NCBI GenBank assembly: GCA_963729625.1
Contig: CAVSOU010000008.1
Span: 288,001 to 352,000, forward strand
Length of the DNA stretch: 64,000 nucleotides
DNA from: an uncultured bacterium
GTDB lineage: Bacteria > Chloroflexota > UBA5177 > JANWHV01
Direction: 5' to 3'
The position numbers were made by a program, and so were the translations under genes. Below are positions 1 through 64,000 of this stretch, one piece after another. Each line of letters begins with the position of its first letter. Positions within the stretch are counted from its first letter, which is position 1. The notes below the pieces were generated by a model that was not told the origin of the DNA, did no database searches, and saw only the letters and a list, made by a program, of their open reading frames with translations.

Positions 1-245
1 CCGCCGCTCGCGAACCCCAGGTACGCGGCGATGCGATCGGCAGTCCATCCCTGCCGCCGCAGCGCCGCCGCCTCATCCAGCCGTTTGCCACGCCAGTTGT
101 CCTGCCTGCCGTCCCAGATCTGCCTGCCGATCGTGGCGCGGCTGAACCCCAGCCGCCTGCCGATCTCGCCGTGGGTAAACCCCTGCCGCCGCAGCCGCAG
201 GGCCTCACACCGATCGCCGGCAGAAAAGCTCCGCTCCCCTGACAT
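1..245 (-). CDS. Tandem helix-turn-helix protein (runs off the window edge)
   Basis: Read by hand, not in the ORF track. ATG at 245 after a GAGGAG RBS gives MSGERSFSAGDRCEALRLRRQGFTHGEIGRRLGFSRATI...AAALRRQGWTADRIAAYLGF, with two LRRQG-x-T-x3-I-x3-LGF HTH-like repeats. Confidence 0.7.
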   Translation of the reverse strand, partial: MSGERSFSAGDRCEALRLRRQGFTHGEIGRRLGFSRATIGRQIWDGRQDNWRGKRLDEAAALRRQGWTADRIAAYLGFASG

Positions 246-340
246 CCTCACATCTCCTCAGACCACGAGCTCACGCCGGCCGCGCCGGCGGTCCCGGCGC
301 CATCTGCTCCCATCGGCGGCAGCCGGAGGTGCGAAGCACA

Positions 341-383
341 CTCCGGGTACCCGGAGACCCACCAGAGTGGGTGATAGCGGGTG
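341..383. repeat. REP-like palindromic element, copy 1
   Basis: Perfect palindrome CTCCGGGTACCCGGAG (341-356), hairpin ACCCAC-CAGA-GTGGGT (357-372), tail GATAGCGGGTG shared with the 1421 copy. Confidence 0.75.
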
Positions 384-398
384 GCCGCAGCTCCCCCT

Positions 399-1208
399 TC
401 ACGGCGACACCAGCTCCAGCGCGATCAGCTCATAGGTCAGCACGTCGCCTCGCGGCGCGGTGCCGGTGATGAACGCATAGGGCAGGAACATCCAGCCCCG
501 CACGCCCACCCCCAGGCCCCAGCTATTCAGCACCACGAAGTGGCCGGCCGGCACGCCCGGCAGCGCCGCGTCCGCGTAGCCGCCCAGCACCATGTAGTGA
601 CCGCCCAGCAGTTCCTCATCCGGCCCGGGCAGCGGGATGATGCCCGTCCGCAACGTCTCTGGCGCCTCAAAACTGCTCCACACCTCCAGGGCGATGCCCA
701 CGGAATAGCCGTAGGCCAGCGCCTGCTTCACGGCGGTCACATCCTTGGGCACGCTGTACCACTGCAGGAACCTGCGCCGTTCCGCCGCCTTGAGCGCCGC
801 GGACGTCGGCTTCTCGCCGATCAGCACCGTCGGGTAGTAGGGCCAATCCTTCTCCGGGCAGTCCCCGTACACGTTCACGGCCCTGAACACATCCACAGGG
901 TCACGGCCCGTATCGCCCGTGTTTCCCTCCATAAAGCCGGACCAATAGTACGGGAACGAGCGGCTGCGATGGTACGGCACGCCGACGTGCTGGCGGAGCA
1001 GCTCGTACTCCATCTGGCTCGCGGCGCCATTGCAGGTGCAGGTGCCATAGCTGCCCTGGTCGAACGCCGGCAAAAACATATGCCGCAGGTCCACGCTCGC
1101 CGGCAATACGACCCCGGTGTCGTGTTCCACCTGCAGGGTGCGCAGCGGCACGCGGCCCTCGCGCAGACGATAGCCGAGTCCTCGGCCTCCGGGTGTCGCC
1201 AGTGCCAT
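399..1208 (-). CDS. Papain-like C1A cysteine peptidase
   Basis: LPASVDLR, DQGSYGTC (oxyanion Gln, catalytic Cys), GGHYMVLGGY (His), LNSWG (Asn). Start moved to ATG 1208 behind GGAAGAGGAAG. Confidence 0.9.
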   Translation of the reverse strand: MALATPGGRGLGYRLREGRVPLRTLQVEHDTGVVLPASVDLRHMFLPAFDQGSYGTCTCNGAASQMEYELLRQHVGVPYHRSRSFPYYWSGFMEGNTGDTGRDPVDVFRAVNVYGDCPEKDWPYYPTVLIGEKPTSAALKAAERRRFLQWYSVPKDVTAVKQALAYGYSVGIALEVWSSFEAPETLRTGIIPLPGPDEELLGGHYMVLGGYADAALPGVPAGHFVVLNSWGLGVGVRGWMFLPYAFITGTAPRGDVLTYELIALELVSP

Positions 1209-1283
1209 CAATCTTCCTCTTCCACCAGTAGCGGTATGGTCATCGCATCCTCCTCGCCTTCGATATCCCGGCGTGAACGCCGC

Positions 1284-1304
1284 GGGTACCCACAAGAGTG
1301 GGTG
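1284..1304. repeat. REP-like palindromic element, copy 2
   Basis: GGGTACCCACAAGAGTGGGTG, intergenic. Confidence 0.75.
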
Positions 1305-1420
1305 TCCTCACCGATGGCCTAGCGGTGGCCTTCAGGCAGCCTTCGCCTACATGCTTCCTGCGAGTAGTTGCGGTATGCCATGCGGCGCCGGCCCTCCTGC
1401 GACCACAGTCGCCGGGTACC

Positions 1421-1451
1421 GGGTACCCACAAGAGTGGGTGATAGCGGGTG
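1421..1451. repeat. REP-like palindromic element, copy 3
   Basis: GGGTACCCACAAGAGTGGGTGATAGCGGGTG, intergenic; another GGGTACCC at 1494-1501. Confidence 0.75.
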
Positions 1452-1522
1452 ATGCTGCCATCCTTCCGCAGATGGAGGCCTCAAGCATGTAGCGGGTACC
1501 CGGTCCCCGCCGGCGGCGCGCA

Positions 1523-2323
1523 TCACGCCGCCTCCAGGTCGGCCTTGAGCAACCAGCCCGAATAGTGGCTGGTATGGCAATGGATCCAGTGCGGCGTCTG
1601 CAGCCCGTCCAGCCCCACCATCACGCCCGCCGTCAGCAGCACCACCCGGCGGCTCAGATGGTCCGGCGCCTGCTTCAGCGCGCAGTCCACCGTCGTCTTC
1701 AGCCGCGTGGCCGGCCGTCCCAATGCCCGCAACCCGTCCAGACTGCGGGCCAGCTCGTCCCCGTCCACGTCGCCGGTGATGCCCGGCACGCTGAGCGTCC
1801 AGCTGAACTGCGCCAGGGCCACATACGGCCACACGCCGATCGACGCGGGACAGGCCTCCCCCGGGCAGGCCAGCCAGAGCGGGTAGGCGGCCAGCCGCGT
1901 GTCGGTCAGCCGGTGCAGCGCCCAATCCTGATTGCTATACAGCAGTGGCCGGAAGCCCGCCGCCGCCTCGCAGGTGCGCAGGAAGGCCAGGACAAAGGCC
2001 GATTCCTCCGTGCTCCCTTCCGGCGTCTCGAAGTCGCCGGCCGCCAGGTCGCCGGGCAGCCAATCCCCTTGCCCCACCACCGTCTGCACGAAATGCGCCG
2101 CCTGCCCCGCCGCGTCGCCCAGCTCCGGTCGCGTGAAACAGTAGGCGCCGCGCACCAACCCCGCCGCCTTCGCTCCCGCCCAGTTGTACACAAACTGTGG
2201 ATCGCTGACCGACAACCCTTCCGATGCTTTGATCAGGGCAAAGCTAAAGCCATCCTCCTTCACCCGTGGCCAGTCGATCGCGCCCTGCCACAGGCTCACG
2301 TCAATCCCCTTCAGTGCGGGCAT
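1523..2323 (-). CDS. GH25 muramidase/endolysin with C-terminal SH3b-like domain
   Basis: GIDVSLWQGAIDW, IKASEG, GAYCF, DxE motif (GDFE), VPGITGDVDGD; tail ending HWIHCHTSHYSGWLLKADL resembles bacterial SH3. Confidence 0.92.
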   Translation of the reverse strand: MPALKGIDVSLWQGAIDWPRVKEDGFSFALIKASEGLSVSDPQFVYNWAGAKAAGLVRGAYCFTRPELGDAAGQAAHFVQTVVGQGDWLPGDLAAGDFETPEGSTEESAFVLAFLRTCEAAAGFRPLLYSNQDWALHRLTDTRLAAYPLWLACPGEACPASIGVWPYVALAQFSWTLSVPGITGDVDGDELARSLDGLRALGRPATRLKTTVDCALKQAPDHLSRRVVLLTAGVMVGLDGLQTPHWIHCHTSHYSGWLLKADLEAA

Positions 2324-2370
2324 CCTGGCCCACCCCCATCCGTGGTATCTGTGTTTCAGGAACCACCACT

Positions 2371-2691
2371 CTACTCACCGCCGGCCCATCCCGGCCGCTT
2401 GGTGATCAGGCCCGCGCTGTAGACCAGCAACCCCACGATCGGGAATGCCAGCTTATCGGCGATCGTCTCGATCCACTCACGCGCCAGCAGGCTGCTAAAG
2501 CTGATTGCCGACGCCACCAGGTACAGCACGAGTCCCAGCACGACCACGGCCAGCAGCAGTACCAGCGTGTCCACCAGCCCGCGGCCCAGGAACCGCGCCG
2601 CCTCGCCCACTTGCCGTTCCGTTGTCGTCTCCGTCACCGTCGTCGCCGCCGGCTGGCTTGCCGCCGGCTTGAGCATCGTTTGATCCAGCAT
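2371..2691 (-). CDS. Small two-TM membrane protein, holin-like by position
   Basis: Two hydrophobic segments, GGAAGGAG RBS 9 nt before ATG, directly upstream of the endolysin. Confidence 0.6.
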   Translation of the reverse strand: MLDQTMLKPAASQPAATTVTETTTERQVGEAARFLGRGLVDTLVLLLAVVVLGLVLYLVASAISFSSLLAREWIETIADKLAFPIVGLLVYSAGLITKRPGWAGGE

Positions 2692-4186
2692 CCGCGCTCA
2701 CTCCTTCCGCGTCGACACGCCCAATCTCTTCCGCCACGTCCACGTTCTGACCGGTCATGCCGAAGAACAGTCGCATCCCCGTCTCGCGGGAAATCCAGCC
2801 CGCCGCGTTCGCCGCCAGCATGGCGCTCATGATCTGGCTGCCGGCCGTGGCCAGATCCTTGTTGTCGCTCGGCACCAGCTCGGGGAAGATGATCTGGAAG
2901 CTCCGATCCGTGCCGGCGCCCAGCTTGCCCGCCTTGACCGCCTCGTCCAGTGCGCGGTCCAAAATGGCCCGCAGCATCAGGCCAAAGATGTCCTGCCGCC
3001 GCTCGAACTTGCGGAACGTCGGCAACCCCATTTCCGATGCCGTGGCCCGGTTCGTGTTGCCGCCCTCGCCGAGGTAGTGCTCGGGCAAACCGGCCCCCAT
3101 GGCGATCATCATCTTGATCGCCCGGCCGTCCTCCGCCACCTCGTCGGCGTGGATCTGCGGCTGCACCGCTGTCCAGCTCTCGCTCTCGTTATGCACCACG
3201 ATGCTGCCCGGCTCGGGCGCGTAGGCATACTGCATGCGCTTGCGATCGATCGTCTTCGCGTCCGCCCCCGCCAGCTTGATGTCCCAGAGGAAGGCGCCCT
3301 TGTACTTGTTGATGCGCACGCGGTCGGTCAGCCAATCCCGATAGCGGCGCAGCCAGGGCAAGAGTGTGGCCAGGTCGCTCTTGCCGCGCTTGGCGTTGGA
3401 CACCGAGTTGATCTTGAACTGGATCACGTCCTCACCAGCCGTGAACCACTTGCCCGCCATCACCGCGTCACCCGGGTAACTGGCGCCGGTGGGCTCCAGG
3501 GTCGGTGCCGGCGGCTGCACGCCCCCGATCGGAGCCGTGGCGCTCCACATGGCGCCGCCCGGACCGACGGGCCGCTGGTGGAAGCGGATCGTACGCTCGA
3601 TGTTGTCGGGGTCCGTCTCGATCTGGTCGATCAGGCTGGGGTCGATCTGCGCGATCTTCACCGTGCCGTTGAACCTGTTCACGAAGAAGCGGATGAACTG
3701 CTCGCCATAGAGCGAGAGCTCCGTGCAGAGCGAGTACACCCGCGTCGGCATGTGGTTGTCCGGGTCTTCCCAGAAGGCGTCGATGAGCCGCTGCACCTTT
3801 TTGTTCCGGGCCGTCACCGTCACCCCCGTGCCGAGCACGAAGTTCGTCATCAGCTCCACGATGTAGCTGGCGATGGGGTTCGCGTTGAACTGCTCGTAGC
3901 ACTGGTTATGGATTTCCAGGTACGTGCTGGGAATGACGTCCTTCTGGTACCAGTTATCCGAGAGCCGGCGCCAGTAGTAGTCCTCCTCCATGCCGGCACC
4001 CAAGCGGCCCCAGTAGTAGTCTTCCTGCATGGGGAACGTGGCATTCGCCGTCGGGTCCATTTGGCCCTCAATCAGCCGGCGCGATGCCGTGTCGTCAACC
4101 GTTCCGGCCATATTCGCCGCAATCGCGACGCCGAGACGAGTGCGGGGCGCCGCGATCGCATCTTCCTTGGCCCGTCGCGCGCCCAT
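2495..4186 (-). CDS. Phage portal protein
   Basis: Portal-like motifs NPIASYIVELMTNFVLGTGV, LSLYGEQFI, RGKSDL, GLPEHYLG-x3-NTNRATASEM, GWISRET. Start at ATG 4186 after GGGAGG. Confidence 0.85.
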   Translation of the reverse strand: MGARRAKEDAIAAPRTRLGVAIAANMAGTVDDTASRRLIEGQMDPTANATFPMQEDYYWGRLGAGMEEDYYWRRLSDNWYQKDVIPSTYLEIHNQCYEQFNANPIASYIVELMTNFVLGTGVTVTARNKKVQRLIDAFWEDPDNHMPTRVYSLCTELSLYGEQFIRFFVNRFNGTVKIAQIDPSLIDQIETDPDNIERTIRFHQRPVGPGGAMWSATAPIGGVQPPAPTLEPTGASYPGDAVMAGKWFTAGEDVIQFKINSVSNAKRGKSDLATLLPWLRRYRDWLTDRVRINKYKGAFLWDIKLAGADAKTIDRKRMQYAYAPEPGSIVVHNESESWTAVQPQIHADEVAEDGRAIKMMIAMGAGLPEHYLGEGGNTNRATASEMGLPTFRKFERRQDIFGLMLRAILDRALDEAVKAGKLGAGTDRSFQIIFPELVPSDNKDLATAGSQIMSAMLAANAAGWISRETGMRLFFGMTGQNVDVAEEIGRVDAEGVSADAGSNDAQAGGKPAGGDDGDGDDNGTASGRGGAVPGPRAGGHAGTAAGRGRAGTRAVPGGVGNQL

Positions 4187-4201
4187 ATGACCTCCCGTTA
4201 T

Positions 4202-4217
4202 TAGTACGTATGTTCTA
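4202..4217. promoter_or_regulatory. LexA (SOS) box-like operator
   Basis: TAGTAC-GTAT-GTTCTA, one mismatch from TAGAAC-N4-GTTCTA. It lies between the -10 element and the RBS of the portal gene. Confidence 0.7.
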
Positions 4218-4229
4218 TTAATCAAGCCC

Positions 4230-4257
4230 AGCATAGCACGAGAATCATGCTTGTCAA
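4230..4257 (-). promoter_or_regulatory. Sigma70-type promoter of the portal operon
   Basis: TTGACA (4257-4252), 16-nt spacer, TGn-extended TATGCT (4235-4230), in an AT-rich patch. Confidence 0.75.
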
Positions 4258-4550
4258 GGAAAACATTGGGAGGTTCAGTGCCTTAGGGTGTGAAGCGTCG
4301 TTATTTCCGGCCTAATTTGCGCTTTCTTGCAGGCAGTGGATCCGCGTTTGCCGATCGAGCAGATGCCATGGCGATCTGCTCGCACGCCGATACATCGCCG
4401 CGGACCGCGCAGGCGCTGCCTGAGTACTTCTCGAAGTCACTGCCCTCTTGCCTGTATCATCACTGACGGTGATCTGCCGAATGCCGGATCTCTTCACTCG
4501 CCGGGGTGCGCGAGAGCAATCCGTCGAGGTTCTAGCGGAGCGCCGTAACA

Positions 4551-5297
4551 ATGAGTAGCCTGTTCCTGTTTATCTCGAGTTTCCTGGCCTCGGCCGTGGA
4601 AATGGTGGAAGCGCTGACGATCGTCCTTGCCGCCGGTGTCACACGTGGCTGGCGGTCTTCGCTCATCGGCGTGGCGGCGGGCCTCGCGGTGCTGTCCGTG
4701 ATCGTGGCCGTGCTCGGTCCCGCCCTCACCATCATCCCCATCGACGCGCTGCGACTGGTAGTCGGCGCTCTCCTGCTGACGTTTGGCATTCAATGGCTGC
4801 GCAAGGCAATCCTGCGCGCCAGTGGATATAAGCCGCTGCACGACGAAGCGGCGATCTTCGAGCGCCAGCGAGCCGCCGCCCTCGCCTCCAGCCCCGAGAT
4901 ACGCGCTGGACTGGACTGGTACGCCTTCACGCTTTGCTTCAAGGGCGTGCTGCTCGAAGGGCTCGAAGTGGCCTTCATCGTGGTCACGTTCGGGGCAAGC
5001 GCCAACAATATCTGGTTAGCGACAGTCGGCGCCGTGGCCGCCCTGGTCGTCGTGCTGGCCGGCGGCGTCGCCGTCCATGCGCCGCTTAGCCGGGTACCGG
5101 AGAACACGCTCAAGTTCGTCGTCGGCTTGCTGCTCAGCACGTTCGGCACCTTCTGGGCCGCCGAAGGAGCCGGCGCCGACTGGCCCGGGTCCGACGGCGC
5201 TATCCTGGGCATCCTGGCATTCTACGCGCTGGTTTCACTGGCATTCGTTCGCACCCTCGAGCGCCGCCGTGCGCTTCGGCTCAGCGTGGCGGCATAG
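4551..5297 (+). CDS. COG4280/UPF0016-like membrane protein (putative metal transporter)
   Basis: Internal repeat FLASAVEMVEALTIV / FKGVLLEGLEVAFIV; about 7 TM segments. Confidence 0.75.
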   Translation: MSSLFLFISSFLASAVEMVEALTIVLAAGVTRGWRSSLIGVAAGLAVLSVIVAVLGPALTIIPIDALRLVVGALLLTFGIQWLRKAILRASGYKPLHDEAAIFERQRAAALASSPEIRAGLDWYAFTLCFKGVLLEGLEVAFIVVTFGASANNIWLATVGAVAALVVVLAGGVAVHAPLSRVPENTLKFVVGLLLSTFGTFWAAEGAGADWPGSDGAILGILAFYALVSLAFVRTLERRRALRLSVAA

Positions 5298-5307
5298 GGT
5301 AACGCAC

Positions 5308-5508
5308 ATGACCTTCCTGAAGAACTTCGGACTCTTCTGGTACGACTTCATCGTCGGCGACGACTGGACAATCGCCGCGGCCGTCGTAGTCACGCTGGCG
5401 GCGGTAGGGCTCCTGGCGCATCAGCACGTAACCGTCTGGTGGCTCCTTCCCCTCGTCGTTCTCGCCTTCCTTGGCATCAGCCTCAGGCGTGCCACCGACC
5501 ACACCTGA
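5308..5508 (+). CDS. Small membrane protein paired with the COG4280 gene
   Basis: MTFLKNFGLFWYDFIVGDDW followed by two TM segments; starts 10 nt after the upstream stop. Confidence 0.75.
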   Translation: MTFLKNFGLFWYDFIVGDDWTIAAAVVVTLAAVGLLAHQHVTVWWLLPLVVLAFLGISLRRATDHT

Positions 5509-5542
5509 CAGCCTGCCGACCGGTTTGTCGACCACGACTACC

Positions 5543-5588
5543 GCAACGAGAAGGCCCGGCGATTCGGATCGCCGGGCCTTCTCGTTGC
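5543..5588. terminator. Long hairpin between convergent genes
   Basis: 21-bp perfect stem GCAACGAGAAGGCCCGGCGAT, TCGG loop, ATCGCCGGGCCTTCTCGTTGC. Confidence 0.8.
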
Positions 5589-5696
5589 CTGGATAGCGGA
5601 TTCCCGGGGTATCCTGCCCTTCATCCGGCCGCAGCCGGCCTTCGTGGCCTACACGGCCGCAGCCGGCGGTCACTCATGGCCCGCACCGCGGTCCTC

Positions 5697-7274
5697 TTAC
5701 TTCACCGTGTAGGTCGCCTGATAGCCGCCCATGGGCGAGGGATACATCTCTATGTTCGCCGATCCGGCCATCGCCGTCACCTGCAGCTTATACGTGCCGG
5801 ACGGCAGCGCCGACTTGGGTGTCAGCGAGACCTGCGAAGTTCCACCGCTGGTCAGCATGGCTGGTCCCAGCATCTGTGCCGTCCCGCCGCTCGTGGGCGT
5901 GAGATTGATCAGCACCATCGAGCCCGCCGGCAGCGCCGACGCGAACGTCACGGTCACGCTCTGGGTCGGAGAGATCGTGGCCCCTGGAGCCGGTGTGATG
6001 CTCTTGATTGCCGGAATACTACCCTTCGTGAAGACGCCGCCAGGCAACGCGCCCGATGCCGTCCGCGAGAGCGCGGCCGAAGGTTTCTGGTACACCGTGA
6101 CCATGCCCGTGTCGCCTGTGCCATAGGTGGTCTTGATCCCGGCGCTGCAGACCTTCAGATCGACCGGGCCGGACACCGTACCCTGCGTCTGGTCCTCCTC
6201 GACGGTCTTCGAGAGATCACTCTTCGCCGCGTTCGCATTTGCGCACTGGCCGGTGGTGGAACTGGTCGACGGCGTGCCGTCGAACACGAGGTCGGCCGTG
6301 CCCAGTGCTCCGCTGTAGTTCAGCGTCGCCACGTGGCCGCCGCCGGTCGTCAGGGCACTCGCCGGCGCGCCGTTGTCGCTGGCCATCTGCATGACCGACT
6401 GCAGCCCGACCTCGACGTTCATCGACTTCGACTGGCCGACAGTGACGGTGGTCGTCGTGCCCCGCTTCGTGCCTATTACCATCAGCGAAGTCATTGGCTG
6501 CTTGCTGCCACCTGAGGACGCGCTCGGCAAGCCGCTCAGGTACTTGATCGCGCTGACGGACGCGTAGTAGACGACCGTGTCCTGAGACTCGCTGACGTTC
6601 GAGACATACTCGCTGTCCAGATTGGCAGTGCCGCTGACGGTCACGCCCGTGGCTCCGTCGCACGGATACGGCAGGTCGATGGTCGCCGTGGCAGTGGCCT
6701 GCACTTCAGTCAATTTGCTTGCCTTCGTACCATGACACGGATCGGCCGCGATGGTGATCGGCTTGGACGACAGGTACGTCCAGTCGATCACGATGTGATT
6801 CTTGATCGTGTTCTTCGGAACGCTCTTGTCGTACAAGATCGTCCCGGTATCCAGCACCGCGTAATAGGGGAGCGCGCTGCTGATCTTCGTCTGGCCCTTC
6901 GGCGCTATCGTCAGCACCGGCGCCGACGACGGCACACGGAAGCTATAGCTGCCTGTGCTCGAGTAGCCAGCATTCGACGTGCTGACAACCAGATCTACGG
7001 GCTCGTGCTTACCATTGCTCACGTCGTCCGTCGTGTCCGCTTCCTTTGAGACGTACAGGTATACGTGGCCGACAACCGTTTTGTTCTTGTCGACGACGTC
7101 GCCTTGCAGATGGGTGCTAAACGCCTTCGTCATGTCGAGCTGGGCCGCCGCCCCGGCCAGCACGACCCTGCTGCCGGCCTGAGACGCCAGCGCGGTCGTG
7201 TGCATGGGCACCGCCATGCTCGCGGCAGTCAGCAGCGCCAGCGCGCCTACGCGAAGAGATCCGAGCCTAGTCAT
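5697..7274 (-). CDS. Secreted Ser/Thr-rich protein with C-terminal Ig-like (Big_5/CopC-like) domain
   Basis: Signal peptide; beta-rich body with four Cys plus one; tail SITPAPGATIS...VTVTFASALP...LPSGTYKLQV; AAAGGA RBS. Confidence 0.8.
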   Translation of the reverse strand: MTRLGSLRVGALALLTAASMAVPMHTTALASQAGSRVVLAGAAAQLDMTKAFSTHLQGDVVDKNKTVVGHVYLYVSKEADTTDDVSNGKHEPVDLVVSTSNAGYSSTGSYSFRVPSSAPVLTIAPKGQTKISSALPYYAVLDTGTILYDKSVPKNTIKNHIVIDWTYLSSKPITIAADPCHGTKASKLTEVQATATATIDLPYPCDGATGVTVSGTANLDSEYVSNVSESQDTVVYYASVSAIKYLSGLPSASSGGSKQPMTSLMVIGTKRGTTTTVTVGQSKSMNVEVGLQSVMQMASDNGAPASALTTGGGHVATLNYSGALGTADLVFDGTPSTSSTTGQCANANAAKSDLSKTVEEDQTQGTVSGPVDLKVCSAGIKTTYGTGDTGMVTVYQKPSAALSRTASGALPGGVFTKGSIPAIKSITPAPGATISPTQSVTVTFASALPAGSMVLINLTPTSGGTAQMLGPAMLTSGGTSQVSLTPKSALPSGTYKLQVTAMAGSANIEMYPSPMGGYQATYTVK

Positions 7275-7467
7275 CGAAGCATCCTTTCATCATGAGTGCT
7301 CGCTGAGCAGCATTGGCCTGTGCAGGTTCTGTTCGCGGGATCCCCGGCCCTCCTTTCCGATTCGGGCTGTCTCCGACTGGGTGCTGAATCGCCCGCCCGA
7401 TAACCAGGCGCCTCGATCTCACCGCCCCGGCTCGCCGGCCGTCGTGCGCAGAGGCCGAGTCCGGGCG

Positions 7468-7692
7468 TCACGCATCCGGCTCCTCGCCAGGTTGGTCTCC
7501 GATAACCCGCTCCTCCCCTGCAGCCTCGCTGTCCCGCACTGCCTGTCTCAAGTAGTCGAGCATTGCATCGGGATCGCGGAAGCGGCGCTGCTCCGATTCA
7601 TCCTGCATACACTGCACGCGCCCGGCCCACTGCCGCCCGTTGCAGCCGGTACCCGTCCACACGCGCACGAGATACGAGCGATACTGAGCAAT
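7468..7692 (-). CDS. Small hypothetical protein (SYLVRVW...WAGRVQ...RRFRD type)
   Basis: The frame extends upstream of the GTG at 7668 to give YRSYLVRVW. A strong AAGGAGGG RBS lies 6 nt before an ATT codon at 7692. Confidence 0.6.
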   Translation of the reverse strand: MAQYRSYLVRVWTGTGCNGRQWAGRVQCMQDESEQRRFRDPDAMLDYLRQAVRDSEAAGEERVIGDQPGEEPDA

Positions 7693-8178
7693 GGGCGTCC
7701 CTCCTTCACTTCAACACGCTGTATCGTTGCCGTCACGTCCGCGCCTGCATCTCCCTGCTGTGCATCGGCGTCTGCGACCGCCTCGATACGATCGAGTCCG
7801 GCGCACGGTTCCGGGATCCGCGGGCGGGCGCGGCGCCCGATCTCCCTCGTGCACGTGGCCATCATACTCGGCCGGACTTGCACGCTTCTTGCACGTGTCC
7901 GAGGCGGCGTGCCTCAGGTAAGATGCGCGCATCTTGTGCTATCCTGGCACAATCTTGGGCAACAGGCTGGTTCGGGCCGAATTGGCCGCTTGCGATCGAC
8001 GGTCTACCGGATTTTGCTTGACGCACATAGCTGCACTTCATAGTGAAGCGATCATATCGCGGAGGAATCGGTCTCACGGATGTATTCGCCCGTCTTGCTG
8101 AGCGCGCCAGGATCGTCCCGGCGAGCCAGACTCTATGGGTGCCGGGCACCTGACTAACGAGGTGTGCTCTGCTGTTGG

Positions 8179-11157
8179 TCAGCCAAGTGCGGCAAGCAGC
8201 AGCTCTGTCTGCTCGAGGTCCTTGCGCGCTCCCAGGCGTCGGAAGATGGCCAGCGCCGCCTGGAGTCGTTCTCGCGCAGAGTTGACATCGCCGCGAGCCA
8301 GCTGCAGCCGGCCGTAGACCGCCAGCAGCCGCCCCTCACCGTGCGGGTAGGCCATCGCATGGGCCAGGGCCAGCCCCTCCTCCAGGGCGTCCGCCGCAGT
8401 CTGCACCGTTCCCTGTCGCAGGGCCACCAACGCCTGCACCCGCAGCGTGTCGACCAGCGCGCGCCGGCACTGCCCTGCCCGCTGCCGCCGCAGCGCCTCC
8501 GCGACCGTGCGCGCGGCCTGCTCGGCATGGCCTAGCTCCAGATAGGCCCAGGCCATCATCGGTAGCACGGGGCTGGTCACCAGCCACTCCTCCATGCCGT
8601 CCCGGTCCAGCAACGGCAGCAGGCGCGCAAGTGCCGCGTCGGGTCGCCCCTGCAGCAGGTCGAGTTCGGCCAGGCAACCCTGCGCTACGCGTTCCGTGAG
8701 GACATTTCCTGTGTTCCGCGCCCTGGCGCTGCACTGCTCCAGATAGCCGGCCGCCTGCTCCCATTCCCCTTCGGCCAGCAACAGACGGCCGGCTTCGAGC
8801 GGCGCTGCGGCATCATAGAAAGGTGCCCGTTCAGGAAGCTCCTGGAAGCGCTCGATGCAGGCGTGTGCCTCGCCCCACGCGCCGTTGAAGAAGGCTTGAG
8901 CCGTAAGCCTGATCAGGCCCATTCGCATAAGGATGGGATCACCAAGCCGTTCACCGTGCGCAAGCGCGCGGGTCGCGTGCTGCCTGGCCAGGTCAAGCTC
9001 GCCCCGTGCCTCGGCCAGCAATGCCAGATGCGCGGCCACCGATCCGGATACTTCGAGATCGCCCTCCGAGTCGGCCAGCGCACTGGCCTCCTGGTAGGCC
9101 GCCACAGCCTCCTCCAAACGTCCCAGCATCAGCAGCGCCCAACCGCGCGCCCACTCCGCCCGGGCGAGCAGCCCGTGATCACCGACCACGCGAGCGACTT
9201 CCGCCGCTCGCGTGGCTGCCGCCAGTCCCGCGGGATACTGCCCTTGATCTAGGTAGAGATTGGCCAGAGCACGGTAGAGCGCGGCCAGGCTCGCGGACGG
9301 CCCGACTGCCTTTAGCGATTCCAGCTGCGGCAGGAGGCGCTCGAGCCCCTCCCCCGGCGTTCCCTTACGATAATGCACGCGCCCGATCTGTGCCACCACG
9401 CGGCCCAGGCCTTCCACATCCCCGGCCAGGCGCAACGCTGCTGCTGCTTGCTCCAGCACCTCCAGCGCCCGCGTGAAGTGGCCGCTGGTGAGCAGGACCG
9501 CGCCCAGCTTCTCCAGTAGCCGCGCCGCCTCGACCGGGCGGCCCAGCCCGTCCAGGCGGGTGATCGCCTCCCGGTAGTATCCTTCCGCGGCGCCATGGGC
9601 CGCCTGGTCCCGCGCCGCGTCACCGGCTTGCTCCCAGTACGACACTGCTCGCTCCGGCACATCGCTGCGCCCGTAGTGGTAGGCCAGCACATCGGGTGGT
9701 GTAGCTTCGGGACGCCCCTCGAGCGCTTCGGCCGTCTGCCGGTGCAGCAATCGCCGCCGCGCCTGCCCCAGGTCGCTCTCCGCCACCTCGCGAATCACGT
9801 CGTGGACGAAGCCGTAGGCGTCGTCGCCCACCTCCTCCAGCAACCCGGCCCGGCAGGCCTGCTCCAGGGCCTCGATCACCTCTGACTCCGGGCGGGCCAG
9901 CACGCCCAGCAATAGCGCGCGCGGCGTCACCCGCCCGGCCACGGCTGCCGCGGCCAGCAGCGCCTGTCCCGCCTCCGGCAGCGCCCGTATCCGCCGCCGC
10001 AGACTCTGCCGCAGGTCCCAGGGCAGGCCCGCGGAGGCCGGCTCCGCACCGCCCTCGCCCTCCAGGCTTCTGGCGTAGCTCACCAAGAAGAAGGGCACGC
10101 CGCCCAGCCGCTGCACCATTTGCGCCGCCAGCGCCGGCGCCACCCGTTCCACATCGCCGCGCAGCGAGGCAAAGAGCTCCTCTGCCTCATGCTCGGCCAG
10201 CGGCCGGAGCGTCCGAAGAGTCACCAGCTGGGCCTCGGCCAGCTCGGCACAGGTGACGGCGAGGGGGTGGTCCACTGCCATGTCCGTGGCCCGGTAGGCG
10301 CCGATCACGCGCAGCGGCGGGCCGGCGGTACGCATGAGCGAGACCAGCAGCTCCAGCGCGTCGGCACCCGCCCATTGCAGGTCGTCCAGCACCAGCAAGG
10401 TACCTGCCGGCCCCGCCACGTTGGCCAGGAATCTGGCCACCGCCCGGAACAGCAGCCGGCGCTCCTGCTCGGGAGAGACGACCCAGTGCGGCAACGGCTC
10501 AATCGGTCCCTCGGCCAGCTCCGGCAGCAGGCGGACCAGCCAGGCACAGCCCTGCAGCTCGGTTCGCAGCTGGTCCGACGACCGGCTCCGCAGGTGCTGC
10601 TCCAGCGCCTCGAGCAGCGGGGCATAGGGCGCCTGACCGCCCTGTCGCTGGCAGCCGCCCGCTAGCACCCCCCAGCCTGCCGTAAGGGCCCGCTGCACGG
10701 CGTGCTGCAGCAGGCGAGTCTTGCCGATGCCGGGCTCCCCGGCCAGCAGGAGCGCAGGCGGTCCCTCGCCGGCCAGGTGCCGCGCCAGCAGACTCAGCTC
10801 CTGACCACGCCCCACCAGCACCAGGCCCGCAGCCTCCCGAGCGGGCACGCTGGCGGCCGCGGGTGCCATCGGCCCCACCGTGCCGGCTGGCCCGCGCCGG
10901 CGGGGCACGGCGGCCTCCAGGGTGGCGGCCTCGTGCGCGTCGAGGCCAAGAGCCTGCGTCAGCAGGCGCACGCTCTCGCGGTACGGCGCCTGCCGCAAGC
11001 CGCGCTCGTAGGCACTCACGGCCCGCACCGACAGGCTGGCGCGCTCGGCCAGCGCCTCCTGCGAGAGCCCGGCGGCGAGGCGGTAGCGTCTGAGCAGCGC
11101 GCCGAACGGCGGCTGCTGCGCCTGGGCATTCGAAGGGGCTGGCACTGACGTCCTCAT
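8179..11157 (-). CDS. XRE-HTH + AAA (STAND) ATPase + TPR regulator
   Basis: FGALLRRYRLAAGLSQEALAERA, Walker A GEPGIGKT, Walker B LLVLDDLQWA, FVHDVIRE, TPR tail. Start uncertain (11157 or 11223). Confidence 0.9.
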   Translation of the reverse strand: MRTSVPAPSNAQAQQPPFGALLRRYRLAAGLSQEALAERASLSVRAVSAYERGLRQAPYRESVRLLTQALGLDAHEAATLEAAVPRRRGPAGTVGPMAPAAASVPAREAAGLVLVGRGQELSLLARHLAGEGPPALLLAGEPGIGKTRLLQHAVQRALTAGWGVLAGGCQRQGGQAPYAPLLEALEQHLRSRSSDQLRTELQGCAWLVRLLPELAEGPIEPLPHWVVSPEQERRLLFRAVARFLANVAGPAGTLLVLDDLQWAGADALELLVSLMRTAGPPLRVIGAYRATDMAVDHPLAVTCAELAEAQLVTLRTLRPLAEHEAEELFASLRGDVERVAPALAAQMVQRLGGVPFFLVSYARSLEGEGGAEPASAGLPWDLRQSLRRRIRALPEAGQALLAAAAVAGRVTPRALLLGVLARPESEVIEALEQACRAGLLEEVGDDAYGFVHDVIREVAESDLGQARRRLLHRQTAEALEGRPEATPPDVLAYHYGRSDVPERAVSYWEQAGDAARDQAAHGAAEGYYREAITRLDGLGRPVEAARLLEKLGAVLLTSGHFTRALEVLEQAAAALRLAGDVEGLGRVVAQIGRVHYRKGTPGEGLERLLPQLESLKAVGPSASLAALYRALANLYLDQGQYPAGLAAATRAAEVARVVGDHGLLARAEWARGWALLMLGRLEEAVAAYQEASALADSEGDLEVSGSVAAHLALLAEARGELDLARQHATRALAHGERLGDPILMRMGLIRLTAQAFFNGAWGEAHACIERFQELPERAPFYDAAAPLEAGRLLLAEGEWEQAAGYLEQCSARARNTGNVLTERVAQGCLAELDLLQGRPDAALARLLPLLDRDGMEEWLVTSPVLPMMAWAYLELGHAEQAARTVAEALRRQRAGQCRRALVDTLRVQALVALRQGTVQTAADALEEGLALAHAMAYPHGEGRLLAVYGRLQLARGDVNSARERLQAALAIFRRLGARKDLEQTELLLAALG

Positions 11158-11494
11158 CGCAGTCGGCAGGCTGGCGGCCGTCTCACGCGAGCGCGCAGGA
11201 CTGGGGCGGCGCTGCCGCCCCATAGGATCAGCGTAGCATCGCGCGCGCAAGAGTGATCGCGTGCGGCCAGCGCAGCCGCAACCGTGTGCGGCAACTGTGG
11301 GGGGCGAGCGTATGGAGTGTGTGTGGGACCCACCGGCCGACTTACCCAGACTGGAAGAGAGAGGCCCGCGGACCACGGGGCCTCAGGGCAAGCGCGGGAG
11401 GACGGAGGGTGGACGCGTACCAGCGTGCTGCGCACGGCATCCGGCGTGCGGTCCTGCCGGTGACGATGCGCCTGCAACCCGCCGGACAGGCCCG

Positions 11495-11956
11495 ATGAAG
11501 TTCTGCGCACTCATTTCTGCCCTTGCCGGACTGCTCGCGGGTGCCGGCATGCACCTCGGCCTGCCAGCGACGTCAGGCCCCGTGTATACGATCGCGCAGG
11601 TGGAGATTGGGCTGTTCCAGAACGCACCGGCCTGGACGGACAGGACCTTCCTGCTCCGCGGGACTGCCGTCCGGTATTCATGCCTCACCGGGCCCTGGAC
11701 CTGTGGTCCGCAGGACTTCCTGGTCGAGGATGCCGGGCCGGCGCCGCCGTCGGGCCCGCTGCCGCTCGCCGGATCGGACCATAACAGCGCGCTCGCCTTC
11801 CTGCTCCGGATCCCCTGGCTGCGTGGCCTGCTGCCCTGGAGCCCGGTGGTGCTCTGGGATGTGCCGGCCACATATCGTGTCCGCCTGCAACCTCTACCCT
11901 GCGGGACGATCAACCCCGGCTGCTACGAGGCTGTGCCCCAGTTTGCGGCACTCTGA
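11495..11956 (+). CDS. Small exported hypothetical protein with four Cys in the mature part
   Basis: MKFCALISALAGLLAGAG signal/anchor; CLTGPWTC and CGTINPGC pairs. Confidence 0.6.
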   Translation: MKFCALISALAGLLAGAGMHLGLPATSGPVYTIAQVEIGLFQNAPAWTDRTFLLRGTAVRYSCLTGPWTCGPQDFLVEDAGPAPPSGPLPLAGSDHNSALAFLLRIPWLRGLLPWSPVVLWDVPATYRVRLQPLPCGTINPGCYEAVPQFAAL

Positions 11957-12656
11957 ACGGGGTCGGGTCCTGCCCAGCCTCGTGCGGTCCCCAATACTGC
12001 GGATCGCCGGTCGCAAGCGGCCTTAACACATGCGCCCAAGTCGTTGTTCCGTTGAACTGCGAGGGCTCGGGCCAACTGAGCAGTGATGTAGCGCGTTGCC
12101 TGTCGTATGCGTATGCACCGCAATAGGCCCGGGTTGCAGGCCGTGCAGCTGTAGACAATAAGCGTGAGCCCGCTACAATGTGACGTACGGATGACGGCCT
12201 TCGGACTGGCCAGCCCCTGCGAGACGCCAGAACACTACCAGCGGCGCATGGCGGTGTGGTCGGCATGACCGTGAACGGAAGCGCGGCGAACGGGCAGTGG
12301 TCAGGAGTGTCTCGAATTCTGGCACGCGTGAGAAGTCCCGGATGCCCTGCGTGACCGGTGTGAGGTCCGTGCTCATGGGGGGCAAGCGGCTGTGGTCGAC
12401 TCGCAGGCGATCCCTACTGATCGATGAACGTGCGCGCCGCGCCCCCTGGGGAGATAGCCTGCATCGTGTCGCTTTCCTTCGCTGGCGTTCGGCGCTATGC
12501 CATCTGACTGCCCGCGCGTTCCCGCCGCGCATCCTCCCCCCGTGTGGGCCATCACCTCCCGCCTCAATGTGCCGGTCCACTCGTCTGCACCGCACGTGCT
12601 CGATATGGTCCGGTCTGCTAGCCTGGTGGAAGAGACGCACAGCCGTGAGGTGAACC

Positions 12657-15600
12657 ATGCCGCCCGTACCATCGCGCCCGTTTGGTTCCCTGCTCAAGGA
12701 GTACCGGATGGCAGCCGGGCTGACGCAGGAGCTCCTGGCCGAGCGTGCCGGTCTGGGCGTGCGCAGCATTCAAGCGCTCGAGCGCGGCCAGAGCCAGCCG
12801 CAGCGTGACACGCTGCACCGGCTTGCGAATGCGCTGGGCCTCCAGGACGATGACCGGGCCCGGCTCACCGCTGCCGGAGCGCCGGCCCCGCGCCGGCTCG
12901 TACCGGCCGGGGCGATCACCACTCCACCGCGCATGGCCAACGCACCGCCGGGCGAGCAGCACGCGGAACCGGCGATCACGCGTGCGCAGGGAGGGCTGCT
13001 CGGCGACGTACTGGCAACAGCTGGCGGAATGCGGGCCTGGTTCCCGCTTGCTGCTCAGGCTTCGCTGTTGGTCGGTCGCGCTCGCGAGCTGGCGCTGCTC
13101 GACCGGCATCTGGCTGGCGAAGGGCCGCCGCTCCTATTCCTCACTGGCCAGCCCGGTATCGGTAAGTCGCGACTCCTGCAGGAGGCTGTGCGGTGCGCCC
13201 AAGTGCGGGGTTGGTGCGTCCTGGCCGGCGGCTGCACACGCAGTGGCGGCCAACAGCCGTTTGCTCCAGTGCTCCAGGCGCTTCAGGGCTACCTCGCCCA
13301 ACGTGCGCCAGCCGAGCAGCGCGCGGATCTGCGCGGCTGCGCTTGGCTCGTCCGCCTGCTACCGGAGCTGGCTGGCACGACCGAGCCGCTCCCCGGCTGG
13401 CAGCTGCCGCCCGAGCAGGAGCGTCGCTTGATGTTCGACGCAGTGCGGCGCTTTCTAGCGAACGTGGCGGGCTCGGCGGGAACCCTGTTGTTGCTCGACG
13501 ATCTGCACTGGGCCGGCGCCGACGCGTTCGACTTGCTGGTCAGTGTGCTGCACCAGCCGCCCGGGGCGCCGCTGCGCGTGGTGGCCGCCGCCCGTGACAC
13601 TGATATCACGCCCGAGCATCCCCTCGGCATGACCCTTGCAGACCTGGCGGAAGCGCAGCTTGTGATGCTGCGGCCCGTACGCCCGCTGGCGCTCCAGGAA
13701 GCGGAGACGCTGTTCGTTCAGCTGTTGGGTGAGCGCCAGCAATCGGGAGCAGCCCTGGCCACGCGCGTGGCACAGTGGACCGGCGGTGTGCCCTTCTATC
13801 TGGTCAGCTACGCCAGGGGCTCGGAGGGCCAGGACGAAGTGGAGAGGTCTTCGCCAGGCGTGCCCTGGGATGTGCGCCAGAGCATCGTGCGGCGGATCAC
13901 TGCCTTGGCCGAGCCGGCGCGGGAGATACTGGCGGCGACGGCAGTGGTTGGGCGCGTGGCGCCACGCGCCCTGCTGCTGGCGGTGCTGGCGCAGCCGGAA
14001 CACGACCTGCTGGCTGCGCTCGAGACCGCCTGTCGGGCTGGGCTGATGGAGGAGGCAGGGGAGGACGCCTATGGCTTTGTCCATGACGTGATCCGGGATG
14101 TGGTGGAGGTCGAGCTGGGACTGGCGCGGCGCCGCGCGCTGCACCGGCAGGTCGCCGAGGCACTGGAGCGCACGCCTGTGGCTGCGCCGGTAGAGGCGCT
14201 CTCGTACCACTTCCGGCAAGCAGGCGAGCCCGCGCGTGCCGCCGTGTACCTGGAGCAGGCAGGCGACCAGGCGGCGGTGCAGTTCGCCCATGCTGCGGCG
14301 GCTGACCATTATCGGGAGCTGGTAACCTGCCTGGAAGGCCAGGGACGTGAGCCCGACCTCCAACGCTCCCGCGAGAAGCTGGGCGGTGCCCTGGTGCACA
14401 TGGCGCAGTACGACGAAGCGCTCGTGGTGCTCGACGAGGCGGCAGGCTCGTACCAGCGGGTGGGTGACCTGACGGGGCTAGCCCGGGTCGAGGCGCAGAT
14501 CGCCGGCATGTTCACCGCAAAGGGTGCCTTTCCGGCAGGTATAGCACGTTTACGACCGGTCGTGGAGGCGTTGGAAGCCGGCAGCCCCTCTGCCGAGAAG
14601 GCCACGGCGCACCTCTGGCTGGCCCAGCTCTTGGTGGTGAATGGCCAGCCGGACAGCGGCATGGCACAGGCGAGTCGTGGGGAGGAGATCGCGCGTGCCG
14701 CGGCCGATCGTCCTCTCGTGGCGCTCGCGCTCGCGGTCCGCGCGCACGCCTGCATGATGGCGAGCCTTGCCGACGAAGCCCTGCGGGCTGCCGAGGAGGC
14801 CGACGCACTGGCTGGACCCGAGGACAATTGGTGGCCATGCCACATGCTGGCCTGGACCTATGAAGAGCGCGGCGAGTACGAGCGAGGCAGAGTGGTCGCA
14901 GAACGCCTGCTCGCACGCGTGGAACGCGCACACGACCTTGTCGGCATCATCCCCACGATGAGCCGGCTGGGTCTGGACGCCTTCCTGAGCGGCGACTGGG
15001 CCGCCGGCCGCGCCTATTTGGAACGCGGCCTGGCAGTCGCCCATCAGCTGGGCCTTACAGTCGGGCACACCTACACGACACCTCGCCTCGATCTGGGGCG
15101 CCTCCTGCATGCCGCGGGTGAATTGGACGAGGCGGCGGCGTACTTCGAGGAGGTGCTTGCTGCCTTTGCTGGCACCGGCGAGCGGCTACAGACACTCGTG
15201 GCCCACGGCCATCTCGCCGAACGCGACGTGCTGGCCGGGCGGCCCGAGGCGGGCTGCGCGCGCCTCCTCCCACTGCTCGACCAGCCGGGCCAGGAGGAGC
15301 GCATGGTGACGCACTTCATTCTGCCGGTGCTTGCCTTGGCGCAGCTCGAGGCAGGCCAGATCGACCAGGCTGCCAGTACGGTGCGCGAGACACTTGAGCG
15401 GGCGCGACTCGGCACATGCCGGCTCCCGTGGGCGCAGACGATGCGGGTGCAAGCCATGGTGCTGCTCGCGCAGAAGCGCTGGGACGAGGTCGAGCAGGCT
15501 GTAGAGGACGGCCTGGTGCTGACACGGAGCATGCCGTACCCGCACGGCGAGGGCCGCCTTCTCCATGTTTACGGCCGGCTGCATGTGGCGCGCGGGGAAA

Positions 15601-15767
15601 CGGAGTCCGCGCGCGCGCGGCTGGAGGCAGCGCTGGCCATCTTCCGGCGGCTGGGAGCGCGCATCGACAGCGAGCGTGCCGAGCACGACCTACGGGGTCT
15701 GCAGCCGCCGTCACACGCCGTGCCGCTGGCCGACACGCCGCCCGGCAAGGTAACTGCGCAGGAATGA
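12657..15767 (+). CDS. XRE-HTH + AAA (STAND) ATPase + TPR regulator, paralog of 8179-11157
   Basis: FGSLLKEYRMAAGLTQELLAERAG, GQPGIGKS, LLLLDDLHWA; GAGGTGA RBS. Confidence 0.92.
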   Translation: MPPVPSRPFGSLLKEYRMAAGLTQELLAERAGLGVRSIQALERGQSQPQRDTLHRLANALGLQDDDRARLTAAGAPAPRRLVPAGAITTPPRMANAPPGEQHAEPAITRAQGGLLGDVLATAGGMRAWFPLAAQASLLVGRARELALLDRHLAGEGPPLLFLTGQPGIGKSRLLQEAVRCAQVRGWCVLAGGCTRSGGQQPFAPVLQALQGYLAQRAPAEQRADLRGCAWLVRLLPELAGTTEPLPGWQLPPEQERRLMFDAVRRFLANVAGSAGTLLLLDDLHWAGADAFDLLVSVLHQPPGAPLRVVAAARDTDITPEHPLGMTLADLAEAQLVMLRPVRPLALQEAETLFVQLLGERQQSGAALATRVAQWTGGVPFYLVSYARGSEGQDEVERSSPGVPWDVRQSIVRRITALAEPAREILAATAVVGRVAPRALLLAVLAQPEHDLLAALETACRAGLMEEAGEDAYGFVHDVIRDVVEVELGLARRRALHRQVAEALERTPVAAPVEALSYHFRQAGEPARAAVYLEQAGDQAAVQFAHAAAADHYRELVTCLEGQGREPDLQRSREKLGGALVHMAQYDEALVVLDEAAGSYQRVGDLTGLARVEAQIAGMFTAKGAFPAGIARLRPVVEALEAGSPSAEKATAHLWLAQLLVVNGQPDSGMAQASRGEEIARAAADRPLVALALAVRAHACMMASLADEALRAAEEADALAGPEDNWWPCHMLAWTYEERGEYERGRVVAERLLARVERAHDLVGIIPTMSRLGLDAFLSGDWAAGRAYLERGLAVAHQLGLTVGHTYTTPRLDLGRLLHAAGELDEAAAYFEEVLAAFAGTGERLQTLVAHGHLAERDVLAGRPEAGCARLLPLLDQPGQEERMVTHFILPVLALAQLEAGQIDQAASTVRETLERARLGTCRLPWAQTMRVQAMVLLAQKRWDEVEQAVEDGLVLTRSMPYPHGEGRLLHVYGRLHVARGETESARARLEAALAIFRRLGARIDSERAEHDLRGLQPPSHAVPLADTPPGKVTAQE

Positions 15768-15962
15768 CAGCAGCGCAACGCGGCGGGGGCGCGCCATGCC
15801 GTCCGGCACTCCGGCACCGAACAGGTACGGGCTGGTGAGCGGCCACGGCTCCAGCGCGGCATCGGCCGGGTCGGCCGGGGGATTGGCGAACTGCGCGTCT
15901 ACCATCTGGGTCATCAGTGGCGGCAGCCAGGCCCGCGCCCAGGACATATCTTGCTTGCTCAT
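15711..15962 (-). pseudogene. Possible truncated gene (N-terminal remnant)
   Basis: AGGAGAG RBS before ATG; the 3' end overlaps the convergent regulator; no recognisable domain. Confidence 0.3.
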
Positions 15963-16129
15963 GGTGTGCTTCTCTCCTGCTCTGCTCCACTACGTTCGCC
16001 AGGTTTCCTTGATGAGTATCAGTCTGCGCCTGGACGCCTGTGCCTACCACGCAGACCAGCAGTATTGGCCGCAGGATTAGCGACGGTCCGCTAGTTATGC
16101 GGGTCGCGCCTGTAGCGGTCGGCCCGTCC

Positions 16130-16336
16130 GAGAGCGCGTTGCGGGCGCGCTTTGGCGTCAAGGGTGAACGCCCGCACGACCCGGCGGTGCTCTGCGGGCT
16201 GCTGCTCTACGGCTACACGCGCAGCCTGTTCAGTCAACGCAAGCTGCAGCGGGCGACCTACGAGGATGTGGCGTACCGCTTTGTGGCGGGAGACCCGCGT
16301 CCGGACGACGACGCGCTAGCCCACGTCCGCGAGTGA
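16130..16336 (+). mobile_element. IS1182-family transposase N-terminal (DUF772) fragment
   Basis: GERPHDPAVLCGLLLYGYTRSLFSQRKLQRATYEDVAYRFVAGDPRPD. Confidence 0.8.
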
Positions 16337-16684
16337 CTTGCGCCCATACCGCTCGCGGATGCGCGTCAGGCTGGAGTGGTCGGGCAGCGGCTCGTCCAGG
16401 TCATAGCCGACGTACCAACGCGCCCCGAGCCGATCCGCCACCAAGCGCAGCAACTGCCGCTCGGACCGAATACCCTCGAAAAACATGACCAGCTCAAGCT
16501 TGAAGAAGACGATCGGGTCGATGCTCGGTCGGCCCGCCACAGCGTAGTAGAGCGCCACCAGCGTGCGGACGAATGTCAGGTCCAGCACCCGATCCAACTG
16601 GCGATAGAAGTGGTCGCGCGGCACCAACTGCTCTAGCGTCAGGTGCTCGATCGGCGCGAACTCCCGTGCTTTGAACCCCATCAT
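16316..16684 (-). mobile_element. IS1182-family transposase N-terminal (DUF772) fragment, different subgroup
   Basis: LEQLVPRDHFYR...GRPSIDPIVFFKL...GIRSERQL...LDEPLPDHSSLTRIRERYG, then an abrupt end; GGAGG RBS. Confidence 0.88.
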
Positions 16685-17194
16685 CTGCCCGCCTCCTGCC
16701 CACCGACCCCAACCGTCGTACGCTCCAGATTGGAGTACGCCGGCATAGGGATCAAGCAGGCCGGGCAGTACCGGCTTTTCAACAGGCTGCGCCGATGTCT
16801 CGCATTTCGTGGCCATGACACGGCGCTCGTCGGCGCGGCGGTCTGAGCCGGCGGGGTAGCCTTGGTCGACGCCGCTGCAGTGGGCGTAATCGAGGTGCCT
16901 GGGAACGGCGCTGCCTGGAGTGCGTCGTGGCCGCCCCGGCAACGGTGCGGTCGGCTGTTCATGGGCAGGGCGCAGGTTCGGCCGTATAATCGAGGCGTAG
17001 TGGATGCGCTGACCTGCAGCCCGAGAAAGGGTCCGGGGCCTCCAGCACCGCGAGCGGCGATGACCGCTCCGCTCTTGCTGACGCCGGCCTTTGCCTGGAC
17101 ACCCCTGGACTGCGGCGAGCAACTGGTGAACCTGGCCACGATGGAAGTGTCGTGCGCCGGGTTTGTTCCGCTTGGCGCAGGAAGGGGCATCCTC

Positions 17195-18525
17195 ATGAAA
17201 CGGCTCATGGCGCGCAGTCTCATCCTGGTCTTTGCCCTCCTGGCATCCCTGGCCGTTCCCGCTTCCCACGCCGGCCCCACCCGTGCCGCCATCTCGGCGT
17301 CCGCTGGGAACTTACAGCTCACGGTCAGCCCCAAGACCTCAGCCGCGGACACACCGCTCACGATCCGGATCAGTGGGCTGCGGCCAGGTGCGCGCGTCAC
17401 GCTTTCGGTCGCCTCGGTGGACGCGGCCGCCATCACGTGGGGTTTCACGTCTACGTACACGGCCAGTTCAGCGGGGATCGTGGACCCGGCCACCGCGACA
17501 GCAAAAGGCGGCGTGTCGGCGTACGACGGTACCGACGCCATGGGTCCCGTGGACTTCATGGGATCGGCTGCCCCATTCACGTCGGGCACCGGCCCGATGT
17601 GGCCGTTCGGCCTGCCGAGCAGCTTCTGGACGAGCGCGCATGCGTGGACCAGTTGCTCGCTCCGCCTGCAGGGCCAGCACGGCTGCGTGTGGTCCAAGCC
17701 CCTCAGCTTCACGTTCACCGCGACGAGCGGCGGGGCACGCGCCTCGGTGACGATCCAGCACGGACCCGCGCTCCCGGTGACGGCGACCTACGAGTGCCCT
17801 GCGGCCACCGGCTTCTACGGCGTGTTCTGGCAGCCTCCCGCCGGCCAGGACAACCATGTCGGCATCGTGGCGTTCGGCGGCAACGACGGCAGGCATAAAC
17901 CTCCCGGCCGGCGCCATGCTTGCCTCGCGCGGCTATTCCACCCTGGACCTCGCCTTGTGCGACGCGCCGGGCCTCCCCCAGCACTGCACGGGGCACGTCA
18001 GCCTGGAGTACTTCGCCAAGGCGCTCCGCTGGCTCGGGCGCCAACAAGGCATCGATCCCAACCGTCTTTGGGTCATGGGCGCCTCGACGGGCAGCGAGGC
18101 GGCCCTCTTGCTGGGCGTCCACTACCCTAACCTGGTGCACGGGGTGGTCGCCCTGTCATCCGACGACGCGGCCGAGTGCACCATTTGGACCTTCGGGGGC
18201 CAGTCGGTGCCCTGCACTGGCCTCATACCAGTGGCGAAGGTCCAGGGGCCTGTGTTCCAGGACTGCGGGGAGTACGACTCCTCGGGGACAGACCTGCGAC
18301 CATGCCAGGACAGCCATGGCCGTGCTTGCCGCCAGTCACGACCGCTACGCGCATGAGCTACTCGACTACCCCGATGCCGGCCACGGCATCTGCGACCTGC
18401 TGCCCTACTACCCCGGTGTTGCTGCCGTCGACGCCGCGTGGTTCATCAGCGGTACCAGCGAGGTAGCAAACCCGCTCGCGCGTGCCGCCCAGTGGCCAAA
18501 GCTGCTTGCCTTCCTTCGCGATTGA
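17195..18525 (+). pseudogene. Secreted BAAT/acyl-CoA thioesterase-family hydrolase with two frameshifts
   Basis: Signal peptide; N-domain IRISGLRPG...YDGTDAMG; FGGNDG|GIN; nucleophile GASTG; YPDAGHG. These lie in three frames (extra base near 17891 and near 18288). Confidence 0.85.
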
Positions 18526-18707
18526 CCTTTGATTGCCATCGATCCTGCAGGGCCTACGCGTTCCCGGCCGGTTCTGACAGTCCAGCCGAGCTCACTTGCT
18601 GCTGGTGCAAGGCAGCGCCGGCCAAAAGCGGCAGCGCTGGGCTGACGAGCCCGGTGGTGGGCCGTCCCATAGCTTCCCAGGGCGATGGGACGGCCTACCC
18701 GACTCAG

Positions 18708-19221
18708 TCAGTCGCCGATGGCGACGGCCTGCACGTCGACCGTCCGTGCATGGCTGCTAATCCCGCGCACCATCAGGATCGCAACGTAGTCACCGGGCGT
18801 CCCCTCGACGCGGACCGAGCACGAACACTTTACGGTCACATCGCGGTACATGTAGTCGTCGGTCGCTGTGGCAATCACCAGTGGCGCACGGTCGCCCGTG
18901 AACTGGGGGCCGAGGTGCCACGCATGTTCGGCCCAGTACACACCTCTACTGCGCATGACCGTCGGCGCGATGCGCAGGATGGCTACCGGCCGGTCCGCGC
19001 CCTGTGGGCCGGCTGAGGCTGATGCGACCGGCGTATGCGTCAAGAGCGAACCTCCGGCCAGCGCCCCCAGCAGCCCCGCACTGCCGGCCAATAGCTAGGC
19101 GGCGGCTGGTGCCACCGGCAAGTGAACGACCCAGCACCTGTCGGTGCATTCCGGCATTCTCCCTCTCCAGCGCCTCGACCCGGCGCTGCAACACGGCTAC
19201 GGCCTCGTGGAGCGTACTCAT
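18708..19221 (-). pseudogene. Twin-arginine (Tat)-signal-like protein with one frameshift
   Basis: Coiled-coil start LQRRVEALEREN. Removing one base near 19097 gives TSRRQLLAGSAGLLGALAGGSLL...ASA, continuing into ORF 18708-19091. Confidence 0.7.
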
Positions 19222-19241
19222 GCTCTGATTCTCCCCGCCGG

Positions 19242-19778
19242 TCACTGGATGACCGCCGTCGCCGTGTCCACAACATTCTTCACCCTGTTCCAGCCTGCGA
19301 AAGCCGGTTTGGCGACGTAGCTGCCATCGGCATTTTGCTTGGAATAGGTAATATCCAAGCCGCCATACTCAAAGGTAATCACCTCTCCGGGGCCTTCATC
19401 GCTCTGGGTCCAACTGATTGTGCGCACGGCGACCAGCTTGAACGTGAAGATCAGATAGTCCTGCCCGGCGCTCGTCAGGCTGGAGGCGCCGGAAGCTTTG
19501 CGGAGAGCCAGATCGACGGACTTGAACGGTGTACCGGAGCAGCACATATGAAAGAAAATCGGCGAGTTGACATCCACTTTTCGCGTAATGGAGAAGGGGT
19601 TGAACGTGACCTTCCCCGCGCCCGCACCCGCACTGGCCGAGCCGATATTGAGGATCTGCTCGATGTCAAAGCTGTAGTCGGCTACCTCGGACCATCCTGG
19701 GTGTACGGTGTTCTGCGACTCAGACGTGAGGGTGGTGTCATCATAACGAGTGAAGTTGATATACGCATCGACCGCCAT
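19242..19778 (-). CDS. hcp: Hcp-family (T6SS tube) protein
   Basis: MAVDAYI...SES...HPGW...GAGAGKVTFNPFSITRKVDVNSPIFF..C.SG..F..V.L..RK...EVITFEYG...Y..Q..DG...GWNRVKN; AAGGAG RBS. Confidence 0.95.
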   Translation of the reverse strand: MAVDAYINFTRYDDTTLTSESQNTVHPGWSEVADYSFDIEQILNIGSASAGAGAGKVTFNPFSITRKVDVNSPIFFHMCCSGTPFKSVDLALRKASGASSLTSAGQDYLIFTFKLVAVRTISWTQSDEGPGEVITFEYGGLDITYSKQNADGSYVAKPAFAGWNRVKNVVDTATAVIQ

Positions 19779-20146
19779 GGGTAGCTCCTTCTCCTGCTAC
19801 AGCACGCAACACGATGTTCGGACTTCCAGCATCCTGCACTAGTAATTTGCCTGAAGTTGTTCCACGTCATGCCACTCCAACGAGGGCAGCCACTCGTCGG
19901 ACCGTTGCGCTGCGCTGTCCACCGCCGCTGCTGGAGTGTCCCGCTCATCGAGACGACCGGGCCAGTACTTCGGTGTCGACGTCTGCATCAGAGGATTCAT
20001 TCCACCTTGATCGCCGCAATTCACACGAACCGCCAAAAGGTCCTGCCGCCTGCATCTGGTGAGCGGGCTCATCTTGTGCTACACTGGCGCCGTCTTGGGA
20101 AACAGTTCGCCAGGCACACCGGTCAGAACGGTCGGGGACACAAGCA

Positions 20147-23100
20147 ATGGTCTCGACGTTGCCGCCGCCGGGGGCTCATATCACGTATAGCCGCCAGTTT
20201 CGCCGGTGCGGCAAGTCGGCGTGCGCTACCTGCCGCGAAGGCGCCGGCCATGGGCCGTACATGTACGCCATCTGGCGAGAGGGTGGCAAAGTGCGCCGCC
20301 GCTACCTTGGCGCCGTTGCACCGGCGGAGACCGCGCCCGTGCCCGCGGCCACCCAAACCGTGCCGCTCCGCGTCCGCACGCTCGGCGGTTTTACCGTGTG
20401 GTTGGCAGGGCGGTTGCTCCCGCCAGAGCCCTGGAAGCGAAGGAAGGCAGGCAGCCTTTTCAAAGCGCTGATCGGCGCCTCCGGTTATACCCTGGCGCGC
20501 GAGCAGCTGCTCGAGCTCCTCTGGCCCGAGGCAGATCCTGCCTCCGCCAACCGCAACCTCTATAGCGCGCTGCATGCTGTGCGCGGCATCCTGGGCGACG
20601 CCGGGCGCTTGCTGTCGCTGGAGGACGACGTGCTGCGTCTATCGACTCCTGCCGGCACGGACTGGCTCGACGCATACGCATTCGAGAGCCGAGCCCGCGT
20701 CGCGCTTGCCGAGCGGGACGCGGAGCAGTGCCGGCAGGCTCTTGCTCTGTACCTTGGCGACTACCTGCCCGACGACCCTTACGCGGAGTGGGTGCTCGCT
20801 CGCCGCGACAGCCTGCGAGACCTGTATCTCGCCCTGCTCGTGCATCTCGCCGATATGTGCGGCTCCCAGGGAGAGTTCGCCGAAGCCGAGCAATGTCTGG
20901 GGAAGGTCCTTGCTCAGGACTCCTGCAATGAAGAAGCGACGGCGCGCCTGATGGGGTTGCTTGCAGCGGCAGGCCGGCGTACCGACGCGCTCCGAGTGTA
21001 TGAGGAGCTGACGGCCAGTCTCGCTCGCGATCTCGGCGTTTCGCCTTCGCGCGATCTCGTCGCACTGCGTGCCCGCCTTCTCGCTCAGGAAGCCGTGCCC
21101 GTGCCGTCCGCGCGTCCACCACGGGACACGACGCCCCCACGTCTCACAAACTTGCCCGTCACGCTCACCAGCTTCGTCGGTCGCGGGCGCGAGCAAAGGG
21201 CGATCCGGAAGATGCTGGCTGAAACCAGGCTCCTCACTCTCACCGGCGCGGGCGGCTGCGGCAAGACCCGCCTGGCCCTGCGAACGGCCGATCAGCTGGT
21301 TGATGCGTATGCCGACGGCGTGTGGCTTGTTGAGCTGGCAGCGCTGACTGCGGAGAACGGCGATCGTAACCAGGTGGCACGCGCCATTGCCGCAACGCTC
21401 GGCGTAAAGGAAGAGTCCTCGCGTTCGCTCGCCGCGACGCTCACCGCGTTCCTGGCTCCACGCAGTCTGCTCCTGATCCTCGACAATTGCGAGCATCTCC
21501 TCTCGTTCTGCGCCACATTGGCTGCCACACTCCTGGCCAGCAGCCCGCGTCTGAAGATCCTGGCAACCAGCCGCGAACGCCTCGTCGTACCAGGCGAGGC
21601 GCTCTTTCACGTCGAATCGCTCAGCATTCCGCCACGCGATGCTCCGGACCACACGATCGCCGGCTATGAAGCGGTCGCGCTCTTCCTTGTGCGCGCCCGC
21701 GCCGCATCGGCAGAAGACCTCTCCAACGCCGCATCCCGTCGTACAGTGGCGCACATCTGCCGCACGCTGGACGGTATTCCCCTGGCGATCGAGCTTGCTG
21801 CCGCGCGGGCCAACGTCTACCCAGTGCAGGCCCTCGCCACTCGACTTGACGACTGCTTCCGCCTGTTGACCGGAGGCCCACGCACGGCCTTGCCGCGGCA
21901 GCGAACTCTCCGCGCCACGCTGGACTGGAGCTACATGCTGCTCACTGAGCCGGAGCGGATACTTCTGCGTCGCCTGTCGGTCTTCGCCGGTGGCTGGACG
22001 CTCGATGCAGCCGAGGCAGTTTGCGCTATGACCCCGAAGCAGCGAGGCGGCGCGCCCGGCGTGGCGCCGGATGCCGTGCTCGACCTCACCGGCAGCCTTG
22101 TCGGCAAGTCGCTCGTGCACATTGAGGCGCGCAGTGGCGAAGCGCACTATCGCCTCCTCGAGCCGGTACGCCAATACGCGCGCGCGCTCTGCATGGCCAC
22201 GGATGAGCTATCGATGCTGCGCGACCGGCACCTGGACTGGTACCTTGCCCTGGCCGAGCGCGCCGAGCCTCGTCTCTGGGGTGGCCCCGAACAGGCCGCC
22301 TGGCTTGCCCGGCTAGAAAGCGAGCAAGAAGACTGCCGGGCGGCCCTCCGTTGGGCCGTCGAGCAGCGAAGGCTCGACTCCGGCTTAAGGCTTGCCGGCG
22401 CTCTGCGGCGATTCTGGGATGTCCGAGGCTACGCCGGCGAAGGCGCCGAGTGGTTGGAGACGCTGCTGGAGATGGACGCCGCGACCGGCGTCGGCACGCC
22501 GGCAGCGCGTGCCAAAGCGCTGGTCGGCAGCGCGATTCTCGCGTATACCCTCAATCACTACGATCGCGCGATGACGCGAGCCGATCAGGGCCGCATACTC
22601 TGCCATGAGCTTGGCAACCTGGAGGGGGTCGCCGATAGTCTCAATGTGCTCGGCATGATCGCCAGCGATAAGGAGGATCTCGACGGCGCCAGGAAGCTCT
22701 ACGACGAGGCGCTTGCGCTTTATCGGTCGCTCGGCTCCAAGCGGCGCATCGCCGCAATACTCTGTAATCTCGGCAATATCGCCTATTTTCGCGGCGAATA
22801 CAATCGCGCGATCGAGATGTACGCAGACGCTCTGGATGTGTTCCGCGCCACGGGCGATGCGGTGGCTCTGGCAGCCACGCTTTCCAACACGGGCGCCGCG
22901 CATAGAGAGCTGGGTCACTTCGATCTGGCCACGCAGGCGCTGGAAGAGAGCTTGCGCTTCGCGCGTCGGTCCAGTGCGGCTGTTGAGACAGCACATGTTC
23001 TCAACAACCTGGGCGACGTCGCGTTTCGCGGGGGGCATTACGCTCGCTCAGCTGAACTCATGCGCCAAAGCGCCGAACAGTTTCAGCGCTGTGGCGATAG

Positions 23101-23365
23101 GCGCAACGCGATGGCCTCCCTGGTGGTTCTCTCCGAGGCCTTGATCGGCTTGCACCAGCACGAGCGCGCCGCGTGCCTCACAGGGGCAGTTGCAGCGCAG
23201 TGCGAGGCGCTCGGCATCAGCGCCACCGGCTCCGAATGGAGCGGACTGCAGCGAACGATGGACGCCGCCGCGGATGAGCTGGGCGAGCGGCAAGCGTCTG
23301 TGGCCCGCTCGAGAGGAGGGCAGCTCACGCTCGAGCAAGCTGTTCTCCTCGCACCCGAACTGTAG
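20147..23365 (+). CDS. DUF6788-like + SARP/BTAD + NB-ARC-type ATPase + TPR regulator
   Basis: RRCGKSACATCREGAGHGPY...RRYLG, VRTLGGF, LWPE, LYLGDYL, NLPVTLTSFVGR, GAGGCGKT, LLILDNCEH, LDGIPLAIELAAAR. Confidence 0.93.
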   Translation: MVSTLPPPGAHITYSRQFRRCGKSACATCREGAGHGPYMYAIWREGGKVRRRYLGAVAPAETAPVPAATQTVPLRVRTLGGFTVWLAGRLLPPEPWKRRKAGSLFKALIGASGYTLAREQLLELLWPEADPASANRNLYSALHAVRGILGDAGRLLSLEDDVLRLSTPAGTDWLDAYAFESRARVALAERDAEQCRQALALYLGDYLPDDPYAEWVLARRDSLRDLYLALLVHLADMCGSQGEFAEAEQCLGKVLAQDSCNEEATARLMGLLAAAGRRTDALRVYEELTASLARDLGVSPSRDLVALRARLLAQEAVPVPSARPPRDTTPPRLTNLPVTLTSFVGRGREQRAIRKMLAETRLLTLTGAGGCGKTRLALRTADQLVDAYADGVWLVELAALTAENGDRNQVARAIAATLGVKEESSRSLAATLTAFLAPRSLLLILDNCEHLLSFCATLAATLLASSPRLKILATSRERLVVPGEALFHVESLSIPPRDAPDHTIAGYEAVALFLVRARAASAEDLSNAASRRTVAHICRTLDGIPLAIELAAARANVYPVQALATRLDDCFRLLTGGPRTALPRQRTLRATLDWSYMLLTEPERILLRRLSVFAGGWTLDAAEAVCAMTPKQRGGAPGVAPDAVLDLTGSLVGKSLVHIEARSGEAHYRLLEPVRQYARALCMATDELSMLRDRHLDWYLALAERAEPRLWGGPEQAAWLARLESEQEDCRAALRWAVEQRRLDSGLRLAGALRRFWDVRGYAGEGAEWLETLLEMDAATGVGTPAARAKALVGSAILAYTLNHYDRAMTRADQGRILCHELGNLEGVADSLNVLGMIASDKEDLDGARKLYDEALALYRSLGSKRRIAAILCNLGNIAYFRGEYNRAIEMYADALDVFRATGDAVALAATLSNTGAAHRELGHFDLATQALEESLRFARRSSAAVETAHVLNNLGDVAFRGGHYARSAELMRQSAEQFQRCGDRRNAMASLVVLSEALIGLHQHERAACLTGAVAAQCEALGISATGSEWSGLQRTMDAAADELGERQASVARSRGGQLTLEQAVLLAPEL

Positions 23366-23427
23366 CCTGGGATCGTGTAGCTACCAGGCGCATCGCGAAC
23401 CCCCCCCCCTCGCCCCTCACCAGACTG

Positions 23428-23456
23428 TTGACAGTACGCGATCGTGCTGCTATTCC
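23428..23456 (+). promoter_or_regulatory. Sigma70-type promoter
   Basis: TTGACA, 17 nt, TGn-extended TATTCC, about 140 nt upstream of the 23598 ATG. Confidence 0.6.
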
Positions 23457-23597
23457 AGGATGGGTTCGGCAGCCATTCGTCCCAGCCGCAACAGGGGATT
23501 GTGGCATTGTGGTCCGGTAGAGTACGAATGATGGTGGCATTCCTCGCCTCAGCCGGCGCTCAACTCGAGCCGAGAACGCCCAGAAAGGACCGCCTCC

Positions 23598-25460
23598 ATG
23601 AAAAGCGGCTTGCTGCGAATTGTCCTTGTGACGATCGTCGTCCTTGTGATCGCGCTACCTGAGAGCGTGCTGCGTCCTGGTTCGGCGCCCCAGGCGCACG
23701 CTACTGCCCTCCCGAGCGGGTTGCCGGGCCACTTCGGCATCGGCGTCACGGCCGCCCCAGATAGTACCGGCCTCACCGGCTGGATGCCGAATTCAGGAAT
23801 CGCCTGGGACTATGCGTATACCTACCTCGCCGGAGGCGTCAACACGGGGAGTGGGTGGGAGACCTGGAACACCAGCGGACAGTACCCGCTGTGGTATGCA
23901 CAGAGCGCCACTTCTCACCACTACATCCCCTTCTTCCCCTACTACGATCTGCTGCAAAGCAATGGCGCCTGCGGTGGTTGCGGCGAGAGCCAACGGGACC
24001 TCTCCAATGTGAACAATGCCGGCCTGATGGCAAGTTACTTCCAGAACTTCGCGCTGCTGATGAAGCGGCTGGGATCGGGTACCTACGATGGCATTGCCGG
24101 CTTCGGCAAGACGGCAATCGTGCAGATTGAGCCCGATTTCACCGGCGGCTACGCCATGCAGGCAGTCCTCAATAACGGCCTCTGCTACGGCTACTGTACA
24201 GGCCAGGGGAACAACCCCGCATTCCTGAAAGCGTCTGTCGCCAGTTCCGGAGACGCGGATGTCGCGGCCTATCCCAACACGTTCCAGGGCTTCAACTGGG
24301 CGCTCCTGCACCTGCGCGACCTCTATGCGCCGAACGTGCTGCTGGCATTCCACGTCAGCAGCTGGGGCACGATGCACGACGTCGGCAGCGATTCGAGCAC
24401 CTCGCTCGATGCCAACGCGCTCGGGCAGGAGGCCGGCAGCTTCGCGGCACAAAGCGGCATCACCGGAGTGCCGACCGGCACCGGTACGTATGATCTGCTC
24501 ACCAACGACGTGCTCGACCGCGACGCCGGGTACTACAAGTACGTGTATGGCAACTCCTCCGTCTGGTGGGATCGCCTCAATGTCACCTTCCCCAACTTCC
24601 ACCGCTGGGAGACCTACATCGATGCCGCGCATCTGGCGGCAGGGCGCTCGTTCCTCATCTGGCAGATTCCGGAAGGCAACCAGTACTTCGACACCGAGAA
24701 CAACACCGACGGCCACTATCAGGACAATCGCGCTGAATACTTCTTCGCGCATATCGGCGAGCTGGCGCAGTCCGGCATCATTGGATTGCTGTTCGGGGCC
24801 GGTAACGGCGGCAGCACGGTCCATTGGGACGGCAAGAACGACGGCATTACCAACCCGGCGAGCTTCTGCACGAGCGACGGCATGAGCAGCGGTCAGATCT
24901 GCAACAACCACACCAGCTCGGTGTCGGATGACGACGGCGGTTATCTGCGTATGCAGGCGCAGCTATACTATGCCGGCGGCGGCTATGCGCTCGGCGGCTC
25001 AACACCGACGGACACGCCTACCGCGACAGCCACAACGGTTCCGCCGACGTCTACTACCACGCCCGTGCGACCAACTGCTACCGGCACGCGAGTTGCGCCG
25101 CCGACTGCGAGCGCCACGCCCGCCACGATCCGGGTTACCGTCACAAGCTCCTCGGCTGCTCCGCAACGAGTCGCCCGCGGCAGTACCGAGCGACTTACCG
25201 CGACCATACAGACGAATGTCCGGCTCGGCGGCTCGATTGTCGACTACGAGATCTACAGTGCTTCGGGAGCCAAAGTGTTCCAGTGGTTCGCCACGGGGAA
25301 GACCTTCGCGGCCAATACGCCACGCACGTTCAGCGCCTCGTGGCACGTCCCTTCGAGCCAGGCAACCGGTACCTATACATTCAAAATCGGGATCTTCGGC
25401 TCCGGTTGGGCGCCGATGTACCTCTGGAATAATGGGGCCGCGACATTCACCGTAGCATAA
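23598..25460 (+). CDS. Secreted putative glycoside hydrolase with Pro/Thr linker and C-terminal Ig-like domain
   Basis: Signal peptide; aromatic-rich catalytic-like domain (WDYAYTYLAGG, QIEPDF, DRDAGY, WQIPEGN); PT linker; beta-sandwich tail. Family not assigned. Confidence 0.75.
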   Translation: MKSGLLRIVLVTIVVLVIALPESVLRPGSAPQAHATALPSGLPGHFGIGVTAAPDSTGLTGWMPNSGIAWDYAYTYLAGGVNTGSGWETWNTSGQYPLWYAQSATSHHYIPFFPYYDLLQSNGACGGCGESQRDLSNVNNAGLMASYFQNFALLMKRLGSGTYDGIAGFGKTAIVQIEPDFTGGYAMQAVLNNGLCYGYCTGQGNNPAFLKASVASSGDADVAAYPNTFQGFNWALLHLRDLYAPNVLLAFHVSSWGTMHDVGSDSSTSLDANALGQEAGSFAAQSGITGVPTGTGTYDLLTNDVLDRDAGYYKYVYGNSSVWWDRLNVTFPNFHRWETYIDAAHLAAGRSFLIWQIPEGNQYFDTENNTDGHYQDNRAEYFFAHIGELAQSGIIGLLFGAGNGGSTVHWDGKNDGITNPASFCTSDGMSSGQICNNHTSSVSDDDGGYLRMQAQLYYAGGGYALGGSTPTDTPTATATTVPPTSTTTPVRPTATGTRVAPPTASATPATIRVTVTSSSAAPQRVARGSTERLTATIQTNVRLGGSIVDYEIYSASGAKVFQWFATGKTFAANTPRTFSASWHVPSSQATGTYTFKIGIFGSGWAPMYLWNNGAATFTVA

Positions 25461-25566
25461 CACAGCGACATCGCGGCCTGACCACGACTACTTCATGGTC
25501 CGCGGACCTCTACCACGCATGAAAACCGTCCGAGAACCAGCCGGCCGCGGCCGGTGTATTGCGCAG

Positions 25567-25582
25567 CCCACAAGAGTGGGTG
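25567..25582. repeat. REP-like palindromic element, copy 4
   Basis: CCCACAAGAGTGGGTG between convergent genes, preceded by palindrome CCGGCCGCGGCCGG (25541-25554). Confidence 0.65.
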
Positions 25583-25621
25583 GTCCTGCCATACTGCCGC
25601 AGCTGGACGTCCATATTCACG

Positions 25622-26251
25622 TTAGCGCGATTGGACTCCCCATCCAACGCGCCCCAGTAGCTCCCGGCCGCTCACCATGGTCATCGCCACAAGCATGATC
25701 TTGGCGAGGTCGCCCGGGACATAAGGCCAGAGCCCAAGAGCGGCCGCCCGGCCCGGACCCACGTGAAGGAACACGGCAAGCCACGTCACGCCGCCGACAA
25801 ACACCACGGCGTCCGCCAGGAGCAGCACGAAGAGCGCCAACGCCACTGGATTCGGCTTGCCAACGCGATCGACGAGCGCGCCTGCCACAAACGCGGCGGC
25901 GGGAAAGGCCCAGAGATAGCCGGCAGTGGCGCCGGCAAGCACGGCCGGACCGCTCATGCCCCCGGCAAAGACCGGCAAGCCGGCCGCGCCCTCGCCAAGG
26001 TAGCAAAGCATCGCAAGGCCTCCGCCCCGCATACCCAGCACCGCGCCGGTGAGCAGGACGGCCAGGGTCTGCCCGGTGATCGGTACCGGGCTGAACGGTA
26101 GCTGGACGCTTATCTGCGCGCAAACGGCCGTGAAAATGCTGCCTGCAAGAGCCAGCATGATAGCAGGCACGATGCCTGCACGCGGCAGCAGCCGCTTCCG
26201 GGTGAGCGCGGAGGTGAGCATCGTCGGCATGATCGCTGTCTTCTCCTTCAT
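25622..26251 (-). CDS. bioY: Biotin transporter BioY
   Basis: AQISVQLPFSPVPITGQTLAVLL, YLGEGAAGLPVFAGG, ATAGYL, PGDLAK. Confidence 0.95.
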   Translation of the reverse strand: MKEKTAIMPTMLTSALTRKRLLPRAGIVPAIMLALAGSIFTAVCAQISVQLPFSPVPITGQTLAVLLTGAVLGMRGGGLAMLCYLGEGAAGLPVFAGGMSGPAVLAGATAGYLWAFPAAAFVAGALVDRVGKPNPVALALFVLLLADAVVFVGGVTWLAVFLHVGPGRAAALGLWPYVPGDLAKIMLVAMTMVSGRELLGRVGWGVQSR

Positions 26252-26499
26252 ACGAGGGGCCCGCGGGCGCCTGAAATACTGGAGGCCGGAACTGGAAATT
26301 CATTGGCAGCATAGCCGACCTGCGGCTGGCTGACCAGGTCACCCGTGCGGGCAGACGCGCCGCTGCCGTGGCGATCCGTTAGCCTCGAATCGGGTACCAC
26401 AGTGCGGGAGGCGGTGCCCGCTGGTCTGCGGCCTCACCGCCAGGCTTCCTTCTCGCGAAGCCATCAGCCTGGAACCTGACATAGAAGGAGAATCCCGCG

Positions 26500-26592
26500 A
26501 TGGGCCAGACCATGTCCTACGATGTAGCGATCATTGGCGCCGGGCAGGCTGGGGGCCCACTTTCCACCGCCTTCGCCAGGGCCGGACGGCGC
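26500..26592 (+). pseudogene. 5' remnant of a flavoprotein disulfide reductase (MerA/Lpd-like)
   Basis: AGAAGGAG RBS, then YDVAIIGAGQAGGPLSTAFARAGRR (GxGxxG FAD motif); similarity then stops. Confidence 0.75.
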
Positions 26593-29225
26593 TCCGGTAC
26601 GGTAGATGTACTTTCGTCGCTCTCTACAACGGCCCGCAGTGTAAGGCGAAAGATGCTGCCGGTGGGACCGGTCAACTCAAGCTCCAGTTCCCCACCCATG
26701 GCTTGAGCGAAGCTTCGACCCAGATAGAGTCCCAGGCCGGTGCCCACATGGCCGGCGCGTGTCCTGCTTCCGGGCACCCGACCGAAACGTGTAAACAGCC
26801 TTTCGCGCCCGATTTCCGAGATGCCTGAGCCATAATCTCGAACTCTTATGACGGCCTCGGTGCCGAGTTGCTGCCAGCGCACGTGTATTGGCGCACCTTC
26901 CGGAGAGTACTTGGCCGCATTGTCGATGAGATTCACAAGGATCTGGAGCGTACGGTCGGGATCGACCAGGACATACAACACGCTCGGTCCTTCCAGGTCC
27001 ACAGACTGGCCACGATAACTGGTGCGTACTTCGTCGGCCGCGGCCTCGACGAGAGATGCGAGCCGAACTGAGATAGCATCGGGAGCAACGGCCCCCAGCT
27101 CCAGCTTGCTGAGGACAAGCAGCTCTTCGACCAAGCGCTGCTGCCTGTTTGCTGCGGCGACGATACGGTGAATCTGATCCAGCCGCCGCGCATCGTCAAG
27201 CCGCTGCCAGTGAGCCTCCAGGAGCTCCGCATAGCCGATGATTGCCGTCAGTGGCGAACGCAGCTCGTGGCTCACCGCGGCCACAAAGTTGCTGCGGAGT
27301 TGCGCAAGGTCCGACGCCGCCGCGGCCTGCACCTGTGTCTGTTCCAGCAGTGCCGTCTTCAGCCGGTCAGCCTCGGCCAACTGGCGGTTCAGGTCTTCCA
27401 GTCGCGACGCCGTCGCGCGATAGCTTTCCTTTTCCGCCTGCTCACGTTCCTGCAGCCGCAGCCGTTGTCTATCCGCCACGCGAGCCAATGCTTCGCGCTC
27501 GAGCGCGCCGGCCAGCTGCGCTGTCCAGAGCCGTAGCGAGTCGTGCGCCTCGTGAAACCGGCCTTCCGTCTCGGTGACGGCAGCGATGTAGCCCCAGTTC
27601 TGCTCCAATGTGCCGAGCGGCATTACCAGGACAGTCTCGCGTTCTCCCTGCTGATCTATGCATGTATTCAGGAACTCTTGTGGCGGAAACACCTCGGCGT
27701 CGGCGCGAACCCCGACGATGGGGCAGTGCGCGCCATCGACAGCGTATGACCCGTACACTACCAAGGAGCGGCGGGCCCCGGCCGGCTCTTCCTCCCACAG
27801 CGCGAGGCAACATCGGCGCAGGCCGGTGCCGCGGGCCCAGGCGAGGCTGGCGACGCTGCCGCCACTGGGGGAGGACAGCGCGAGGCCCACGTGGTGACCG
27901 CGTTTCAGCGCGGACTCCTGCGCGTGGCGCGCCCGTACTCCACTAAACGCAGCGCACCGCAGGACTGATAGGCGAGCGTTGTTGAGGAACCCGTCGAGCC
28001 GCGAGCGAGCCGCGCGTGAACCGGGATCCAGCAGGCGCAGCCGCTCCGTTCCCAAATGCTCCAGCACTGTTAGGAGCGACAGCAGGGTTTCTGGACTACT
28101 TGTGCCGAGGCACTCTACTCTCCACGCCGCGTCAACCCTCTCGCTGGATGGCCCTGGCGTCCCGGTCACCGCAGCCTCTAGCGCTGCGACGATAGCGCCT
28201 AACCCGGGCCACTTGCGTTCTGTCTCGGTCGCCTCGTCCAGGTCCAGCGGCCAGACTAACTGCCGCGCCAGGCGGCGAGCGGCCACCGTGGACCAGTCTG
28301 CCACCGCGCATTGGGAGTGTGTCGGCGCCGGCAGTTGGCAGTCTGTGCAACCGCACGAGCGCCGGCAGATAAGCACCGTCGGCACGTGAATGAGATCAGG
28401 GGATACCTGCGCACCCTCAAGCATGGTCAGCAGGCACTGCGCCGCTGCTGTTCCAAGAGCTCCGAAGTTCTGGCGAATAGTACTGAGCGGCGGCACACTT
28501 TGTTGAGCGAGATCGATGTCGTCAAACCCGATGATCGCCAGGTCCTCTGGGACCCGGTAACCGGCCGTCTGGATGGTGTGCATCAGCCCGATTGCGTTCT
28601 GGTCCGTGGCGACGACGACCGCTGTACAAGGCATACCGGCGGCCAATAGCGCGTCTGCCGCTATCCGCCCACCACTTTCGAGGTCGTCGATAGCGGCAAA
28701 AAGCAAATCCGGATCAGGCGTGATGCCCCGTTCCATGAGAGCGGCGCAGTATCCTTCATAACGCTGCCGTGGGTCCTCCTGCTCCAGCCAGCCGACGAAC
28801 GCAATCCGCCGATGCCCATGGTCAAGCAAGTGGCGAGCTGCCATCGCGGCGCCACTGCGGTTGTCCGGCAGCACGGAGGGATAGGAGGGTACGGGGTTAC
28901 CAGCGCTGATGGTGACTACCGGCTTGGCGCCGGCGGCAACGAGTTGAAGATCCTCCGCACGGAGGGCGTCGGCCACGACAATGTAGCCGTCAACGTGTGC
29001 CCAGCCGATCGGGACATAGACCGCGGGAGCTATCGCGCCGGACGCCCAGCTTCGCGTCGTCTGCACGGCAAGGACCTGGGTACTATGCTTCCGACTAACC
29101 GCTTCGATGGCGGCGACGATGTCGCCAAAATAGAAGCCACCGACGAGCGACGAGAGGACCGCGATCGTGCGGCAGCCCTTCGGTATTGGTCCAGAGTAGC
29201 GACCCGTCCGCGGCGCTTCTACCAT
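26517..29225 (-). CDS. LacI-type sugar-binding sensor fused to a histidine kinase
   Basis: DNRSGA, HLLDHGHRRIAFV, VPEDLAIIGFDD, RRSCGC; H-box VSHELRSPL, NLIDNAAKYS, GTGLGL. No N-terminal HTH. Confidence 0.9.
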   Translation of the reverse strand: MVEAPRTGRYSGPIPKGCRTIAVLSSLVGGFYFGDIVAAIEAVSRKHSTQVLAVQTTRSWASGAIAPAVYVPIGWAHVDGYIVVADALRAEDLQLVAAGAKPVVTISAGNPVPSYPSVLPDNRSGAAMAARHLLDHGHRRIAFVGWLEQEDPRQRYEGYCAALMERGITPDPDLLFAAIDDLESGGRIAADALLAAGMPCTAVVVATDQNAIGLMHTIQTAGYRVPEDLAIIGFDDIDLAQQSVPPLSTIRQNFGALGTAAAQCLLTMLEGAQVSPDLIHVPTVLICRRSCGCTDCQLPAPTHSQCAVADWSTVAARRLARQLVWPLDLDEATETERKWPGLGAIVAALEAAVTGTPGPSSERVDAAWRVECLGTSSPETLLSLLTVLEHLGTERLRLLDPGSRAARSRLDGFLNNARLSVLRCAAFSGVRARHAQESALKRGHHVGLALSSPSGGSVASLAWARGTGLRRCCLALWEEEPAGARRSLVVYGSYAVDGAHCPIVGVRADAEVFPPQEFLNTCIDQQGERETVLVMPLGTLEQNWGYIAAVTETEGRFHEAHDSLRLWTAQLAGALEREALARVADRQRLRLQEREQAEKESYRATASRLEDLNRQLAEADRLKTALLEQTQVQAAAASDLAQLRSNFVAAVSHELRSPLTAIIGYAELLEAHWQRLDDARRLDQIHRIVAAANRQQRLVEELLVLSKLELGAVAPDAISVRLASLVEAAADEVRTSYRGQSVDLEGPSVLYVLVDPDRTLQILVNLIDNAAKYSPEGAPIHVRWQQLGTEAVIRVRDYGSGISEIGRERLFTRFGRVPGSRTRAGHVGTGLGLYLGRSFAQAMGGELELELTGPTGSIFRLTLRAVVESDESTSTVPERRPALAKAVESGPPACPAPMIATS

Positions 29226-29757
29226 GAGGGGGTCCTCCTGACTGCGGACCTGGGAGCACCGACGCTCGCCCGCGTCCGCAACCTTCCCACTACACGCGCG
29301 AGCCACCGGACAGCTGAGCGTCGCAAAAAAAGCATCGGCACGGCACCACCGGCATGTTCCCTACAGCAAACGGCCCTGATGGGGTTCGACACGCGATTCA
29401 CGTGTGCACAGCCAGTATGCATCGCGCCGACCACACGCACACTCCCCAATAAGGTTGGTCTATCGACAAGCGGAAGACGCTGACTGTTCCGGGCAGGTGT
29501 CACGCAAATCCTATCGTTCTGACATGTCGGTTGAGTCGGCGACCACCGACCTGTGATTGTGTGAGCTGCTCAGGTCGGGGAATCCGTCAACTCCAGGCCC
29601 TCTTCATTTCTCCGTTTGTGCCGATAGAAGATAGCGGGCGTGCATGCAGCGCGGTGGCGCTGTGCCCCGGACCGAAGCACCGGGCTTTATTCCGTGCAAA
29701 CACCGGCCCCGGCACGCGCGTAACCGCGTCGGCGAAGATGCCGGAGAGGATGAACGC

Positions 29758-32169
29758 ATGCGCTATCTGCAGTACCTGGTGCGATCGCCGCGACTGGCGC
29801 TGCAGCTGTCACTGATGCTGACGCTTGCCTGTCTCATAGGTGGCACCGGCCTTGCCGGCCTGCAGCTTGCCCGGCACGCCATCACCAACACGTCCACCAC
29901 ACGGATGCCGGCTCTCGTTCATCTCCTCGACGTCGAGCGCGACATTGAGGAAGCGAATTACGATGGCCTCGATTCGGTCCTCAACCCCAACCCGAACCAA
30001 CGCAATATGGCGGATCTGCCGAAAATTCGCGCCTTGGGTGCGCAGACGAAGGCGAGCTTTGCCCTCTTTCAGGCCGCTAATCCCCCGACGGCAGCCACGG
30101 CGGCCCTCCTGACCCGCGTCTCGCAGTTGCTGGACCGGTGGGAGGCGCTGTGCGCCCTTTCGCAGCAGCTCACTCCATCGGTCAGCACGGCCACCATAAT
30201 CGTGGCGCTCAAGGCAGCCGATGCCGCGATAGTGCTCCCCCTCCGGCAGGCGCTCGAGCAGCTCGTGCAGGCGACCGAGGCGCAGGTCACCGCGGCGGGA
30301 ACCGCGGCGGCCGCATCGGCGCAGACCACCTCCGTCTTGTTGCTGGCCGTCATCGGCCTGGCGGTCCTGGCGATCGGCAGCGTTCAGATCGGGCTCGCGG
30401 TCCGGGAACACCGGCGCCGTGCCCTTTCGCAGCAGAGTGCCGACCTCGTGGCCTTGGTCGACGGGCAGGGCGTGGTCCGCTATGCCAGCCCCTCCTACGA
30501 GCGCGTCCTCGGCCATTCTGGCGCTGCCCTTGCCGGCGCATCGCTCCTGGACTTTCTGCACCCAGACGACCGAGCGGATGCCGCCGCCGCCCTCGAACGC
30601 CGCCGCGAGGATCGCGGCGACTCAACTGAGACCGAGCTGCGCGTGCGCCATGCCGATGGGACATATCGGTGGCTGGCCTCTACAGGTGTGAATCTGCTGC
30701 ATGACCCGCTCATCCAGGGCATTATCATCACCAGCCGCGACATAGGGGCCCGCAGGGAAACCGAGGCTGCATTGGCCTTCCAGGCCGGGCACGATCCGCT
30801 CACCGGTCTGCCTAATCGCACGCTGCTGCTCGAGCGCCTCAAGCACGCACTGGCGACAACGGTCGGTACGCCCGTGGCGCTCCTGCTCGTCGACCTCGAT
30901 CGGTTCAAGGACGTCAACGACACGCTCGGCCATCACGCCGGCGACTTGTTGCTACAGCAGGTGGGCGGACGTCTCAGGGCGGCGGTCCGCGGCGATGACG
31001 TGGTGGCGCGCCTTGGTGGCGATGAGTATGCGTTGCTCTTACCAAACGCTGACGAGACGGCGGCCCGGCAGTTGGCCGACCGGCTGGTCGAAGCCCTGGA
31101 AGCGCCGTTCCAGGTTGTCGATCAGACCTTGGAGATCGGCGCCAGCATCGGCGTCGCCATCGCCCCCCAACACGGACGCGGGCCGCATACTCTGTTGCAG
31201 CACGCCGACGTGGCGATGTATCAAGCCAAGCACGACCATCTGCGTGTAACGGTCTACGATCCCGATCAGGATCAACATAGTCTCGAGGGCCTGGCCCTGC
31301 TGCGCGATTTGCGTCTGGCGATCCTCGAGAGCCAGGTGACGCTCCACTACCAGCCGAAAGTCGAGATCGCGACACGGCAGGTGTGCGGGGTCGAAGCGCT
31401 GCTGCGCTGGCCGCATCCCACGCGCGGGCTCATCCCACCGGATCAGTTCATCCCCACCGCTGAGCAAACGGGCCTGATCGAGCCCTTGACGGCGTGGGTG
31501 CTCGACACTGCCCTGCGGCAGTGCCGGGCTTGGCAAGATGAGGGACTCTTCCTTCCCGTCGCCGTCAATATGTCGCCACGCGTCCTCCAGGATCAGCAGT
31601 TGCCAGATCGCCTGAGCAGGCTCCTGCAGCGCCATGGCGTGTCGCCTTCGCGCCTCACTCTGGAGATCACGGAGAGTAGCTTGATGGCTAATCCGGAGCG
31701 AGTGCACGGCATATTGACCAGCCTCCACCGACTCGGTGTCACATTGTCCATTGACGATTTCGGCACGGGCTACTCGTCCCTCGCCTATCTGAAGGAGCTA
31801 CCCGTGCAGGAATTGAAGATCGACAAGTCCTTTGTCCTGGGGATGGGCGATGCCGGAGACACGCAGGATGCCGCCATCGTACGCTCCGTCGTCGCCATGG
31901 CGCACGAGCTGCACTTGACCGTCGTCGCTGAAGGGGTCGAGGACGCCCAGGCCCTGGCGGTGCTGACCGACATTGGGTGCGATACCATTCAGGGCTACTA
32001 CGCCTGCCGACCCGTGCCACCTGCCGAGCTAGCGCACTGGCTGCAGTCCGTGGCGCCACAACTGGTCGGTGGCGGCACGCGTGAGGATGCCATGGTGACC
32101 GAGGACCGACGAGCCCGCACGGGCTCCGTGCATCGACGGTCTCAGGTCGAATGCGAAGTTGCGCGCTGA
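29758..32169 (+). CDS. Membrane sensor-PAS-GGDEF-EAL c-di-GMP enzyme
   Basis: Two TMs around a helical sensor; PAS (LHPDD, RHADG); HDPLTGLPNR; RLGGDEY; VEALLRW; DDFGTGYSSL. Confidence 0.95.
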   Translation: MRYLQYLVRSPRLALQLSLMLTLACLIGGTGLAGLQLARHAITNTSTTRMPALVHLLDVERDIEEANYDGLDSVLNPNPNQRNMADLPKIRALGAQTKASFALFQAANPPTAATAALLTRVSQLLDRWEALCALSQQLTPSVSTATIIVALKAADAAIVLPLRQALEQLVQATEAQVTAAGTAAAASAQTTSVLLLAVIGLAVLAIGSVQIGLAVREHRRRALSQQSADLVALVDGQGVVRYASPSYERVLGHSGAALAGASLLDFLHPDDRADAAAALERRREDRGDSTETELRVRHADGTYRWLASTGVNLLHDPLIQGIIITSRDIGARRETEAALAFQAGHDPLTGLPNRTLLLERLKHALATTVGTPVALLLVDLDRFKDVNDTLGHHAGDLLLQQVGGRLRAAVRGDDVVARLGGDEYALLLPNADETAARQLADRLVEALEAPFQVVDQTLEIGASIGVAIAPQHGRGPHTLLQHADVAMYQAKHDHLRVTVYDPDQDQHSLEGLALLRDLRLAILESQVTLHYQPKVEIATRQVCGVEALLRWPHPTRGLIPPDQFIPTAEQTGLIEPLTAWVLDTALRQCRAWQDEGLFLPVAVNMSPRVLQDQQLPDRLSRLLQRHGVSPSRLTLEITESSLMANPERVHGILTSLHRLGVTLSIDDFGTGYSSLAYLKELPVQELKIDKSFVLGMGDAGDTQDAAIVRSVVAMAHELHLTVVAEGVEDAQALAVLTDIGCDTIQGYYACRPVPPAELAHWLQSVAPQLVGGGTREDAMVTEDRRARTGSVHRRSQVECEVAR

Positions 32170-32632
32170 CGTATCGTCACACCAGATATCTGCCCCGCGG
32201 AATCGACTGCTCTCCGTATCGGCGACGCCCGGCTTACTCACGGGCGGGCGCTCGCACAAGGCAGCTCGCCCGAGTACGCACGGAGCACGCCTTATCGCAA
32301 GCTGACCGCATGGCCGATGGCAGAGGCAGTCGCCACCGATCGGTGATGACGTGGTCGGTGTACAAGCAGGCAGATACCGGCTGGGGATGAGCGTTTGTGC
32401 ATTCGGCAGGCGCTTGAGTGTACGTGTTCGTTGCAGGCGTGCACGGCATGTGAGCGGTGCATTGCTCTGCCGTCGGCGCTCGCGTATGATTTGACGCAGG
32501 AACGCCCTTCGAACGAGAATCCAGCAGTGGGTGTCGGGAGCTACTGAGCAAAGAAGTAGCGCCGCATGTTGAGCTCGTCGTGGGCTTGCTCTGAGTCTCT
32601 GCCGTGATGCGTTATCGGAGATAGCAAGGAGA

Positions 32633-33436
32633 GTGAGTGCGATGGACCTGGAATTACGTGGGAAGACGGCGCTCGTCACCGGCGGGTCAATAGGCATCGG
32701 CCTCGCGGTAGCGCGTGCGTTCGCCGCGGAAGGCGTTCGCGTGGCGATCTGTGCCAGGGACGCACAGCGGGCCCAGGACGCGGTGGCGGCCATCGCCAAG
32801 GAGTTCTCCATCGAGACTCTTGCCGTTGCCGGTGATGTCGCCAAGGCCGGCACGGCCGAGGCGTGCGTTGGCCAGGTTGAAGGTGCCTTTGGCGGTGTGG
32901 ATATCCTCGTCAACAATGCAGGCACCGGTTCCTCCGAAACGATCATGGATGCGGCGGACGAACGCTGGCAGTACTATTGGGACCTCCACGTTATGGCGGC
33001 CGTCCGATTCGCCAGGGCGGTGGTTCCGTCCATGAGAAAAAGGGGCGGCGGCGTCATCGTGAACACGGCCTCGATCTGCGCAAAGCAGCCACTCAGCTAC
33101 GAACCGATCTACAACACGACAAAGGCCGCCCTGGTCATGTTCGGCAAGTGCCTCGCCAACGAGCTCATCGGCGACAATATTCGCGTCAATACGGTGAGTC
33201 CTGGTCTCATACTGACGCCCGACTGGCGCAAGACGGCGAACATTCTGACCGCCGGAACGACCACCACCGCGGACGAATACCTCGATAAGATCGCAAAAGA
33301 CAACGCGCCCATAGGCCGTTTCGCAAGTCCCGAGGAGCTTGCGAGCTTCTACCTGTTCCTGTGCTCGCCTCGAGCGAGCTACTGCGTCGGCTCGACGTAC
33401 TACGTCGATGGGGGCTGGCTCAGGACGGTCGAGTAA
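32633..33436 (+). CDS. Short-chain dehydrogenase/reductase
   Basis: TGGSIGIG, NNAG, YNTTK, VDGG. Confidence 0.95.
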   Translation: MSAMDLELRGKTALVTGGSIGIGLAVARAFAAEGVRVAICARDAQRAQDAVAAIAKEFSIETLAVAGDVAKAGTAEACVGQVEGAFGGVDILVNNAGTGSSETIMDAADERWQYYWDLHVMAAVRFARAVVPSMRKRGGGVIVNTASICAKQPLSYEPIYNTTKAALVMFGKCLANELIGDNIRVNTVSPGLILTPDWRKTANILTAGTTTTADEYLDKIAKDNAPIGRFASPEELASFYLFLCSPRASYCVGSTYYVDGGWLRTVE

Positions 33437-33866
33437 ACCAATCGCCCTTGTGCTTCTGGCGGTAGTGCACGGTCTGTAACGACACGTTCCCCTCGCCGCG
33501 CGCGGTTTTCACCACAGCTTGCATATGCTGCTCCCGACCGAATCAACCTGTACCGCCGGTTCCCAGGGCAAAGGTTCGCCGCGGGACCATACCAGATCGT
33601 AGGAGGAAGCGCGGCCCGACCGCAAGACAAGTTCGAAGGCCGGGCTCCTGTGTGCGAGCGCGATGCTCGGCACGACACCGCGGCGCCGTCCGCGTCCAAG
33701 CTTAAAGGCGCCGACGTGGTGCCCTTTCCGTTCATGACTGCTGTATGCGCGCTAACTGCCCAAGCGAATCCGAAGCAATGGAGCGCCGCTTCGTATCAAA
33801 TTGCTGGGTAGCATTGAGTGTTAGGGGCTCCGGTATGCCCGGACCAAGGACCGAAAGGAAACTGTA

Positions 33867-35165
33867 GTGAACGCACGCTCGTCGTTGCTCACTCGCGGCC
33901 TCACTCTTCTGGCGCTCATGCTGGCAACCGTGGGGCTCACTGCCGGACAGGCCCCGGACTCGGCCTATGCACAGGCCGCCGCCCAACGTGCCGGCGCTCC
34001 CGCCGCGAGCACTTGCTCGCTGCCGCTGATCCACGACAGCTATGACGGGTTCCATGTCGGCGTGCCTGCTGGCTGGAACCTCTCGACCATCAATGACACC
34101 ATCCTTCTCACCAAGGATCCCTCCGGCGCCGAGGCGGCGCTCGTCTATCCCGCGGTGCAGACCAACGGTCTCACCCCTGCCCGCTTCTTTGCCGCCTACA
34201 GCCATCTTCTGCAGCAGAGTGTGGCAGCCGCGGGCGGCAGCCTGTCGTTCCGCATGGTCGGTACATCCGGCGGCCTGCCGCAGGCGGCTGTCATCGAGCG
34301 GAACGGACGGGTAACTGTGCAGGGACGCGCGGTGGTCACGCTGCTTCGCCGCCAAACGGCGCGTGGAGCCTACCTGCTTGTGTTTTCCGCCTACTGGGCG
34401 CCCGCGAGTCGCCTTGCGGCCGACGCGGCGATGCTGGCTGCCATCGGGCCCTGCTATGGACCGGAGGCAGGCACACTGTATCAGGTTTACCAGGACCAGG
34501 TGTTCGCGTTCGCGTTGCCGCTGGGCTGGCAGGTAACCAATGAGGGGCAGGACAACCTGGATCTGATCGGTGACGGGAAGCGCGCGAAGGTCAGCTACCT
34601 GGCCATGGTCGCGCAGAGCAGCCAGGTGGGGACCACGCCGACATCGGTACTGAACGCTGTCTTCAGCCCGGCCCATATCCAGATTGACCGCGTCCTGTCG
34701 TCAGTCAATCTCGGCAGTCAGCAGACCGTCACCGGTGGCCAGGCGTCGGGGGAGCGGCTGGAGTTCCTGGGACGATACAGCAACGTCGCGATCCACGGCC
34801 TGGTCTATGTCGAGATCGCCGTGGACGGCTCGATCTCCAGCGGAGTACTGCGCGTGGCGATGGCTACCCGGGATCGCTGGAATGCGGACAACAGCGGGCT
34901 GATCAAGGTGATGACGAGCATCCGGCACAGCATGGCGCAAGACAACCAGCAGTATCAGCACCTTACCCAGCAATGGCAGCACTTCGCCCAAACCACCCAA
35001 CAATTCGACGATGTGCTCAATGGGGTCGAGGAAGTCCGGGACCCCACGACCGGCACGGTGTATGCAGCCCCTTATGATTCCTACAAGGTCAACGGTCCGG
35101 ACGGCCCTGGGTACTACGTGAATGACGGCGGCTTCCAGCAGCGACTGCAGCCTGTCAGCAATTGA
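33867..35165 (+). CDS. Secreted hypothetical protein
   Basis: Signal peptide; two PsbP-like openings (FHVGVPAGW, FAFALPLGW); Gln-rich C-terminal helix; AAAGGA RBS. Confidence 0.75.
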   Translation: MNARSSLLTRGLTLLALMLATVGLTAGQAPDSAYAQAAAQRAGAPAASTCSLPLIHDSYDGFHVGVPAGWNLSTINDTILLTKDPSGAEAALVYPAVQTNGLTPARFFAAYSHLLQQSVAAAGGSLSFRMVGTSGGLPQAAVIERNGRVTVQGRAVVTLLRRQTARGAYLLVFSAYWAPASRLAADAAMLAAIGPCYGPEAGTLYQVYQDQVFAFALPLGWQVTNEGQDNLDLIGDGKRAKVSYLAMVAQSSQVGTTPTSVLNAVFSPAHIQIDRVLSSVNLGSQQTVTGGQASGERLEFLGRYSNVAIHGLVYVEIAVDGSISSGVLRVAMATRDRWNADNSGLIKVMTSIRHSMAQDNQQYQHLTQQWQHFAQTTQQFDDVLNGVEEVRDPTTGTVYAAPYDSYKVNGPDGPGYYVNDGGFQQRLQPVSN

Positions 35166-35313
35166 GCTGAACCTCGCGGCCGCACCTTCGGTACGTGAAG
35201 GCGCCAACGAAACCGCCTTCTACTCCGCAAATAGCTAAGCGATCCCGTGGCCAAAGCGCTCGTTCTCCTGGTTCTTGCCAGCCTGCGAGGAGTCCCTCGC
35301 CTCCCAGCACGGC

Positions 35314-37188
35314 TCAGCCGGTCGCTGTCGGCGTGGGTACCGGGCTTCCGGCCACGCCGATCTCCCCCGCGGTGTTATTGGTGTAGGTCACGCCGGTGAC
35401 CGTCGCACTGGCCTGGCTATCGCTCGATGCGTAGTCTATGCCGAAGCCGGCGTTGTCGTGGATGCTCGTCTTCACCAGACTGACCGGGTGCGTGTCCTGG
35501 CCGATAAGCAATCCGTCGCCCAAGCTCCGGGCAATCTCGCTGTTCGCGATCGTGACCCCGCCATCGGTATTCAGGTTCAGGGCAGCTTTGTTGCCGCCAG
35601 AGTCCGCGCCGGCATATCGCACGTCCAGGCAGTCGGCGCTGAGCTTGGCGTGGTCGCTCACCTGGAGGCCTATCCAGTCACCCGGCGCGGCTTTGCTGGC
35701 GCTGCCGTCGCCATTGGTGTCGCCTTTCACCGCATCGTCCTGGAACGACGTCATGACCACCGGCTTTTGCAGCGTGCCATTCACCTGCAGGGAGGCGTTG
35801 CCCGCGATGGAAAGATACACCGGCGACACGTCTTCGGCGGTCTTGGCGGCCTTGAGCATCACACCAGGACCGATCGTCAGCTGGGTGTTGCCCTCAACCG
35901 TGATGTTGTCCGTCATCACAAAGGGAACGGCTGTGAGCGAGAGCGTGAGTGGTGGGCCGGACTGGACATCCATGCCCGGCAGGAAGACCCCGGGCTGGGT
36001 ATTGGGGGACATGTTCTTGGGCGTGAAGTTCAGGCTGTTGTCGAGTGTCAGTCCCGGGCCTGCCAGCAACGGGCGGTGATTGCCCGAGAACACCGTGTTC
36101 TTGATCACCGTGCTGGCGTCCGCATACTGTGCATCGATACCGTAGAGGCTGTTGTCGGCGATAAGGGTGTACGTAATTGCGAGGCGGGAGTTCTTGCCCT
36201 CGTCGCTAATGACAAGAGCGGCGTTGTGGCTTGACTTCGACCCGCCGCCGTAAGCCACGATGGCGTTATTGAGGCTGATCGAGCCACCATCCAGGACCCC
36301 GAGAGCGCTCCAATCGCCGGCATGGGCACACACTTTGCCCTGAGGACATGGGGCCAGGCCGGAGGAGGGGATGGCGCCACGCGCCTGATCGTACTCGGAG
36401 GTGAAGTAAGTCGGCTGATCGACGGTACCGTTCGCGACGAGCTTGCCGCTGACGTCGAGTGAGGCAACTCCATCACCACCCGGTTGGCCGCCGGCAAGCC
36501 CCACGATCACGCCTGGGTCGACCGTCACGGTCGCCTTGCTCTCCACATAGAAGTCGCCGTAGTCGAGCTGGTACGGGCAGCCGCGCGTGGTCCATTCCTG
36601 GCTCTTCACAATTTCACTTTGGCTCGTCATGTCGGTCGGGCCGTCGAAACAGGGGGTCAGCCAGGGGAAGTAGCCCACGCGGATGGACTCTACCTTCGCA
36701 TTCGTCTTGTCGAGGTCAAAGTAGGTGTGTACAGGGTTGGCGACGCTGGCCGCGATCACCGTGGTGCCGACGAGGTAGAAGCTGCTGCCGTTGAACTTGA
36801 TGCCTTTGATGGCCTTCACATCACTGGCGGGGCTGCCGACGTGAATTCCCGTCTTGCCCGACTTGGTGGCGAAGGCAGGCGAGGTCGTCTCAATGCCCAC
36901 GACCTGTCCGGCGTAGACGCGCACAAGGAGTTTGCCGCCCGCCGGCTCTTTCAGACTCACCTGCGTCTTGCTCTTGTCCGCGGCCGCGCCGTTGCCCAGC
37001 GCCGTCATCAAGCCCTTCACGCCACCCGAAGGTAAAGGTCCAAGCTTCACGGGGCCCATGGATACCCCGACCACAATGAGCGAGGGCGCGGCAGAGGCTG
37101 CCCGCACGTTGGCGGTTGGCTGGCCGGCCGCCATGACGACCGCGAGGGAGACGATGCTGAACAGGGGCACGAAGCGATGGTGTTTCAC
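35314..37188 (-). CDS. Secreted right-handed beta-helix protein
   Basis: Signal peptide; duplicated TVDPGV...ANGTVDQPTYFTS..D / TIGPGV...VNGTLQKPVVMTS..DD and GDW motifs. Confidence 0.85.
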   Translation of the reverse strand: MKHHRFVPLFSIVSLAVVMAAGQPTANVRAASAAPSLIVVGVSMGPVKLGPLPSGGVKGLMTALGNGAAADKSKTQVSLKEPAGGKLLVRVYAGQVVGIETTSPAFATKSGKTGIHVGSPASDVKAIKGIKFNGSSFYLVGTTVIAASVANPVHTYFDLDKTNAKVESIRVGYFPWLTPCFDGPTDMTSQSEIVKSQEWTTRGCPYQLDYGDFYVESKATVTVDPGVIVGLAGGQPGGDGVASLDVSGKLVANGTVDQPTYFTSEYDQARGAIPSSGLAPCPQGKVCAHAGDWSALGVLDGGSISLNNAIVAYGGGSKSSHNAALVISDEGKNSRLAITYTLIADNSLYGIDAQYADASTVIKNTVFSGNHRPLLAGPGLTLDNSLNFTPKNMSPNTQPGVFLPGMDVQSGPPLTLSLTAVPFVMTDNITVEGNTQLTIGPGVMLKAAKTAEDVSPVYLSIAGNASLQVNGTLQKPVVMTSFQDDAVKGDTNGDGSASKAAPGDWIGLQVSDHAKLSADCLDVRYAGADSGGNKAALNLNTDGGVTIANSEIARSLGDGLLIGQDTHPVSLVKTSIHDNAGFGIDYASSDSQASATVTGVTYTNNTAGEIGVAGSPVPTPTATG

Positions 37189-37266
37189 GATCGGTCCTTT
37201 CCTTTCTCCGCAATGCCATCCACGGTCTCGCTGCCGTTCAAGAAGACGCCATGCCGGCTCGTCACC

Positions 37267-38232
37267 TCAGCGCACGGTGTACGTCACTTGGTAATAGACG
37301 CCCCCGGTACCGGTTGCCGTTCCCGCCATGACCACCAGCTGGTAGGTGCCCGGTGGCAGCCGCGGGGAGGGAGCGACCTTGACCGTAACCGTGTTCCCCT
37401 TCACCAACTGATCAATGAGCTGGGCCACTGATACCGTTGCTGTGTCAACGAGTGTGATTGTGACCCGCGTATACCTGGGAAGCGCGGCCGCGAAGATCAC
37501 GGTGAAGGTCATCCCAGCGGATATTCGGCTGCCAGGAGCCGGGCAGATCCCGACTAGCTTGGGGAAATCGCCGTCGACAGGAACCGCGTGCGGCAGCTTG
37601 CACGTCGCAGGCAACCAGATGGCTGCGGAAGGCGTGGTGCCTGCGGAGGGCGTGACGGGCACCGTATACGTCCCTTGGTAGAAGACCTCGCCGGAGTCGG
37701 TGGTCGCGGCAACGTGCAGCGTGTAGGAGCCCGGCTTCAACGGCCACAAGGGGTCGACGGTGACTGTCGCGGCCTTGCCGTGCACTACCGCATCTTTCAG
37801 GGCAGCCTCTCCTCCCGGCCCGCTGAGCATGATCACGAGGTACGCATGCGCAGGCAGGGAACCCCCGAAGGTCACCGTAATGGTCGGCCTCGAGGACAGT
37901 GGCCCACCCGGAGCCGGGTCAATGCGGATAATGTCGGGGATGTCGCCGCTGCCCAGCGCGAGTGGCAGCCCGCCGGTGACCGTGGCCGCCGGCTGCACGG
38001 TCTTGTCCTTACCGCTCCGGCCGGCGTCCAGGCTCATGGCGCGCATGACGCCATGGTTCTCGCCAGTGATCACGCCGGTGACGGACGTGGCAAAGTGATG
38101 GCCGAGGGAAGCTCTGGCGGCGAGGGGCGCCGCGGAGACCGGCCCTCGGACGGTCGCGCGCGCAGGCAAGGCGATGCTTGCCAGGCCGAGCAAAGCAAGG
38201 CCAGCCAGCCCGAGGGCTCGCAGACTAATCAC
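37267..38232 (-). CDS. Secreted protein with two Ig-like (Big_5/CopC-like) domains
   Basis: Two PAPG...TVxF...LP...PGxYxL...YxxTYTV units, similar to the tail of 5697-7274. Confidence 0.8.
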   Translation of the reverse strand: MISLRALGLAGLALLGLASIALPARATVRGPVSAAPLAARASLGHHFATSVTGVITGENHGVMRAMSLDAGRSGKDKTVQPAATVTGGLPLALGSGDIPDIIRIDPAPGGPLSSRPTITVTFGGSLPAHAYLVIMLSGPGGEAALKDAVVHGKAATVTVDPLWPLKPGSYTLHVAATTDSGEVFYQGTYTVPVTPSAGTTPSAAIWLPATCKLPHAVPVDGDFPKLVGICPAPGSRISAGMTFTVIFAAALPRYTRVTITLVDTATVSVAQLIDQLVKGNTVTVKVAPSPRLPPGTYQLVVMAGTATGTGGVYYQVTYTVR

Positions 38233-38297
38233 ATGAGCATCCTTTCATCATTGCCGGGGGCTCGACGTTCACACCCATGCCTCCAGGGCCCGGCACT

Positions 38298-39515
38298 TCA
38301 AGGTGTTCCCGAGCTTGGGGGATTCTTGAGCTCGAGAGACCACGTCACTTCGCGCTTAAAGGTTCCGTCAGGGGTGACGAGGGGCGGGGGTGATGGAGGG
38401 CTCTTGAGGACGTAGGGATGCTTGGGATCCAGCTTGCCCGTGAGCGTCCTGGGAAGGACGTCTCCCTTCTCGGTGCCCGGCGGACGCGGAGCTGTTGGCT
38501 CCCGCGGCGTGCACAGTGGCGCGGAATACTCGTCTTTCTCGATTGTATACTCGAGCCTCTTTTCAACTATGTTTAGTGCTCCAGGTACCGCGATTGAATA
38601 GGTCCCGCTGTCCCGGTTAAGGACGATGCCCACATTGTCGTTCCAGGTGTCCTTATTGGTTCCGTCCTCCTTCAGGTGCTCGACGGTCCTATCGGTCTTC
38701 TCAACAACGAGGCCTTTACAATCGTCATTAAACGCCATAATCCCGCTTGTGTCGGCCGTGGTCGTCTCTGTGTAGTCGATTATCGCCATCGGCTGATTAA
38801 CGTCGCCGGTTGACTTCGAGCGAGTGCTTGGCGGCACGAGCCGAACGCTCTCCAGGGTGTGGAAGTGGGACGTGGCGGAATTCGCGCCTGCGCCCTTACC
38901 GCTCGGCTTGGACGTAAGATCTGCGTCCTCCTCGATGGTTATCGATCCGGCCCAGTAGGTCTGGCACAGCCCGACGTTCAGCTTGTTCACCGCGGCTTCG
39001 GCCAGATCCGTCAGCACGCTGCCATTCTTGCCCGTGCCCGTAACTATCTGGGTATCCACGTACTGCGACGTCGTCGGGTCCACCACTTGCACCGTCACGC
39101 TATACAGATCGTCCCTCACTGAGTACGAGACGAAGACTAGGGTGGCGTCCATACCGGCCGCGATGTTTTCCATAGCCCTTGGCAGCCCCTCGCCGCCCGC
39201 GAGTTGTTGTTGTTTACTTAACGCCATGAGCTTGCCGTTGAGCGAAGCGGACGTGATCCTGGCGCACGGATACTTGGCCCCCAGCTGCATGACCACCGCA
39301 TTTCCGGTCTCCTCGCTATCTCCAGCCGCCCCGTGCTCTTCCGGGTTGCCGGCATTGTAGCTGCCGGTGACAGGCGCCACGAAGACTTTGTCCTGGCTAG
39401 CGGTCGCGCCGGCACGTGCTGGCCTGCCGGAGAGCGGCGCCCAGGGCAGCGTGACAAGCACCACGACGGTGCATACCAGGGCTCGAATCCATCGGCCTTT
39501 CGTGCTCATTCTCAC
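38298..39515 (-). CDS. Secreted hypothetical protein
   Basis: Signal peptide; long uninterrupted ORF, first gene of a co-oriented three-gene run. Confidence 0.75.
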   Translation of the reverse strand: MRMSTKGRWIRALVCTVVVLVTLPWAPLSGRPARAGATASQDKVFVAPVTGSYNAGNPEEHGAAGDSEETGNAVVMQLGAKYPCARITSASLNGKLMALSKQQQLAGGEGLPRAMENIAAGMDATLVFVSYSVRDDLYSVTVQVVDPTTSQYVDTQIVTGTGKNGSVLTDLAEAAVNKLNVGLCQTYWAGSITIEEDADLTSKPSGKGAGANSATSHFHTLESVRLVPPSTRSKSTGDVNQPMAIIDYTETTTADTSGIMAFNDDCKGLVVEKTDRTVEHLKEDGTNKDTWNDNVGIVLNRDSGTYSIAVPGALNIVEKRLEYTIEKDEYSAPLCTPREPTAPRPPGTEKGDVLPRTLTGKLDPKHPYVLKSPPSPPPLVTPDGTFKREVTWSLELKNPPSSGTP

Positions 39516-39794
39516 TGCTCATACCCCCAACCTGTGCTCTTCACGCCCCCCGCTGGCGGCCATCAGCATGTGTCGCCGATCGCGATCGGCCCTAGCACTT
39601 CACACATTCAGGATCGCGACCGAGACTTGCCCTTCACGTACACGAGCGACAAGTGCCCGCGCTCTGGAGGCCGCTGCCTATCCTGCTCCTCCCGAAGGGA
39701 TGGTCTAGGCTTCGTCGAGCTCCCGTCCAGGATCAGCGCGTATGCACAGTGCGCAGGCCCTAGTATCCGCTGGTCCACCGCCCAGCGCGGACAG

Positions 39795-39830
39795 AAAAAA
39801 CCGGCGCGCGACACTCGTCGTGGCCGGTTT
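39795..39830 (-). terminator. Rho-independent terminator
   Basis: AAACCGGC...GCCGGTTT stem followed by a T6 run on the minus strand. Confidence 0.7.
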
Positions 39831-39962
39831 CACCAGTGGCTCGCTGCAGTCGGGGTGGCCAAGCGAAGGTAAGACTCAAGAGGAGCTGATGCTCGCTGGA
39901 TCGTCAGCACCTGATGGCGTCGAACCCGCTCAAAGACTACAGGTCTTCGCATCCACTACAAG
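39795..39962 (-). ncRNA. Candidate structured small RNA (rod with internal bubbles, loosely 6S-like)
   Basis: TACGAT -10 (39972-39967); nested pairings AGTGG/CCACT, CTGTAGTC/GACTGCAG, GAGCGGG/TTCGCTT, AGGTGCTGA/TCAGCTCCT; own terminator. Confidence 0.4.
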
Positions 39963-40190
39963 CTCAATCGTACACCCGTGCGTCAAGCGCTGTTTCCGTC
40001 AGGCTAGCGGACCCGCGGACGGAACCGCGTCGGGCCCAGCGCAGGTCGGAAACCGCAGGCAGCGCTCGTGCCGAGACTCCGGTGCGTCAAGATTCAGACG
40101 CGCAGCACGAACTGGCCGTACCGTTCCAGGGATTCGTCGTGCGTCGGCAGTTCAGTCGGCGTGGGGTCAGACAGCGCCCAACGGGTGCGT

Positions 40191-41234
40191 TCAGGACACC
40201 GGCAGCACCATTGCTCGGATGACGCCGTCGGCGTAGCTCGACGCCGTCTCCAGCGCCGCTTTCGCCTGATCCAGCGGCCAACGATGCGTCGCCAGGGATG
40301 CCACATCGATCTGCTTGCCCACCACCAGGTCAATTGACGGCCCGTAAGCGTGCTTCATGCGCCGTGATAACCGGATGGTCAAGCCCTTTCGCCGCGCTGC
40401 CGACGCTCTGACGGTCAGCACATCTTCGAGTGGAATGCCGACCACCACCACGCGGCCGCCGAGGCGAACAGCTTCGACACACTGGCTGGCCGTCCTATCC
40501 ACCCATGCCGACTCGATGGCCACATCTACACCGCGGCCTTCTGTGGCCTGGTGGACGGCTGCGACGACGTCTTCCCGATCCGCGTTGGCGGTCGCCGTGG
40601 CGCCCATCCTGCGCGCCATGTCGAGGCGCCACTCGTACAGGTCCGACACGAAGATGCGCTTGGCGCCGGCCAATCGCGCCAGCTGGACCAGCAGCAGTCC
40701 GATGCCGCCGGCCCCGACGATCAGCACATCGTCGTTGACCCCGATCTTGGCAAGTTGGCTGGCGTGCAGCGCGACGCCGAGCGGCTCGAGCAACGCCCCG
40801 GCCACGGAGTCAATTCCGGCCGGCAGCGGCACGCACTGCCTGGCCGGATGTACCATGCGCTCGCGCAACGCTCCATGACGAGGGTAGATGCCAAGGAACT
40901 CCAGGTGCATGCAGAGATTCGGGTTTCCCTCCAGGCAGCGTTCACACTGTCCACACGCGATGCCCGGATCGATGGCCACGGACTGCCCGACACGGAATCT
41001 GTCCGCCGTCCCTTCGCCAAGCGCAATGATCCGTCCAGCGGCTTCGTGACCCAACACCAGCGGACTCTCGATCGTCACGCCCCCGATCTGACCGTCGAGA
41101 AAGTTGTGCAGATCGCTCCCGCAGATGCCGACCGCGGTCACCTCGAGCAGCAGCTCGCCCCGAGCCGGTATCTCATCGGGCATGGACTCGATCCGCATGT
41201 CTCGCGGACCATAGAGCAGCGCGGCTTTGACCAT
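40191..41234 (-). CDS. Zn-dependent (sorbitol/iditol-type) dehydrogenase
   Basis: GICGSD, GHE, CGQCERC...NLC, EPL, GAGGIG. Confidence 0.95.
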   Translation of the reverse strand: MVKAALLYGPRDMRIESMPDEIPARGELLLEVTAVGICGSDLHNFLDGQIGGVTIESPLVLGHEAAGRIIALGEGTADRFRVGQSVAIDPGIACGQCERCLEGNPNLCMHLEFLGIYPRHGALRERMVHPARQCVPLPAGIDSVAGALLEPLGVALHASQLAKIGVNDDVLIVGAGGIGLLLVQLARLAGAKRIFVSDLYEWRLDMARRMGATATANADREDVVAAVHQATEGRGVDVAIESAWVDRTASQCVEAVRLGGRVVVVGIPLEDVLTVRASAARRKGLTIRLSRRMKHAYGPSIDLVVGKQIDVASLATHRWPLDQAKAALETASSYADGVIRAMVLPVS

Positions 41235-41259
41235 GGTCTTTCCTTGCCTGAATAGTTCT

Positions 41260-42279
41260 TTACAACTCAATCAAGACTTTCATGGAGTGGCCGTGTGACT
41301 CCTCAATCGTCTTGTACGCTTCCAGGTAGTCCTGGAAGGCGAAGCGATGAGTCACCAGTGGGTCGAGATGCAGCTTCTGCTGCTCGAGCAACACGACCGC
41401 CCGCTCGAAGTCGTGCCTCAGGTACATCAGCGTACCGGTCACGGTCAGCTCACGATCTTGAACCAACCCCATGTCAACCACCGGCTTCTTGCCAAACACA
41501 CCGACCACAACGATCGTGCTGCCTTTACGGGCGCACGCAATCGCTTGCGTTATGGTCTGCTCCGCGCCGACACAGTCCAGGATCACGTCTGCCTTATCGG
41601 GGCCGAATGTCGCCAAGATAGCGGCGCCTAAGTCCTCTGTTTGCGTGTTCACGGTGTGCTCAATACCGCTGGCGCGGGCTTTATCGAGCCTGTAGGCGCT
41701 CAGGTCCGTGATCAGCACTCCCGCGGCTCCTTCAGCGCGAGCCACCTGGCCCACGAGGTTGCCGATCGTTCCCGCGCCGAGCACGACCACGTTCTTACCC
41801 TGCACCGTGCCCGCGCGCGCAAGGGCATGCACAGCGACCGCAATCGGCTCGATCATCGCTGCATGATCGAGCGAGATAGACTCCGGAATCTTCAGAACCT
41901 TCTCGGCGTCCACTGAGAAGTACTCCTGGGCTGCGCCGCCGGTCTGGAAGCCCATCACTTTCAACTGATCGCAAATGTGGTACATGCCATGCCGGCAGGG
42001 GTAGCACTCGCCGCATACTACCTGTGGCATGACAATCACTTTGTCGCCCAGCGCAAAGCCTCGCACGTGCGCGCCGATCTCGGCTACGGTGCCACTCACC
42101 TCATGGCCCTGCACCACCGGATAGCTGGTGTATGGATGCAGCCCGTGATAGACGTGGATATCCGATCCGCACACTCCGACCCGCCTGATCTGGATCAATA
42201 CCTGGTTATCCTCGATCGCCGGTCGCTCGACTTCACGAATGGTAATCGCTCCAGGTTGGGTCATCACGGCCTGTCGCAT
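41260..42279 (-). CDS. Zn-dependent alcohol/polyol dehydrogenase
   Basis: GVCGSD, GHE, CGECYPC...HIC, GAGTIG. Confidence 0.95.
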   Translation of the reverse strand: MRQAVMTQPGAITIREVERPAIEDNQVLIQIRRVGVCGSDIHVYHGLHPYTSYPVVQGHEVSGTVAEIGAHVRGFALGDKVIVMPQVVCGECYPCRHGMYHICDQLKVMGFQTGGAAQEYFSVDAEKVLKIPESISLDHAAMIEPIAVAVHALARAGTVQGKNVVVLGAGTIGNLVGQVARAEGAAGVLITDLSAYRLDKARASGIEHTVNTQTEDLGAAILATFGPDKADVILDCVGAEQTITQAIACARKGSTIVVVGVFGKKPVVDMGLVQDRELTVTGTLMYLRHDFERAVVLLEQQKLHLDPLVTHRFAFQDYLEAYKTIEESHGHSMKVLIEL

Positions 42280-42399
42280 GGTTACCTCCTCTGACTGCTG
42301 CTGTCTGCTTCGCTGATCCGGTCACACCATCGATGCCCGTGTCGCCGCCGAGGTATCTTCTGCCATCGCGGCCTCCTTGAGACCCGGTACAGCCTCATC

Positions 42400-42520
42400 C
42401 TGTTCGGCTGAATGGGCAATCCGCCGGAACCGCGCGGGCTCGCGGTGTATCTTGCCTCGGATGCCTCCAGCTCCATGACGGGCAGTGACCTTATGATAGA
42501 CGGTGACCGCACCTGTTGGC
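42400..42520 (+). pseudogene. C-terminal remnant of an SDR oxidoreductase
   Basis: MGNPPEPRGLAVYLASDASSSMTGSDLMIDGDRTCW matches SDR C-termini; no N-terminal part. Confidence 0.75.
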
Positions 42521-42686
42521 AGCCGTCAAGAGAACAGAGAGCGTTTATCATGTCGCGGAAACAAGCCGCGGACTGTACTCGCACGCGTTTCGGAACGCGA
42601 GCGAGAGTACCGAAGCCCCTGTTCCGGTCGATTCAGCTGGAGGGTTCTGTTCTCGCCGAGGCGTCGTGGCAACACGGCTCAGAGCC

Positions 42687-42733
42687 TTGACACGCACCAG
42701 CCTTCATATTAGTATGTAGGTAGCTACTTACTA
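42687..42733 (+). promoter_or_regulatory. Sigma70 promoter with overlapping TetR-type operator
   Basis: TTGACA-17-TAGTAT; inverted repeat TAGTATGTAG-GTAG-CTACTTACTA (42710-42733, 9/10 match). Confidence 0.8.
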
Positions 42734-42746
42734 ATGGGGGGTATGG

Positions 42747-43454
42747 ATGGCGACGGCGAAGGGCCGGCCCCGCGACCCGGACGCGACGCGCACGGCCATC
42801 TTGAATGCGGCGGAGGAGGCCTTCGCCAAACATGGATTTGCCGGCGCTCGCATCGACGCTATCGCGACGGCATCCGGCTACAATAACGGCCTGATCTTCC
42901 GCTATTTTACCGACAAGCTGGGACTTTACCGCGCCGTGGTGCTGCGCATCAAGGCCAATACGGAGGCCTGGTTCGCGCGGGACCTTGCTCCGCTCTTTGT
43001 ATCTAACACGGCGGATGCCGGCGAGATCGAGACGGTGCGCGCCGTTGTCGGCACCGCGCTCCGCTGGGTCTTCGACTATTACCTCGTGCACGTGAACTAC
43101 AGACGGATCCTGGCGTGGGAGGCGGCAGAGGGCTGGAGCACGTTTGCCCTTGTTCACGCAGACGTCAAGCAATCCTGGTGGCTGGAGCCGGCAAGCCGTT
43201 TTCTCGCGCGGGCGCAGGCCGCGCACGTGATCCGCGCGGAGATCGACCTGCCTATGTTGATTTCGGACGCGCTGTACATAGCGCTGCTTCACCAGTGGTT
43301 CGTTCCCAGGAACGAGCTCGACTTTCCCGGCGTCGACTTCTCGTCACTCGATGCTCTGGCCAGGGCACGCGAGCAAATCGTCCAATTGATCCTGCATGGG
43401 ATCGAGAACCACCGATACTACTCACCCACACCAGAGGGAGACCATCAATCATGA
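42747..43454 (+). CDS. TetR/AcrR-family regulator
   Basis: TRTAILNAAEEAFAKHGFAGARIDAIA...LIFRYFTDKLGLY. Confidence 0.95.
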   Translation: MATAKGRPRDPDATRTAILNAAEEAFAKHGFAGARIDAIATASGYNNGLIFRYFTDKLGLYRAVVLRIKANTEAWFARDLAPLFVSNTADAGEIETVRAVVGTALRWVFDYYLVHVNYRRILAWEAAEGWSTFALVHADVKQSWWLEPASRFLARAQAAHVIRAEIDLPMLISDALYIALLHQWFVPRNELDFPGVDFSSLDALARAREQIVQLILHGIENHRYYSPTPEGDHQS

Positions 43455-45229
43455 CTCTGCGGATTGCCGCTCGCAACGATCGGCCCGGTAACGTCACAAA
43501 CCGCCGCCACCCGTTGTTTTCGCCGATAACTGCCGTCGCTCTCGCGGTTGGCGTTTTGGTGCCGCTGATCTTCTCGGCGTCCTACGTGGGTGCTCTTCAC
43601 GATCCGAAGCCCCACGATATGCCTATCGGCGTGGTGGCGCCGTACTCGATGGCGTCAACGCTGATCACGGCAATCGACACGGCCAGCCAGCACGAGCTCA
43701 AGGCGCGCGAGGAAGCTGACACGAGCGCCCTGAGATCGGGCATCGACAAGCAGGAGATAGCCGGCGGCCTCGTCCTGAAAGTGCCGGGCGCCATCCCGAT
43801 CGGCGTGCTGGCGCCGGCGATCATGGCCGCGACCCTGGCGCACACGATCGGTGCCAGAAGCGGTGATGTGCTCGCAGCCAGGGTCGAGCCGAGTGCCGAT
43901 GCCCTGAAAGCGGATCTCAACGCACAGAAGGTATACGGCGGTGTCGTCTTCTCGCTTCCGGCGAGCATTCCGATCGGTGTCGTAGCTCCTTCAATCTTGG
44001 CGCCGGCAGTGGCAAAGCAGATCGGCGCTGCCGGTGGCGGTGTAGTCACCGTGCGTCCCGAAGCCAGCGTAGCCGCCTTGCGGTCCGATATCGCAAAGAA
44101 GGCTGTCTACGGCGGCATTGTGGTCGCGATTTCGACCGCTCTGGGCCTCGCCCCCGTCCAGGTTCTGACTGCCGGCAGCACCGACTACACCGTCAGCCAG
44201 CTCATCGCGGGGTTCGGGCAGCAGCTCGCGGCCAGGCTGCACACCAGCGTCACACTGGTGGATGTAAAGCCGCAGGCGGCTGGGGCAGCCACGCCATTGA
44301 CCATGGTACAGATTGTGACGACCAGCACCGCGGATTCCACGGTGGGCGAGATCGTGGCGACCTTCGGCCGGCAGCTGGCGGCAGCGCAGCACGCAGGTAT
44401 CACGGTCGTCGACATGGTGCCGCAGGTGCCGGGAACCCCGAAACCTCTGACCACCGTGCAGGTGTACACGGCTGGCGCGGTGAACTTTACGGCCAGTCGC
44501 GAGTTGGCTGAGTTTGGCCAGCTTTTCGCCGTGGCACGGCATGCCGCGGTCACGGTCACGGATGCGAAGCCGCTTCAGCCGGAGGACTCGACCGGCTTGT
44601 CCTCTCTGTACATGATGATCGGTTGGGTCTTTGGCGGCTATTTCCTGGCCACGGTGGTGACGACAATCGTCGGGTTCAAGCAGTGGACGCGCAGACACTC
44701 CTTCGTGCGACTCGGCGCACTGGCTCTGTGCTCGATCGCCTCGGGCCTGATGGGCGCCGGCATCGGCGCCGCATTCGGGCCGATATCGTCCGAGCACTTC
44801 TGGGCGGTCGCCGGCATCGGTACGCTGCTCGTGTTTTCCACGGCCTGCGCCACTGCCGGGCTGCAGGCGATCATCGGGATGTATGGAACGCAAGTCGCTT
44901 TGATCGCCTTCATCATGCTGGGAAATCCGTCGTCGGGCGGTATCGCCGCGCCGCAGATGCTGCCGGTTTTCTGGCGCGCGATCGGGCCATGGTTGCCTAA
45001 CGCCGCCGGATTCACCCTGCTTCGCAATACCCTGTACTATGGCGGCCGGAACTTCGGTTCGGCTATCCCGGTACTGTGCGCCTACACGGTCGCCGGCGCC
45101 GCTCTCCTGCTCATGTTCGGATCCTCACGTATGGCTCTCTTTACACCGCGAGTGGAGACGGCGGTTGATGCGCTTCGTCCCGGCCCACCCAGATTGGTTG
45201 GGGTGAAAGACGAAGAGGCGAGCGCCTAG
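43451..45229 (+). CDS. DUF3533/ABC-2-like permease with triplicated extracytoplasmic domain
   Basis: SYVGALHDPKPH, DSTGLSSLY, GNPSSGG, LPVFWR, PWLP; ATGA overlap with tetR. Confidence 0.85.
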   Translation: MTLRIAARNDRPGNVTNRRHPLFSPITAVALAVGVLVPLIFSASYVGALHDPKPHDMPIGVVAPYSMASTLITAIDTASQHELKAREEADTSALRSGIDKQEIAGGLVLKVPGAIPIGVLAPAIMAATLAHTIGARSGDVLAARVEPSADALKADLNAQKVYGGVVFSLPASIPIGVVAPSILAPAVAKQIGAAGGGVVTVRPEASVAALRSDIAKKAVYGGIVVAISTALGLAPVQVLTAGSTDYTVSQLIAGFGQQLAARLHTSVTLVDVKPQAAGAATPLTMVQIVTTSTADSTVGEIVATFGRQLAAAQHAGITVVDMVPQVPGTPKPLTTVQVYTAGAVNFTASRELAEFGQLFAVARHAAVTVTDAKPLQPEDSTGLSSLYMMIGWVFGGYFLATVVTTIVGFKQWTRRHSFVRLGALALCSIASGLMGAGIGAAFGPISSEHFWAVAGIGTLLVFSTACATAGLQAIIGMYGTQVALIAFIMLGNPSSGGIAAPQMLPVFWRAIGPWLPNAAGFTLLRNTLYYGGRNFGSAIPVLCAYTVAGAALLLMFGSSRMALFTPRVETAVDALRPGPPRLVGVKDEEASA

Positions 45230-45301
45230 CCGCGTTATCCTTAGCACGATGATCGACATGCCGGCGTGCAACGAGCCGCGCTGTAGGGAAGGAGCACTGA
45301 G

Positions 45302-46681
<1,380 letters not shown>

Positions 46682-46861
46682 AGCATGGCCGGCACCATCG
46701 AGGCTGGGCGCTCTTACCAGAGACCATTGTTCCCGACAAGAGCGCCCGCCGTGGCGGCTGTGCTCGGTCCGTGCCTGCGGGCGAATGCCTTCGCGTCGAG
46801 CACTGCCTGCTGGGCGCGCCGCGCTGCCTTGAAGGGCCGGCTGGCTGCCATGTGGCGCCCG

Positions 46862-47085
46862 TCAACTGGGTGAACGGGCGCCTCCTTTCAAACCGACGGC
46901 CTCGGCGAAACGGCGTAGCGCCGCCAGGTGGGCGGCGGGCGTGGAAAAGCCGCAGTCCGTGGTCTGCACGACGGCGTGGGTGGCGCCGGCGCGTTGCCAG
47001 TCGGCCAGCAGATGCTGCCAAACCGCCGGATCACCTGACCCATACGGGATGCGAGCTTGCAGGCCAATACTTCTCAGATGTGAGT
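46862..47085 (-). pseudogene. C-terminal remnant of an LLM-class (F420-dependent) oxidoreductase
   Basis: IGLQARIPYGSGDPAVW...WQRAGATH...GFSTPAAHLAALRRFAEAVG resembles LLM C-termini; upstream part missing. Confidence 0.55.
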
Positions 47086-47267
47086 ACGTGGCGCCGATAG
47101 TCACTGGGTAGAGCACCCGGTGCGCAGGATCGCGGATCAGCGCGATCTCACCGTCTGGGTCTCTTGGCAAAGCATCTCTGCCCGCAACCCCGCGTTGCGG
47201 CATCTCCAGCTAGGAATGGTTGCCACCCGGTACGATAAGAGGGTAGATATCGTGCGGAGGCAGGGTT

Positions 47268-48089
47268 ATGACGGCGTTGGAGGACTGGGTAGCGCGGGTC
47301 AGCGCGCACCACGAGCAATCGCGACGGATTCAGGAGAAAACGGGCTGGGCGCCGGACGACAGCGGCCGCTATGTGGCGGACATGTTCGTCGCCGATCCGC
47401 GCCGGACGGACGACCCCGTCCTCAATCGGCTGCTGCGCGCGGTCTCGCCGGCGACCACCGTTCTCGACGTCGGCGGTGGCGCCGGACGGTACGCGCTGCC
47501 GCTGGCGCTCGCGTGCCGGCAGGTGACGGTCGTCGAGCCAGATCCCGGCATGGTGAAGACACTGCGGGGGCAGATGGTGCGGCACCGGATCGCGAACATC
47601 ACCGTCGTCGAGGAGAAGTGGCAGACGGTGGGCGTCGAGCCGGCCGATGTCGTGCTGTGCGCGCACGTCATCTACGATGTGGTGGCCATCGAGGAGTTCG
47701 TGCGCTGGCTGACTGCGCACGCGCGCAAGCGGGTCCAGCTCGTCGCCAACATGCCCTGGCGCATGCACGCGCTCTCGTCATTCTGGCCACCGGTACATGG
47801 CGAAGAGCGTATCACGTTGCCCTCCGTGCCGGAGCTGCTGCCGCTACTCTGGGAGCTCGGTGTGTTTCCCGATCTCGCGATGCTCAGCGTCTACCCACCT
47901 GAGCCGTTCCGCGACCGCGGACGAGCATTGGCCATCCTGCGCCGCATGATATATGTCAATCCCGGCAGCGAGCAAGACGCGCGACTCCAAGCCGCGCTGG
48001 ATGCGCTCGCCGACGAGGTACCCGGCGGCATCGCTCTGCGGGAGGCCACGCCGCGCCGGGAAGCCTTGGTCTCGTGGTCCGTCGAGTAG
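47268..48089 (+). CDS. Class I SAM-dependent methyltransferase
   Basis: VLDVGGGAGR, VVEPDPGM, ADVVLCAHVIY. Confidence 0.9.
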   Translation: MTALEDWVARVSAHHEQSRRIQEKTGWAPDDSGRYVADMFVADPRRTDDPVLNRLLRAVSPATTVLDVGGGAGRYALPLALACRQVTVVEPDPGMVKTLRGQMVRHRIANITVVEEKWQTVGVEPADVVLCAHVIYDVVAIEEFVRWLTAHARKRVQLVANMPWRMHALSSFWPPVHGEERITLPSVPELLPLLWELGVFPDLAMLSVYPPEPFRDRGRALAILRRMIYVNPGSEQDARLQAALDALADEVPGGIALREATPRREALVSWSVE

Positions 48090-48163
48090 TCAAAGCCAGC
48101 ATCGGGATTGGCGACAGGTGATGCTGCCCGGCCAGGCGGCGCAGGAAGGGAATGCGGGATAGG

Positions 48164-48451
48164 ATGGCAGCCTACATCATCGCGGATGTGCACGTGACTG
48201 ATCCTGTAGCGTACGAGGACTATCGGCAACAGGTGGGTGCTACCCTGGAATTATATGGGGGTCGCTTCCTGGTGCGCGGTGGCGCGGCGCTGCCCCTCGA
48301 AGGCGGCTGGGCGCCGGAACGGATCGTCGTGCTGGAATTTGAGGGACTCGACCAGGCGAGGGCCTGGTATAGCTCACGTGAGTATGGGTCGCTGCTCCGC
48401 CTCCGGCAGGGGGCATCTGAGGGGCGCTTCATTCTCGTGGAGGGTGTTTGA
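48164..48451 (+). CDS. DUF1330 family protein
   Basis: AYIIADVHVTD...YGGRFLVRGG...LEGGW...VVLEF...AWYSSREY. Confidence 0.92.
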   Translation: MAAYIIADVHVTDPVAYEDYRQQVGATLELYGGRFLVRGGAALPLEGGWAPERIVVLEFEGLDQARAWYSSREYGSLLRLRQGASEGRFILVEGV

Positions 48452-48820
48452 GGCCCGCGATCGCCGCGTTTTCCGCACGTTGCACCGCGAAGTGCGACAC
48501 GGACAATCATGGGCTAAAGCACACGGCACAGAGATCCCAGGCATGCCGAGTTGCCTGCGCCTCCTTGTGCTCGAGCATGCTGCAGCGGACTGAGCGTCTG
48601 CTCCGGCGCCATACCCCCGCACTGTAGTGCCGAGATCGGTTCCCCGGCGGGAATTCTGGGGGGGATGGGGCGATAGGTATCCAGCGTGGCGCCTCAAGTC
48701 GATCTTACCATGGAGGCCATAAGGCGGCGCCGGGGCACCGCGATCATCGGGCTAGAATAGGCTGCCGGCCCGGGTTTCCGGGCCGGCAGCCTGGTAGTTG
48801 GGATGGATTGTGCGTGTAGC

Positions 48821-51130
48821 TTACTCAGTTCCGGCCAGAGCGCTGCCGTCACTCGATCCCGCTGCCTGCGAAGATTTGGCAGGCATGCTGGGATCAATCG
48901 CAGCGGCAGCCTGCGGCGATGCCGTGGGTGCGCCGGTGGCCGTTACCGTGATCGCCTCGCCGCCCACAGTGAGCTGAGCGGTTTGGCCTGGGAGCAGGTG
49001 GCCGGCCAGGATAGCATCCGCCAGGGCATCGTCCACGTGACCCTGGACGGCGCGCCGCAGCGGCCGGGCGCCGTATTCCTCGTTGTAGCCCTGGTCAATA
49101 AGGAAGCTGCGCACGTCGTCGCCGAGCTCCAGGCCGATTTGCTGTCCTGCCAGCCGCGTCCGTACCTCGGCCAGCATGAGATCCACGATCACATGCAGAT
49201 TCTCGCGAGTGAGCGAGCGGAACACCACAACCTGGTCGACACGGTTGAGGAACTCAGGACGGAAGGCGTGCTTCAAGCTTTCGAGGGCCTTTGACTCGAT
49301 AGCTTCCTGGCGATTGTCGTCATCGGCAACCTTGCCAGCCATGAATCCCAGCTTGCCCGCTTTGCGCAGTTCGGCCGAGCCGGCGTTGCTGGTCATGATC
49401 ACCACGGTGTTCTTGAAGTCCACGGAGCGTCCTTTGCCGTCGGTAAGACGGCCATCGTCCATGATTTGCAGCAGCGCGTTGAACACCTCCGGATGGGCCT
49501 TCTCAATCTCGTCGAAGAGGACAACACTGTATGGGCGGCGACGCACGCGCTCAGTCAACTGACCGCCCTCGTCGTAGCCGACGTAGCCGGGCGGGCTTCC
49601 GAAGAGGCGGGCGACGGTATGCGACTCCATGTACTCTGACATGTCCATGCGGATAATCGCATCCTCTCCGCCGAACAGCTCGGCGGCCAGCGCACGGGCG
49701 AGCTCGGTCTTGCCGACTCCCGTGGGCCCAAGGAACAGGAAGGAGCCGATCGGTCGGCGCGGATCCTTGAGACCGGCGCGCGAGCGCCGTATGGCGCGAC
49801 TGACCGCCGTGATTGCTTCACTCTGGCCTACCACGCGTCCACTAAGATCGTTCTCCAGGCTGATGAGGTTCGCTCGCTCGTGTTCGAGCATCTGACCTAC
49901 CGGGACGCCCGTCCAGCCTTCAATCACTTTGGCGATGAGCTCAGGCGACACTACCGGCGGCTCGCTCAGGCCCGCTTCGACGCGAGCGTTCTGGAGCCGT
50001 TCGACGGCCACCACCTCGTGCTGGCGAAGGGTTGCGGCTTTCTCATAGTCCTCTGCCAGCGCCGCCGCTTCCTTCTGCGCCTGGATCTCGGAGAGCTCCC
50101 GCTCAAGCTCGCGCACGTGCGCACCCTGGCCGGACTCATCGATTTCCAGCTTGAGGGCAGAAGCCGCCTCGTCTATCAGATCGATAGCCTTATCGGGAAG
50201 GAATCGATCGTTGATGTATCGATCGGCCAGGCTGGCCGCGGCTACGACCGTTTCGTCTGGAATCCGGACGCCGTGATGCGCCTCGTAGTGCGGCTTGACG
50301 GCGTGTAGCATCGGGATAGCCTCTTCAACCGACGGCTCGCCGACAAGCACGGGCTGGAACCGCCGCTCAAGCGCGGCGTCCTTCTCCACGTGCTTACGGT
50401 ATTCGTCGAGGGTGGTGGCGCCGATGACGCGCAGCTCACCACGCGCGAGCGCCGGCTTGAGCATATCGGATGCGCCGACGGCGCCCTCAGCGGCGCCTGC
50501 GCCGACGACCGTGTGCAGCTCGTCGATGAAGAGAATGATGTCGGGATTGGCGGTTGCCTCTTCGATCATCGACTTCACTCGCTCTTCAAACTGGCCGCGG
50601 AACATGGCGCCGGCCACCATGCCGCCGAGATTGAGGGAGATGATGCGCTTCCCGCGCAGGAAGTGCGGGCCAGTGCCGTCGTTGATACGACGCGCCAAAC
50701 TCTCCACTATAGCCGTCTTGCCCACCCCCGGCTCGCCAAGCAAGACGGGGTTATTCTTCTGGCGGCGGCCGAGCACGGTGATGACGCGGCGGGCTTCGCG
50801 CTCGCGCCCAGCCACGGGATCGAGCTTGCCCGTTGCGGCCTCAGCCGTCAGGTCTCGGCCAAAGCGATCGAGGGTAGGTGTCTTGCTCTGCGGCGCCTGG
50901 CGCTCGGCCGTGGTAGTGCCGGTCGTGGCCTGCGATCCACCGCCGGCGCGGCTCGCGAAGATGTTCCCGAGCGCGTTGCCACCCAGGGCGGAGCTGTCGT
51001 CGCTCAGAGCGCCCTGCATGATCTGCTCGGCGCACTGCTTGCAGAAGAAGTGCGACTCGCGCTTGCCATTGATGAAACCTTCCAGCCGTACCTGCGCTTC
51101 GCGGGTTTGGCAGTTTTCGCACTTTTGCAT
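48821..51130 (-). CDS. Clp ATPase, ClpE-like (N-terminal C4 zinc finger, two AAA modules, UVR middle domain)
   Basis: CENC...[49 protein letters not shown]; no Clp-N repeats. Confidence 0.92.
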
Positions 51131-51242
51131 GGTGTGTAGATTCCTCTCGGTTGATGCTCTCAGACGCCGTGCCTGGGAGCCGTGAAGCTGTACCGGCTGC
51201 GCGGCCGTAATGCCTCAGGTCGCTGCTTGTATGCCCACAGCT

Positions 51243-51665
51243 TCAGGGGTGGGGGCAGCGAGGACGTCCTGGGGGCCGCCGAGGGCCGACCTGCGCGTGA
51301 AAGGCGCCGAACAGGTCCTCTGCCGAAACCCCTTCACCTGCCGCTACCAGATACTCTCGAGTCCACAGTGTAGGAATGGTGGTAAGCTCCTTGAATTCCC
51401 GCCGCAGCACGCTCGACGAATGCGCCTTCAGTCCGCAGACGATGCTGTGAGGAGAGACGGTAGGCGGCGCTTCTACCATGAGGTAGACGAAAGCAGGCTG
51501 GATCCGCAGGCTGCGCAGTCCCACGTCCAGCGCCTCTGCCTTCTCCATGAGCAGATGCGCCAATCGTTCGGCGATACACCCAACCAGTACCGGCTTCAGT
51601 CGCATCGGCCCCCACGCAAAGTGGTAGACGAGCAGCGTGGGCCGGCAACTAATGTGTATATGCAT
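51243..51665 (-). CDS. IS200/IS605 TnpA (Y1) homolog lacking catalytic residues
   Basis: YHFAW.P...VL.G.IAERL...APPTVSP..IV..LK..SS..LRREF...PTLWTREY. HUH motif DHVH is replaced by AFVY and Y-x3-Q by A-x3-Q. Start 51665 or 51674. Confidence 0.8.
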   Translation of the reverse strand: MHIHISCRPTLLVYHFAWGPMRLKPVLVGCIAERLAHLLMEKAEALDVGLRSLRIQPAFVYLMVEAPPTVSPHSIVCGLKAHSSSVLRREFKELTTIPTLWTREYLVAAGEGVSAEDLFGAFHAQVGPRRPPGRPRCPHP

Positions 51666-51739
51666 CACTTCCATATACGCAATATACGCCTGTTTTGGAT
51701 TCACGCAAAGAGGTCGCGTCCGGGGCGGAGCCGCACCGG

Positions 51740-52218
51740 TCAAGACTGCTCACTGGCCAGCTGCACGTCCGCCGCTTCCTGTTGCAGCTTCTTGCCCAGT
51801 TCGTTGATCGTGACCTCCTCGTCCGTTTCGAGTGGCTCCTCCGGGACGGCGCTGTGGCGTAGCAAGCGGAGGATTTCCAGTTGCTGCTGGTTGATCTTGA
51901 AAAGGAAGTCCACTTCGCGCGCCTCGAGATCGTCGCGCAAATGGTCCTTCTGGGCCTGCCTGTTTTGGCTCATCATGATAATCGGCGCTGCGTACGCGGC
52001 TTGCGTGGAGAAGAGCAGGTTCAGCAAGATGAAGGGATACGCGTCCCAATGTTTATAAAGCCGATCAGGTTCAGCACGATCCAGAACGCGACGAACACGC
52101 TCTGCACGATAATGAAAGTCCAGGATCCCATGCCGTTGGCGATGTGGTCCGCCGCATGCTGGCCAAACGTGCTGGGTTCGTGAATATGGTCGCGCGAGTG
52201 AGCATGGCGTGCCGCCAT
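51740..52218 (-). pseudogene. DUF1003 membrane protein with one frameshift
   Basis: ADHIANGMGSWTFII in one frame and WDAYPFILLNLLFSTQAAYAAPIIMMSQNRQ in the next; one base missing near 52056. Confidence 0.88.
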
Positions 52219-52611
52219 TGGTGGCTCCTTCTTCTTATTCAACCGCCTGAGCGCTGCGACGCATTCTGCTATGGTGCTGCCTCCCGCAGCGTAGCATACG
52301 TGCTGAGCTTCCGCTGTGCTCCATGGAGAAGTTGGTGCTTGGTGGGGACGCGGCGACATTCTTCTGCACAGCGCGGGCCGGCCCGAGGGGCACGTTCGTT
52401 CAGCGCCTGCCGCATCTGGCACCTCTGCGTACCCGGCGCACGCCGTCGCGGTTGACCGCGTCCCTGCGCGGCATCGGCTGCGTGTACGGAGGCAGCCTCC
52501 AGGCCCACACGGACATGGACGCGCCCAAGGCGCTGCCCGACGCGCTTGTCGCTCTGGAGTCCTTGAACGGTGATTGCAACGGATGCGCGGATCCGGCCCG
52601 ATGTACTGCGG

Positions 52612-52785
52612 TTACTCTTCCGACCGCAACGGATCTCTGAAGAGTTCCGCCACGGGGTAGGAAAAGCCGGGAATTACATCCTCACCACTCCACTACTTCG
52701 TAGATGTATCCATCGTCGGGAAGTTCAAGCAGGGTATCGACCGTCACAGGCCCATAGCCGGGGACGACCTCCGCCCAAGGGGCAG
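52612..52785 (-). pseudogene. Uma2-family endonuclease with internal deletion
   Basis: Hand translation: PWAEVVPGYGPVTVDTLLELPDDGYIYEVVE joined out of frame to GEDVIPGFSYPVAELFRDPLRSEE*, the typical two ends of Uma2. Confidence 0.8.
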
Positions 52786-52906
52786 GACAGTGGGGTGGAT
52801 GCGCATGTGCGGCAGTGGTCATCGCCAGCGCCCATCAAGATGAGCATATCACGCCGGTTCAGCAAGCACGGTGGGGGTAAAGGGCGGCACGTCGATCCAT
52901 CGAGTA

Positions 52907-53650
52907 TCACGTGCGTTGGCTGCGCTTGTATCCGCCAAAGACCGCGTGCCCGGCGCGCAACCAAAAGATGCTGGTGCCGGTGAAGCCGGACTCGGCAAGC
53001 CACGCTAAGTGGTCCGCGACAGAGGAGGGCATGTCCAGCGGATCGGGATGCTCGTAGAGATTCCAATCGCTCTCGACGAATTGAAGATACGCGTCGAGCG
53101 TGCCCGTGAACACTTCCGACTGCCTTCTGACCTCGACGTCCCAGGCGCGCGCCATATAGCGCCGTTCCCACTCACTGCGCGGCTCGACAACATCAGCGAT
53201 GAGCAAGGCGCCGCCGTCTGCCAGCCGGCTGTAGAGGTCGTGGTACAGCTCTCGCTTCTGTTCCATGTCGAGATGATGGAGCACCAGGGAGCTGACGAAA
53301 CAACAGACGTCGTCGCCACATTGATCGCGCCAGTCGCGATCCTCGAGACGGAAAGACCGAAGCTCGTAGCGGCCGGCGTGGGGGCGGAGACGCGCGCCGG
53401 TGGCACGCAACATGGAATCCGAGCCGTCGAGCCCAAGCACGTGGGCCGCTGGGAAGCGGCGTAGAATCGCTTCGCTGAGCCAACCCTCTCCGACTCCCAG
53501 TTCGACTGCCAGGAATGGCTCGTTTTCGATAGCGGGGATAAGGCTGACGATCGTATCGCGGATCTCGTCACGCGACGGAGTGAAAACACGTCCGAGCTCG
53601 ATGAACTGCCGCGAGCTCTCTTCGGTCCACGCTGGCTCCGGGGTTTCCAT
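52907..53650 (-). CDS. Class I SAM-dependent methyltransferase
   Basis: VELGVGEG, LDGSDSML, SSLVLHHL, GGALLIAD. Confidence 0.9.
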   Translation of the reverse strand: METPEPAWTEESSRQFIELGRVFTPSRDEIRDTIVSLIPAIENEPFLAVELGVGEGWLSEAILRRFPAAHVLGLDGSDSMLRATGARLRPHAGRYELRSFRLEDRDWRDQCGDDVCCFVSSLVLHHLDMEQKRELYHDLYSRLADGGALLIADVVEPRSEWERRYMARAWDVEVRRQSEVFTGTLDAYLQFVESDWNLYEHPDPLDMPSSVADHLAWLAESGFTGTSIFWLRAGHAVFGGYKRSQRT

Positions 53651-53877
53651 GCAGGTTGCTCCTTCTCTCACTCGTCACGGTATCACGCGCGTGCCGGCAC
53701 CGAGCGTGCGCAGTGCACGGCAGCACGGTTTCCTCGGCGATGGGCCGGGCTTGGATATTTCGGCGCGCGTGAGAAAACAGTGACAACACGGCCATCGTGG
53801 TCAGCAGAGACCGACCAAAGTAGCGAGCCAGTCCTGGCAGGAGAGGAGCTGCCTCGTAGCATCCATGGTTGCCGGCT

Positions 53878-54957
53878 CTACTCCACATCCAGAATGGGCA
53901 GGTCGCCGATGCCGAAGCGATGACCGAGATTGACCAGCGGCTCGTACACCGTACGATGCAGGCGGACGCCGTTCAACCAGGCGTCGCGTTCGGCGAGACG
54001 CTCCTTGTCACCGGCAATCAGAATCTCGACGGCGCCCTCCACGCGCGCGCCTTCTTCGAGAAGACGGCGGAGATCGCGGGCGCGAGCCTGGAACGCCTCG
54101 AGCGGGCCGAATGCCGCGGGATTGAGCGCCATGAAATAGTGCCCAAGGTTGCTCTCGGACGCCGTATCCCACAGGCCGCCGATCAGGGGGCCGTAGAGCG
54201 CGCCAGACAACACGCCGGTAAGCATGTCTACGAGCACGCCAAGACCATAGCCTTTGTAGCCGCCGGTCTCTTCGACACCGCCAAGCGGCAGCAGCGCGCG
54301 AGCCTGCGTGGCGTCGAGTGTCTGGCTGCCGCTGTCATCGATGGCCCAGCCCGGCTGCAGAGTCTTGCCAATCCGCTTATAGACCTCGATGCGGCCGACA
54401 GGAACAGTGCTGGTGGCCATATCCAGCACGAAGGGTCGATCGTCGCCGGTGGGCACGGCCAGCGCAATGGGATTCGTCCCGACCATCGCCTGTCGACCGC
54501 GCGTCGGCGCAACCAATGGAGACGAGTTGGTCAGCGAGATGCCGATGAGCCCGTGATCGAGCGCAAGCATGGCATAGTAGCCGGCGATGCCGTAGTGGTT
54601 GGAATAGTGAACCGCGACCGCGCCGATATCCGCCATGCGAGCTTTCACGATGGCCAGGCGCATCGCATAGTCTCCTGCTACCTGTCCCATCCCGTTTTGC
54701 GCGTTCACCAGCGCCGTCGTCGCACTCTCGCGTTCAACCACCGGTGCAGCCGACGGTACGACGACGCCGCTGTCGATCAGCTTCACGTATTGTGGCAGGC
54801 GCGCGACACCGTGGCTTTCGATACCCCGGGTATCGCTCATGATAAGCACCGTGGCGGTTACCTCCGCGCCATCGGCCGTCATGCCGGCGCTGTGGAGGAT
54901 ACCTGCCGTGTACTTGTGAAGCGCGGACATTGCGATTCGTCTGTGAAGATCGTCCAT
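53878..54957 (-). CDS. Ldh_2 family (malate/L-lactate/sulfolactate) dehydrogenase
   Basis: SDTRGIESHG, SNHYGIAGYY, GTNPIA, LDMATS, GGYKGYGL. Confidence 0.95.
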   Translation of the reverse strand: MDDLHRRIAMSALHKYTAGILHSAGMTADGAEVTATVLIMSDTRGIESHGVARLPQYVKLIDSGVVVPSAAPVVERESATTALVNAQNGMGQVAGDYAMRLAIVKARMADIGAVAVHYSNHYGIAGYYAMLALDHGLIGISLTNSSPLVAPTRGRQAMVGTNPIALAVPTGDDRPFVLDMATSTVPVGRIEVYKRIGKTLQPGWAIDDSGSQTLDATQARALLPLGGVEETGGYKGYGLGVLVDMLTGVLSGALYGPLIGGLWDTASESNLGHYFMALNPAAFGPLEAFQARARDLRRLLEEGARVEGAVEILIAGDKERLAERDAWLNGVRLHRTVYEPLVNLGHRFGIGDLPILDVE

Positions 54958-54971
54958 GCGCGTCTCCGTAG

Positions 54972-57458
54972 TTATGGGATAGAGTGCGGCACGCTGATGA
55001 CCACCATGTTGGACTGATCCAGCAGCAGACGCCGGAGATGGTTGGCTGTGTGGTTGTGCAAGAATCGGCCAAGACGGCCGCGGGCGCATACGAGGGGCAG
55101 CGCCATCGTGATTAATTCGCCGCCTTCGCGCTCTGCCAGCGCCTCGACATAGGCGCGCAGCGGCGCCACGATTGCCCGGTAGGGCGAGTCAATAGTGACC
55201 AGAGGGACGTGGTTGCCCCAGGCGTCCCACTCGCGGCGCGCTCTCTCCGGGTCGTCTTCGGCCACGACATGGACTGCCAGCAGGCGCCCGGTCAGCAGCG
55301 AGTGGCAGTAAGCCAGGGCGTCAAGCGATGCCTGGCTGAGCGATGAGACTGATACGAGATTCGTGTGATGCCCATGGATGAGGTTCTCGTCAATCTGAGC
55401 CGACATTTGGACAATCGCCACCGAATGGCGGCGCAAGAGCCTTCGCCGCACAAACCACTGCACGAGCCCTTGAATGGGACCGCGTGGCAGAGAAGGTAGC
55501 ACTACGGTGATCTTCATCTCCAAGTCCGGGACCTGCTCGCGTATCTGCGCGATCGCGTCCGCAAGCGCGGCATACCCTTGCCGGCCGGCAATGGCCTTGT
55601 ATTCGACACCGCGCTCGAGATCTTCGTGCTGGAATGACGGTGGCCCGACGACAATCACGCGTGGATGATTGAGGATGCGCGCGTAAGCCAGCGCGTGGAA
55701 CAGGTCACGCTTGCGCGTATGAAACGCCGAGATCAGCACCGTGTGCTGCAAATGCGTGGGCGCCGTCGTCGGGCGCGGCCGTGTCGCCTCCTTGGCCTCT
55801 CTATAGTGGCCCCGGATGCTCAGAAAGCCGGTGACCATTATTGGGACCAGCACCACGACCAGCCATGCGCCCGACAGGAACTTCGTGTACGCAGTGATGC
55901 CCAGCACCACGAGAGTGGCCGTGGCTCCGGCGCCATTGATAATAATTCCCTTGGACCACCCCTCCTCACGTCGCGTCCACCAGCGGAGTACCATGCCCGA
56001 CTGCGATAGGGTGAACGATGCAAACACGCCGATGATATACAAATTGAACAACTGGCTTGCGTCTGCCCAGTAGCGAAGGATGAGCAGAGTTGCCAGAGTG
56101 GTGAGGATAATAATGCCGTTGGAATAGGACAGTCTATCGCCGCGATGCGTGAACTGATGCGGTAGAAAATTGTCGCGCGCCATGAAGAAGGCCAGGCGCG
56201 GGAAGTCGGAGTACGCGGTGTTGGCGGCCAGCAACAAGATGAGCGCGGTGGTTATCTGGCCAAAATAAAACAGAGCACTGCCGTTCCCGAGGGTCGCGGC
56301 GTTCAGCTGCGAGATCAGGTTCGGCGGATTGTCGCCGGCATTCGGCACCAGGCCATAGGCATGCGATAGCAGCGTGATGCCGCTGAACATGGTGATGGCG
56401 ATGCAGCCTAATGCGGTCAGTGTCGTGCGCGCATTGCGCCACTCAGGCGGCTTGAATGCTGGAACGCCGTCTGAAATCGCCTCCACCCCGGTGAGAGCGG
56501 TACAACCGCCGGCAAAGGCACGCAGGATCAGGAACAGCCCCAGCGTCTCGGTGGCCTTGACTGGCGTCACGCCGAACTGCGGGTGCGCCGGCACGACATG
56601 CATGCCCGTTGTGAAGAAATGTATCGTACCGACGGTCAGCATCAGGTAGACAAACCCCATGAAACAATACGACGGCAGCATGAAGATCGTGCCGGACTCG
56701 CGTATGCCGCGAAGGTTGCCAAGCAAGAGGATGAGAATGGCCACGATATCGAAGAGCAACTGGTACGACGTCAGACTCGGATCGATGGATACGAGGTTGG
56801 CGACACCCTGCGTGATGCTTACTGCCACCGTCAACACGTAGTCGATCATCAACGAGGAGCCGGCGATCAGGCCGAACACCGCTCCCAGGTTGTCGCTGGC
56901 TACAATATAGGATCCGCCGCCACGGGGATAGGCCTTCACCGTTTGCCGGTACGAAAGGACTACGATGGCGAAAAGCGTGGAGATGGCAGCGGCGATGCCA
57001 AGCGACACGCCGAAGCTGCCGGTCCCCGCGACCAGCAGCACGGAGAGCATGGCGCCGGTGGCGTAAGCCACCGAGCTGATCGCATCCGACGAGAGGACGG
57101 CCAGCGCCTTGACCTTGGTCAGCCGCTCGTGCCTGGACTGCTCATTGGCCAGCGGATCGCCGACCACCCTCTCTTTGAGCGCGAAAAGCCACCGGCCGAT
57201 AGGCCCTTGCCCGCGCGGCAGCGCGGCCGTGGCGCGCACACTTGTGGGGCCACTATGCCGGAAAGCGCCGCGGCCAGTGCGAACGACGCGCACGTACTTG
57301 TCGCCCGGATGGCTGCCATGGACCTCTTTGGTCATCAAGAGGTCGGCACTGACGGCCGGGTGCTCCTCTTGCGCGCGCGCTTCCTCATCGTCCCAGCCCT
57401 GGCCGGCGGCGCGCAGCTCGGCCAGGCGCGCCGCGTCGGCAGATACCTCTTGAATCAT
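54972..57458 (-). CDS. APC-family permease, KimA/YdaO-like K+ transporter
   Basis: LSSDAISSVAYA, SYRQTVKAYPRGGGSY, DYVLTVAVS, GCTALTGVEAISDGVPAF, AANTAYSDFPRL, SPYR. Confidence 0.92.
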   Translation of the reverse strand: MIQEVSADAARLAELRAAGQGWDDEEARAQEEHPAVSADLLMTKEVHGSHPGDKYVRVVRTGRGAFRHSGPTSVRATAALPRGQGPIGRWLFALKERVVGDPLANEQSRHERLTKVKALAVLSSDAISSVAYATGAMLSVLLVAGTGSFGVSLGIAAAISTLFAIVVLSYRQTVKAYPRGGGSYIVASDNLGAVFGLIAGSSLMIDYVLTVAVSITQGVANLVSIDPSLTSYQLLFDIVAILILLLGNLRGIRESGTIFMLPSYCFMGFVYLMLTVGTIHFFTTGMHVVPAHPQFGVTPVKATETLGLFLILRAFAGGCTALTGVEAISDGVPAFKPPEWRNARTTLTALGCIAITMFSGITLLSHAYGLVPNAGDNPPNLISQLNAATLGNGSALFYFGQITTALILLLAANTAYSDFPRLAFFMARDNFLPHQFTHRGDRLSYSNGIIILTTLATLLILRYWADASQLFNLYIIGVFASFTLSQSGMVLRWWTRREEGWSKGIIINGAGATATLVVLGITAYTKFLSGAWLVVVLVPIMVTGFLSIRGHYREAKEATRPRPTTAPTHLQHTVLISAFHTRKRDLFHALAYARILNHPRVIVVGPPSFQHEDLERGVEYKAIAGRQGYAALADAIAQIREQVPDLEMKITVVLPSLPRGPIQGLVQWFVRRRLLRRHSVAIVQMSAQIDENLIHGHHTNLVSVSSLSQASLDALAYCHSLLTGRLLAVHVVAEDDPERARREWDAWGNHVPLVTIDSPYRAIVAPLRAYVEALAEREGGELITMALPLVCARGRLGRFLHNHTANHLRRLLLDQSNMVVISVPHSIP

Positions 57459-57869
57459 CCAGGACTCCGCACCGTGTCAGGAACCGGAAACAGACTTCGA
57501 GCCGGACATCACACTTCGGGTGAAGGGTACCAGAGAATCTTCGCCGCTGCAGGGCATGGGGACATCGAAACATCGGGGTCTTGTTCTTGAAGTGGGGGGA
57601 AGCGCTTGGTGCGGCTGGATCACTCCGCGCAGCATCTCACGTTCACATGGTATAGCGGTCAGCATCGAGCGAGCCGCGAAGTCGTGCGCGCCTCGCCGTC
57701 TCGCGCGGTGAAAGCAGGCGGCATACCCCCCAATTGGCTAGTGCTTTCAGGAAAGGTGGGTGATGGTATGCCATACCAGTGCGAGCTACAATGGAGTAGT
57801 GAGCTGGGTGCAGCCGAGCGATTGCGCGGTGGGCTCGACCCCGATGCGCACGGGTGTACGCCCGAAGGA

Positions 57870-58490
57870 ATGACCGTGGCCAGTGTACCGCTCATCGTAG
57901 CTCTCGCTTCTCCGTTGCTTCATGCTCGCTTGCGGGCCGAGCTTGCCCGAGATACCGATGTTGTCATTCTCTGCGACACGGACAATCCCGCCAAAGCCGC
58001 GCAGGAGATCGCTGCCTTGCGCCCACCGGTCGTGCTGGTTGATCGGGATATGGTGCTCAATCCCGCTCTAGGGCAGCTCGCGCAGCAACTCAACCCGCTG
58101 CCGGCAATGGTGCTTGTGACCGTGCACCGGGAAGGCGCACCGGTAGGGCACGTGTTGCCCATTGCCGGCACGCTCGCGTTTGACGCGCGGCCGGGCGAGA
58201 TCTCGCAGCATCTTCACGATGTGCTCGACGCCACGCATGTGAAGGCAGCGCTGGCCCCGGCCTCCCCTCTGCCGAACGTCCCGAATCTTAAGTCGCGGTT
58301 TACGATTGCCGAGCATGATGAGCCGGCGATACCGGCGAAAAGCGCCGTACGCGGCGCGAGCCGCGAGCCGGGGTTTTCTGAGAAGGCCCCTGTACCGAGC
58401 AAGACGTCGCAACTGACAAAGACCGGGTTTTTGCGCTCTGTGTTCGACGTCGTGCACGTGAACGATCGCGACGCGTCGTCCGTCCGCTAG
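57870..58490 (+). CDS. Degenerate receiver-domain protein
   Basis: LRPPVVLVD and MVLVT REC-like strands; acidic pocket and Lys not conserved; GAAGGA upstream. Confidence 0.55.
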   Translation: MTVASVPLIVALASPLLHARLRAELARDTDVVILCDTDNPAKAAQEIAALRPPVVLVDRDMVLNPALGQLAQQLNPLPAMVLVTVHREGAPVGHVLPIAGTLAFDARPGEISQHLHDVLDATHVKAALAPASPLPNVPNLKSRFTIAEHDEPAIPAKSAVRGASREPGFSEKAPVPSKTSQLTKTGFLRSVFDVVHVNDRDASSVR

Positions 58491-58580
58491 CGTAGCTGCT
58501 GCACCCGGCGCGCCTTTCGCTGCCTCGTCTCAGGTTGAGCGAAAGGGCAGGTGCCGGCTCCGCACAGGCAGGATCGAGAA

Positions 58581-58602
58581 AGGGCGCCCGCTTGGGCGCC
58601 CT
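58581..58602. terminator. Hairpin between convergent genes
   Basis: AGGGCGCCC-GCTT-GGGCGCCCT. Confidence 0.6.
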
Positions 58603-58681
58603 ATCGCACTCGTATCGTCACGGCGAGTCCTCTGCGGTCCAGGCGCATGCGCTCCCAACTCAACTCCAACAGGGGGACCGT

Positions 58682-59098
58682 CTAGATCTTCGACGGCTCC
58701 TCGTGAGCACGCAAGTACTCGACGACCTCGATCACTGCACGAAGCTTGTCGTCAGGAAGCTTGCTTGCGCCTTCCTTGACCATCTGCAGTGCGTCTTCGC
58801 GCGCGACTTTGTCTTCCAGCGGTAACTTCACGACGCTGAGGCTCGGCTCGAGATACTCTCCTCCGTCGGCGAAGTAGTCCAGTGGCACCTCGAAGAACGA
58901 GGCGAGCGCCTCAAGAGCGCTGAGACCAGGGTTGCTCATTGCTCCTGTCCGCAGTTTCCAGACGTAGCTTGCGGTAATACGGTTCCCCGTGGCGCGCTGA
59001 ACCTGGCCGTAGGTGAACTGCCGGCCTTGCGCGTTTCGGCGCGTGTTGAAGAGCCAATCAACCTTCTGCGCAAGTGTCTTATTCATATATTCACCCAC
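58682..59098 (-). CDS. EspR-like XRE-family DNA-binding protein
   Basis: LAQKVDWLF...ITASYVWKLRTG..SNP....LEALASFFEVPLDYF parallels mycobacterial EspR (YLSQLRSG..TNP...LANFF). Confidence 0.8.
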   Translation of the reverse strand: MGEYMNKTLAQKVDWLFNTRRNAQGRQFTYGQVQRATGNRITASYVWKLRTGAMSNPGLSALEALASFFEVPLDYFADGGEYLEPSLSVVKLPLEDKVAREDALQMVKEGASKLPDDKLRAVIEVVEYLRAHEEPSKI

Positions 59099-59432
59099 TC
59101 CTTCAGGCTCCTCCCTAGAGTAAGCTGATTGCTTCTCAAGACTGCTTGCCTGTCTGCTCCCATACCTAGGCTATTCCAGGTTATCGGCCACGTCAGCGCC
59201 GTTTCCTCAGAATAAGCACAAGAGAACTGCTACATCTCTTCTGAAGCATTTTGCCGTCGGCAAACGCCTCGCACCAAGCTCAGCAGCGTCTCCAGCCGAT
59301 AAAGCACACTACGGTGATTCCTATTGTAATGCAGCGTCACCTATTACGCTACTAGTGGAGACGGCCAAATTGTATCTCATCGGCATCTTTCCCCGTCATC
59401 CACATGTGTCCGGCTGGGCTGGCTGTTGCTGG

Positions 59433-60497
59433 CTATCCCCGGATGTGGGCGTTGACGTGTTGAATGAGGATCTCGCGCACGCCGTCAAGGAGATGGTCGA
59501 GCCTGGTCATCATTTCGCGCAAGCGCGACGGATCGTCGTCAAGCGGCCGCAAATACTGGCGAAGCACGCAGCGATAGACGAACACCAGGAATATGGCGTA
59601 CTCGGCAATGATGCGCGGCCGGTCTTTCAGTGCGACGGTCTTGATATCTCGCACAAAAGCCTCGTCGGTGAAACCGCCGCGCCTGTTCTCCAGCGATTCG
59701 AGGATGAAACGATCTCCCTCAGCTACTATCGCGCGCACTTCCTCGAGCACTTCTTCAAGGCCGTTACGGCGCACGATGCCCCAGTCCTTGGCATATCTGG
59801 CGTCGAGCTCGATAGCCACCACAATCATCGCGGAAATGAAGCGCGCGCCGTCATTCATGGCGCGCATGCGATGGACGCGGTCCACCAGCAGGTCACAGGC
59901 TTCTCGCAACGCGTCGATAGCCGCGGTAGCCGATGTCTCGTCATCCAGCTCCGCGCTCTCGGCTTCGGGTTTGGTATCGGGAATGAGCGGAACGAGGTCC
60001 GCCTCTTCTCCGCCGATCAGGAGCTGTGCCCCAAGAATGGCAGGGGTCTCGCCACCAGCAGTCGTGCGGTCGCGCGAACCGGTTCTGGCGAGTGCCGGTT
60101 CCGGATCGGCGAACTCGCGCGATCGCTCCGGCTCAGGCTCCGGGTCGCTCGCGGCGCCGGCCATCGACGTTGCGGGCGGATCCGCGCTGCGCAGCGTGCG
60201 CAGGCCTGACGGCGGGGGGGCAACAGCAGATACGTTGTCGCTCGACAAAGGCTCGCCTTGCGGTATGAAGCGCGCAGCCTCTGGGGGGTTGGCGTCCAGC
60301 GCGTTCGTGATATCGTCGCCGTCAGTACCGAACAGTTCCTCGTCGCCGAGCACCCTGAGCTGAGGTTGCGACATCAGCGGATCGGCTATCTCGACATCTT
60401 GCTCGGGCTCGTGCTGCTGCTCTGCAGGCGCCTCGACCGAGGCAAGCGGCGCCATCTCAGTCTGGTCATCCCGCTTCCGGCGGCCAAAGAGCTTCAT
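59433..60497 (-). CDS. Hypothetical protein (acidic disordered N-half, helical C-domain), last gene of the chemosensory operon
   Basis: Long ORF co-oriented with the response regulators. Confidence 0.7.
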   Translation of the reverse strand: MKLFGRRKRDDQTEMAPLASVEAPAEQQHEPEQDVEIADPLMSQPQLRVLGDEELFGTDGDDITNALDANPPEAARFIPQGEPLSSDNVSAVAPPPSGLRTLRSADPPATSMAGAASDPEPEPERSREFADPEPALARTGSRDRTTAGGETPAILGAQLLIGGEEADLVPLIPDTKPEAESAELDDETSATAAIDALREACDLLVDRVHRMRAMNDGARFISAMIVVAIELDARYAKDWGIVRRNGLEEVLEEVRAIVAEGDRFILESLENRRGGFTDEAFVRDIKTVALKDRPRIIAEYAIFLVFVYRCVLRQYLRPLDDDPSRLREMMTRLDHLLDGVREILIQHVNAHIRG

Positions 60498-60548
60498 ACT
60501 CGATCACACTTCTTCACGCGAGATTGGCCAGACGCATGCGCATGGCAG

Positions 60549-61079
60549 CTAGCGGGATTGCGCAGTGCGCTCACCATAGTCACGCTCGATCTTGTCGAGG
60601 CGGCCTCGGACACGTGGGCTACCCAGGTACTTGTAGATGAAGTCAAGCAGTTGCTGCGTCTCTATCGGCTTGGTGAGATACTCGTTGGCGTGCGCGAGCT
60701 TACCCTTGATTCTGGGAATGAATCCTTTGGATGCGGTAAGCACAATAATGGGCGTGTCTTTCAAGATACTCTTTTTGAGTTGCCGGCACACTTCCAGGCC
60801 GCTGATATTCTTACCGAAAATTGGGTTGCCGTCCTTGTCAACCTCGTCGGTCGGCGGCGGCTCAATATTGATATCGAGGAGAATCAAGTTTGGTCGCTTG
60901 GTAAACGCAAGCGCGAGAGCATCGCGAGCATTTATCGCCCAGTGCAATTCGTATTCATCCGCCAGCGCATCGCGGAGATTGCGACGATGAGTCTTCGAAT
61001 CTTCTACGATAAGGATCCTCTGGCGCTCAGGGCCTTGCCCAGCCATGCTATTCATTGTCGATGTCTCCTTAGACCTCAA
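60549..61079 (-). CDS. CheY-like response regulator, PilG-like
   Basis: ILIVEDS, LILLD, IIVLTASKGFIPRIKGKLAHANEYLTKP. Confidence 0.88.
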   Translation of the reverse strand: MRSKETSTMNSMAGQGPERQRILIVEDSKTHRRNLRDALADEYELHWAINARDALALAFTKRPNLILLDINIEPPPTDEVDKDGNPIFGKNISGLEVCRQLKKSILKDTPIIVLTASKGFIPRIKGKLAHANEYLTKPIETQQLLDFIYKYLGSPRVRGRLDKIERDYGERTAQSR

Positions 61080-61159
61080 GGGTTAGGTATTGCAGCACTC
61101 TTACTGTGGCCAAGGTCACATCCCCATTTCTACGCGTTTGCACTGTTCAGCAGGAGGCC

Positions 61160-61627
61160 TTAGGAGGACAGGAGTCTGTCAACCGTCGCTACCAGCCCAT
61201 GTGCCGGATGGTCGAACTCGCCTTGAACTTTGCTGACGAACGCATTTGCCTGATTTGCCTTGGCGAAGGCTTCATCACTTGGCGTATTACGCGAGCTGAG
61301 CATGACAACGGGCGTCGTGCGATCCTCCTTGCGAAGGGTCCGCAGGATCTCATAGCCACCCCGCCGCGGCTCTGACAGCATGATGTCGAGCACGACCAGC
61401 GCCGGCGTGATCCCGCCCTGCCTTGCCGCATCCCAATCGGCGTAGTTGCTCACCGCGTGGACGCGATAGCCGGCAGCCTCCAGCGTGTTGATAATCGCCG
61501 CGCGGGACGTGGCGTCATCGTCCACTGCCATGATCAATGGACCGCTGCGCGGCCTGATTCTCGGGGTCGGCTTCACTTCAGGTTCCTCTGTTCGCTGAGG
61601 CGCTTTCCAGCGCCCGCCAAATAGCAT
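61160..61627 (-). CDS. CheY-like response regulator, PilH-like
   Basis: MAVDDD, VVLDIML, GYEILRTL, MLSSRNTPSDEAFA. Confidence 0.88.
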   Translation of the reverse strand: MLFGGRWKAPQRTEEPEVKPTPRIRPRSGPLIMAVDDDATSRAAIINTLEAAGYRVHAVSNYADWDAARQGGITPALVVLDIMLSEPRRGGYEILRTLRKEDRTTPVVMLSSRNTPSDEAFAKANQANAFVSKVQGEFDHPAHGLVATVDRLLSS

Positions 61628-61702
61628 TCTCGTTCTCCTTCGAAGTCAGCCTGCCGTATCGGGCCTCATGTGTATCGTGCCGATCCCCATTCACACATAC
61701 TG

Positions 61703-62089
61703 CTAGGACAAAGGAACGCAGGCGAGATCAAAGACCGGGATCGGTCTCCCGGTCGTGTTTGCCAGCCCAAACACCATGCCGTTACCCGCCAGAATAGGTG
61801 GAGGCGGATCGATGGGCAACCGCTGGAGCTGGCAGGTGTCAACGGCCAGCGCGCCCATGCCGGCGCGCACTACCAGCAGATACTGCGGCTGCTGCTGCAT
61901 CTCAGCTTGTCCCCAGAACCAGCCTGGATGGACCACTTGCAGGCCGTCGCACAGGCCAAGAATACCAGGCTGTTCAGCCTCCTCCCTGGCAAACGCTGGG
62001 CAAGGCCCGGTGGATTCTATCTGATCCGCGGCAAAAGCCATCTGATACGGGCCACTTGTGGCAACGTAGACTTCGAGCTCGACGCTCAT
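61703..62089 (-). CDS. CheW-like adaptor
   Basis: ALAVD...GRPIPVFDL; ATGA overlap with the cheA-like stop. Confidence 0.65.
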   Translation of the reverse strand: MSVELEVYVATSGPYQMAFAADQIESTGPCPAFAREEAEQPGILGLCDGLQVVHPGWFWGQAEMQQQPQYLLVVRAGMGALAVDTCQLQRLPIDPPPPILAGNGMVFGLANTTGRPIPVFDLACVPLS

Positions 62090-64000
62090 GATGCCGCCTC
62101 TCTCGCCTGGCCGACACTTTCGGCCAAAACCAAGTTTGTTGCGCTGAGCAACTCATCAGAGTCGAAGGGCTTCGTAAAGTAGCGCGTAACACCTGCAGCG
62201 AGCGCTGCGGCCCGGTGACGTGCTTGTTGGCGAGACGTGATCATAAATACAGGCACCGTGGCGCCGCCATTCGGCAACAAACGCAATGCTGTGAGCGCCT
62301 CAAGGCCATCCATGCCGGGCATTTCCATATCCAGCGTAATCACGTCCGGCATCTGGCGGATACAGAAGTTCAGCGCATCGTGTCCATCGACTGCTTCTTG
62401 CACGGTGAAGCCTGCCTTGCTGAGCGTGTCGCGAAGCGCGCGCCGCATGGTCTGGCTGTCATCGACCACCAGAATGGTGTAGGCGATCCTGGCGGCAGCG
62501 GCCTTCGGCGCCTCAACCATAAGGGCGCCTGCGCGATCGACGAGCGTCGGCAGGTCGAGGATAGGCAGAATATGGCCGCCGCCGCCAACCGCGTAGCCAA
62601 GCAGGCCGCAGTGCTGGCGCAGGTACCGCGGCGCAGGTCGCACCGGAAGGTACTGGCTACCGCGGACCTCATCGACCACGATTGCGCCGTTTCTCCCGGC
62701 TACTTCAAGCAGCGTGGCGCGTCCCGCTTCGCCGTCCCCTGCCGGGCCATCGGCGAGTGTCACCGCGAAGACGGGCAGCTCCTTGCCGCCGGCCTGAACG
62801 CTCTGTCCCGGTCTCAGGCTGTTGAGCTCGGCGTACGGCACCGAATGCGTGGCAATCATCTGTGTGATCGGTATGGCGACCAAGTTGTGCCCTTCGCGCA
62901 CCACCTCGACCCGCATCATGGCCAGCGAGCGCGGCAGAATGATGCTGAATGTCGTGCCCTGGCCGAGAACCGAGTGGACGTCGATATGGCCGTTCAGAGC
63001 AGCAACTGCATCCTGTGCGCTCTTCATGCCAATGCCGCGACCGGACATGGCCGTCACCGCGGAGACGGTGCTAAAGCCAGGTCGCCAGATGAGACCGATC
63101 TTGTCAGCCACGGACATGGTCGCTACCTCGTCCGCCGTGACGAGGCCACGTGCGAGAGCAGCGGCGGCAACGCCATCCGCATCGATGCCGCGGCCGTCAT
63201 CGATGACGTCGATAGCCACGCCATCGCCCGTAGACCGGCCGCGAATAGTCAGGTGGCCCGCGAGTGTCTTCCCGGCCGCGATACGGCTTGCCGTGCTCGC
63301 CTCGATACCATGGTCGAGCGCATTGTTGATCAAGTGCATCATCGGCTCGAACACAGCCTCGGCAATACGCCCGTCGAGCACCAGATTGCCCCCGTCGAGA
63401 GCAAAGGTGACCTGCTTGTGCAGGCGGCGGCTGGCCGAGCGAACGGCATGGGCCAGGCGATCCTCGATTTGCGACAGTGGAATCATGCTGATGTCGAGCA
63501 AGGCGCGTTGGGCGCTGAGCGCCTTGTCTGCCTGCATCTCGACCTGAGCGGTTGTTTCGGCGAGATCGCGACGAAGGTTGATGTCGGATTCTTCGAGGTC
63601 AGCCAGGGCCTCGTCAAGCTGCCCAAGCAGCACGTCAACTGTCGTAAACTCCTCCTTTTCGAGGAGATCCCAATCGCCGGTACGTCGAGTGGTTCGCACC
63701 AACTCCGAACGCAGGCCCGCGAGCTCTGAGCCCACTCGCTCGATCAGGGTGCGCAGGCGCACGCCACTGCGGCGACTCTCGACGCGTTGCTGCGACATAC
63801 GGCTGACCAGGCTTTGCAGGGCATCGCGTGTCACCGACAGATCTTCGAGTGCCGTCAAAGCACTGCGCACGCTGGCGTCCGTGCCAAAATCCCGCAGCCG
63901 GCGCGGCGACGTCTCCACGGGCAATCCACGATCGCGACGGGTGACGGGCAGCTCTAGCCGAGAGAGCGGTTTCAGCGCCGTGTTCCGCAAGACCTGGAGC
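62086..64000 (-). CDS. CheA/ChpA-like hybrid kinase (5' part outside the window)
   Basis: HLINNALDHGIE, DDGRGID, PGFST...SGRGIGM, GQGTTF, CheW domain, C-terminal REC (VVDDS, LDMEMP, TKP). Confidence 0.95.
   Translation of the reverse strand, partial: LQVLRNTALKPLSRLELPVTRRDRGLPVETSPRRLRDFGTDASVRSALTALEDLSVTRDALQSLVSRMSQQRVESRRSGVRLRTLIERVGSELAGLRSELVRTTRRTGDWDLLEKEEFTTVDVLLGQLDEALADLEESDINLRRDLAETTAQVEMQADKALSAQRALLDISMIPLSQIEDRLAHAVRSASRRLHKQVTFALDGGNLVLDGRIAEAVFEPMMHLINNALDHGIEASTASRIAAGKTLAGHLTIRGRSTGDGVAIDVIDDGRGIDADGVAAAALARGLVTADEVATMSVADKIGLIWRPGFSTVSAVTAMSGRGIGMKSAQDAVAALNGHIDVHSVLGQGTTFSIILPRSLAMMRVEVVREGHNLVAIPITQMIATHSVPYAELNSLRPGQSVQAGGKELPVFAVTLADGPAGDGEAGRATLLEVAGRNGAIVVDEVRGSQYLPVRPAPRYLRQHCGLLGYAVGGGGHILPILDLPTLVDRAGALMVEAPKAAAARIAYTILVVDDSQTMRRALRDTLSKAGFTVQEAVDGHDALNFCIRQMPDVITLDMEMPGMDGLEALTALRLLPNGGATVPVFMITSRQQARHRAAALAAGVTRYFTKPFDSDELLSATNLVLAESVGQAREAAS

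Follow-up and report, generated by a model that had tools for sequence, protein, structure and literature searches.

The DNA analysed here, called the window in the following, is one stretch of 64,000 nucleotides from an uncultured bacterium (positions 288001-352000 of contig C8). Its left end holds a predicted portal gene, with lysis-type genes downstream and a promoter, a putative LexA box and a host gene on the other side, arranged as follows:

1-251 (in-window part 3-251), minus strand: gene for a 107-aa HTH protein (HTH_23, 34.4 bits), ending at C8:287928, 72 nt left of the window
351-383: copy of a dispersed repeat with a short hairpin (repeat and fold analysis)
399-1295, minus strand: 298-aa ORF for a papain-like (C1) cysteine peptidase (PF00112 Peptidase_C1, 20.6 bits at a cut-off of 20.7; phrog_16701, E 5.6e-6)
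1283-1304: copy of the dispersed repeat with a short hairpin (repeat and fold analysis)
1419-1451: copy of the dispersed repeat, making a longer inverted repeat with 1494-1512
1523-2323, minus strand: gene for an endolysin-type GH25 muramidase of 266 aa (PF01183, 116 bits; phrog_291, E 3e-36)
2371-2691, minus strand: gene for a small membrane protein of 106 aa, hydrophobic stretch at residues 38-70
2495-4186, minus strand: portal gene (563 aa) from the likely start ATG at 4186; the ORF itself spans 2495-4234
4191-4196, minus strand: RBS GGGAGG, 4 nt ahead of the ATG at 4186
4202-4217: putative LexA (SOS) box TAGTACGTATGTTCTA, lying between the -10 element, 12 nt away, and the RBS
4230-4238, minus strand: extended -10 element TGcTATGCT, separated from the -35 element by a 16-nt spacer
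4252-4257, minus strand: -35 element TTGACA, invariant in four of four aligned upstream regions
4551-5297, plus strand: host flank, gene for an OFeT_1/GDT1-type membrane protein, which also lies beside the portal gene in the congener G001

By its family match over most of its length, the product of 2495-4186 is a predicted portal protein of the HK97-lineage tailed phages: the Pfam model SPP1_portal (30.5 bits, cut-off 25.5) covers residues 117-199 only, and phrog_10963 extends across residues 83-506 (E 1.9e-42). Many columns are invariant in an alignment of 11 sequences. The last ~69 codons of this gene are shared, in a different frame, with the ORF for the small membrane protein, a homologue of which follows the portal gene in G001. 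A family search gave no match for this protein and it has one strong hydrophobic stretch, so that the label 'holin-like' derives from its position. For the C1 peptidase no counterpart was detected in G001. The HTH protein, which also has a weak match to Terminase_5 (20.1 bits against a cut-off of 20.3), may be either a regulator or a small terminase. An earlier, sequence-only reading had described a portal gene at the head of its unit, followed by holin-like, GH25, papain and HTH genes and bordered on the other side by a host membrane gene; all of these genes are present in that order, the holin being one by position.

The promoter postulated by that reading, TTGACA with an extended -10 element, was recovered ahead of the portal gene, where it is the sole sigma-70-like site within positions 1-4700 of the window (mean of shuffled sequences 0.7). 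The palindrome reported between the -10 element and the RBS is likewise present, its symmetry being imperfect (arms TAGTAC and TAGAAC). It is of the same type as the uvrB box TAGTACGTGTGTTCTA, and boxes of the type T(A/T)GAAC-N4-GTTC(T/A)A were found upstream of lexA, recA, dnaE2, uvrB and recN; the comparison with recA and lexA, proposed earlier as a check, thus came out positive for both genes. Scored with a matrix trained on these five boxes alone, the portal site being excluded, the portal site ranks second genome-wide (26.5 bits) and is the only one exceeding 12 bits in C8:250-293k. Sites with one mismatch to TAGAAC-N4-GTTCTA number 13 in the genome, compared to 1, 2, 1, 5 and 2 when five first-order Markov sequences were simulated. 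For lexA and recA, candidate -10 elements picked out by eye stand immediately ahead of the boxes. When the upstream regions of this genome (G000), G001, G003 and L056 are compared, the -35 element, extended -10 element, box and RBS form conserved islands in all four, the rest being unalignable, and the box is kept in G001, G003 and one IMG/VR contig. Among 75 other, more distant portal loci a LexA box was found at one, and the box is therefore lineage-specific. We consequently regard the palindrome at 4202-4217 as a predicted LexA operator, placed where bound repressor would block the promoter.

The operon does not end with the window, the edge of which cuts it. On contig C8 an array of ~25 kb, with every gene co-directional on the minus strand, runs from about 292.26k down to 252.2k, a nested element of 15.2 kb being left out of the gene order. 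Genes were called with a crude combination of ORFs and a GC3 filter. The portal gene is followed by those for the small membrane protein, the GH25 lysin, the C1 peptidase and the HTH protein and by three small ORFs, then by a protease-capsid fusion of 808 aa, GDSL tail proteins, a tail fibre and an adaptor, and finally by p148, p719, p190, a Y-family polymerase and the large terminase (terL), the last being recognised via a 517-aa homologue in G044 that matches Terminase_6C. At one end the portal promoter stands beside the host membrane gene, at the other terL adjoins a host S53 peptidase gene. A scan for terminase, capsid and tail genes, as suggested by the sequence-only reading, thus found them immediately beyond the left edge, also on the minus strand, and neither the 'stand-alone' cassette nor the 'split' system of that reading can be upheld, the genes of this genome being contiguous. 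Genes for a tape measure or a tail tube were not detected in the array, for which reason a short tail is probable.

The continuity of the array also bears on how far the predicted LexA control reaches. LexA might govern a short programmed-lysis unit from portal to HTH gene only, with capsid and tail genes belonging to a second unit that has a different regulator, perhaps the HTH protein. The lysis genes, C1 peptidase and HTH gene indeed behave as variable cargo, as none of them lies between portal and p158 in L056 and some are absent in G001, and in G002 the p158-capsid unit is preceded by a LexA box of its own, 22 nt ahead of an ORF whose C-terminal part matches p158, so that the two parts can be separate. 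Against this, the genes for HTH, p89, p158 and p225 overlap or abut one another, the interval from HTH to capsid contains no promoter-like site scoring at least 10/12 and no convincing terminator, no further promoter of that score was found inside the structural part of the array, and a portal without a capsid has no known role. We consider such a restricted lysis unit quite improbable.

Whether the array is simply a prophage has to be judged largely from what accompanies it. Searching for families of integrases, repressors and replication proteins revealed none among the array's own ORFs, and in G013 and G047 the array likewise lacks replication, integration and excision genes of its own. The only integrase and primase at the locus belong to the nested element, a serine-recombinase element of 15,208 bp which splits terL at its Walker A codons and carries genes for replication as well as a two-ORF terminase, while being devoid of capsid genes. 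The suggestion that an integrase-bounded prophage might lie to the left of the window was looked at, and this nested integrase is all that was met there. An ordinary temperate prophage, active or recently disabled, with its late operon repressed directly by the host LexA and with related phages at one site in G000 and G001, would account for a contiguous and complete complement of virion and lysis genes and for a GC3 of 0.83-0.92, which lies between the 95th and 99.9th percentile of the genome and far above its median; the nested element may then be a prophage inside a prophage. Yet an integrase beside an attachment site together with lysogeny and replication modules is not seen outside the nested element, and, since terL is interrupted, not all essential virion genes are intact. 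Moreover, terL is broken at the same codons in G000 and G001.

The congener offers further evidence on this point. Following the earlier proposal to examine synteny and dN/dS, we found in G001 the same host genes on both sides (p525-OFeT before the portal gene, the S53 peptidase after terL) and the same gene order. Between G000 and G001 the dS of the array genes (0.43-0.83) is host-like when compared to 0.52-1.09 for six flanking host genes, which together with the common flanks argues against independent prophages. All 17 shared array genes show a dN/dS of 0.13-0.63 at a dS of about 0.5 (portal 0.139, capsid 0.26, adaptor 0.29), and for the portal gene values of 0.035-0.32 were obtained in 26 of 26 pairs. 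Purifying selection alone would fit an active phage equally well. It does, however, speak against an inert, decaying prophage remnant with a fortuitous or relic LexA-like box, as do the invariant portal columns, the rank of the box in the genome and the preservation of box, promoter and RBS while the neighbouring DNA diverges. Such decay could be seen in the split terL, in the isolate genome containing L126, which retains the portal without a capsid or terminase match, and in G001, where an interruption of about 47.5 kb divides the capsid gene as well and adaptor, p148 and p719 align in several pieces; this fragmentation may reflect either decay or assembly error. Overall, we consider a remnant very unlikely.

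The distribution among relatives also separates the readings. Portal and capsid were each found in 22 of 61 relatives, including all four members of the genus, and the terminase in 27 of 61 (three of four in the genus). In a phylum sample of 401 genomes, 80 carry the portal, with family counts that are either high (25/29 in f22, 5/5 in f15) or zero. A sporadic portal had been named by the sequence-only reading as a point against retention; it is not sporadic in the genus or in family f22, while many other families of the phylum have none. Matches were obtained in 124 stretches of a species-genome collection, isolates among them, with titles that name Ktedonobacteria or Chloroflexota in nearly every case, and relatives of the gene set occur in cultured strains of Thermogemmatispora, Dictyobacter, Ktedonobacter and Ktedonosporobacter. 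Most of the genomes that gave a match have the portal at a single place, and in the portal tree, which clusters at genus level with deep branches unresolved, Thermogemmatispora is grouped (5/5). In some isolates portal, capsid and terminase genes are ~170-670 kb apart with ordinary genes between them, as in the genome of L124, where the distances are 170 and 672 kb and the portal lies amid TetR, P450 and oxidoreductase genes. Lone portals of different genera have no common flanks, and the loci must therefore have moved. Close relatives are present on two contigs that count as viral in IMG/VR, as a prophage would predict; no close cultured phage was found, though, the best of 11 records reaching 30% identity. 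With this last observation, the single place and high within-family prevalence of the portal and its dispersal in isolates all weighing against it, we consider the temperate prophage unlikely. The dispersed state, with a lone portal or a lone terminase, exists in relatives and not in this genome.

We therefore favour, with somewhat more than even confidence, the view that the array encodes a host-retained, SOS-inducible particle and lysis system, either a defective prophage or GTA-like, because none of its own ORFs matches an integrase, repressor or replication family and because it is surrounded by host genes, occupies the same site in the congener and is under purifying selection. Of the sequence-only reading, the half that proposed a host-retained module under DNA-damage control rather than an intact prophage is the better supported, and in part only. 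In the undamaged cell LexA would sit on the operator, which corresponds to positions of about +6 to +21 in the predicted transcript, and shut the promoter. Upon DNA damage, activated RecA would induce self-cleavage of LexA and the array would be transcribed, heads and short tails would be put together, and the cell would be opened by the membrane protein and the muramidase, perhaps with help from the peptidase. Packaging would require terL, so that either the nested element would have to excise first or its two-ORF terminase would use the capsids.

Few lineages are known to possess GTAs or other domesticated phage particles, and every further example has shifted views on how DNA is exchanged among bacteria and on why cells sacrifice themselves for it. 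PBSX of Bacillus subtilis, an SOS-inducible defective prophage which kills and lyses its producer, has its own repressor, a late activator and a contractile tail. The array resembles it as a fixed chromosomal cluster of virion and lysis genes under (here predicted) DNA-damage control, but the array yielded no repressor, control by LexA seems to be direct, and it spans families and classes, whereas PBSX is confined to one species group. Direct repression by LexA occurs in the Bacillus phage GIL01, coliphage 186 tum, CTXphi and the colicin operons, where, as predicted for the array, a host LexA box overlies the promoter driving a lytic or lysis function and induction requires no cleavage of a phage repressor; the gene so controlled encodes an early regulator, an antirepressor or a toxin in those systems, while here it is the first structural gene. 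The RcGTA-type agents of Alphaproteobacteria (Rhodobacter capsulatus) are chromosomal, common to a whole clade, under purifying selection and built from phage-derived head and tail genes lacking integrase and replication genes, and the array appears to share these traits. It has no detectable sequence relationship to RcGTA, however, and differs from that long-tailed particle in its probably short tail, its internal lysis genes and its predicted direct LexA operator. RcGTA is described as having a 'multilocus genome' (PMC5026251), and relatives of the array likewise occupy several loci in some genomes. Host regulators are reported to control RcGTA, the release of which requires lysis (PMC11841831), and both features are predicted for the array. 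Clusters of the RcGTA type are described as no different from their hosts in GC3 (PMC7360931), and with its raised GC3 the array seems less settled in composition than a classical GTA.

More tentatively, and with greater doubt than conviction, one may propose that Ktedonobacteria and allied Chloroflexota harbour a domesticated particle system, unrecognised until now, whose ancestor was a phage with a probably short tail (portal, protease-capsid, adaptor, p148, p719 and terminase). The system would be mostly vertically inherited, with a single portal copy wherever copies were counted, dispersed across hundreds of kb in several cultured isolates and, in the genus of this genome, wired to LexA with its own lysis cassette, terL being the landing site of a pirate element or an excision switch gating packaging. 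A full-text literature search, at the level of its listings, revealed no publication describing a system of this kind in Ktedonobacteria. If the proposal were true, it would add a GTA-like device in a phylum with none known. As an induction circuit, a portal-headed structural operon with a host LexA operator would be unusually simple; the cultured relatives make the idea directly testable. Should the array be merely a disabled prophage, it would still document LexA-controlled late genes and an element nested in the terminase gene of another.

The REP-like hairpins previously noticed in the spacers belong to a genuine repeat, the core of which (CCCAC-N4-GTGGG) occurs in 19 copies genome-wide, seven of them within C8:274-290k; the spacer hairpins themselves are short (fold z-scores -1.1, -2.6 and -1.1).

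The cassette at the start of the window, which the sequence-only reading had taken for a stand-alone group of portal, lysis and protease genes under an SOS box, does not stand alone: the portal operon runs past the left window edge into capsid, tail, adaptor and terminase genes, which makes the cassette the leading part of a virion gene array. Not counting an element nested in it, this array spans about 25 kb, from the portal promoter beside a host membrane gene to the large terminase gene (terL) beside a host S53 peptidase gene. The window corresponds to C8:288001-352000 (genome G000).

Portal operon and promoter (window coordinates)
Divergent, other side of the portal promoter: OFeT_1/GDT1 membrane gene, host flank
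4252-4257 and 4230-4238, minus strand: portal promoter, TTGACA, 16-nt spacer and TGcTATGCT
4202-4217: imperfect palindrome TAGTACGTATGTTCTA, downstream of the portal promoter
2495-4234, minus strand: portal ORF, likely ATG at 4186 behind GGGAGG (phrog_10963, E 1.9e-42; Pfam SPP1_portal, 30.5 bits, cut-off 25.5)
2371-2691, minus strand: 106-aa ORF, small membrane protein without family match
1523-2323, minus strand: GH25 muramidase
399-1295, minus strand: papain-like peptidase (C1; PF00112, 20.6 bits against a cut-off of 20.7; phrog_16701)
3-251, minus strand: HTH gene, continuing beyond the window edge

Array genes left of the window edge (same strand as the portal, closely packed)
Directly left of the HTH gene, minus strand: three small ORFs
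Minus strand: fusion of head protease and major capsid protein, 808 aa (Phage_capsid_4, E 1e-42; phrog_4523)
After the capsid fusion, minus strand: two small ORFs
Minus strand: three GDSL-domain proteins, two matching tail family phrog_15881, the third a tail fibre with gp53-like C-terminus
Minus strand: candidate adaptor (weak SU10 adaptor match, below cut-off), listed with five unknown-family proteins of 305, 153, 76, 154 and 148 aa
Minus strand: unknown-family proteins of 719 aa (p719) and 190 aa (p190)
C8:270,106-271,908 (L001:2106-3908), minus strand: Y-family polymerase (impB/mucB/samB), 600 aa, between p190 and terL
C8:252202-253368: 388-aa ORF, C-terminal part of the large terminase

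The array genes show no family of tape-measure, sheath or tail-tube proteins, so that the array's particles would likely be short-tailed, and its ORFs gave no match to an integrase, repressor or replication family. The Y-family polymerase and two small ORFs are missing at the matching spot of the congener compared gene by gene (G001) and can thus be regarded as cargo. The REP-like hairpins that had been noticed in the spacers of the portal operon belong to a real repeat family, with 19 copies genome-wide, seven of them in or adjoining the array; the hairpins themselves are short and score only slightly better than shuffled controls. Over its last ~69 codons (2495-2691) the portal ORF shares 197 nt with the beginning of the small membrane ORF, in a different frame; this part is a low-complexity Gly/Ala/Asp tail past a conserved core ending near residue 495, and the two ORFs overlap likewise in G001 (~150 nt).

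The terminase gene is interrupted. An intact 517-aa homologue (Terminase_6C) from a relative, G044, aligns as two segments: residues 73-509 match C8:253530-252226 and residues 40-89 match C8:268836-268687, the second segment closing with the Walker A motif (...RQMGKNEL). The gene is hence split at its Walker A codons by 15,208 bp (C8:253,480-268,687, or 1480-16687 of the stretch L018).

Genes of the element nested in terL
Starting 64 nt from the junction: large serine recombinase
C8:257,243-258,725 (L018:5243-6725): the element's own terminase, as two ORFs, ATPase (260 aa) and nuclease (229 aa)
Further genes: excisionase-like HTH protein, primase-polymerase and radical-SAM protein; no capsid genes

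A soil-metagenome contig (run X2, depth 2.4), which comes from a relative and not from the strain of the window, joins L018 position 1479 to 16688, omitting exactly the 15,208 nt, so an uninterrupted terL exists in nature. A single 40-kb prophage carrying its serine integrase mid-way is ruled out by the cut at Walker A, the discrete 15,208-bp insert and this junction. The nested terminase is probably not a frameshifted pseudogene, since the ATPase and nuclease ORFs correspond to two different full-length PHROG families (phrog_7579 and phrog_27743) and the latter ORF is equipped with an AAGGAG and ATG of its own; it seems to be a large terminase that naturally consists of two subunits.

The palindrome behind the portal promoter, itself the sole sigma-70-like site in 4.7 kb (mean of 0.7 in shuffled sequence), had been read as a LexA box. 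GAAC-N4-GTTC is the LexA motif type of Firmicutes, Actinobacteria and Chloroflexota, and in the genome of the window lexA is preceded by TTGAACATACGTTCTA behind a TTGACA promoter and recA by TAGAACGCACGTTCAA. TAGAAC-N4-GTTCTA has no perfect site in this genome and 13 sites with one mismatch, compared with 1, 2, 1, 5 and 2 in five first-order Markov genomes; dnaE2, uvrB and recN are among the adjoining genes, and a single spacer base separates the uvrB box, TAGTACGTGTGTTCTA, from that of the portal. With a matrix trained solely on the lexA, recA, dnaE2, uvrB and recN boxes, the portal box being left out, the latter ranks second in the genome (26.5 bits), behind lexA's own operator. The matrix rank and the boxes of lexA, recA and uvrB show that the premise of a host LexA-type box was correct for this organism, and LexA would be expected to bind there. 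Within C8:250-293k no other site exceeds 12 bits, the remainder of the array included. The array would presumably be induced as a single transcript.

Further LexA-like sites were observed in this genome. One with two mismatches, TAGAACCTTTATACTA, precedes gyrB by 30 nt (C14:131,779) and is absent from the 61 matrix sites above 12 bits. The fourth-ranked box, TAGTACATAAGTTCTA on contig C10, directly precedes the aligned part of a paralogue (C10:502,436-503,100) that is 49% identical to a protein of 267 aa encoded in the nested element (L018:2303-3106; phrog_22961, function unknown); the two may represent an uncharacterised SOS gene family.

In close relatives the promoter region is kept together with its box: the GTTTTCCTTGACA block, the TGCTAyGCT -10 element, the LexA box and the RBS are found in the genome of the window, in G001, in a second congener (G003) and in an IMG/VR contig (L056), and the DNA upstream of the -35 element is unalignable among the four. 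What follows the portal varies. In L056 the gene for p158, an array protein, and the capsid gene come directly after it; this identifies the window's lysis, peptidase and HTH genes as cargo that was inserted behind the portal. Lysis genes occupy this spot in the window's genome and in G001, where a cytosine methylase follows the small membrane protein, and L056 holds nothing there. Another congener, G002, carries between the portal and the p158-capsid unit (L053:1105-3140) an IS200/RAYT-like transposase gene with repeated GGATCCGC... units on both sides, and a second LexA box (22.5 bits) after the transposase gene, 22 nt before an ORF whose C-terminal part matches p158. In G003 the separation is complete: portal, promoter and box stand by themselves amid the ordinary genes of an 18-kb contig, and the capsid module is located on another. 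The spot right behind the portal thus looks like an insertion hotspot.

In G001 the array keeps its order and is bordered by the same host genes at either end: p525 (a host-flank protein) and OFeT, portal, small membrane protein, GH25, p158, p225, capsid ... fibre, adaptor, p148, p719, p190, terL and S53 peptidase; the C1 peptidase, HTH and GDSL tail genes are absent from it. The 17 shared array genes show dS of 0.43-0.83 and dN/dS of 0.13-0.63, and six flanking host genes dS of 0.52-1.09. Shared flanks and order, together with dS values like those of the flanking genes, are consistent with the array having been passed down along with the chromosome ever since the two species diverged, and a recent arrival does not fit. 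In the three remaining congeners (G002-G004) the OFeT and S53 homologues were found on separate short contigs with other neighbours. The G001 array is itself broken: terL is cut at the same codons by a related serine-recombinase element (integrases 57% identical, dS 1.7), the protease-capsid gene is split (residues 738/736) by ~47.5 kb (C9:1,045,424 to 1,092,996; L032, L033, L138, L139), and adaptor, p148 and p719 align in several pieces or frames, reflecting either decay or assembly error. These breaks and the split terL, like the viral labels in IMG/VR, count against a host-retained system and leave an ordinary or recently disabled prophage as a rival reading. The insert in the G001 capsid gene also holds a strong LexA-type box (21.2 bits, L033:4633).

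Beyond the close relatives, the portal occurs in 22 of 61 related genomes (4/4 in the genus), the capsid gene in 22 and the terminase gene in 27; in the phylum sample the portal is present in 80 of 401 genomes, with 25/29 in family f22, 5/5 in f15 and 0/8 to 0/25 in many families (these tallies take in two unpublished genomes, G055 and G018, and no claim stands on these alone). In a species-genome collection 124 stretches encode relatives; the 80 retained are almost all titled Ktedonobacteria or Chloroflexota and include isolates of Thermogemmatispora, Dictyobacter, Tengunoibacter, Ktedonosporobacter, Ktedonobacter and Ktedonospora. At least one further gene of the set lies within the fetched flanks at 43 of these 80 loci (co-directional, divergent or convergent), and at 37 the portal is solitary, eight of the latter with the full 10 kb on either side. 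Most genomes having the portal carry it at one place. In a Ktedonobacter isolate (L124) portal, capsid and terminase genes, all open, are ~170 and 672 kb apart, the portal being flanked by TetR, P450 and S58 genes at one end and by oxidoreductase, SDR and GntR genes at the other; a Thermogemmatispora isolate has its portal and capsid genes next to each other in divergent orientation and the terminase gene ~380 kb away, and in the genome of L126 the portal is the only set gene found. Elsewhere the terminase gene lies between recJ and a VKOR gene (G005), a solitary portal mid-way on a 50-kb contig (G006), and clusters adjoin host genes without an integrase (G013, G047). Portal dN/dS is 0.035-0.32 in 26/26 pairs. 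In the portal tree (72 rows; six whose aligned translation contained a stop and four short matches were dropped) all five Thermogemmatispora rows form a single clade, as do four of the five Dictyobacter rows, the deep branches not being resolved. Flank synteny of lone portals across genera was not seen in L111/L118 and L124/L133, and L123/L090 and L086/L090 have just ~1 kb downstream in common. Cultured-phage relatives amount to 11 records, none close (best 30% identity).

Because the set lacks mobility and lysogeny genes of its own, recurs family-wide, stays open under purifying selection and in some genomes is scattered over hundreds of kb, it behaves like domesticated phage particles and not like a prophage family. 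The array of the window's genome is contiguous, has its own lysis genes and bears at its head a promoter with a strong, conserved predicted LexA operator. We lean towards a host-retained, SOS-inducible defective-prophage or GTA-like system for particles and lysis, which would form particles with packaged content; an ordinary or recently disabled prophage we consider improbable. Closest in concept are PBSX and LexA-repressed phage and bacteriocin promoters, as well as RcGTA-type agents. PMC7360931 reports raised GC1 and GC2 for RcGTA-type clusters and no rise in GC3, whereas GC3 of the present array lies at the 95th to 99.9th percentile of the genome; raised GC3 is accordingly ruled out as a GTA hallmark, and the value counts in favour of the prophage. 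A full-text literature search returned nothing on such a particle system in Ktedonobacteria.

A LexA box was found upstream of the portal at one of 75 distant loci (14 bits is attained by 0.24% of control windows), so the predicted SOS wiring is specific to the lineage of the window. Three distant portal loci (L063, L081 and L065) have GCTTG(T/A)ACGTATACTT in common, ~170-195 nt upstream of the portal match. This sequence is similar to the G003 box CTTGAACGTATGTAC over the latter's left half and spacer, and may represent an earlier regulatory site that gave rise to the LexA box.

Follow-up and report, generated by a model that had tools for sequence, protein, structure and literature searches.

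A T6SS-independent Hcp cassette with a predicted Tat-exported, lectin-like partner in a monoderm-type genus of Chloroflexota

Hcp is commonly taken as a marker of an active type VI secretion system (T6SS) and is seen as a tube subunit restricted to diderm bacteria. What purpose, then, does an intact Hcp gene serve in a Chloroflexota genome of monoderm type, with no T6SS gene around it? We examined this question in a window of 64,000 nucleotides (G000:C8:288001-352000) from a 5.4-Mb assembly (G000; completeness 87.5%, contamination 5.2%), where the Hcp gene is closely followed by a second small gene, called the partner here (Table 1). Five genomes of the genus (G000-G004, G004 being the congener with an intact cassette) and 401 sampled Chloroflexota genomes served for comparison, and individual loci compared carry L-numbers (L053 is G004:C9, L080 is G001:C457).

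Table 1. Features of the Hcp cassette and its divergent neighbour (window coordinates)
Feature	Position	Strand	Remarks
Hcp/TssD-family gene	19242..19778	-	178 aa, intact; PF05638 above cut-off
Ribosome binding site and upstream stretch, probable promoter region	19779..19880	-	Conserved in congener (DNA alignment with L051)
Partner, first piece: coiled coil (about residues 3-33) to S-R-R of twin-arginine motif	19098..19221	-	
Partner frameshift, +1 relative to ortholog, within signal peptide	19095..19098	-	
Partner, second piece: hydrophobic region, A-x-A site, 94-aa beta-sandwich	18708..19094	-	85% identical to G004 ortholog
Inverted repeat directly past partner stop	18660..18695	-	No U-tract; perfect longer stem in G004
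DUF6788-BTAD-STAND ATPase-TPR regulator	20147..23365	+	DUF6788 (below cut-off), BTAD, NB-ARC/AAA_22, TPR

The Hcp gene and the missing machine

Profile search gave the window gene 67.4 bits against PF05638 (cut-off 23.5), its closest PDB sequence was Hcp1 of P. aeruginosa (1y12, E 2e-14), and the model of its G004 ortholog (87% identical; pLDDT 81.4) matched the same structure with E 3.6e-13 and TM 0.72/0.80, so that both the PF05638 score and the Hcp1 fold place it in the Hcp/TssD family. Its TIGR03344 score of 33 lies below the cut-off of 58.9, and it is therefore not of the Vibrio-type subfamily. The protein lacks a signal peptide, its highest 13-residue hydropathy window being 1.05, and as judged from a dN/dS of 0.148 against the G004 ortholog it is under purifying selection. 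A strong purine-rich ribosome binding site, AGGAGAAGGAG, stands 7 nt ahead of the ATG, and about 100 nt 5' of the gene are kept in the congener despite a different upstream gene; we regard this stretch as a probable promoter region. A promoter and terminator scan of the cassette called neither a sigma-70 consensus nor a terminator. The partner ATG (19221) follows the Hcp stop by 20 nt, and the hairpin behind the partner is weaker in G000 (-41 kcal/mol, z -4.1) than in G004 (-53.9, z -9.6). Since the upstream stretch and this hairpin are both conserved, they delimit a two-gene unit.

The first-pass annotation of this DNA had placed the cassette under the control of the divergent gene upstream. 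Its reading of the domains of that gene agrees with our matches (Table 1), but the proposed control could not be upheld, as the closest STAND match in G004 (77% over the N-terminal 328 aa) lies on C9 while the Hcp ortholog lies on C10, and G000 holds 31 STAND-like loci, with 11 matches to the N-terminal part of the regulator. On this genome comparison the BTAD-STAND gene is an incidental neighbour, outside the conserved cassette. Elsewhere in the window we noticed a gene resembling BAAT/acyl-CoA thioesterases that begins like a signal peptide, is broken into three frames and converges on the cassette (17152-18525, + strand), two divergent XRE-HTH/AAA_16/TPR STAND genes (8179-15767) around a small membrane-type ORF without Pfam match (11261-11956), a secreted protein of 620 aa that has a Thr/Pro linker and, at its C-terminus, a beta domain and matched neither Pfam nor NCBIfam (23598-25460, + strand), and a run of ORFs labelled by eye as peptidase-like and GH25 lysozyme-like (402-4234, - strand).

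The same annotation had found a full-length Hcp with a strong ribosome binding site and no T6SS genes nearby, had taken it to be independent of T6SS, and had proposed an HMM search of the genome for T6SS and eCIS genes. Carried out on the whole assembly, this search found no T6SS or eCIS structural gene. Profile searches of G000 found no TssC, TssF, TssK, PAAR, GPD, phage base V, phage sheath or gp19, and among its genes VgrG/PAAR spikes, baseplate TssE/F/G/K and TssA were not found, nor were the sheath, gp19 tube, Afp8 spike and baseplate of an eCIS of the Afp/PVC type. TssB, TssC and one TssM-like query (labelled by eye) gave no match to G000 in tblastn. Among 67 tblastn queries taken from T6SS loci and an eCIS locus, only the ClpV-type queries and one non-core query matched G000, the former hitting general Clp ATPases and the latter giving a weak match (cluster-18). 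The Clp ATPase of the window was considered as a ClpV and rejected, its ClpB score being higher than its ClpV score and both under cut-off. TssC (PF05943) was found neither in G000 nor in any of the five genus genomes or the 401 phylum genomes, 18 of which carry an Hcp.

The Frr protein places the host in Chloroflexota, as its 72 matches include six with a named organism and all six are of this phylum; an Atlas search with Frr was uninformative on taxonomy. Omp85 was found in none of the five genus genomes, which supports the monoderm-type host that the first-pass annotation had assumed. The gp19 tubes of eCIS type were detected in three genus genomes (G001-G003), at loci apart from the Hcp cassettes; G000 and G004, both holders of the exact cassette, gave no gp19 or GPD match. 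A complete-looking eCIS was noticed at G001:C457; its genes, in part labelled by eye, code for sheath, two gp19 tubes, LysM, VgrG-like, baseplate, Pvc16-like and ATPase proteins. No resident T6SS that an auxiliary hcp island could serve was found in G000, and the effector-immunity check returned a lectin-like partner with no second small gene after it. Taken together, the gene content of this 87.5%-complete assembly supports a T6SS-independent Hcp; its incompleteness and the gp19 tubes of G001-G003 weigh the other way.

The partner gene, its linkage to Hcp and its probable decay

In G004 the partner ortholog is intact (171 aa), is paired with Hcp in the same way, and begins with a coiled coil, on which follow a twin-arginine signal and then a discoidin/H-type-lectin-like domain. 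Its model shows helices at residues 3-33 and 47-57 and a beta-sandwich at 79-170, with pLDDT above 85 for the domain and about 40 for residues 32-76; bZIP/TSC22 coiled-coil profiles scored weakly on the coil, under cut-off. The coiled-coil start and the 20-nt spacing had been described before and are borne out by the sequence. The SRRxLL signal described with them is present in the intact G004 ortholog, but in the window it can be read only across the frameshift, as the remainder of the protein (LLAGSAG... to the stop at 18708) sits in a different frame from S-R-R. A polar residue, R-R and then hydrophobic residues occur near residue 40 in 20 of the 22 aligned family members, which fits Z-R-R-X-phi-phi, given as the general Tat motif in the available part of PMC13673990. 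The signal region has a hydropathy of 1.75-2.12 in the three members examined, A67 and A69 of the A-x-A site are near-invariant, and TatC was found in all five genus genomes, G000 included. With these features the partner family consists of predicted Tat substrates; the motif of the window copy is split by the frameshift.

The structure search with residues ~78-171 returned, as its top eight VIA rows (Z 6.9-8.0, rmsd 2.8-3.5 A, 82-86 aligned residues), exclusively tailspike or pyocin fibre tips, Helix agglutinin, SLL-2 or discoidin, the tailspike C-domains among the top matches being those of LKA1, AP22 and phi297. Foldseek against the PDB ranked Helix agglutinins first at E 0.008 or weaker, with no match at E<=0.001, and phage 'H-type lectin domain' models ranked high in the BFVD search. 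The best matches of three libraries are thus consistent in pointing to a beta-sandwich of this type, at moderate scores (best Z 8.0). In sequence searches, Pfam H_lectin gave no match at E<=0.1 for eight partners, a PDB search with the lectin-domain profile gave one chance match alone, the first partner member had no PHROGs family and others had weak unnamed matches, and an Atlas search with the partner gave no usable match. Given the moderate fold scores and the lack of a matching sequence family, we consider a lectin-like fold supported by the model, and sugar binding and a trimeric state as suggested by analogy; the tailspike, pyocin, agglutinin and discoidin set is described as sharing a trimeric, often glycan-binding, discoidin-like fold in the part of PMC6363177 available. 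The lectin-like domain has a dN/dS of 0.117 against G004 and the first 36 codons one of 0.86 (few sites), and by this measure the partner is under purifying selection. The family is small: a search of 1.84 billion representatives gave 21 matches at E<=0.001, including several that are weak or fragmentary, and within the phylum sample it occurs in five of the 401 genomes, all of this genus.

The first-pass annotation had made its proposal depend on the pair being linked in other genomes as well, and it is. Ten copies of the partner domain were found in the genus, and five of them (G000:C8, G001:C701, G004:C10, G004:C12 and G004:C9) sit 16-89 nt behind an Hcp. Two more lie about 2.3 kb from an Hcp, across a gene for a secreted protein of 737-754 aa (G002 and G003, the G003 join resting on a 568-nt, 94% overlap between two contigs), one (G001:C60) is cut by the contig end beside the same kind of secreted gene, and the two copies without a nearby Hcp are both broken (G000:C10 and G004:C18). 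A metagenome scan with the partner alignment, a weak one that relied on a single signal-region pattern, gave at least two loci; L078 is the true partner member among the scan matches listed and has the reversed order, partner and then Hcp, while the match of L079 was confined to the signal region and was rejected as false. Five close Hcp homologs and five partner homologs agree exactly in the length of their longest contig, from which they would lie on the same contig, and two predicted chimeric proteins join Hcp and partner sequence. Across the genomes compared, Hcp and partner are therefore inherited together in a monoderm-type genus in which no T6SS was detected. Three or more very different types of Hcp take part in these pairs, their identities ranging from 87% down to 14-27%. 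Similarity of Hcp and of partner correlated with rho 0.73 over all 12 pairs, a value driven by close kin, and for the seven less related pairs the Mantel rho was 0.30 (p 0.11, not significant).

The cassettes differ in their further genes. At G004:C9 (L053 9755-14314) we noticed a single run of genes for a secreted NHL-repeat protein, a divergent Hcp, the partner, a methyltransferase, a tandem double-Hcp protein and a sigma factor of ECF type. The C-terminal domains of the NHL and LCCL proteins from two cassettes resemble each other weakly (E 1e-4). Related methyltransferases adjoin the partner or Hcp in lectin-type as well as barrel-type cassettes (L075 2479-3606; L104, L106, L108, L113); none of them adjoins the window cassette.

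The apparent decay of the cassette in G000 and the lectin-like, tail-fibre-tip fold of the partner are two features that the first-pass annotation did not contain. Both G000 partner copies (C8 and C10) are frameshifted just past the RR motif, while the Hcp of the window is intact. A second Hcp, of TIGR03344 type, was noticed at G000:C11:404439-404750 (L002/L081), its 5' part missing and its start lying right at the end of aroA, and the second, frameshifted partner at G000:C10:294034-294584 matches this Hcp in subfamily. Assembly noise was rejected as the default cause, as none of 65 conserved G000 genes (23,217 aa) was frameshifted and three had an internal stop, in a count that took conserved genes only, by a script run without a positive control. 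The window partner also has the most lineage-specific changes, at 11 of 79 conserved columns compared with 1-9 in eight others. One DNA sequencing run, in which this organism has a low share, yielded contigs from a relative; one of these bridges 19150-19299 without a gap and none settles the frameshift. No RNA run with this organism was listed. We consider recent decay a more likely cause of the G000 frameshifts than sequencing error, and, the partner being frameshifted, the window copy of the cassette probably no longer works.

Hcp genes of other Chloroflexota and beyond

Leaving out the five genus genomes and G018, 12 other Hcp-bearing Chloroflexota were compared with about 1.5 kb of flank on each side; the Hcp of G018 was rejected as a member of the class, as it stands beside a ClpV-like fragment (by eye) on a contig of 4,950 nt. 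In 5 of the 12 the Hcp itself has a strongly hydrophobic N-terminus (hydropathy 2.3-3.2, compared with 0.3-1.3 in 11 signal-less Hcps). In another 3 the Hcp lacks a signal and immediately follows a twin-arginine barrel gene, and a methyltransferase gene adjoins, the barrel being AOC/dirigent-like by weak Pfam scores in two cases and by eye in the third. The remaining ones are one lone signal-less Hcp and three weak or broken matches. Signals of their own, or neighbours of Tat type, are what would be expected of Hcps that work outside the membrane.

The survey of Hcp neighbourhoods which had been suggested earlier found the partner beside Hcps of the genus, but neither in 40 outside Hcp loci nor in 13 loci of other Chloroflexota did the partner profile match. 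The nearest outside Hcps (47-58% identity, near-full matches) belong mostly to alphaproteobacterial tssA-B-C-hcp-tagJ-tssE-F clusters, and 28 of the 40 outside loci carry T6SS genes; four full-length Hcps and one shortened one stand without them. The Hcp tree has long branches and places the window clade outside the clade of 28 outside rows (98/93), and from it no Hcp donor or direction of transfer could be named. A full-length orphan Hcp was seen among genes that by eye resemble a tryptophan operon in three Acidobacteriaceae genomes (L016, L037, L041; ~10001-10564), and nests in the tree among alphaproteobacterial T6SS Hcps. Short peptides that start like leaders (double-glycine or Nif11-type in appearance) and have the Hcp beta-hairpin motif at their end were noticed in an alphaproteobacterial and a Microthrixaceae genome (L044 ~9880-10126, L048 9824-10180), with T6SS genes absent within 10 kb, and five further loci gave similar partial matches.

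How the pair may work

We favour, with somewhat less than even confidence, a model in which Hcp binds the partner, hitchhikes with it through Tat and forms a small glycan-binding ring particle. Folded pairs of this kind are exported by Tat in the case of hydrogenase and formate dehydrogenase, where a signal-less subunit is carried out by the RR subunit. The partner precursor would trimerise in the cytoplasm, with the coil nucleating the trimer, as its closest folds are trimers, and Hcp would bind this trimeric precursor as it binds T6SS cargo or the trimeric VgrG cap. The folded complex would then leave through Tat with Hcp as the hitchhiker, and cleavage of the signal would leave a small particle of fixed stoichiometry, either one ring or a short stack, with glycan-binding heads. 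On the cell surface this particle might serve as an adhesin or bind sugars, in either case multivalently. An Hcp filament of any length is unlikely because each single-use signal could carry few Hcp. Trimerisation, Hcp binding, co-export and surface glycan binding are steps that we infer, and several observations count against the hitchhiking. An Hcp hexamer with a partner trimer would amount to about 170 kDa, which exceeds the largest Tat substrate named in the available part of PMC13673990 ('over 140 kDa'); the Hcp ring is given as 85 A across in PMC13323088. The fold scores of the partner are moderate, and across subfamilies its similarity does not significantly track that of Hcp. A single binding mode is not obvious for Hcps that are about 20% alike; a lone signal-less Hcp and three weak or broken matches occur among the 12 other Chloroflexota; and both G000 partners are frameshifted while the window Hcp is intact. 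On the matter of size, the accessible part of PMC13323088 describes Hcp protomers as being recruited stepwise around cargo, heterodimer first, and subunits could therefore cross Tat before the ring closes.

The same stepwise recruitment (PMC13323088, as far as its available text goes) would suit a cytoplasmic Hcp acting as private chaperone, which wraps coil and signal until the trimer folds, the lectin-like trimer alone being exported. This, the main rival, is an unlikely explanation, though one that avoids the size problem of Tat and accounts for an Hcp without a signal, and the coil, as it precedes the RR motif, would stay on the cytoplasmic side; the binding of the partner by Hcp is putative here too, and the export-like signals that 5 of the 12 other Chloroflexota Hcps carry themselves argue for a site outside. 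Less probable still is that Hcp and partner are co-regulated in one surface process and travel separately, perhaps linked by a third exported protein, Hcp acting inside or leaving by lysis or vesicles. The weak Mantel signal across subfamilies favours such co-regulation without contact, and so do the separate convergent unit of the partner in G002 and G003, where the 737-754-aa secreted gene stands between it and Hcp, and the varied secreted genes (LCCL, NHL, DUF6345) and methyltransferases of sister cassettes; against it, gaps of 16-20 nt are kept in four cassettes, the pairing survives a reversal of gene order, and the window and G004:C10 cassettes consist of the Hcp and partner genes alone.

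That the cassette is a functionless relic, made of Hcp pieces from T6SS-bearing neighbours and now decaying, appears improbable to us. It would account for much in G000, where both partners carry frameshifts, the second Hcp has lost its 5' part, the hairpin has deteriorated and the next gene, the BAAT thioesterase, is split in three, and it agrees with the many lineage-specific changes of the window partner and with the T6SS clusters around 28 of the 40 outside Hcps. A dN/dS of 0.12-0.18 opposes it, as do the intact pairs of G001 and G004 (three), the intact near-linked genes of G002 and the at least three deeply different Hcp types; decay fits the G000 copy and not the family, for which the relic reading is disfavoured. 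The least probable account, and a very improbable one, is that the pair forms an auxiliary island of hcp and cargo whose T6SS or eCIS is encoded in sequence missing from the assembly. G000 is 87% complete, gp19 tubes occur in three of the five genus genomes and G001 has a full eCIS, but TssC was found neither in the five genus genomes nor in the 401 genomes of the phylum sample, the G001 eCIS has tube genes of its own, G000 and G004 gave no gp19 or GPD match, and a Tat signal would make no sense on tube cargo.

A wider form of our model, which we hold to be possible but somewhat doubtful, is that monoderm bacteria reuse the T6SS tube protein as a stand-alone extracellular scaffold, a ring or tube adhesin without sheath and machine. 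Dirigent/AOC proteins, like VgrG, are trimers, and Hcp would be exported either by its own signal or by a trimeric Tat partner which replaces VgrG as the three-fold cap, the partner being lectin-like in this genus and a dirigent-like barrel in other Chloroflexota.

Each component of the cassette has a known counterpart. With T6SS Hcp1 (PA0085, 1y12) the window Hcp shares the family HMM, the closest sequence and fold and the absence of a signal peptide, but here sheath, spike, baseplate and outer-membrane marker were not found, the host is of monoderm type and a Tat precursor is coupled to it. The top structural matches of the partner are discoidin and H-type lectins and related tips, namely Helix pomatia agglutinin (2ccv), SLL-2 (3wmp), discoidin I (2w94), the R-pyocin fibre foot (6cu2, 6cl6) and the LKA1 and phi297 tailspike C-domains (4ru4, 4ru5); it differs from them in its identity of 9-17% to solved members and in that its domain immediately follows a coil and Tat signal, without the shaft of a fibre. 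As in Tat hitchhiker pairs an RR-signal subunit is encoded beside a signal-less one, but the cassette has no cofactor, and the passenger would be a structural protein that forms rings and whose size reaches or exceeds the known range. The Chloroflexota eCIS (G001:C457, L080) is likewise phage-tail-derived and from the same genus, but it has gp19 tubes, sheath, spike and baseplate, lies on another contig and was not found in G000 or G004. Orphan hcp islands and Hcp3-Tce1 resemble the cassette in that the Hcp stands apart from a main cluster and the gene closely linked on its downstream side is a candidate cargo (available parts of PMC13098142 and PMC13323088). What is available of PMC13098142 presents the auxiliary islands as probable suppliers of a resident T6SS, equipped with effector-immunity pairs. 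Here no T6SS was found, the partner bears an export signal of its own as well as a lectin-like fold, and nothing resembling an immunity gene follows it.

In the literature searched, which covers main texts and few subscription papers, the cassette is undescribed and there is nothing on a monoderm orphan Hcp; monoderm cases may stand among the isolated hcp genes that the supplementary tables of PMC13098142 list. Within this scope, the T6SS-independent Hcp cassette is real and apparently undescribed. Calls of hcp overstate the presence of T6SS in such genomes. If Hcp indeed rides Tat, the upper size limit of Tat cargo would be put to the test, and, if the scaffold reading is true, the particle would be a surface structure undescribed in the literature searched; the G004 cassette, being intact and made of two genes, is compact enough to be tested directly in a laboratory host. 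Several divergent Hcps kept under purifying selection, with no sheath and with an exported lectin-like partner, would imply that Hcp has a second job.

Follow-up and report, generated by a model that had tools for sequence, protein, structure and literature searches.

The IS200/IS605 transposases TnpA are known structurally from ISHp608 (PDB 2vjv and 2a6m), Sulfolobus (2ec2) and ISDra2 (2xm3). Their catalytic tyrosine sits on helix alpha-D, within a Y-x-x-x-Q motif in class 1 (PMC6006769). The RAYT (TnpA-REP) proteins are single-copy, vertically inherited derivatives of the IS200 lineage that are kept by their hosts (PMC5581495, PMC8266576); they share the IS200 catalytic centre (PMC5581495) and are flanked by the REPs that they mobilise. 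The other gene of these elements, tnpB, has given rise to TldR, a nuclease-dead, RNA-guided regulator of host genes (PMC10705468). In the control of Hsp100 and chaperone genes, CtsR is encoded at the head of the autoregulated ctsR-mcsA-mcsB-clpC operon, which ends in an Hsp100 gene (PMC5506225), and also controls clpE in Firmicutes; the HrcA/CIRCE system involves an inverted repeat at chaperone-gene promoters. WhiB7, an Fe-S Wbl protein bound to sigma, is an activator that uses an RGRP tail at its C-terminus to bind an AT-rich tract of its own promoter (PMC10245118). The protein described here, TnpA*, has likenesses to each of these.

The window, which is the whole stretch of 64,000 nucleotides that was analysed, encodes TnpA*, a dead IS200-type Y1 protein, on the minus strand. 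As the earlier note had observed, the gene lies between a DUF1003 gene and a Clp ATPase gene, all in the same orientation, and no tnpB is present; DUF1003 is upstream and the Clp ATPase gene 112 nt downstream. The frame, described there as uninterrupted, is indeed open from 51243 to 51743 and would encode 166 aa if begun at a TTG codon. Since homologs begin at MEVMHIHIS, the gene is likely 51243..51674, encoding 143 aa (ATG at 51674, stop at 51243-51245); the start coordinate given earlier, 51170, falls in the intergenic spacer, outside the gene. This spacer of 112 nt (51131..51242, minus strand) carries GAGAGGAA ahead of the ATG of clp, which encodes a ClpE-like Hsp100 ATPase of 769 aa (48821..51130, minus strand). 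At the other end, a -10-like hexamer TATATT lies 6 nt 5' of the TnpA* ATG (51681..51686, minus strand), and an imperfect dyad, ATTGCGTATATG-N9-CATATACACATT in minus-strand reading (51651..51683), contains the start codon. Contigs from two RNA libraries are 97–98% identical to parts of the gene, a weak sign that TnpA* may be expressed. One of them (256 nt, 98% identical) covers 51135-51390, that is, the 3' end of TnpA* and the spacer; it ends 5 nt before the clp ATG, stays out of clp and may represent DNA carry-over. Parts of the stretch without such contigs carry no information.

TnpA* retains the transposase fold, and its catalytic residues are gone. It matches the Pfam family Y1_Tnp (PF01797) at 60 bits (cut-off 23) and the NCBIfam IS200 model at 60.6 bits (cut-off 55), with a profile E = 5e-27 to Sulfolobus 2ec2. 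The best solved matches of its AF2 model (pLDDT 84) are the IS200/IS608/ISDra2 transposases, and all top PDB matches belong to the IS200 family (Foldseek E = 1.7e-11; 2fyx at TM 0.81, rmsd 2.0). The solved RAYT 4er8 is a far weaker structural match (E = 2.8e-4). TnpA* is also similar in length to IS200/IS605 TnpA and shares its YHxxW, K-x-SS-x-LR and LWxxxY blocks.

The loss of both HUH histidines and of the catalytic tyrosine, proposed from the sequence in the earlier note, is confirmed by profile, HMMER and MAFFT alignments. The profile alignment to solved IS200/IS608 transposases (2ec2, 2a6m) places F62-V63-Y64, within QPAFVY (codons at 51483..51491, minus strand), opposite the H-x-H of the HUH motif. 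Orthologs read x-V-Y or A-V-F at this position in the 25 rows of the first locus set and in 63 of the 64 loci from GTDB (both described below); the automatic reading gave no call for L057, whose frame reads R-V-Y, and no TnpA* locus in either set has a histidine at either position. H-V/I/L-H stands there in the canonical paralog and at 14 of the 16 non-dead loci, with no call for L122 and L123. Tyr127 of IS608 aligns to F125 in HMMER, and the tyrosine of the canonical paralog aligns to A124 in MAFFT (helix alpha-D; codons A124-F125 at 51300..51305, minus strand); because neither alignment puts a tyrosine there, TnpA* lacks the catalytic one. Among orthologs this column holds F, Y, H or L, with no conserved tyrosine.

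The basic tail RRPPGRPR that the earlier note had seen as an addition is real: PRRPPGRPR is present in the window gene, with R132-R139 encoded at 51258..51281 (minus strand). None of 24 orthologs departs from R133, G136, R137 or P138, and GRP is encoded in the tail of all TnpA* loci of both sets. The family consensus PRRPRGRPRK fits, at RPRGRP, the published consensus of the AT-hook (TPKRPRGRPKK), a motif with a GRP core, R/K flanks and a nearby P, whose PRGRP core sits in the minor groove of AATT (PMC11354804); WhiB7 employs its RGRP hook at a promoter in a comparable C-terminal position (PMC10245118). The Pfam AT_hook model gave no match on the 25-aa tail of TnpA* at E <= 10. Binding of an AT-rich minor groove is a prediction, with the AATT outer arms of the dyads described below, at a locus of 63% GC, as its sole support.

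The family was collected in two sets: 25 TnpA* loci out of 301 Chloroflexota genomes, and 64 TnpA* loci among 80 taken from species representatives in GTDB, the other 16 being canonical/non-dead. As 22 loci are identical between the two, they make 67 distinct loci, all from Chloroflexota/Ktedonobacteria and all of the same dead form; these counts are not independent events, because all the genomes are relatives and mostly MAGs. The carriers are one group of soil bacteria. A single branch (SH-aLRT 99) splits 64 dead rows from 20 canonical rows in the tree. Each of the 25 carriers in the first set has one strong TnpA* match, while canonical IS200 reaches up to 13 matches per genome (G232, G264).

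The downstream neighbour has two AAA+ rings and, at its N-terminus, a zinc ribbon of the form CxxC...CxxC, whose cysteines C4, C7, C30 and C33 are shared by all of 24 orthologs. It also has a UVR middle motif and a KLGF loop, which would serve in ClpP docking. The Pfam domains are AAA, AAA_2, lid and D2-small, with no Clp_N among 25 of 31 families listed, and the protein scores under the cut-offs for ClpB, ClpA, ClpG and ClpK. We call it ClpE-like on the basis of the N-terminal domain, ClpE having a ClpX-like zinc N-domain (PMC5506225).

The ClpE-like gene lies directly downstream of TnpA* and co-oriented with it in 25/25 and 64/64 loci (67/67 distinct), compared with 0 of 16 canonical tnpA loci. 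In the first set, spacers measure 0–173 nt at the 24 loci besides that of the window, and many TnpA* loci have 0–30 nt, with one stop/start overlap. Pairwise identities of the two proteins are correlated (r = 0.93, Mantel 0/2000), and within the class 16 genomes have both genes, five have neither and none has one alone. Upstream of TnpA*, no gene family is shared by more than 9 of 54 loci. A complex prediction of TnpA* with residues 1–460 of the ClpE-like protein, from alignments of 24 rows each, gave a score of 0.00 and a mark of 0.32 and weighs neither way.

In the sister family f22, 19 genomes have a ClpE-like ortholog and no TnpA*. All eight f22 loci read have CIRCE-like (HrcA-type) repeats, with up to 4 mismatches allowed out of 18, in the ~470 nt that precede the clp start; there they occupy the place of TnpA* and its dyads, the repeat sequence and the protein being different. 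Such repeats are absent from 23 of 25 TnpA* loci; two f7 loci have both. HrcA is present in 20 of 21 genomes of the class and was not found in the window's own genome (87% complete), nor was the CtsR family found in that genome. These patterns suggest that a dedicated regulator and HrcA/CIRCE appear swapped at one promoter.

A search upstream of TnpA* that permitted N11-19 returned 84 units with the exact spacing GTAG-N15-xTACA. Of 66 loci, 53 have such units in the 450 nt upstream and 13 have no strict unit. A proximal dyad overlaps the -10 box and the start codon, and a second is often found ~76 bp further upstream; the 39 non-coding distal units have a mean arm identity of 9/12, reaching 12/12. 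With AT-rich flanks included, every genome-wide match lay at the TnpA* locus in 5/5 genomes, with 0 control matches. A regulon search (strict pattern in five genomes and the own genome, fuzzy own-clade pattern, AT-flanked pattern) found no further sites outside the locus, and eight f22 loci contain no GTAG-N15-xTACA unit. The dyad of the window's own clade (51651..51683) is a variant of the family's proximal dyad: it differs in sequence, is weaker and is present as a single unit only. The 5.4-Mb genome has its core pattern nowhere else; looser matching gives 9 other sites, a number at control level (8 in the control), and as a hairpin the dyad is weak (z = -0.5).

Most orthologous loci have TATAAT at the place of the window's TATATT, and a scan for consensus promoters found no full sigma-70 site at the window's TnpA* start. 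The TnpA* mRNA is probably leaderless or has a short leader. Conservation of the proximal unit is partly due to the -10 box, a Shine-Dalgarno-like AGGTGA, the ATG and the first codons. The arms pair in 70% of cells, against 27–50% in slid controls and 68.7% in column shuffles (76 of 500 reach the observed value); since pairing exceeds the slid controls and not the shuffles, the arms are symmetric without covariation. An Rfam scan of 20 loci at E <= 1 returned nothing on the dyads; elsewhere in these loci its sole matches were two tRNAs and a T-box below threshold. The ends of canonical IS200/IS605 elements of Chloroflexota (L028-L032) bear no resemblance to the dyads, and the four GTAG-N15-xTACA matches in canonical loci are coding and lack AT-rich arms, three of them lying inside tnpA at the VSS...KYI codons. 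Descent of the dyads from IS ends is thus unsupported, because the canonical ends differ and the matches in canonical loci are coding.

The regulator role suggested in the earlier note is the best-supported reading of TnpA*: with a probability of about 0.5, we consider it a domesticated DNA-binding protein that regulates the two-gene clp operon to which its own gene belongs. TnpA* would be the first gene of a unit shared with the ClpE-like AAA+ unfoldase and would act as a sequence-specific autoregulator, most likely a repressor; preference for repression over activation is our guess from the operator position. A TnpA* dimer may sit on dyads of the type AATTnTGTAGAT-N11-ATCTACAnAATT. To our knowledge, all solved TnpA proteins are dimers. 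One predicted operator overlaps the -10 box, the transcript start and the start codon of TnpA*, and a second would lie ~76 bp upstream in many lineages. Protein-folding stress could release TnpA*, through heat lability or through unfolding by the ClpE-like ATPase itself, and thereby raise ClpE-like synthesis, so that TnpA* would do for one operon what CtsR or HrcA/CIRCE do elsewhere. Binding to duplex DNA is an assumption, because solved TnpA proteins bind single-stranded hairpins and not duplex operators. We also put forward, tentatively and as something possible rather than probable, that the dead TnpA still recognises the imperfect palindrome next to its gene, much as transposases do with the ends of their elements, and that this recognition now serves to switch the ClpE-like unfoldase at an operator; TnpA* would then be the first HUH/Y1-derived transcription factor. 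Conceivably TnpA* reads an extruded hairpin, in which case supercoiling or temperature might be sensed directly, and its removal by the ATPase under its control might close a feedback loop.

Lost catalytic residues could also mark a functionless, decaying IS remnant, and one of the 67 loci (L120) is indeed frameshifted. This reading has a negligible probability: 66 of 67 frames are intact, the five closest pairs give dN/dS values of 0.10, 0.09, 0.075, 0.045 and 0.084, conservation extends to the added tail, and the position is kept across at least six family-level groups despite saturated synonymous sites (median pS 0.71). Similarly substituted orthologs together with dN/dS far below 1 rule decay out. 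TnpA* is domesticated, under strong purifying selection and inherited along with the clp gene. The earlier note had proposed exaptation, with catalysis lost and fold kept, and had named substituted homologs, dN/dS and clp synteny as the tests; all came out as exaptation predicts: the family is conserved and single-copy and shares the substitutions, dN/dS is 0.05–0.10 and clp synteny is strict. What such a protein does is another matter, and the same note had thought of a transposition inhibitor or a binder of REP-like hairpins. A trans-acting inhibitor of resident IS200/IS605 would suit a derivative of a transposase that binds element ends, and the genome does have one canonical Y1 gene and a small REP-like family; nevertheless, both roles are highly improbable. 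Of the 25 carrier genomes, 19 have no Y1 match at E <= 1e-5 other than TnpA*, which makes inhibition an unlikely task. The REP-like family itself holds up (28 strand matches in the genome versus 0 in the control), but its link to TnpA* does not: no copy comes closer than ~9 kb to the dead gene or ~5 kb to the canonical one, and the dyads are unrelated in sequence both to the REP-like unit and to the canonical Chloroflexota end hairpins. The clp linkage would be left unexplained as well. The IS605-like end hairpin reported earlier at the stop codon reduces to a 5-bp CCCAC/GTGGG stem at chance level (DNA fold z = -1.8, with 10 of 200 shuffles at least as good), and by eye the repeat was not seen in the closest ortholog (L004), where the sequence differs.

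The strict gene pair in 67/67 loci, the co-varying divergence of the two proteins, and the very short spacers with one stop/start overlap, which suggest coupled translation, would fit a protein partner of the ClpE-like ATPase (an adaptor, anti-adaptor, modulator or dedicated substrate, like clpS/clpA or mcsB/clpC), with DNA binding secondary or absent; McsB works with ClpC through translational coupling (PMC5506225). We regard this as rather unlikely. TnpA* is not an obligate partner, because the 19 f22 genomes keep the ortholog without it, and partnership leaves the locus-specific dyads and the AT-hook-type tail unexplained. Partner and regulator are compatible roles, for example in a repressor that is a ClpE substrate. 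The dyads, for their part, might be bound as folded single strands, either as an RNA hairpin in the 5' leader or as a hairpin or cruciform in promoter DNA, so that TnpA* would control translation or mRNA fate or sense supercoiling or temperature. Solved relatives bind DNA hairpins (2vjv, 2a6o and 2xm3, by their titles), secondary structure in the mRNA represses IS200 in Salmonella (PMC4513863), and five of eight dyad units (seven distal and one proximal, L012) fold as single strands better than all 200 shuffles. The L012 stem is 10/10, and in lineage f3 the right arm carries AGGA before the ATG and the left arm its complement. Against this, there is no compensatory change beyond column make-up, many stems are weak or mismatched, the AT-hook suggests contact with a duplex minor groove, and the left arm overlaps the -10 hexamer, so that a transcript, judging from the spacing, would lack much of that arm. 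We therefore think binding of a folded strand decidedly improbable.

Returning to TnpA* as a DNA-binding autoregulator, comparison with the described systems sharpens what would be new. Unlike IS200/IS605 TnpA, it has neither the HUH histidines nor a conserved tyrosine, is single-copy without tnpB or element ends, and possesses an AT-hook-like tail and a fixed site by clp. It resembles the RAYTs in its single-copy, vertically inherited state, yet it has lost the catalytic centre that they share with IS200, and none of the 28 REP-like matches flanks it in the way REPs flank their RAYT. CtsR likewise heads an operon with an Hsp100 gene, but it is not homologous to TnpA* and runs a regulon, whereas the TnpA* dyads occur at one locus only. 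TldR derives from TnpB and is guided by RNA, while no guide RNA is evident at the TnpA* locus, and WhiB7 shares the tail on an unrelated body and activates.

If the autoregulator reading is true, both IS200/IS605 genes would have been recruited as nuclease-dead regulators, TnpB as TldR and TnpA as the TnpA* family. It would further add a new DNA-binding fold to the bacterial regulators and provide a concrete, testable case of a transposase-end interaction becoming a regulator-operator pair. In the openly accessible literature covered, which included PMC6006769, PMC8987985 and PMC5581495, we found neither a catalytically dead family of IS200 TnpA described nor any mention of one linked to clp. 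TnpA* points to an unstudied protein-quality-control circuit in Ktedonobacteria-type Chloroflexota. Some source annotations label members of the family 'transposase' or 'REP-associated tyrosine transposase'; the latter label is not borne out by sequence, and counts of mobile elements are misled by such names.

The open frame on the minus strand at 51243..51743 (166 residues) encodes a catalytically dead IS200-type Y1 protein, here called TnpA*. Because its homologs begin at the internal MEVMHIHIS, its start is set at 51674, and the gene most likely occupies 51243-51674 (minus strand, 143 aa). The protein scores 60 bits on the Pfam Y1_Tnp model, where the cut-off is 23, and 60.6 bits on the NCBIfam IS200 model, where it is 55. 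The AlphaFold model of the frame (47 sequences in) has a mean pLDDT of 84; the average exceeds 90 in the blocks spanning residues 41-150 of the 166, and confidence is low in the tail. Among solved structures, Foldseek matches it strongly to IS200, IS608 and ISDra2 transposases alone (E = 1.7e-11), with a TM of 0.81 and rmsd of 2.0 against 2fyx. Profile alignment to 2ec2 and 2a6m puts F62-V63-Y64 in place of the HUH His-x-His and F125 in place of IS608 Tyr127; under MAFFT the Tyr column falls one position over, at A124. The C-terminal tail reads PRRPPGRPRCPHP. The main observation of the earlier note was correct: an uninterrupted frame with HUH and Tyr replaced, an added tail, Clp downstream and DUF1003 upstream. 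The IS605-like end hairpin it had claimed at the stop codon did not hold up, being a mere 5-bp stem (z = -1.8; 10/200 shuffles fold at least as well); the closest ortholog differs in sequence there and has no such repeat by eye.

A word-indexed search returned 60 relatives at 55-87% identity, mostly of ~143 aa. Twenty-five of 301 Chloroflexota genomes hold one strong match each (E 3.5e-96 to 9.7e-29, reaching residues 138-143); the count of 25 includes the unpublished genome G145 (locus L007), becomes 24/24 without it, and nothing else depends on L007. Weaker Y1 matches in the 301 genomes (E >= 1.8e-23; up to 13 per genome) mostly end near residue 115-133, and the five that were read (L028-L032) are canonical IS200 copies; TnpA* is the sole match at E <= 1e-5 in 19/25 carriers. 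A scan of GTDB species representatives yielded 80 loci, 64 dead-type and 16 canonical or undetermined. The two locus sets overlap, 22 of the 64 being identical to first-set loci, which gives 67 distinct TnpA* loci; the carriers are nearly all MAGs and mutually related, and these counts are not independent events. Record titles naming a sub-phylum clade mostly give 'uncultured Chloroflexia', Ktedonobacterales or Ktedonobacteria; others stop at Chloroflexota or Chloroflexi, and seven bear other labels (six Proteobacteria-type, one 'uncultured bacterium'). Only 8 of 1.84 billion cluster representatives match at E <= 1e-30; four members of the dead family lead with 185-241 bits and canonical forms follow at <=130 bits, which points to a narrow family.

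His is found at either HUH position in none of the TnpA* loci: the triplet is F-V-Y in the window and in L004, its nearest ortholog, and L-V-Y, C-V-Y, R-V-Y or A-V-F in the rest. In the Tyr column stands F, Y, H or L, and every locus encodes GRP in the tail; one locus, L120, is frameshifted, and the L057 frame is intact. In the tree (built without L007, L057, L120, L122 and L123) one branch splits 64 dead rows from 20 canonical rows (SH-aLRT 99). Nei-Gojobori dN/dS is 0.10, 0.09, 0.075, 0.045 and 0.084 in the five closest independent pairs; the median pS over all pairs, 0.71, is saturated. The domestication suspected earlier is thus borne out by the similarly substituted homologs, by the low dN/dS and by the synteny with clp described below. 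Judged from these comparisons of sequence, TnpA* is a conserved host gene and not a dying IS, and we regard simple decay as having a negligible chance of being right.

Expression data were assembled contigs of public runs only. A freshwater RNA library has a 256-nt contig corresponding to 51135-51390 (5 differences), which extends from TnpA* across the spacer and stops 5 nt short of the clp ATG. In a bioreactor RNA library, three contigs of 151 nt correspond to 51278-51428, 51459-51609 and 51509-51628 with 3-7 differences. These contigs, which stem from close relatives and could be DNA carry-over, give a weak hint at most on the expression check proposed in the earlier note.

The ClpE-like gene, encoding a two-ring Clp ATPase of 769 aa, lies 112 nt downstream of TnpA* (48821-51130, minus strand). 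The window's Clp protein, matched from its first residue, is encoded directly downstream of TnpA* on the same strand in 25/25 and 64/64 loci, and at 0/16 canonical Y1 loci. Within the window's class both genes occur in 16 genomes, neither in 5 and one alone in 0; pairwise identities of TnpA* track those of the N-terminal 460 Clp residues (r = 0.93, Mantel 0 of 2000). Spacer length ranges over 0-173 nt; many loci have one of 5-30 nt that includes an AAAGGA-type ribosome site. The clp start in L017 (G136) shares bases with the TnpA* stop (ATGAAATGTGA) and in L013 the spacer is 5 nt, which suggests coupled translation. Two AAA+ modules make up the ATPase together with a UVR middle motif and an N-terminal CxxC...CxxC whose four cysteines are invariant; Clp_N is not among the Pfam matches listed for it (25 of 31 families), and it scores under the ClpB, ClpA, ClpG and ClpK cut-offs. 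Its KLGF loop may serve in ClpP docking. The label ClpE-like was chosen because of the zinc N-domain, which a passage of PMC5506225 describes for ClpE as ClpX-like; it is a label by description, not one of orthology to Firmicute ClpE. On the upstream side no ORF family recurs in >9 of 54 loci, and DUF1003 is found only in the window's own genome. This DUF1003 gene (51740-52422, minus strand) is broken by a change of frame: 52021-52422, its N-terminal part, closes with ...WIVLNLIGFINIGTRIPSSC and a stop, and the remainder lies in another frame as ...WDAYPFILLNLLFSTQAAYAAPIIMMSQNRQ. The frameshift, near 52030-52075, has an exact copy in a 450-nt DNA contig of run X1, possibly the source sample.

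When loci are anchored on the YHF codon, a TATAAT-type hexamer appears ~60 nt upstream, directly followed by a stretch that is conserved whether coding or not. A regular expression for GTAG and xTACA with 11-19 nt between, applied to 66 loci (L007 left out), recovered 84 dyad units in 53/66 loci, all with exactly 15 nt between. The proximal units, 45 in all, overlap the start codon as well as the -10 box and a Shine-Dalgarno-like AGGTGA; the 39 distal units, spread over 38 loci, are non-coding and lie 75-78 bp upstream of the proximal position. The consensus is AATTnTGTAG(A/G)T-N11-(A/x)TCTACAnAATT, with freely varying loops. Arms agree on average at 9/12 positions in distal and 8/12 in proximal units, the best distal ones reaching 12/12 (L120) and 11/12 (L099 and L016). 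Folded as single strands, 5 of 8 units (7 distal, 1 proximal) beat all 200 shuffles (z -4.1 to -8.0). Pairing between the arms holds in 70% of cells of the 25-locus alignment; slid controls give 27-50% and column shuffles 68.7%. The symmetry is therefore real and without compensatory change. An Rfam scan (20 loci, E <= 1) returned no family over the dyads.

The dyad units are locus-specific: the TnpA* locus is the sole match of the AT-flanked pattern in 5/5 genomes (4.6-7.1 Mb), with 0 control matches. Strict units number 14 in the window's 5.4-Mb genome. The own-clade variant, ATTGCGTATATG-N9-CATATACACATT at 51651-51683, contains the ATG and has a core unique in the genome; it folds only weakly into a hairpin (z = -0.5), and the promoter scan gives no full sigma-70 site at this place. 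Loci L026 and L027, of the family-level group f7, have a short abutting palindrome, CTGTAACAG, instead of the spaced dyad. L004 (G190) carries two GC-rich hairpin units (CCGACCGCAGTCGGAGGC), absent from the window, ~60-160 nt upstream of its YHF codon and just above the promoter region. At L012:2021-2246, upstream of and divergent from the G016 TnpA* locus, there is a T-box leader match below the Rfam gathering score (65.8 vs 93 bits).

All 25 carriers, and also 19 genomes of the sister family f22 that lack TnpA*, have an ortholog of the ClpE-like protein, which is 58-91% identical and aligns from residue 1-2. In the 8 f22 loci read of the 19, no TnpA* relative lies within 2.5 kb upstream of clp (tblastn, E > 1), and no strict dyad unit occurs (20.9 kb). 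All 8 have CIRCE-like inverted repeats (e.g. TTAGCAATC-N9-GAGTGCTAG; <=4 mismatches of 18) around a TATAAT within ~470 nt of the clp start, scored against the CIRCE consensus; 23/25 TnpA* loci lack them. The comparison shows, at the level of sequence, that CIRCE-like repeats replace TnpA* and its dyads in f22. Each of the two f7 loci additionally has a single CIRCE-like repeat, placed over the -35 box, a combination that may be intermediate. HrcA (PF01628) occurs in 20/21 genomes of the window's class (20/20 others) and was not found in the window's own genome (87% complete), which holds five CIRCE-like sites (<=3 mismatches) on contigs C10, C11 and C16 and gives no CtsR family match. Several f22 loci among L038-L045 have two CIRCE-like repeats ~55 nt apart, flanking TATAAT; L043 has at least 2 tandem ClpE-like copies on contig G030:C13 and a third on another contig.

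Against the established background of homology, catalytic residue loss, added tail, single copy, purifying selection, fixed ClpE-like pairing and locus-specific dyads, we predict that TnpA* is a dyad-binding controller of its own operon, a reading to which we assign a probability of about 0.5. TnpA* would bind the dyads and thereby control the two genes, TnpA* and ClpE-like. As the dyad covers the -10 box and start, TnpA* may act as a repressor; any means of relieving it is guesswork modelled on CtsR (PMC5506225). The family tail consensus PRRPRGRPRK agrees at RPRGRP with the AT-hook consensus TPKRPRGRPKK printed in a passage of PMC11354804, according to which the PRGRP core sits in the minor groove of an AATT-containing duplex; the outer arms of the dyads are AATT. 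Among bacteria there is a precedent in WhiB7, whose RGRP hook, likewise C-terminal, works at a promoter (PMC10245118). A role as partner of the Clp protein, compatible with dyad-binding control, is unlikely, being weakened by the f22 genomes that have ClpE-like without TnpA*. Rather less likely still is that the dyad is recognised in folded form, as RNA or single-stranded DNA; this would suit the ancestry of TnpA* and the z-scores of folding, but the -10 box lies partly within the left arm and no covariation is seen in the dyads.

Action against IS200 or REP elements seems very improbable. The REP-like family CCCAC-AAGA-GTGGG (window 351-383, 1283-1304, 1419-1451 and 25561-25582), to which TnpA* had been tentatively linked, is real, with 28 strand matches (<=2 mismatches of 17) in the genome vs 0 for the reversed control; no copy lies within ~9 kb of TnpA* or ~5 kb of the canonical Y1 gene. 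The latter, L001:1435-1881 (G000:C8:455414-455767, outside the window), is the genome's single other Y1 gene, with intact H-V-H and Tyr (KAYLDRQ). No tnpB-sized ORF occurs within 1.5 kb of it and its tree branch is very long (7.7); possibly it is RAYT-like or a solo element.

TnpA* is an exapted transposase. A catalytically dead TnpA family or a clp link was not found described in full-text searches outside subscription journals and supplements. According to a survey of prokaryotic Y1 HUH proteins, HuH and Y motifs are common to all its sequences (PMC6006769), and RAYTs, unlike TnpA*, are described in a passage as retaining the catalytic centre of IS200 (PMC5581495). A section of a review of recruited mobile elements names IS200/IS605 solely for TnpB and IscB (PMC8987985). 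Among protein representatives, the distant Y1 protein P0076 (145 aa) has a dead HUH place, A-V-Y, and a basic C-terminal tail without GRP, and P0066 (Y-V-H) and P0205 (H-V-S) have each lost one of the two HUH His. The f7 proteins (L026, L027) are the most divergent TnpA*, with A-V-F at the HUH place and a long C-terminal extension.
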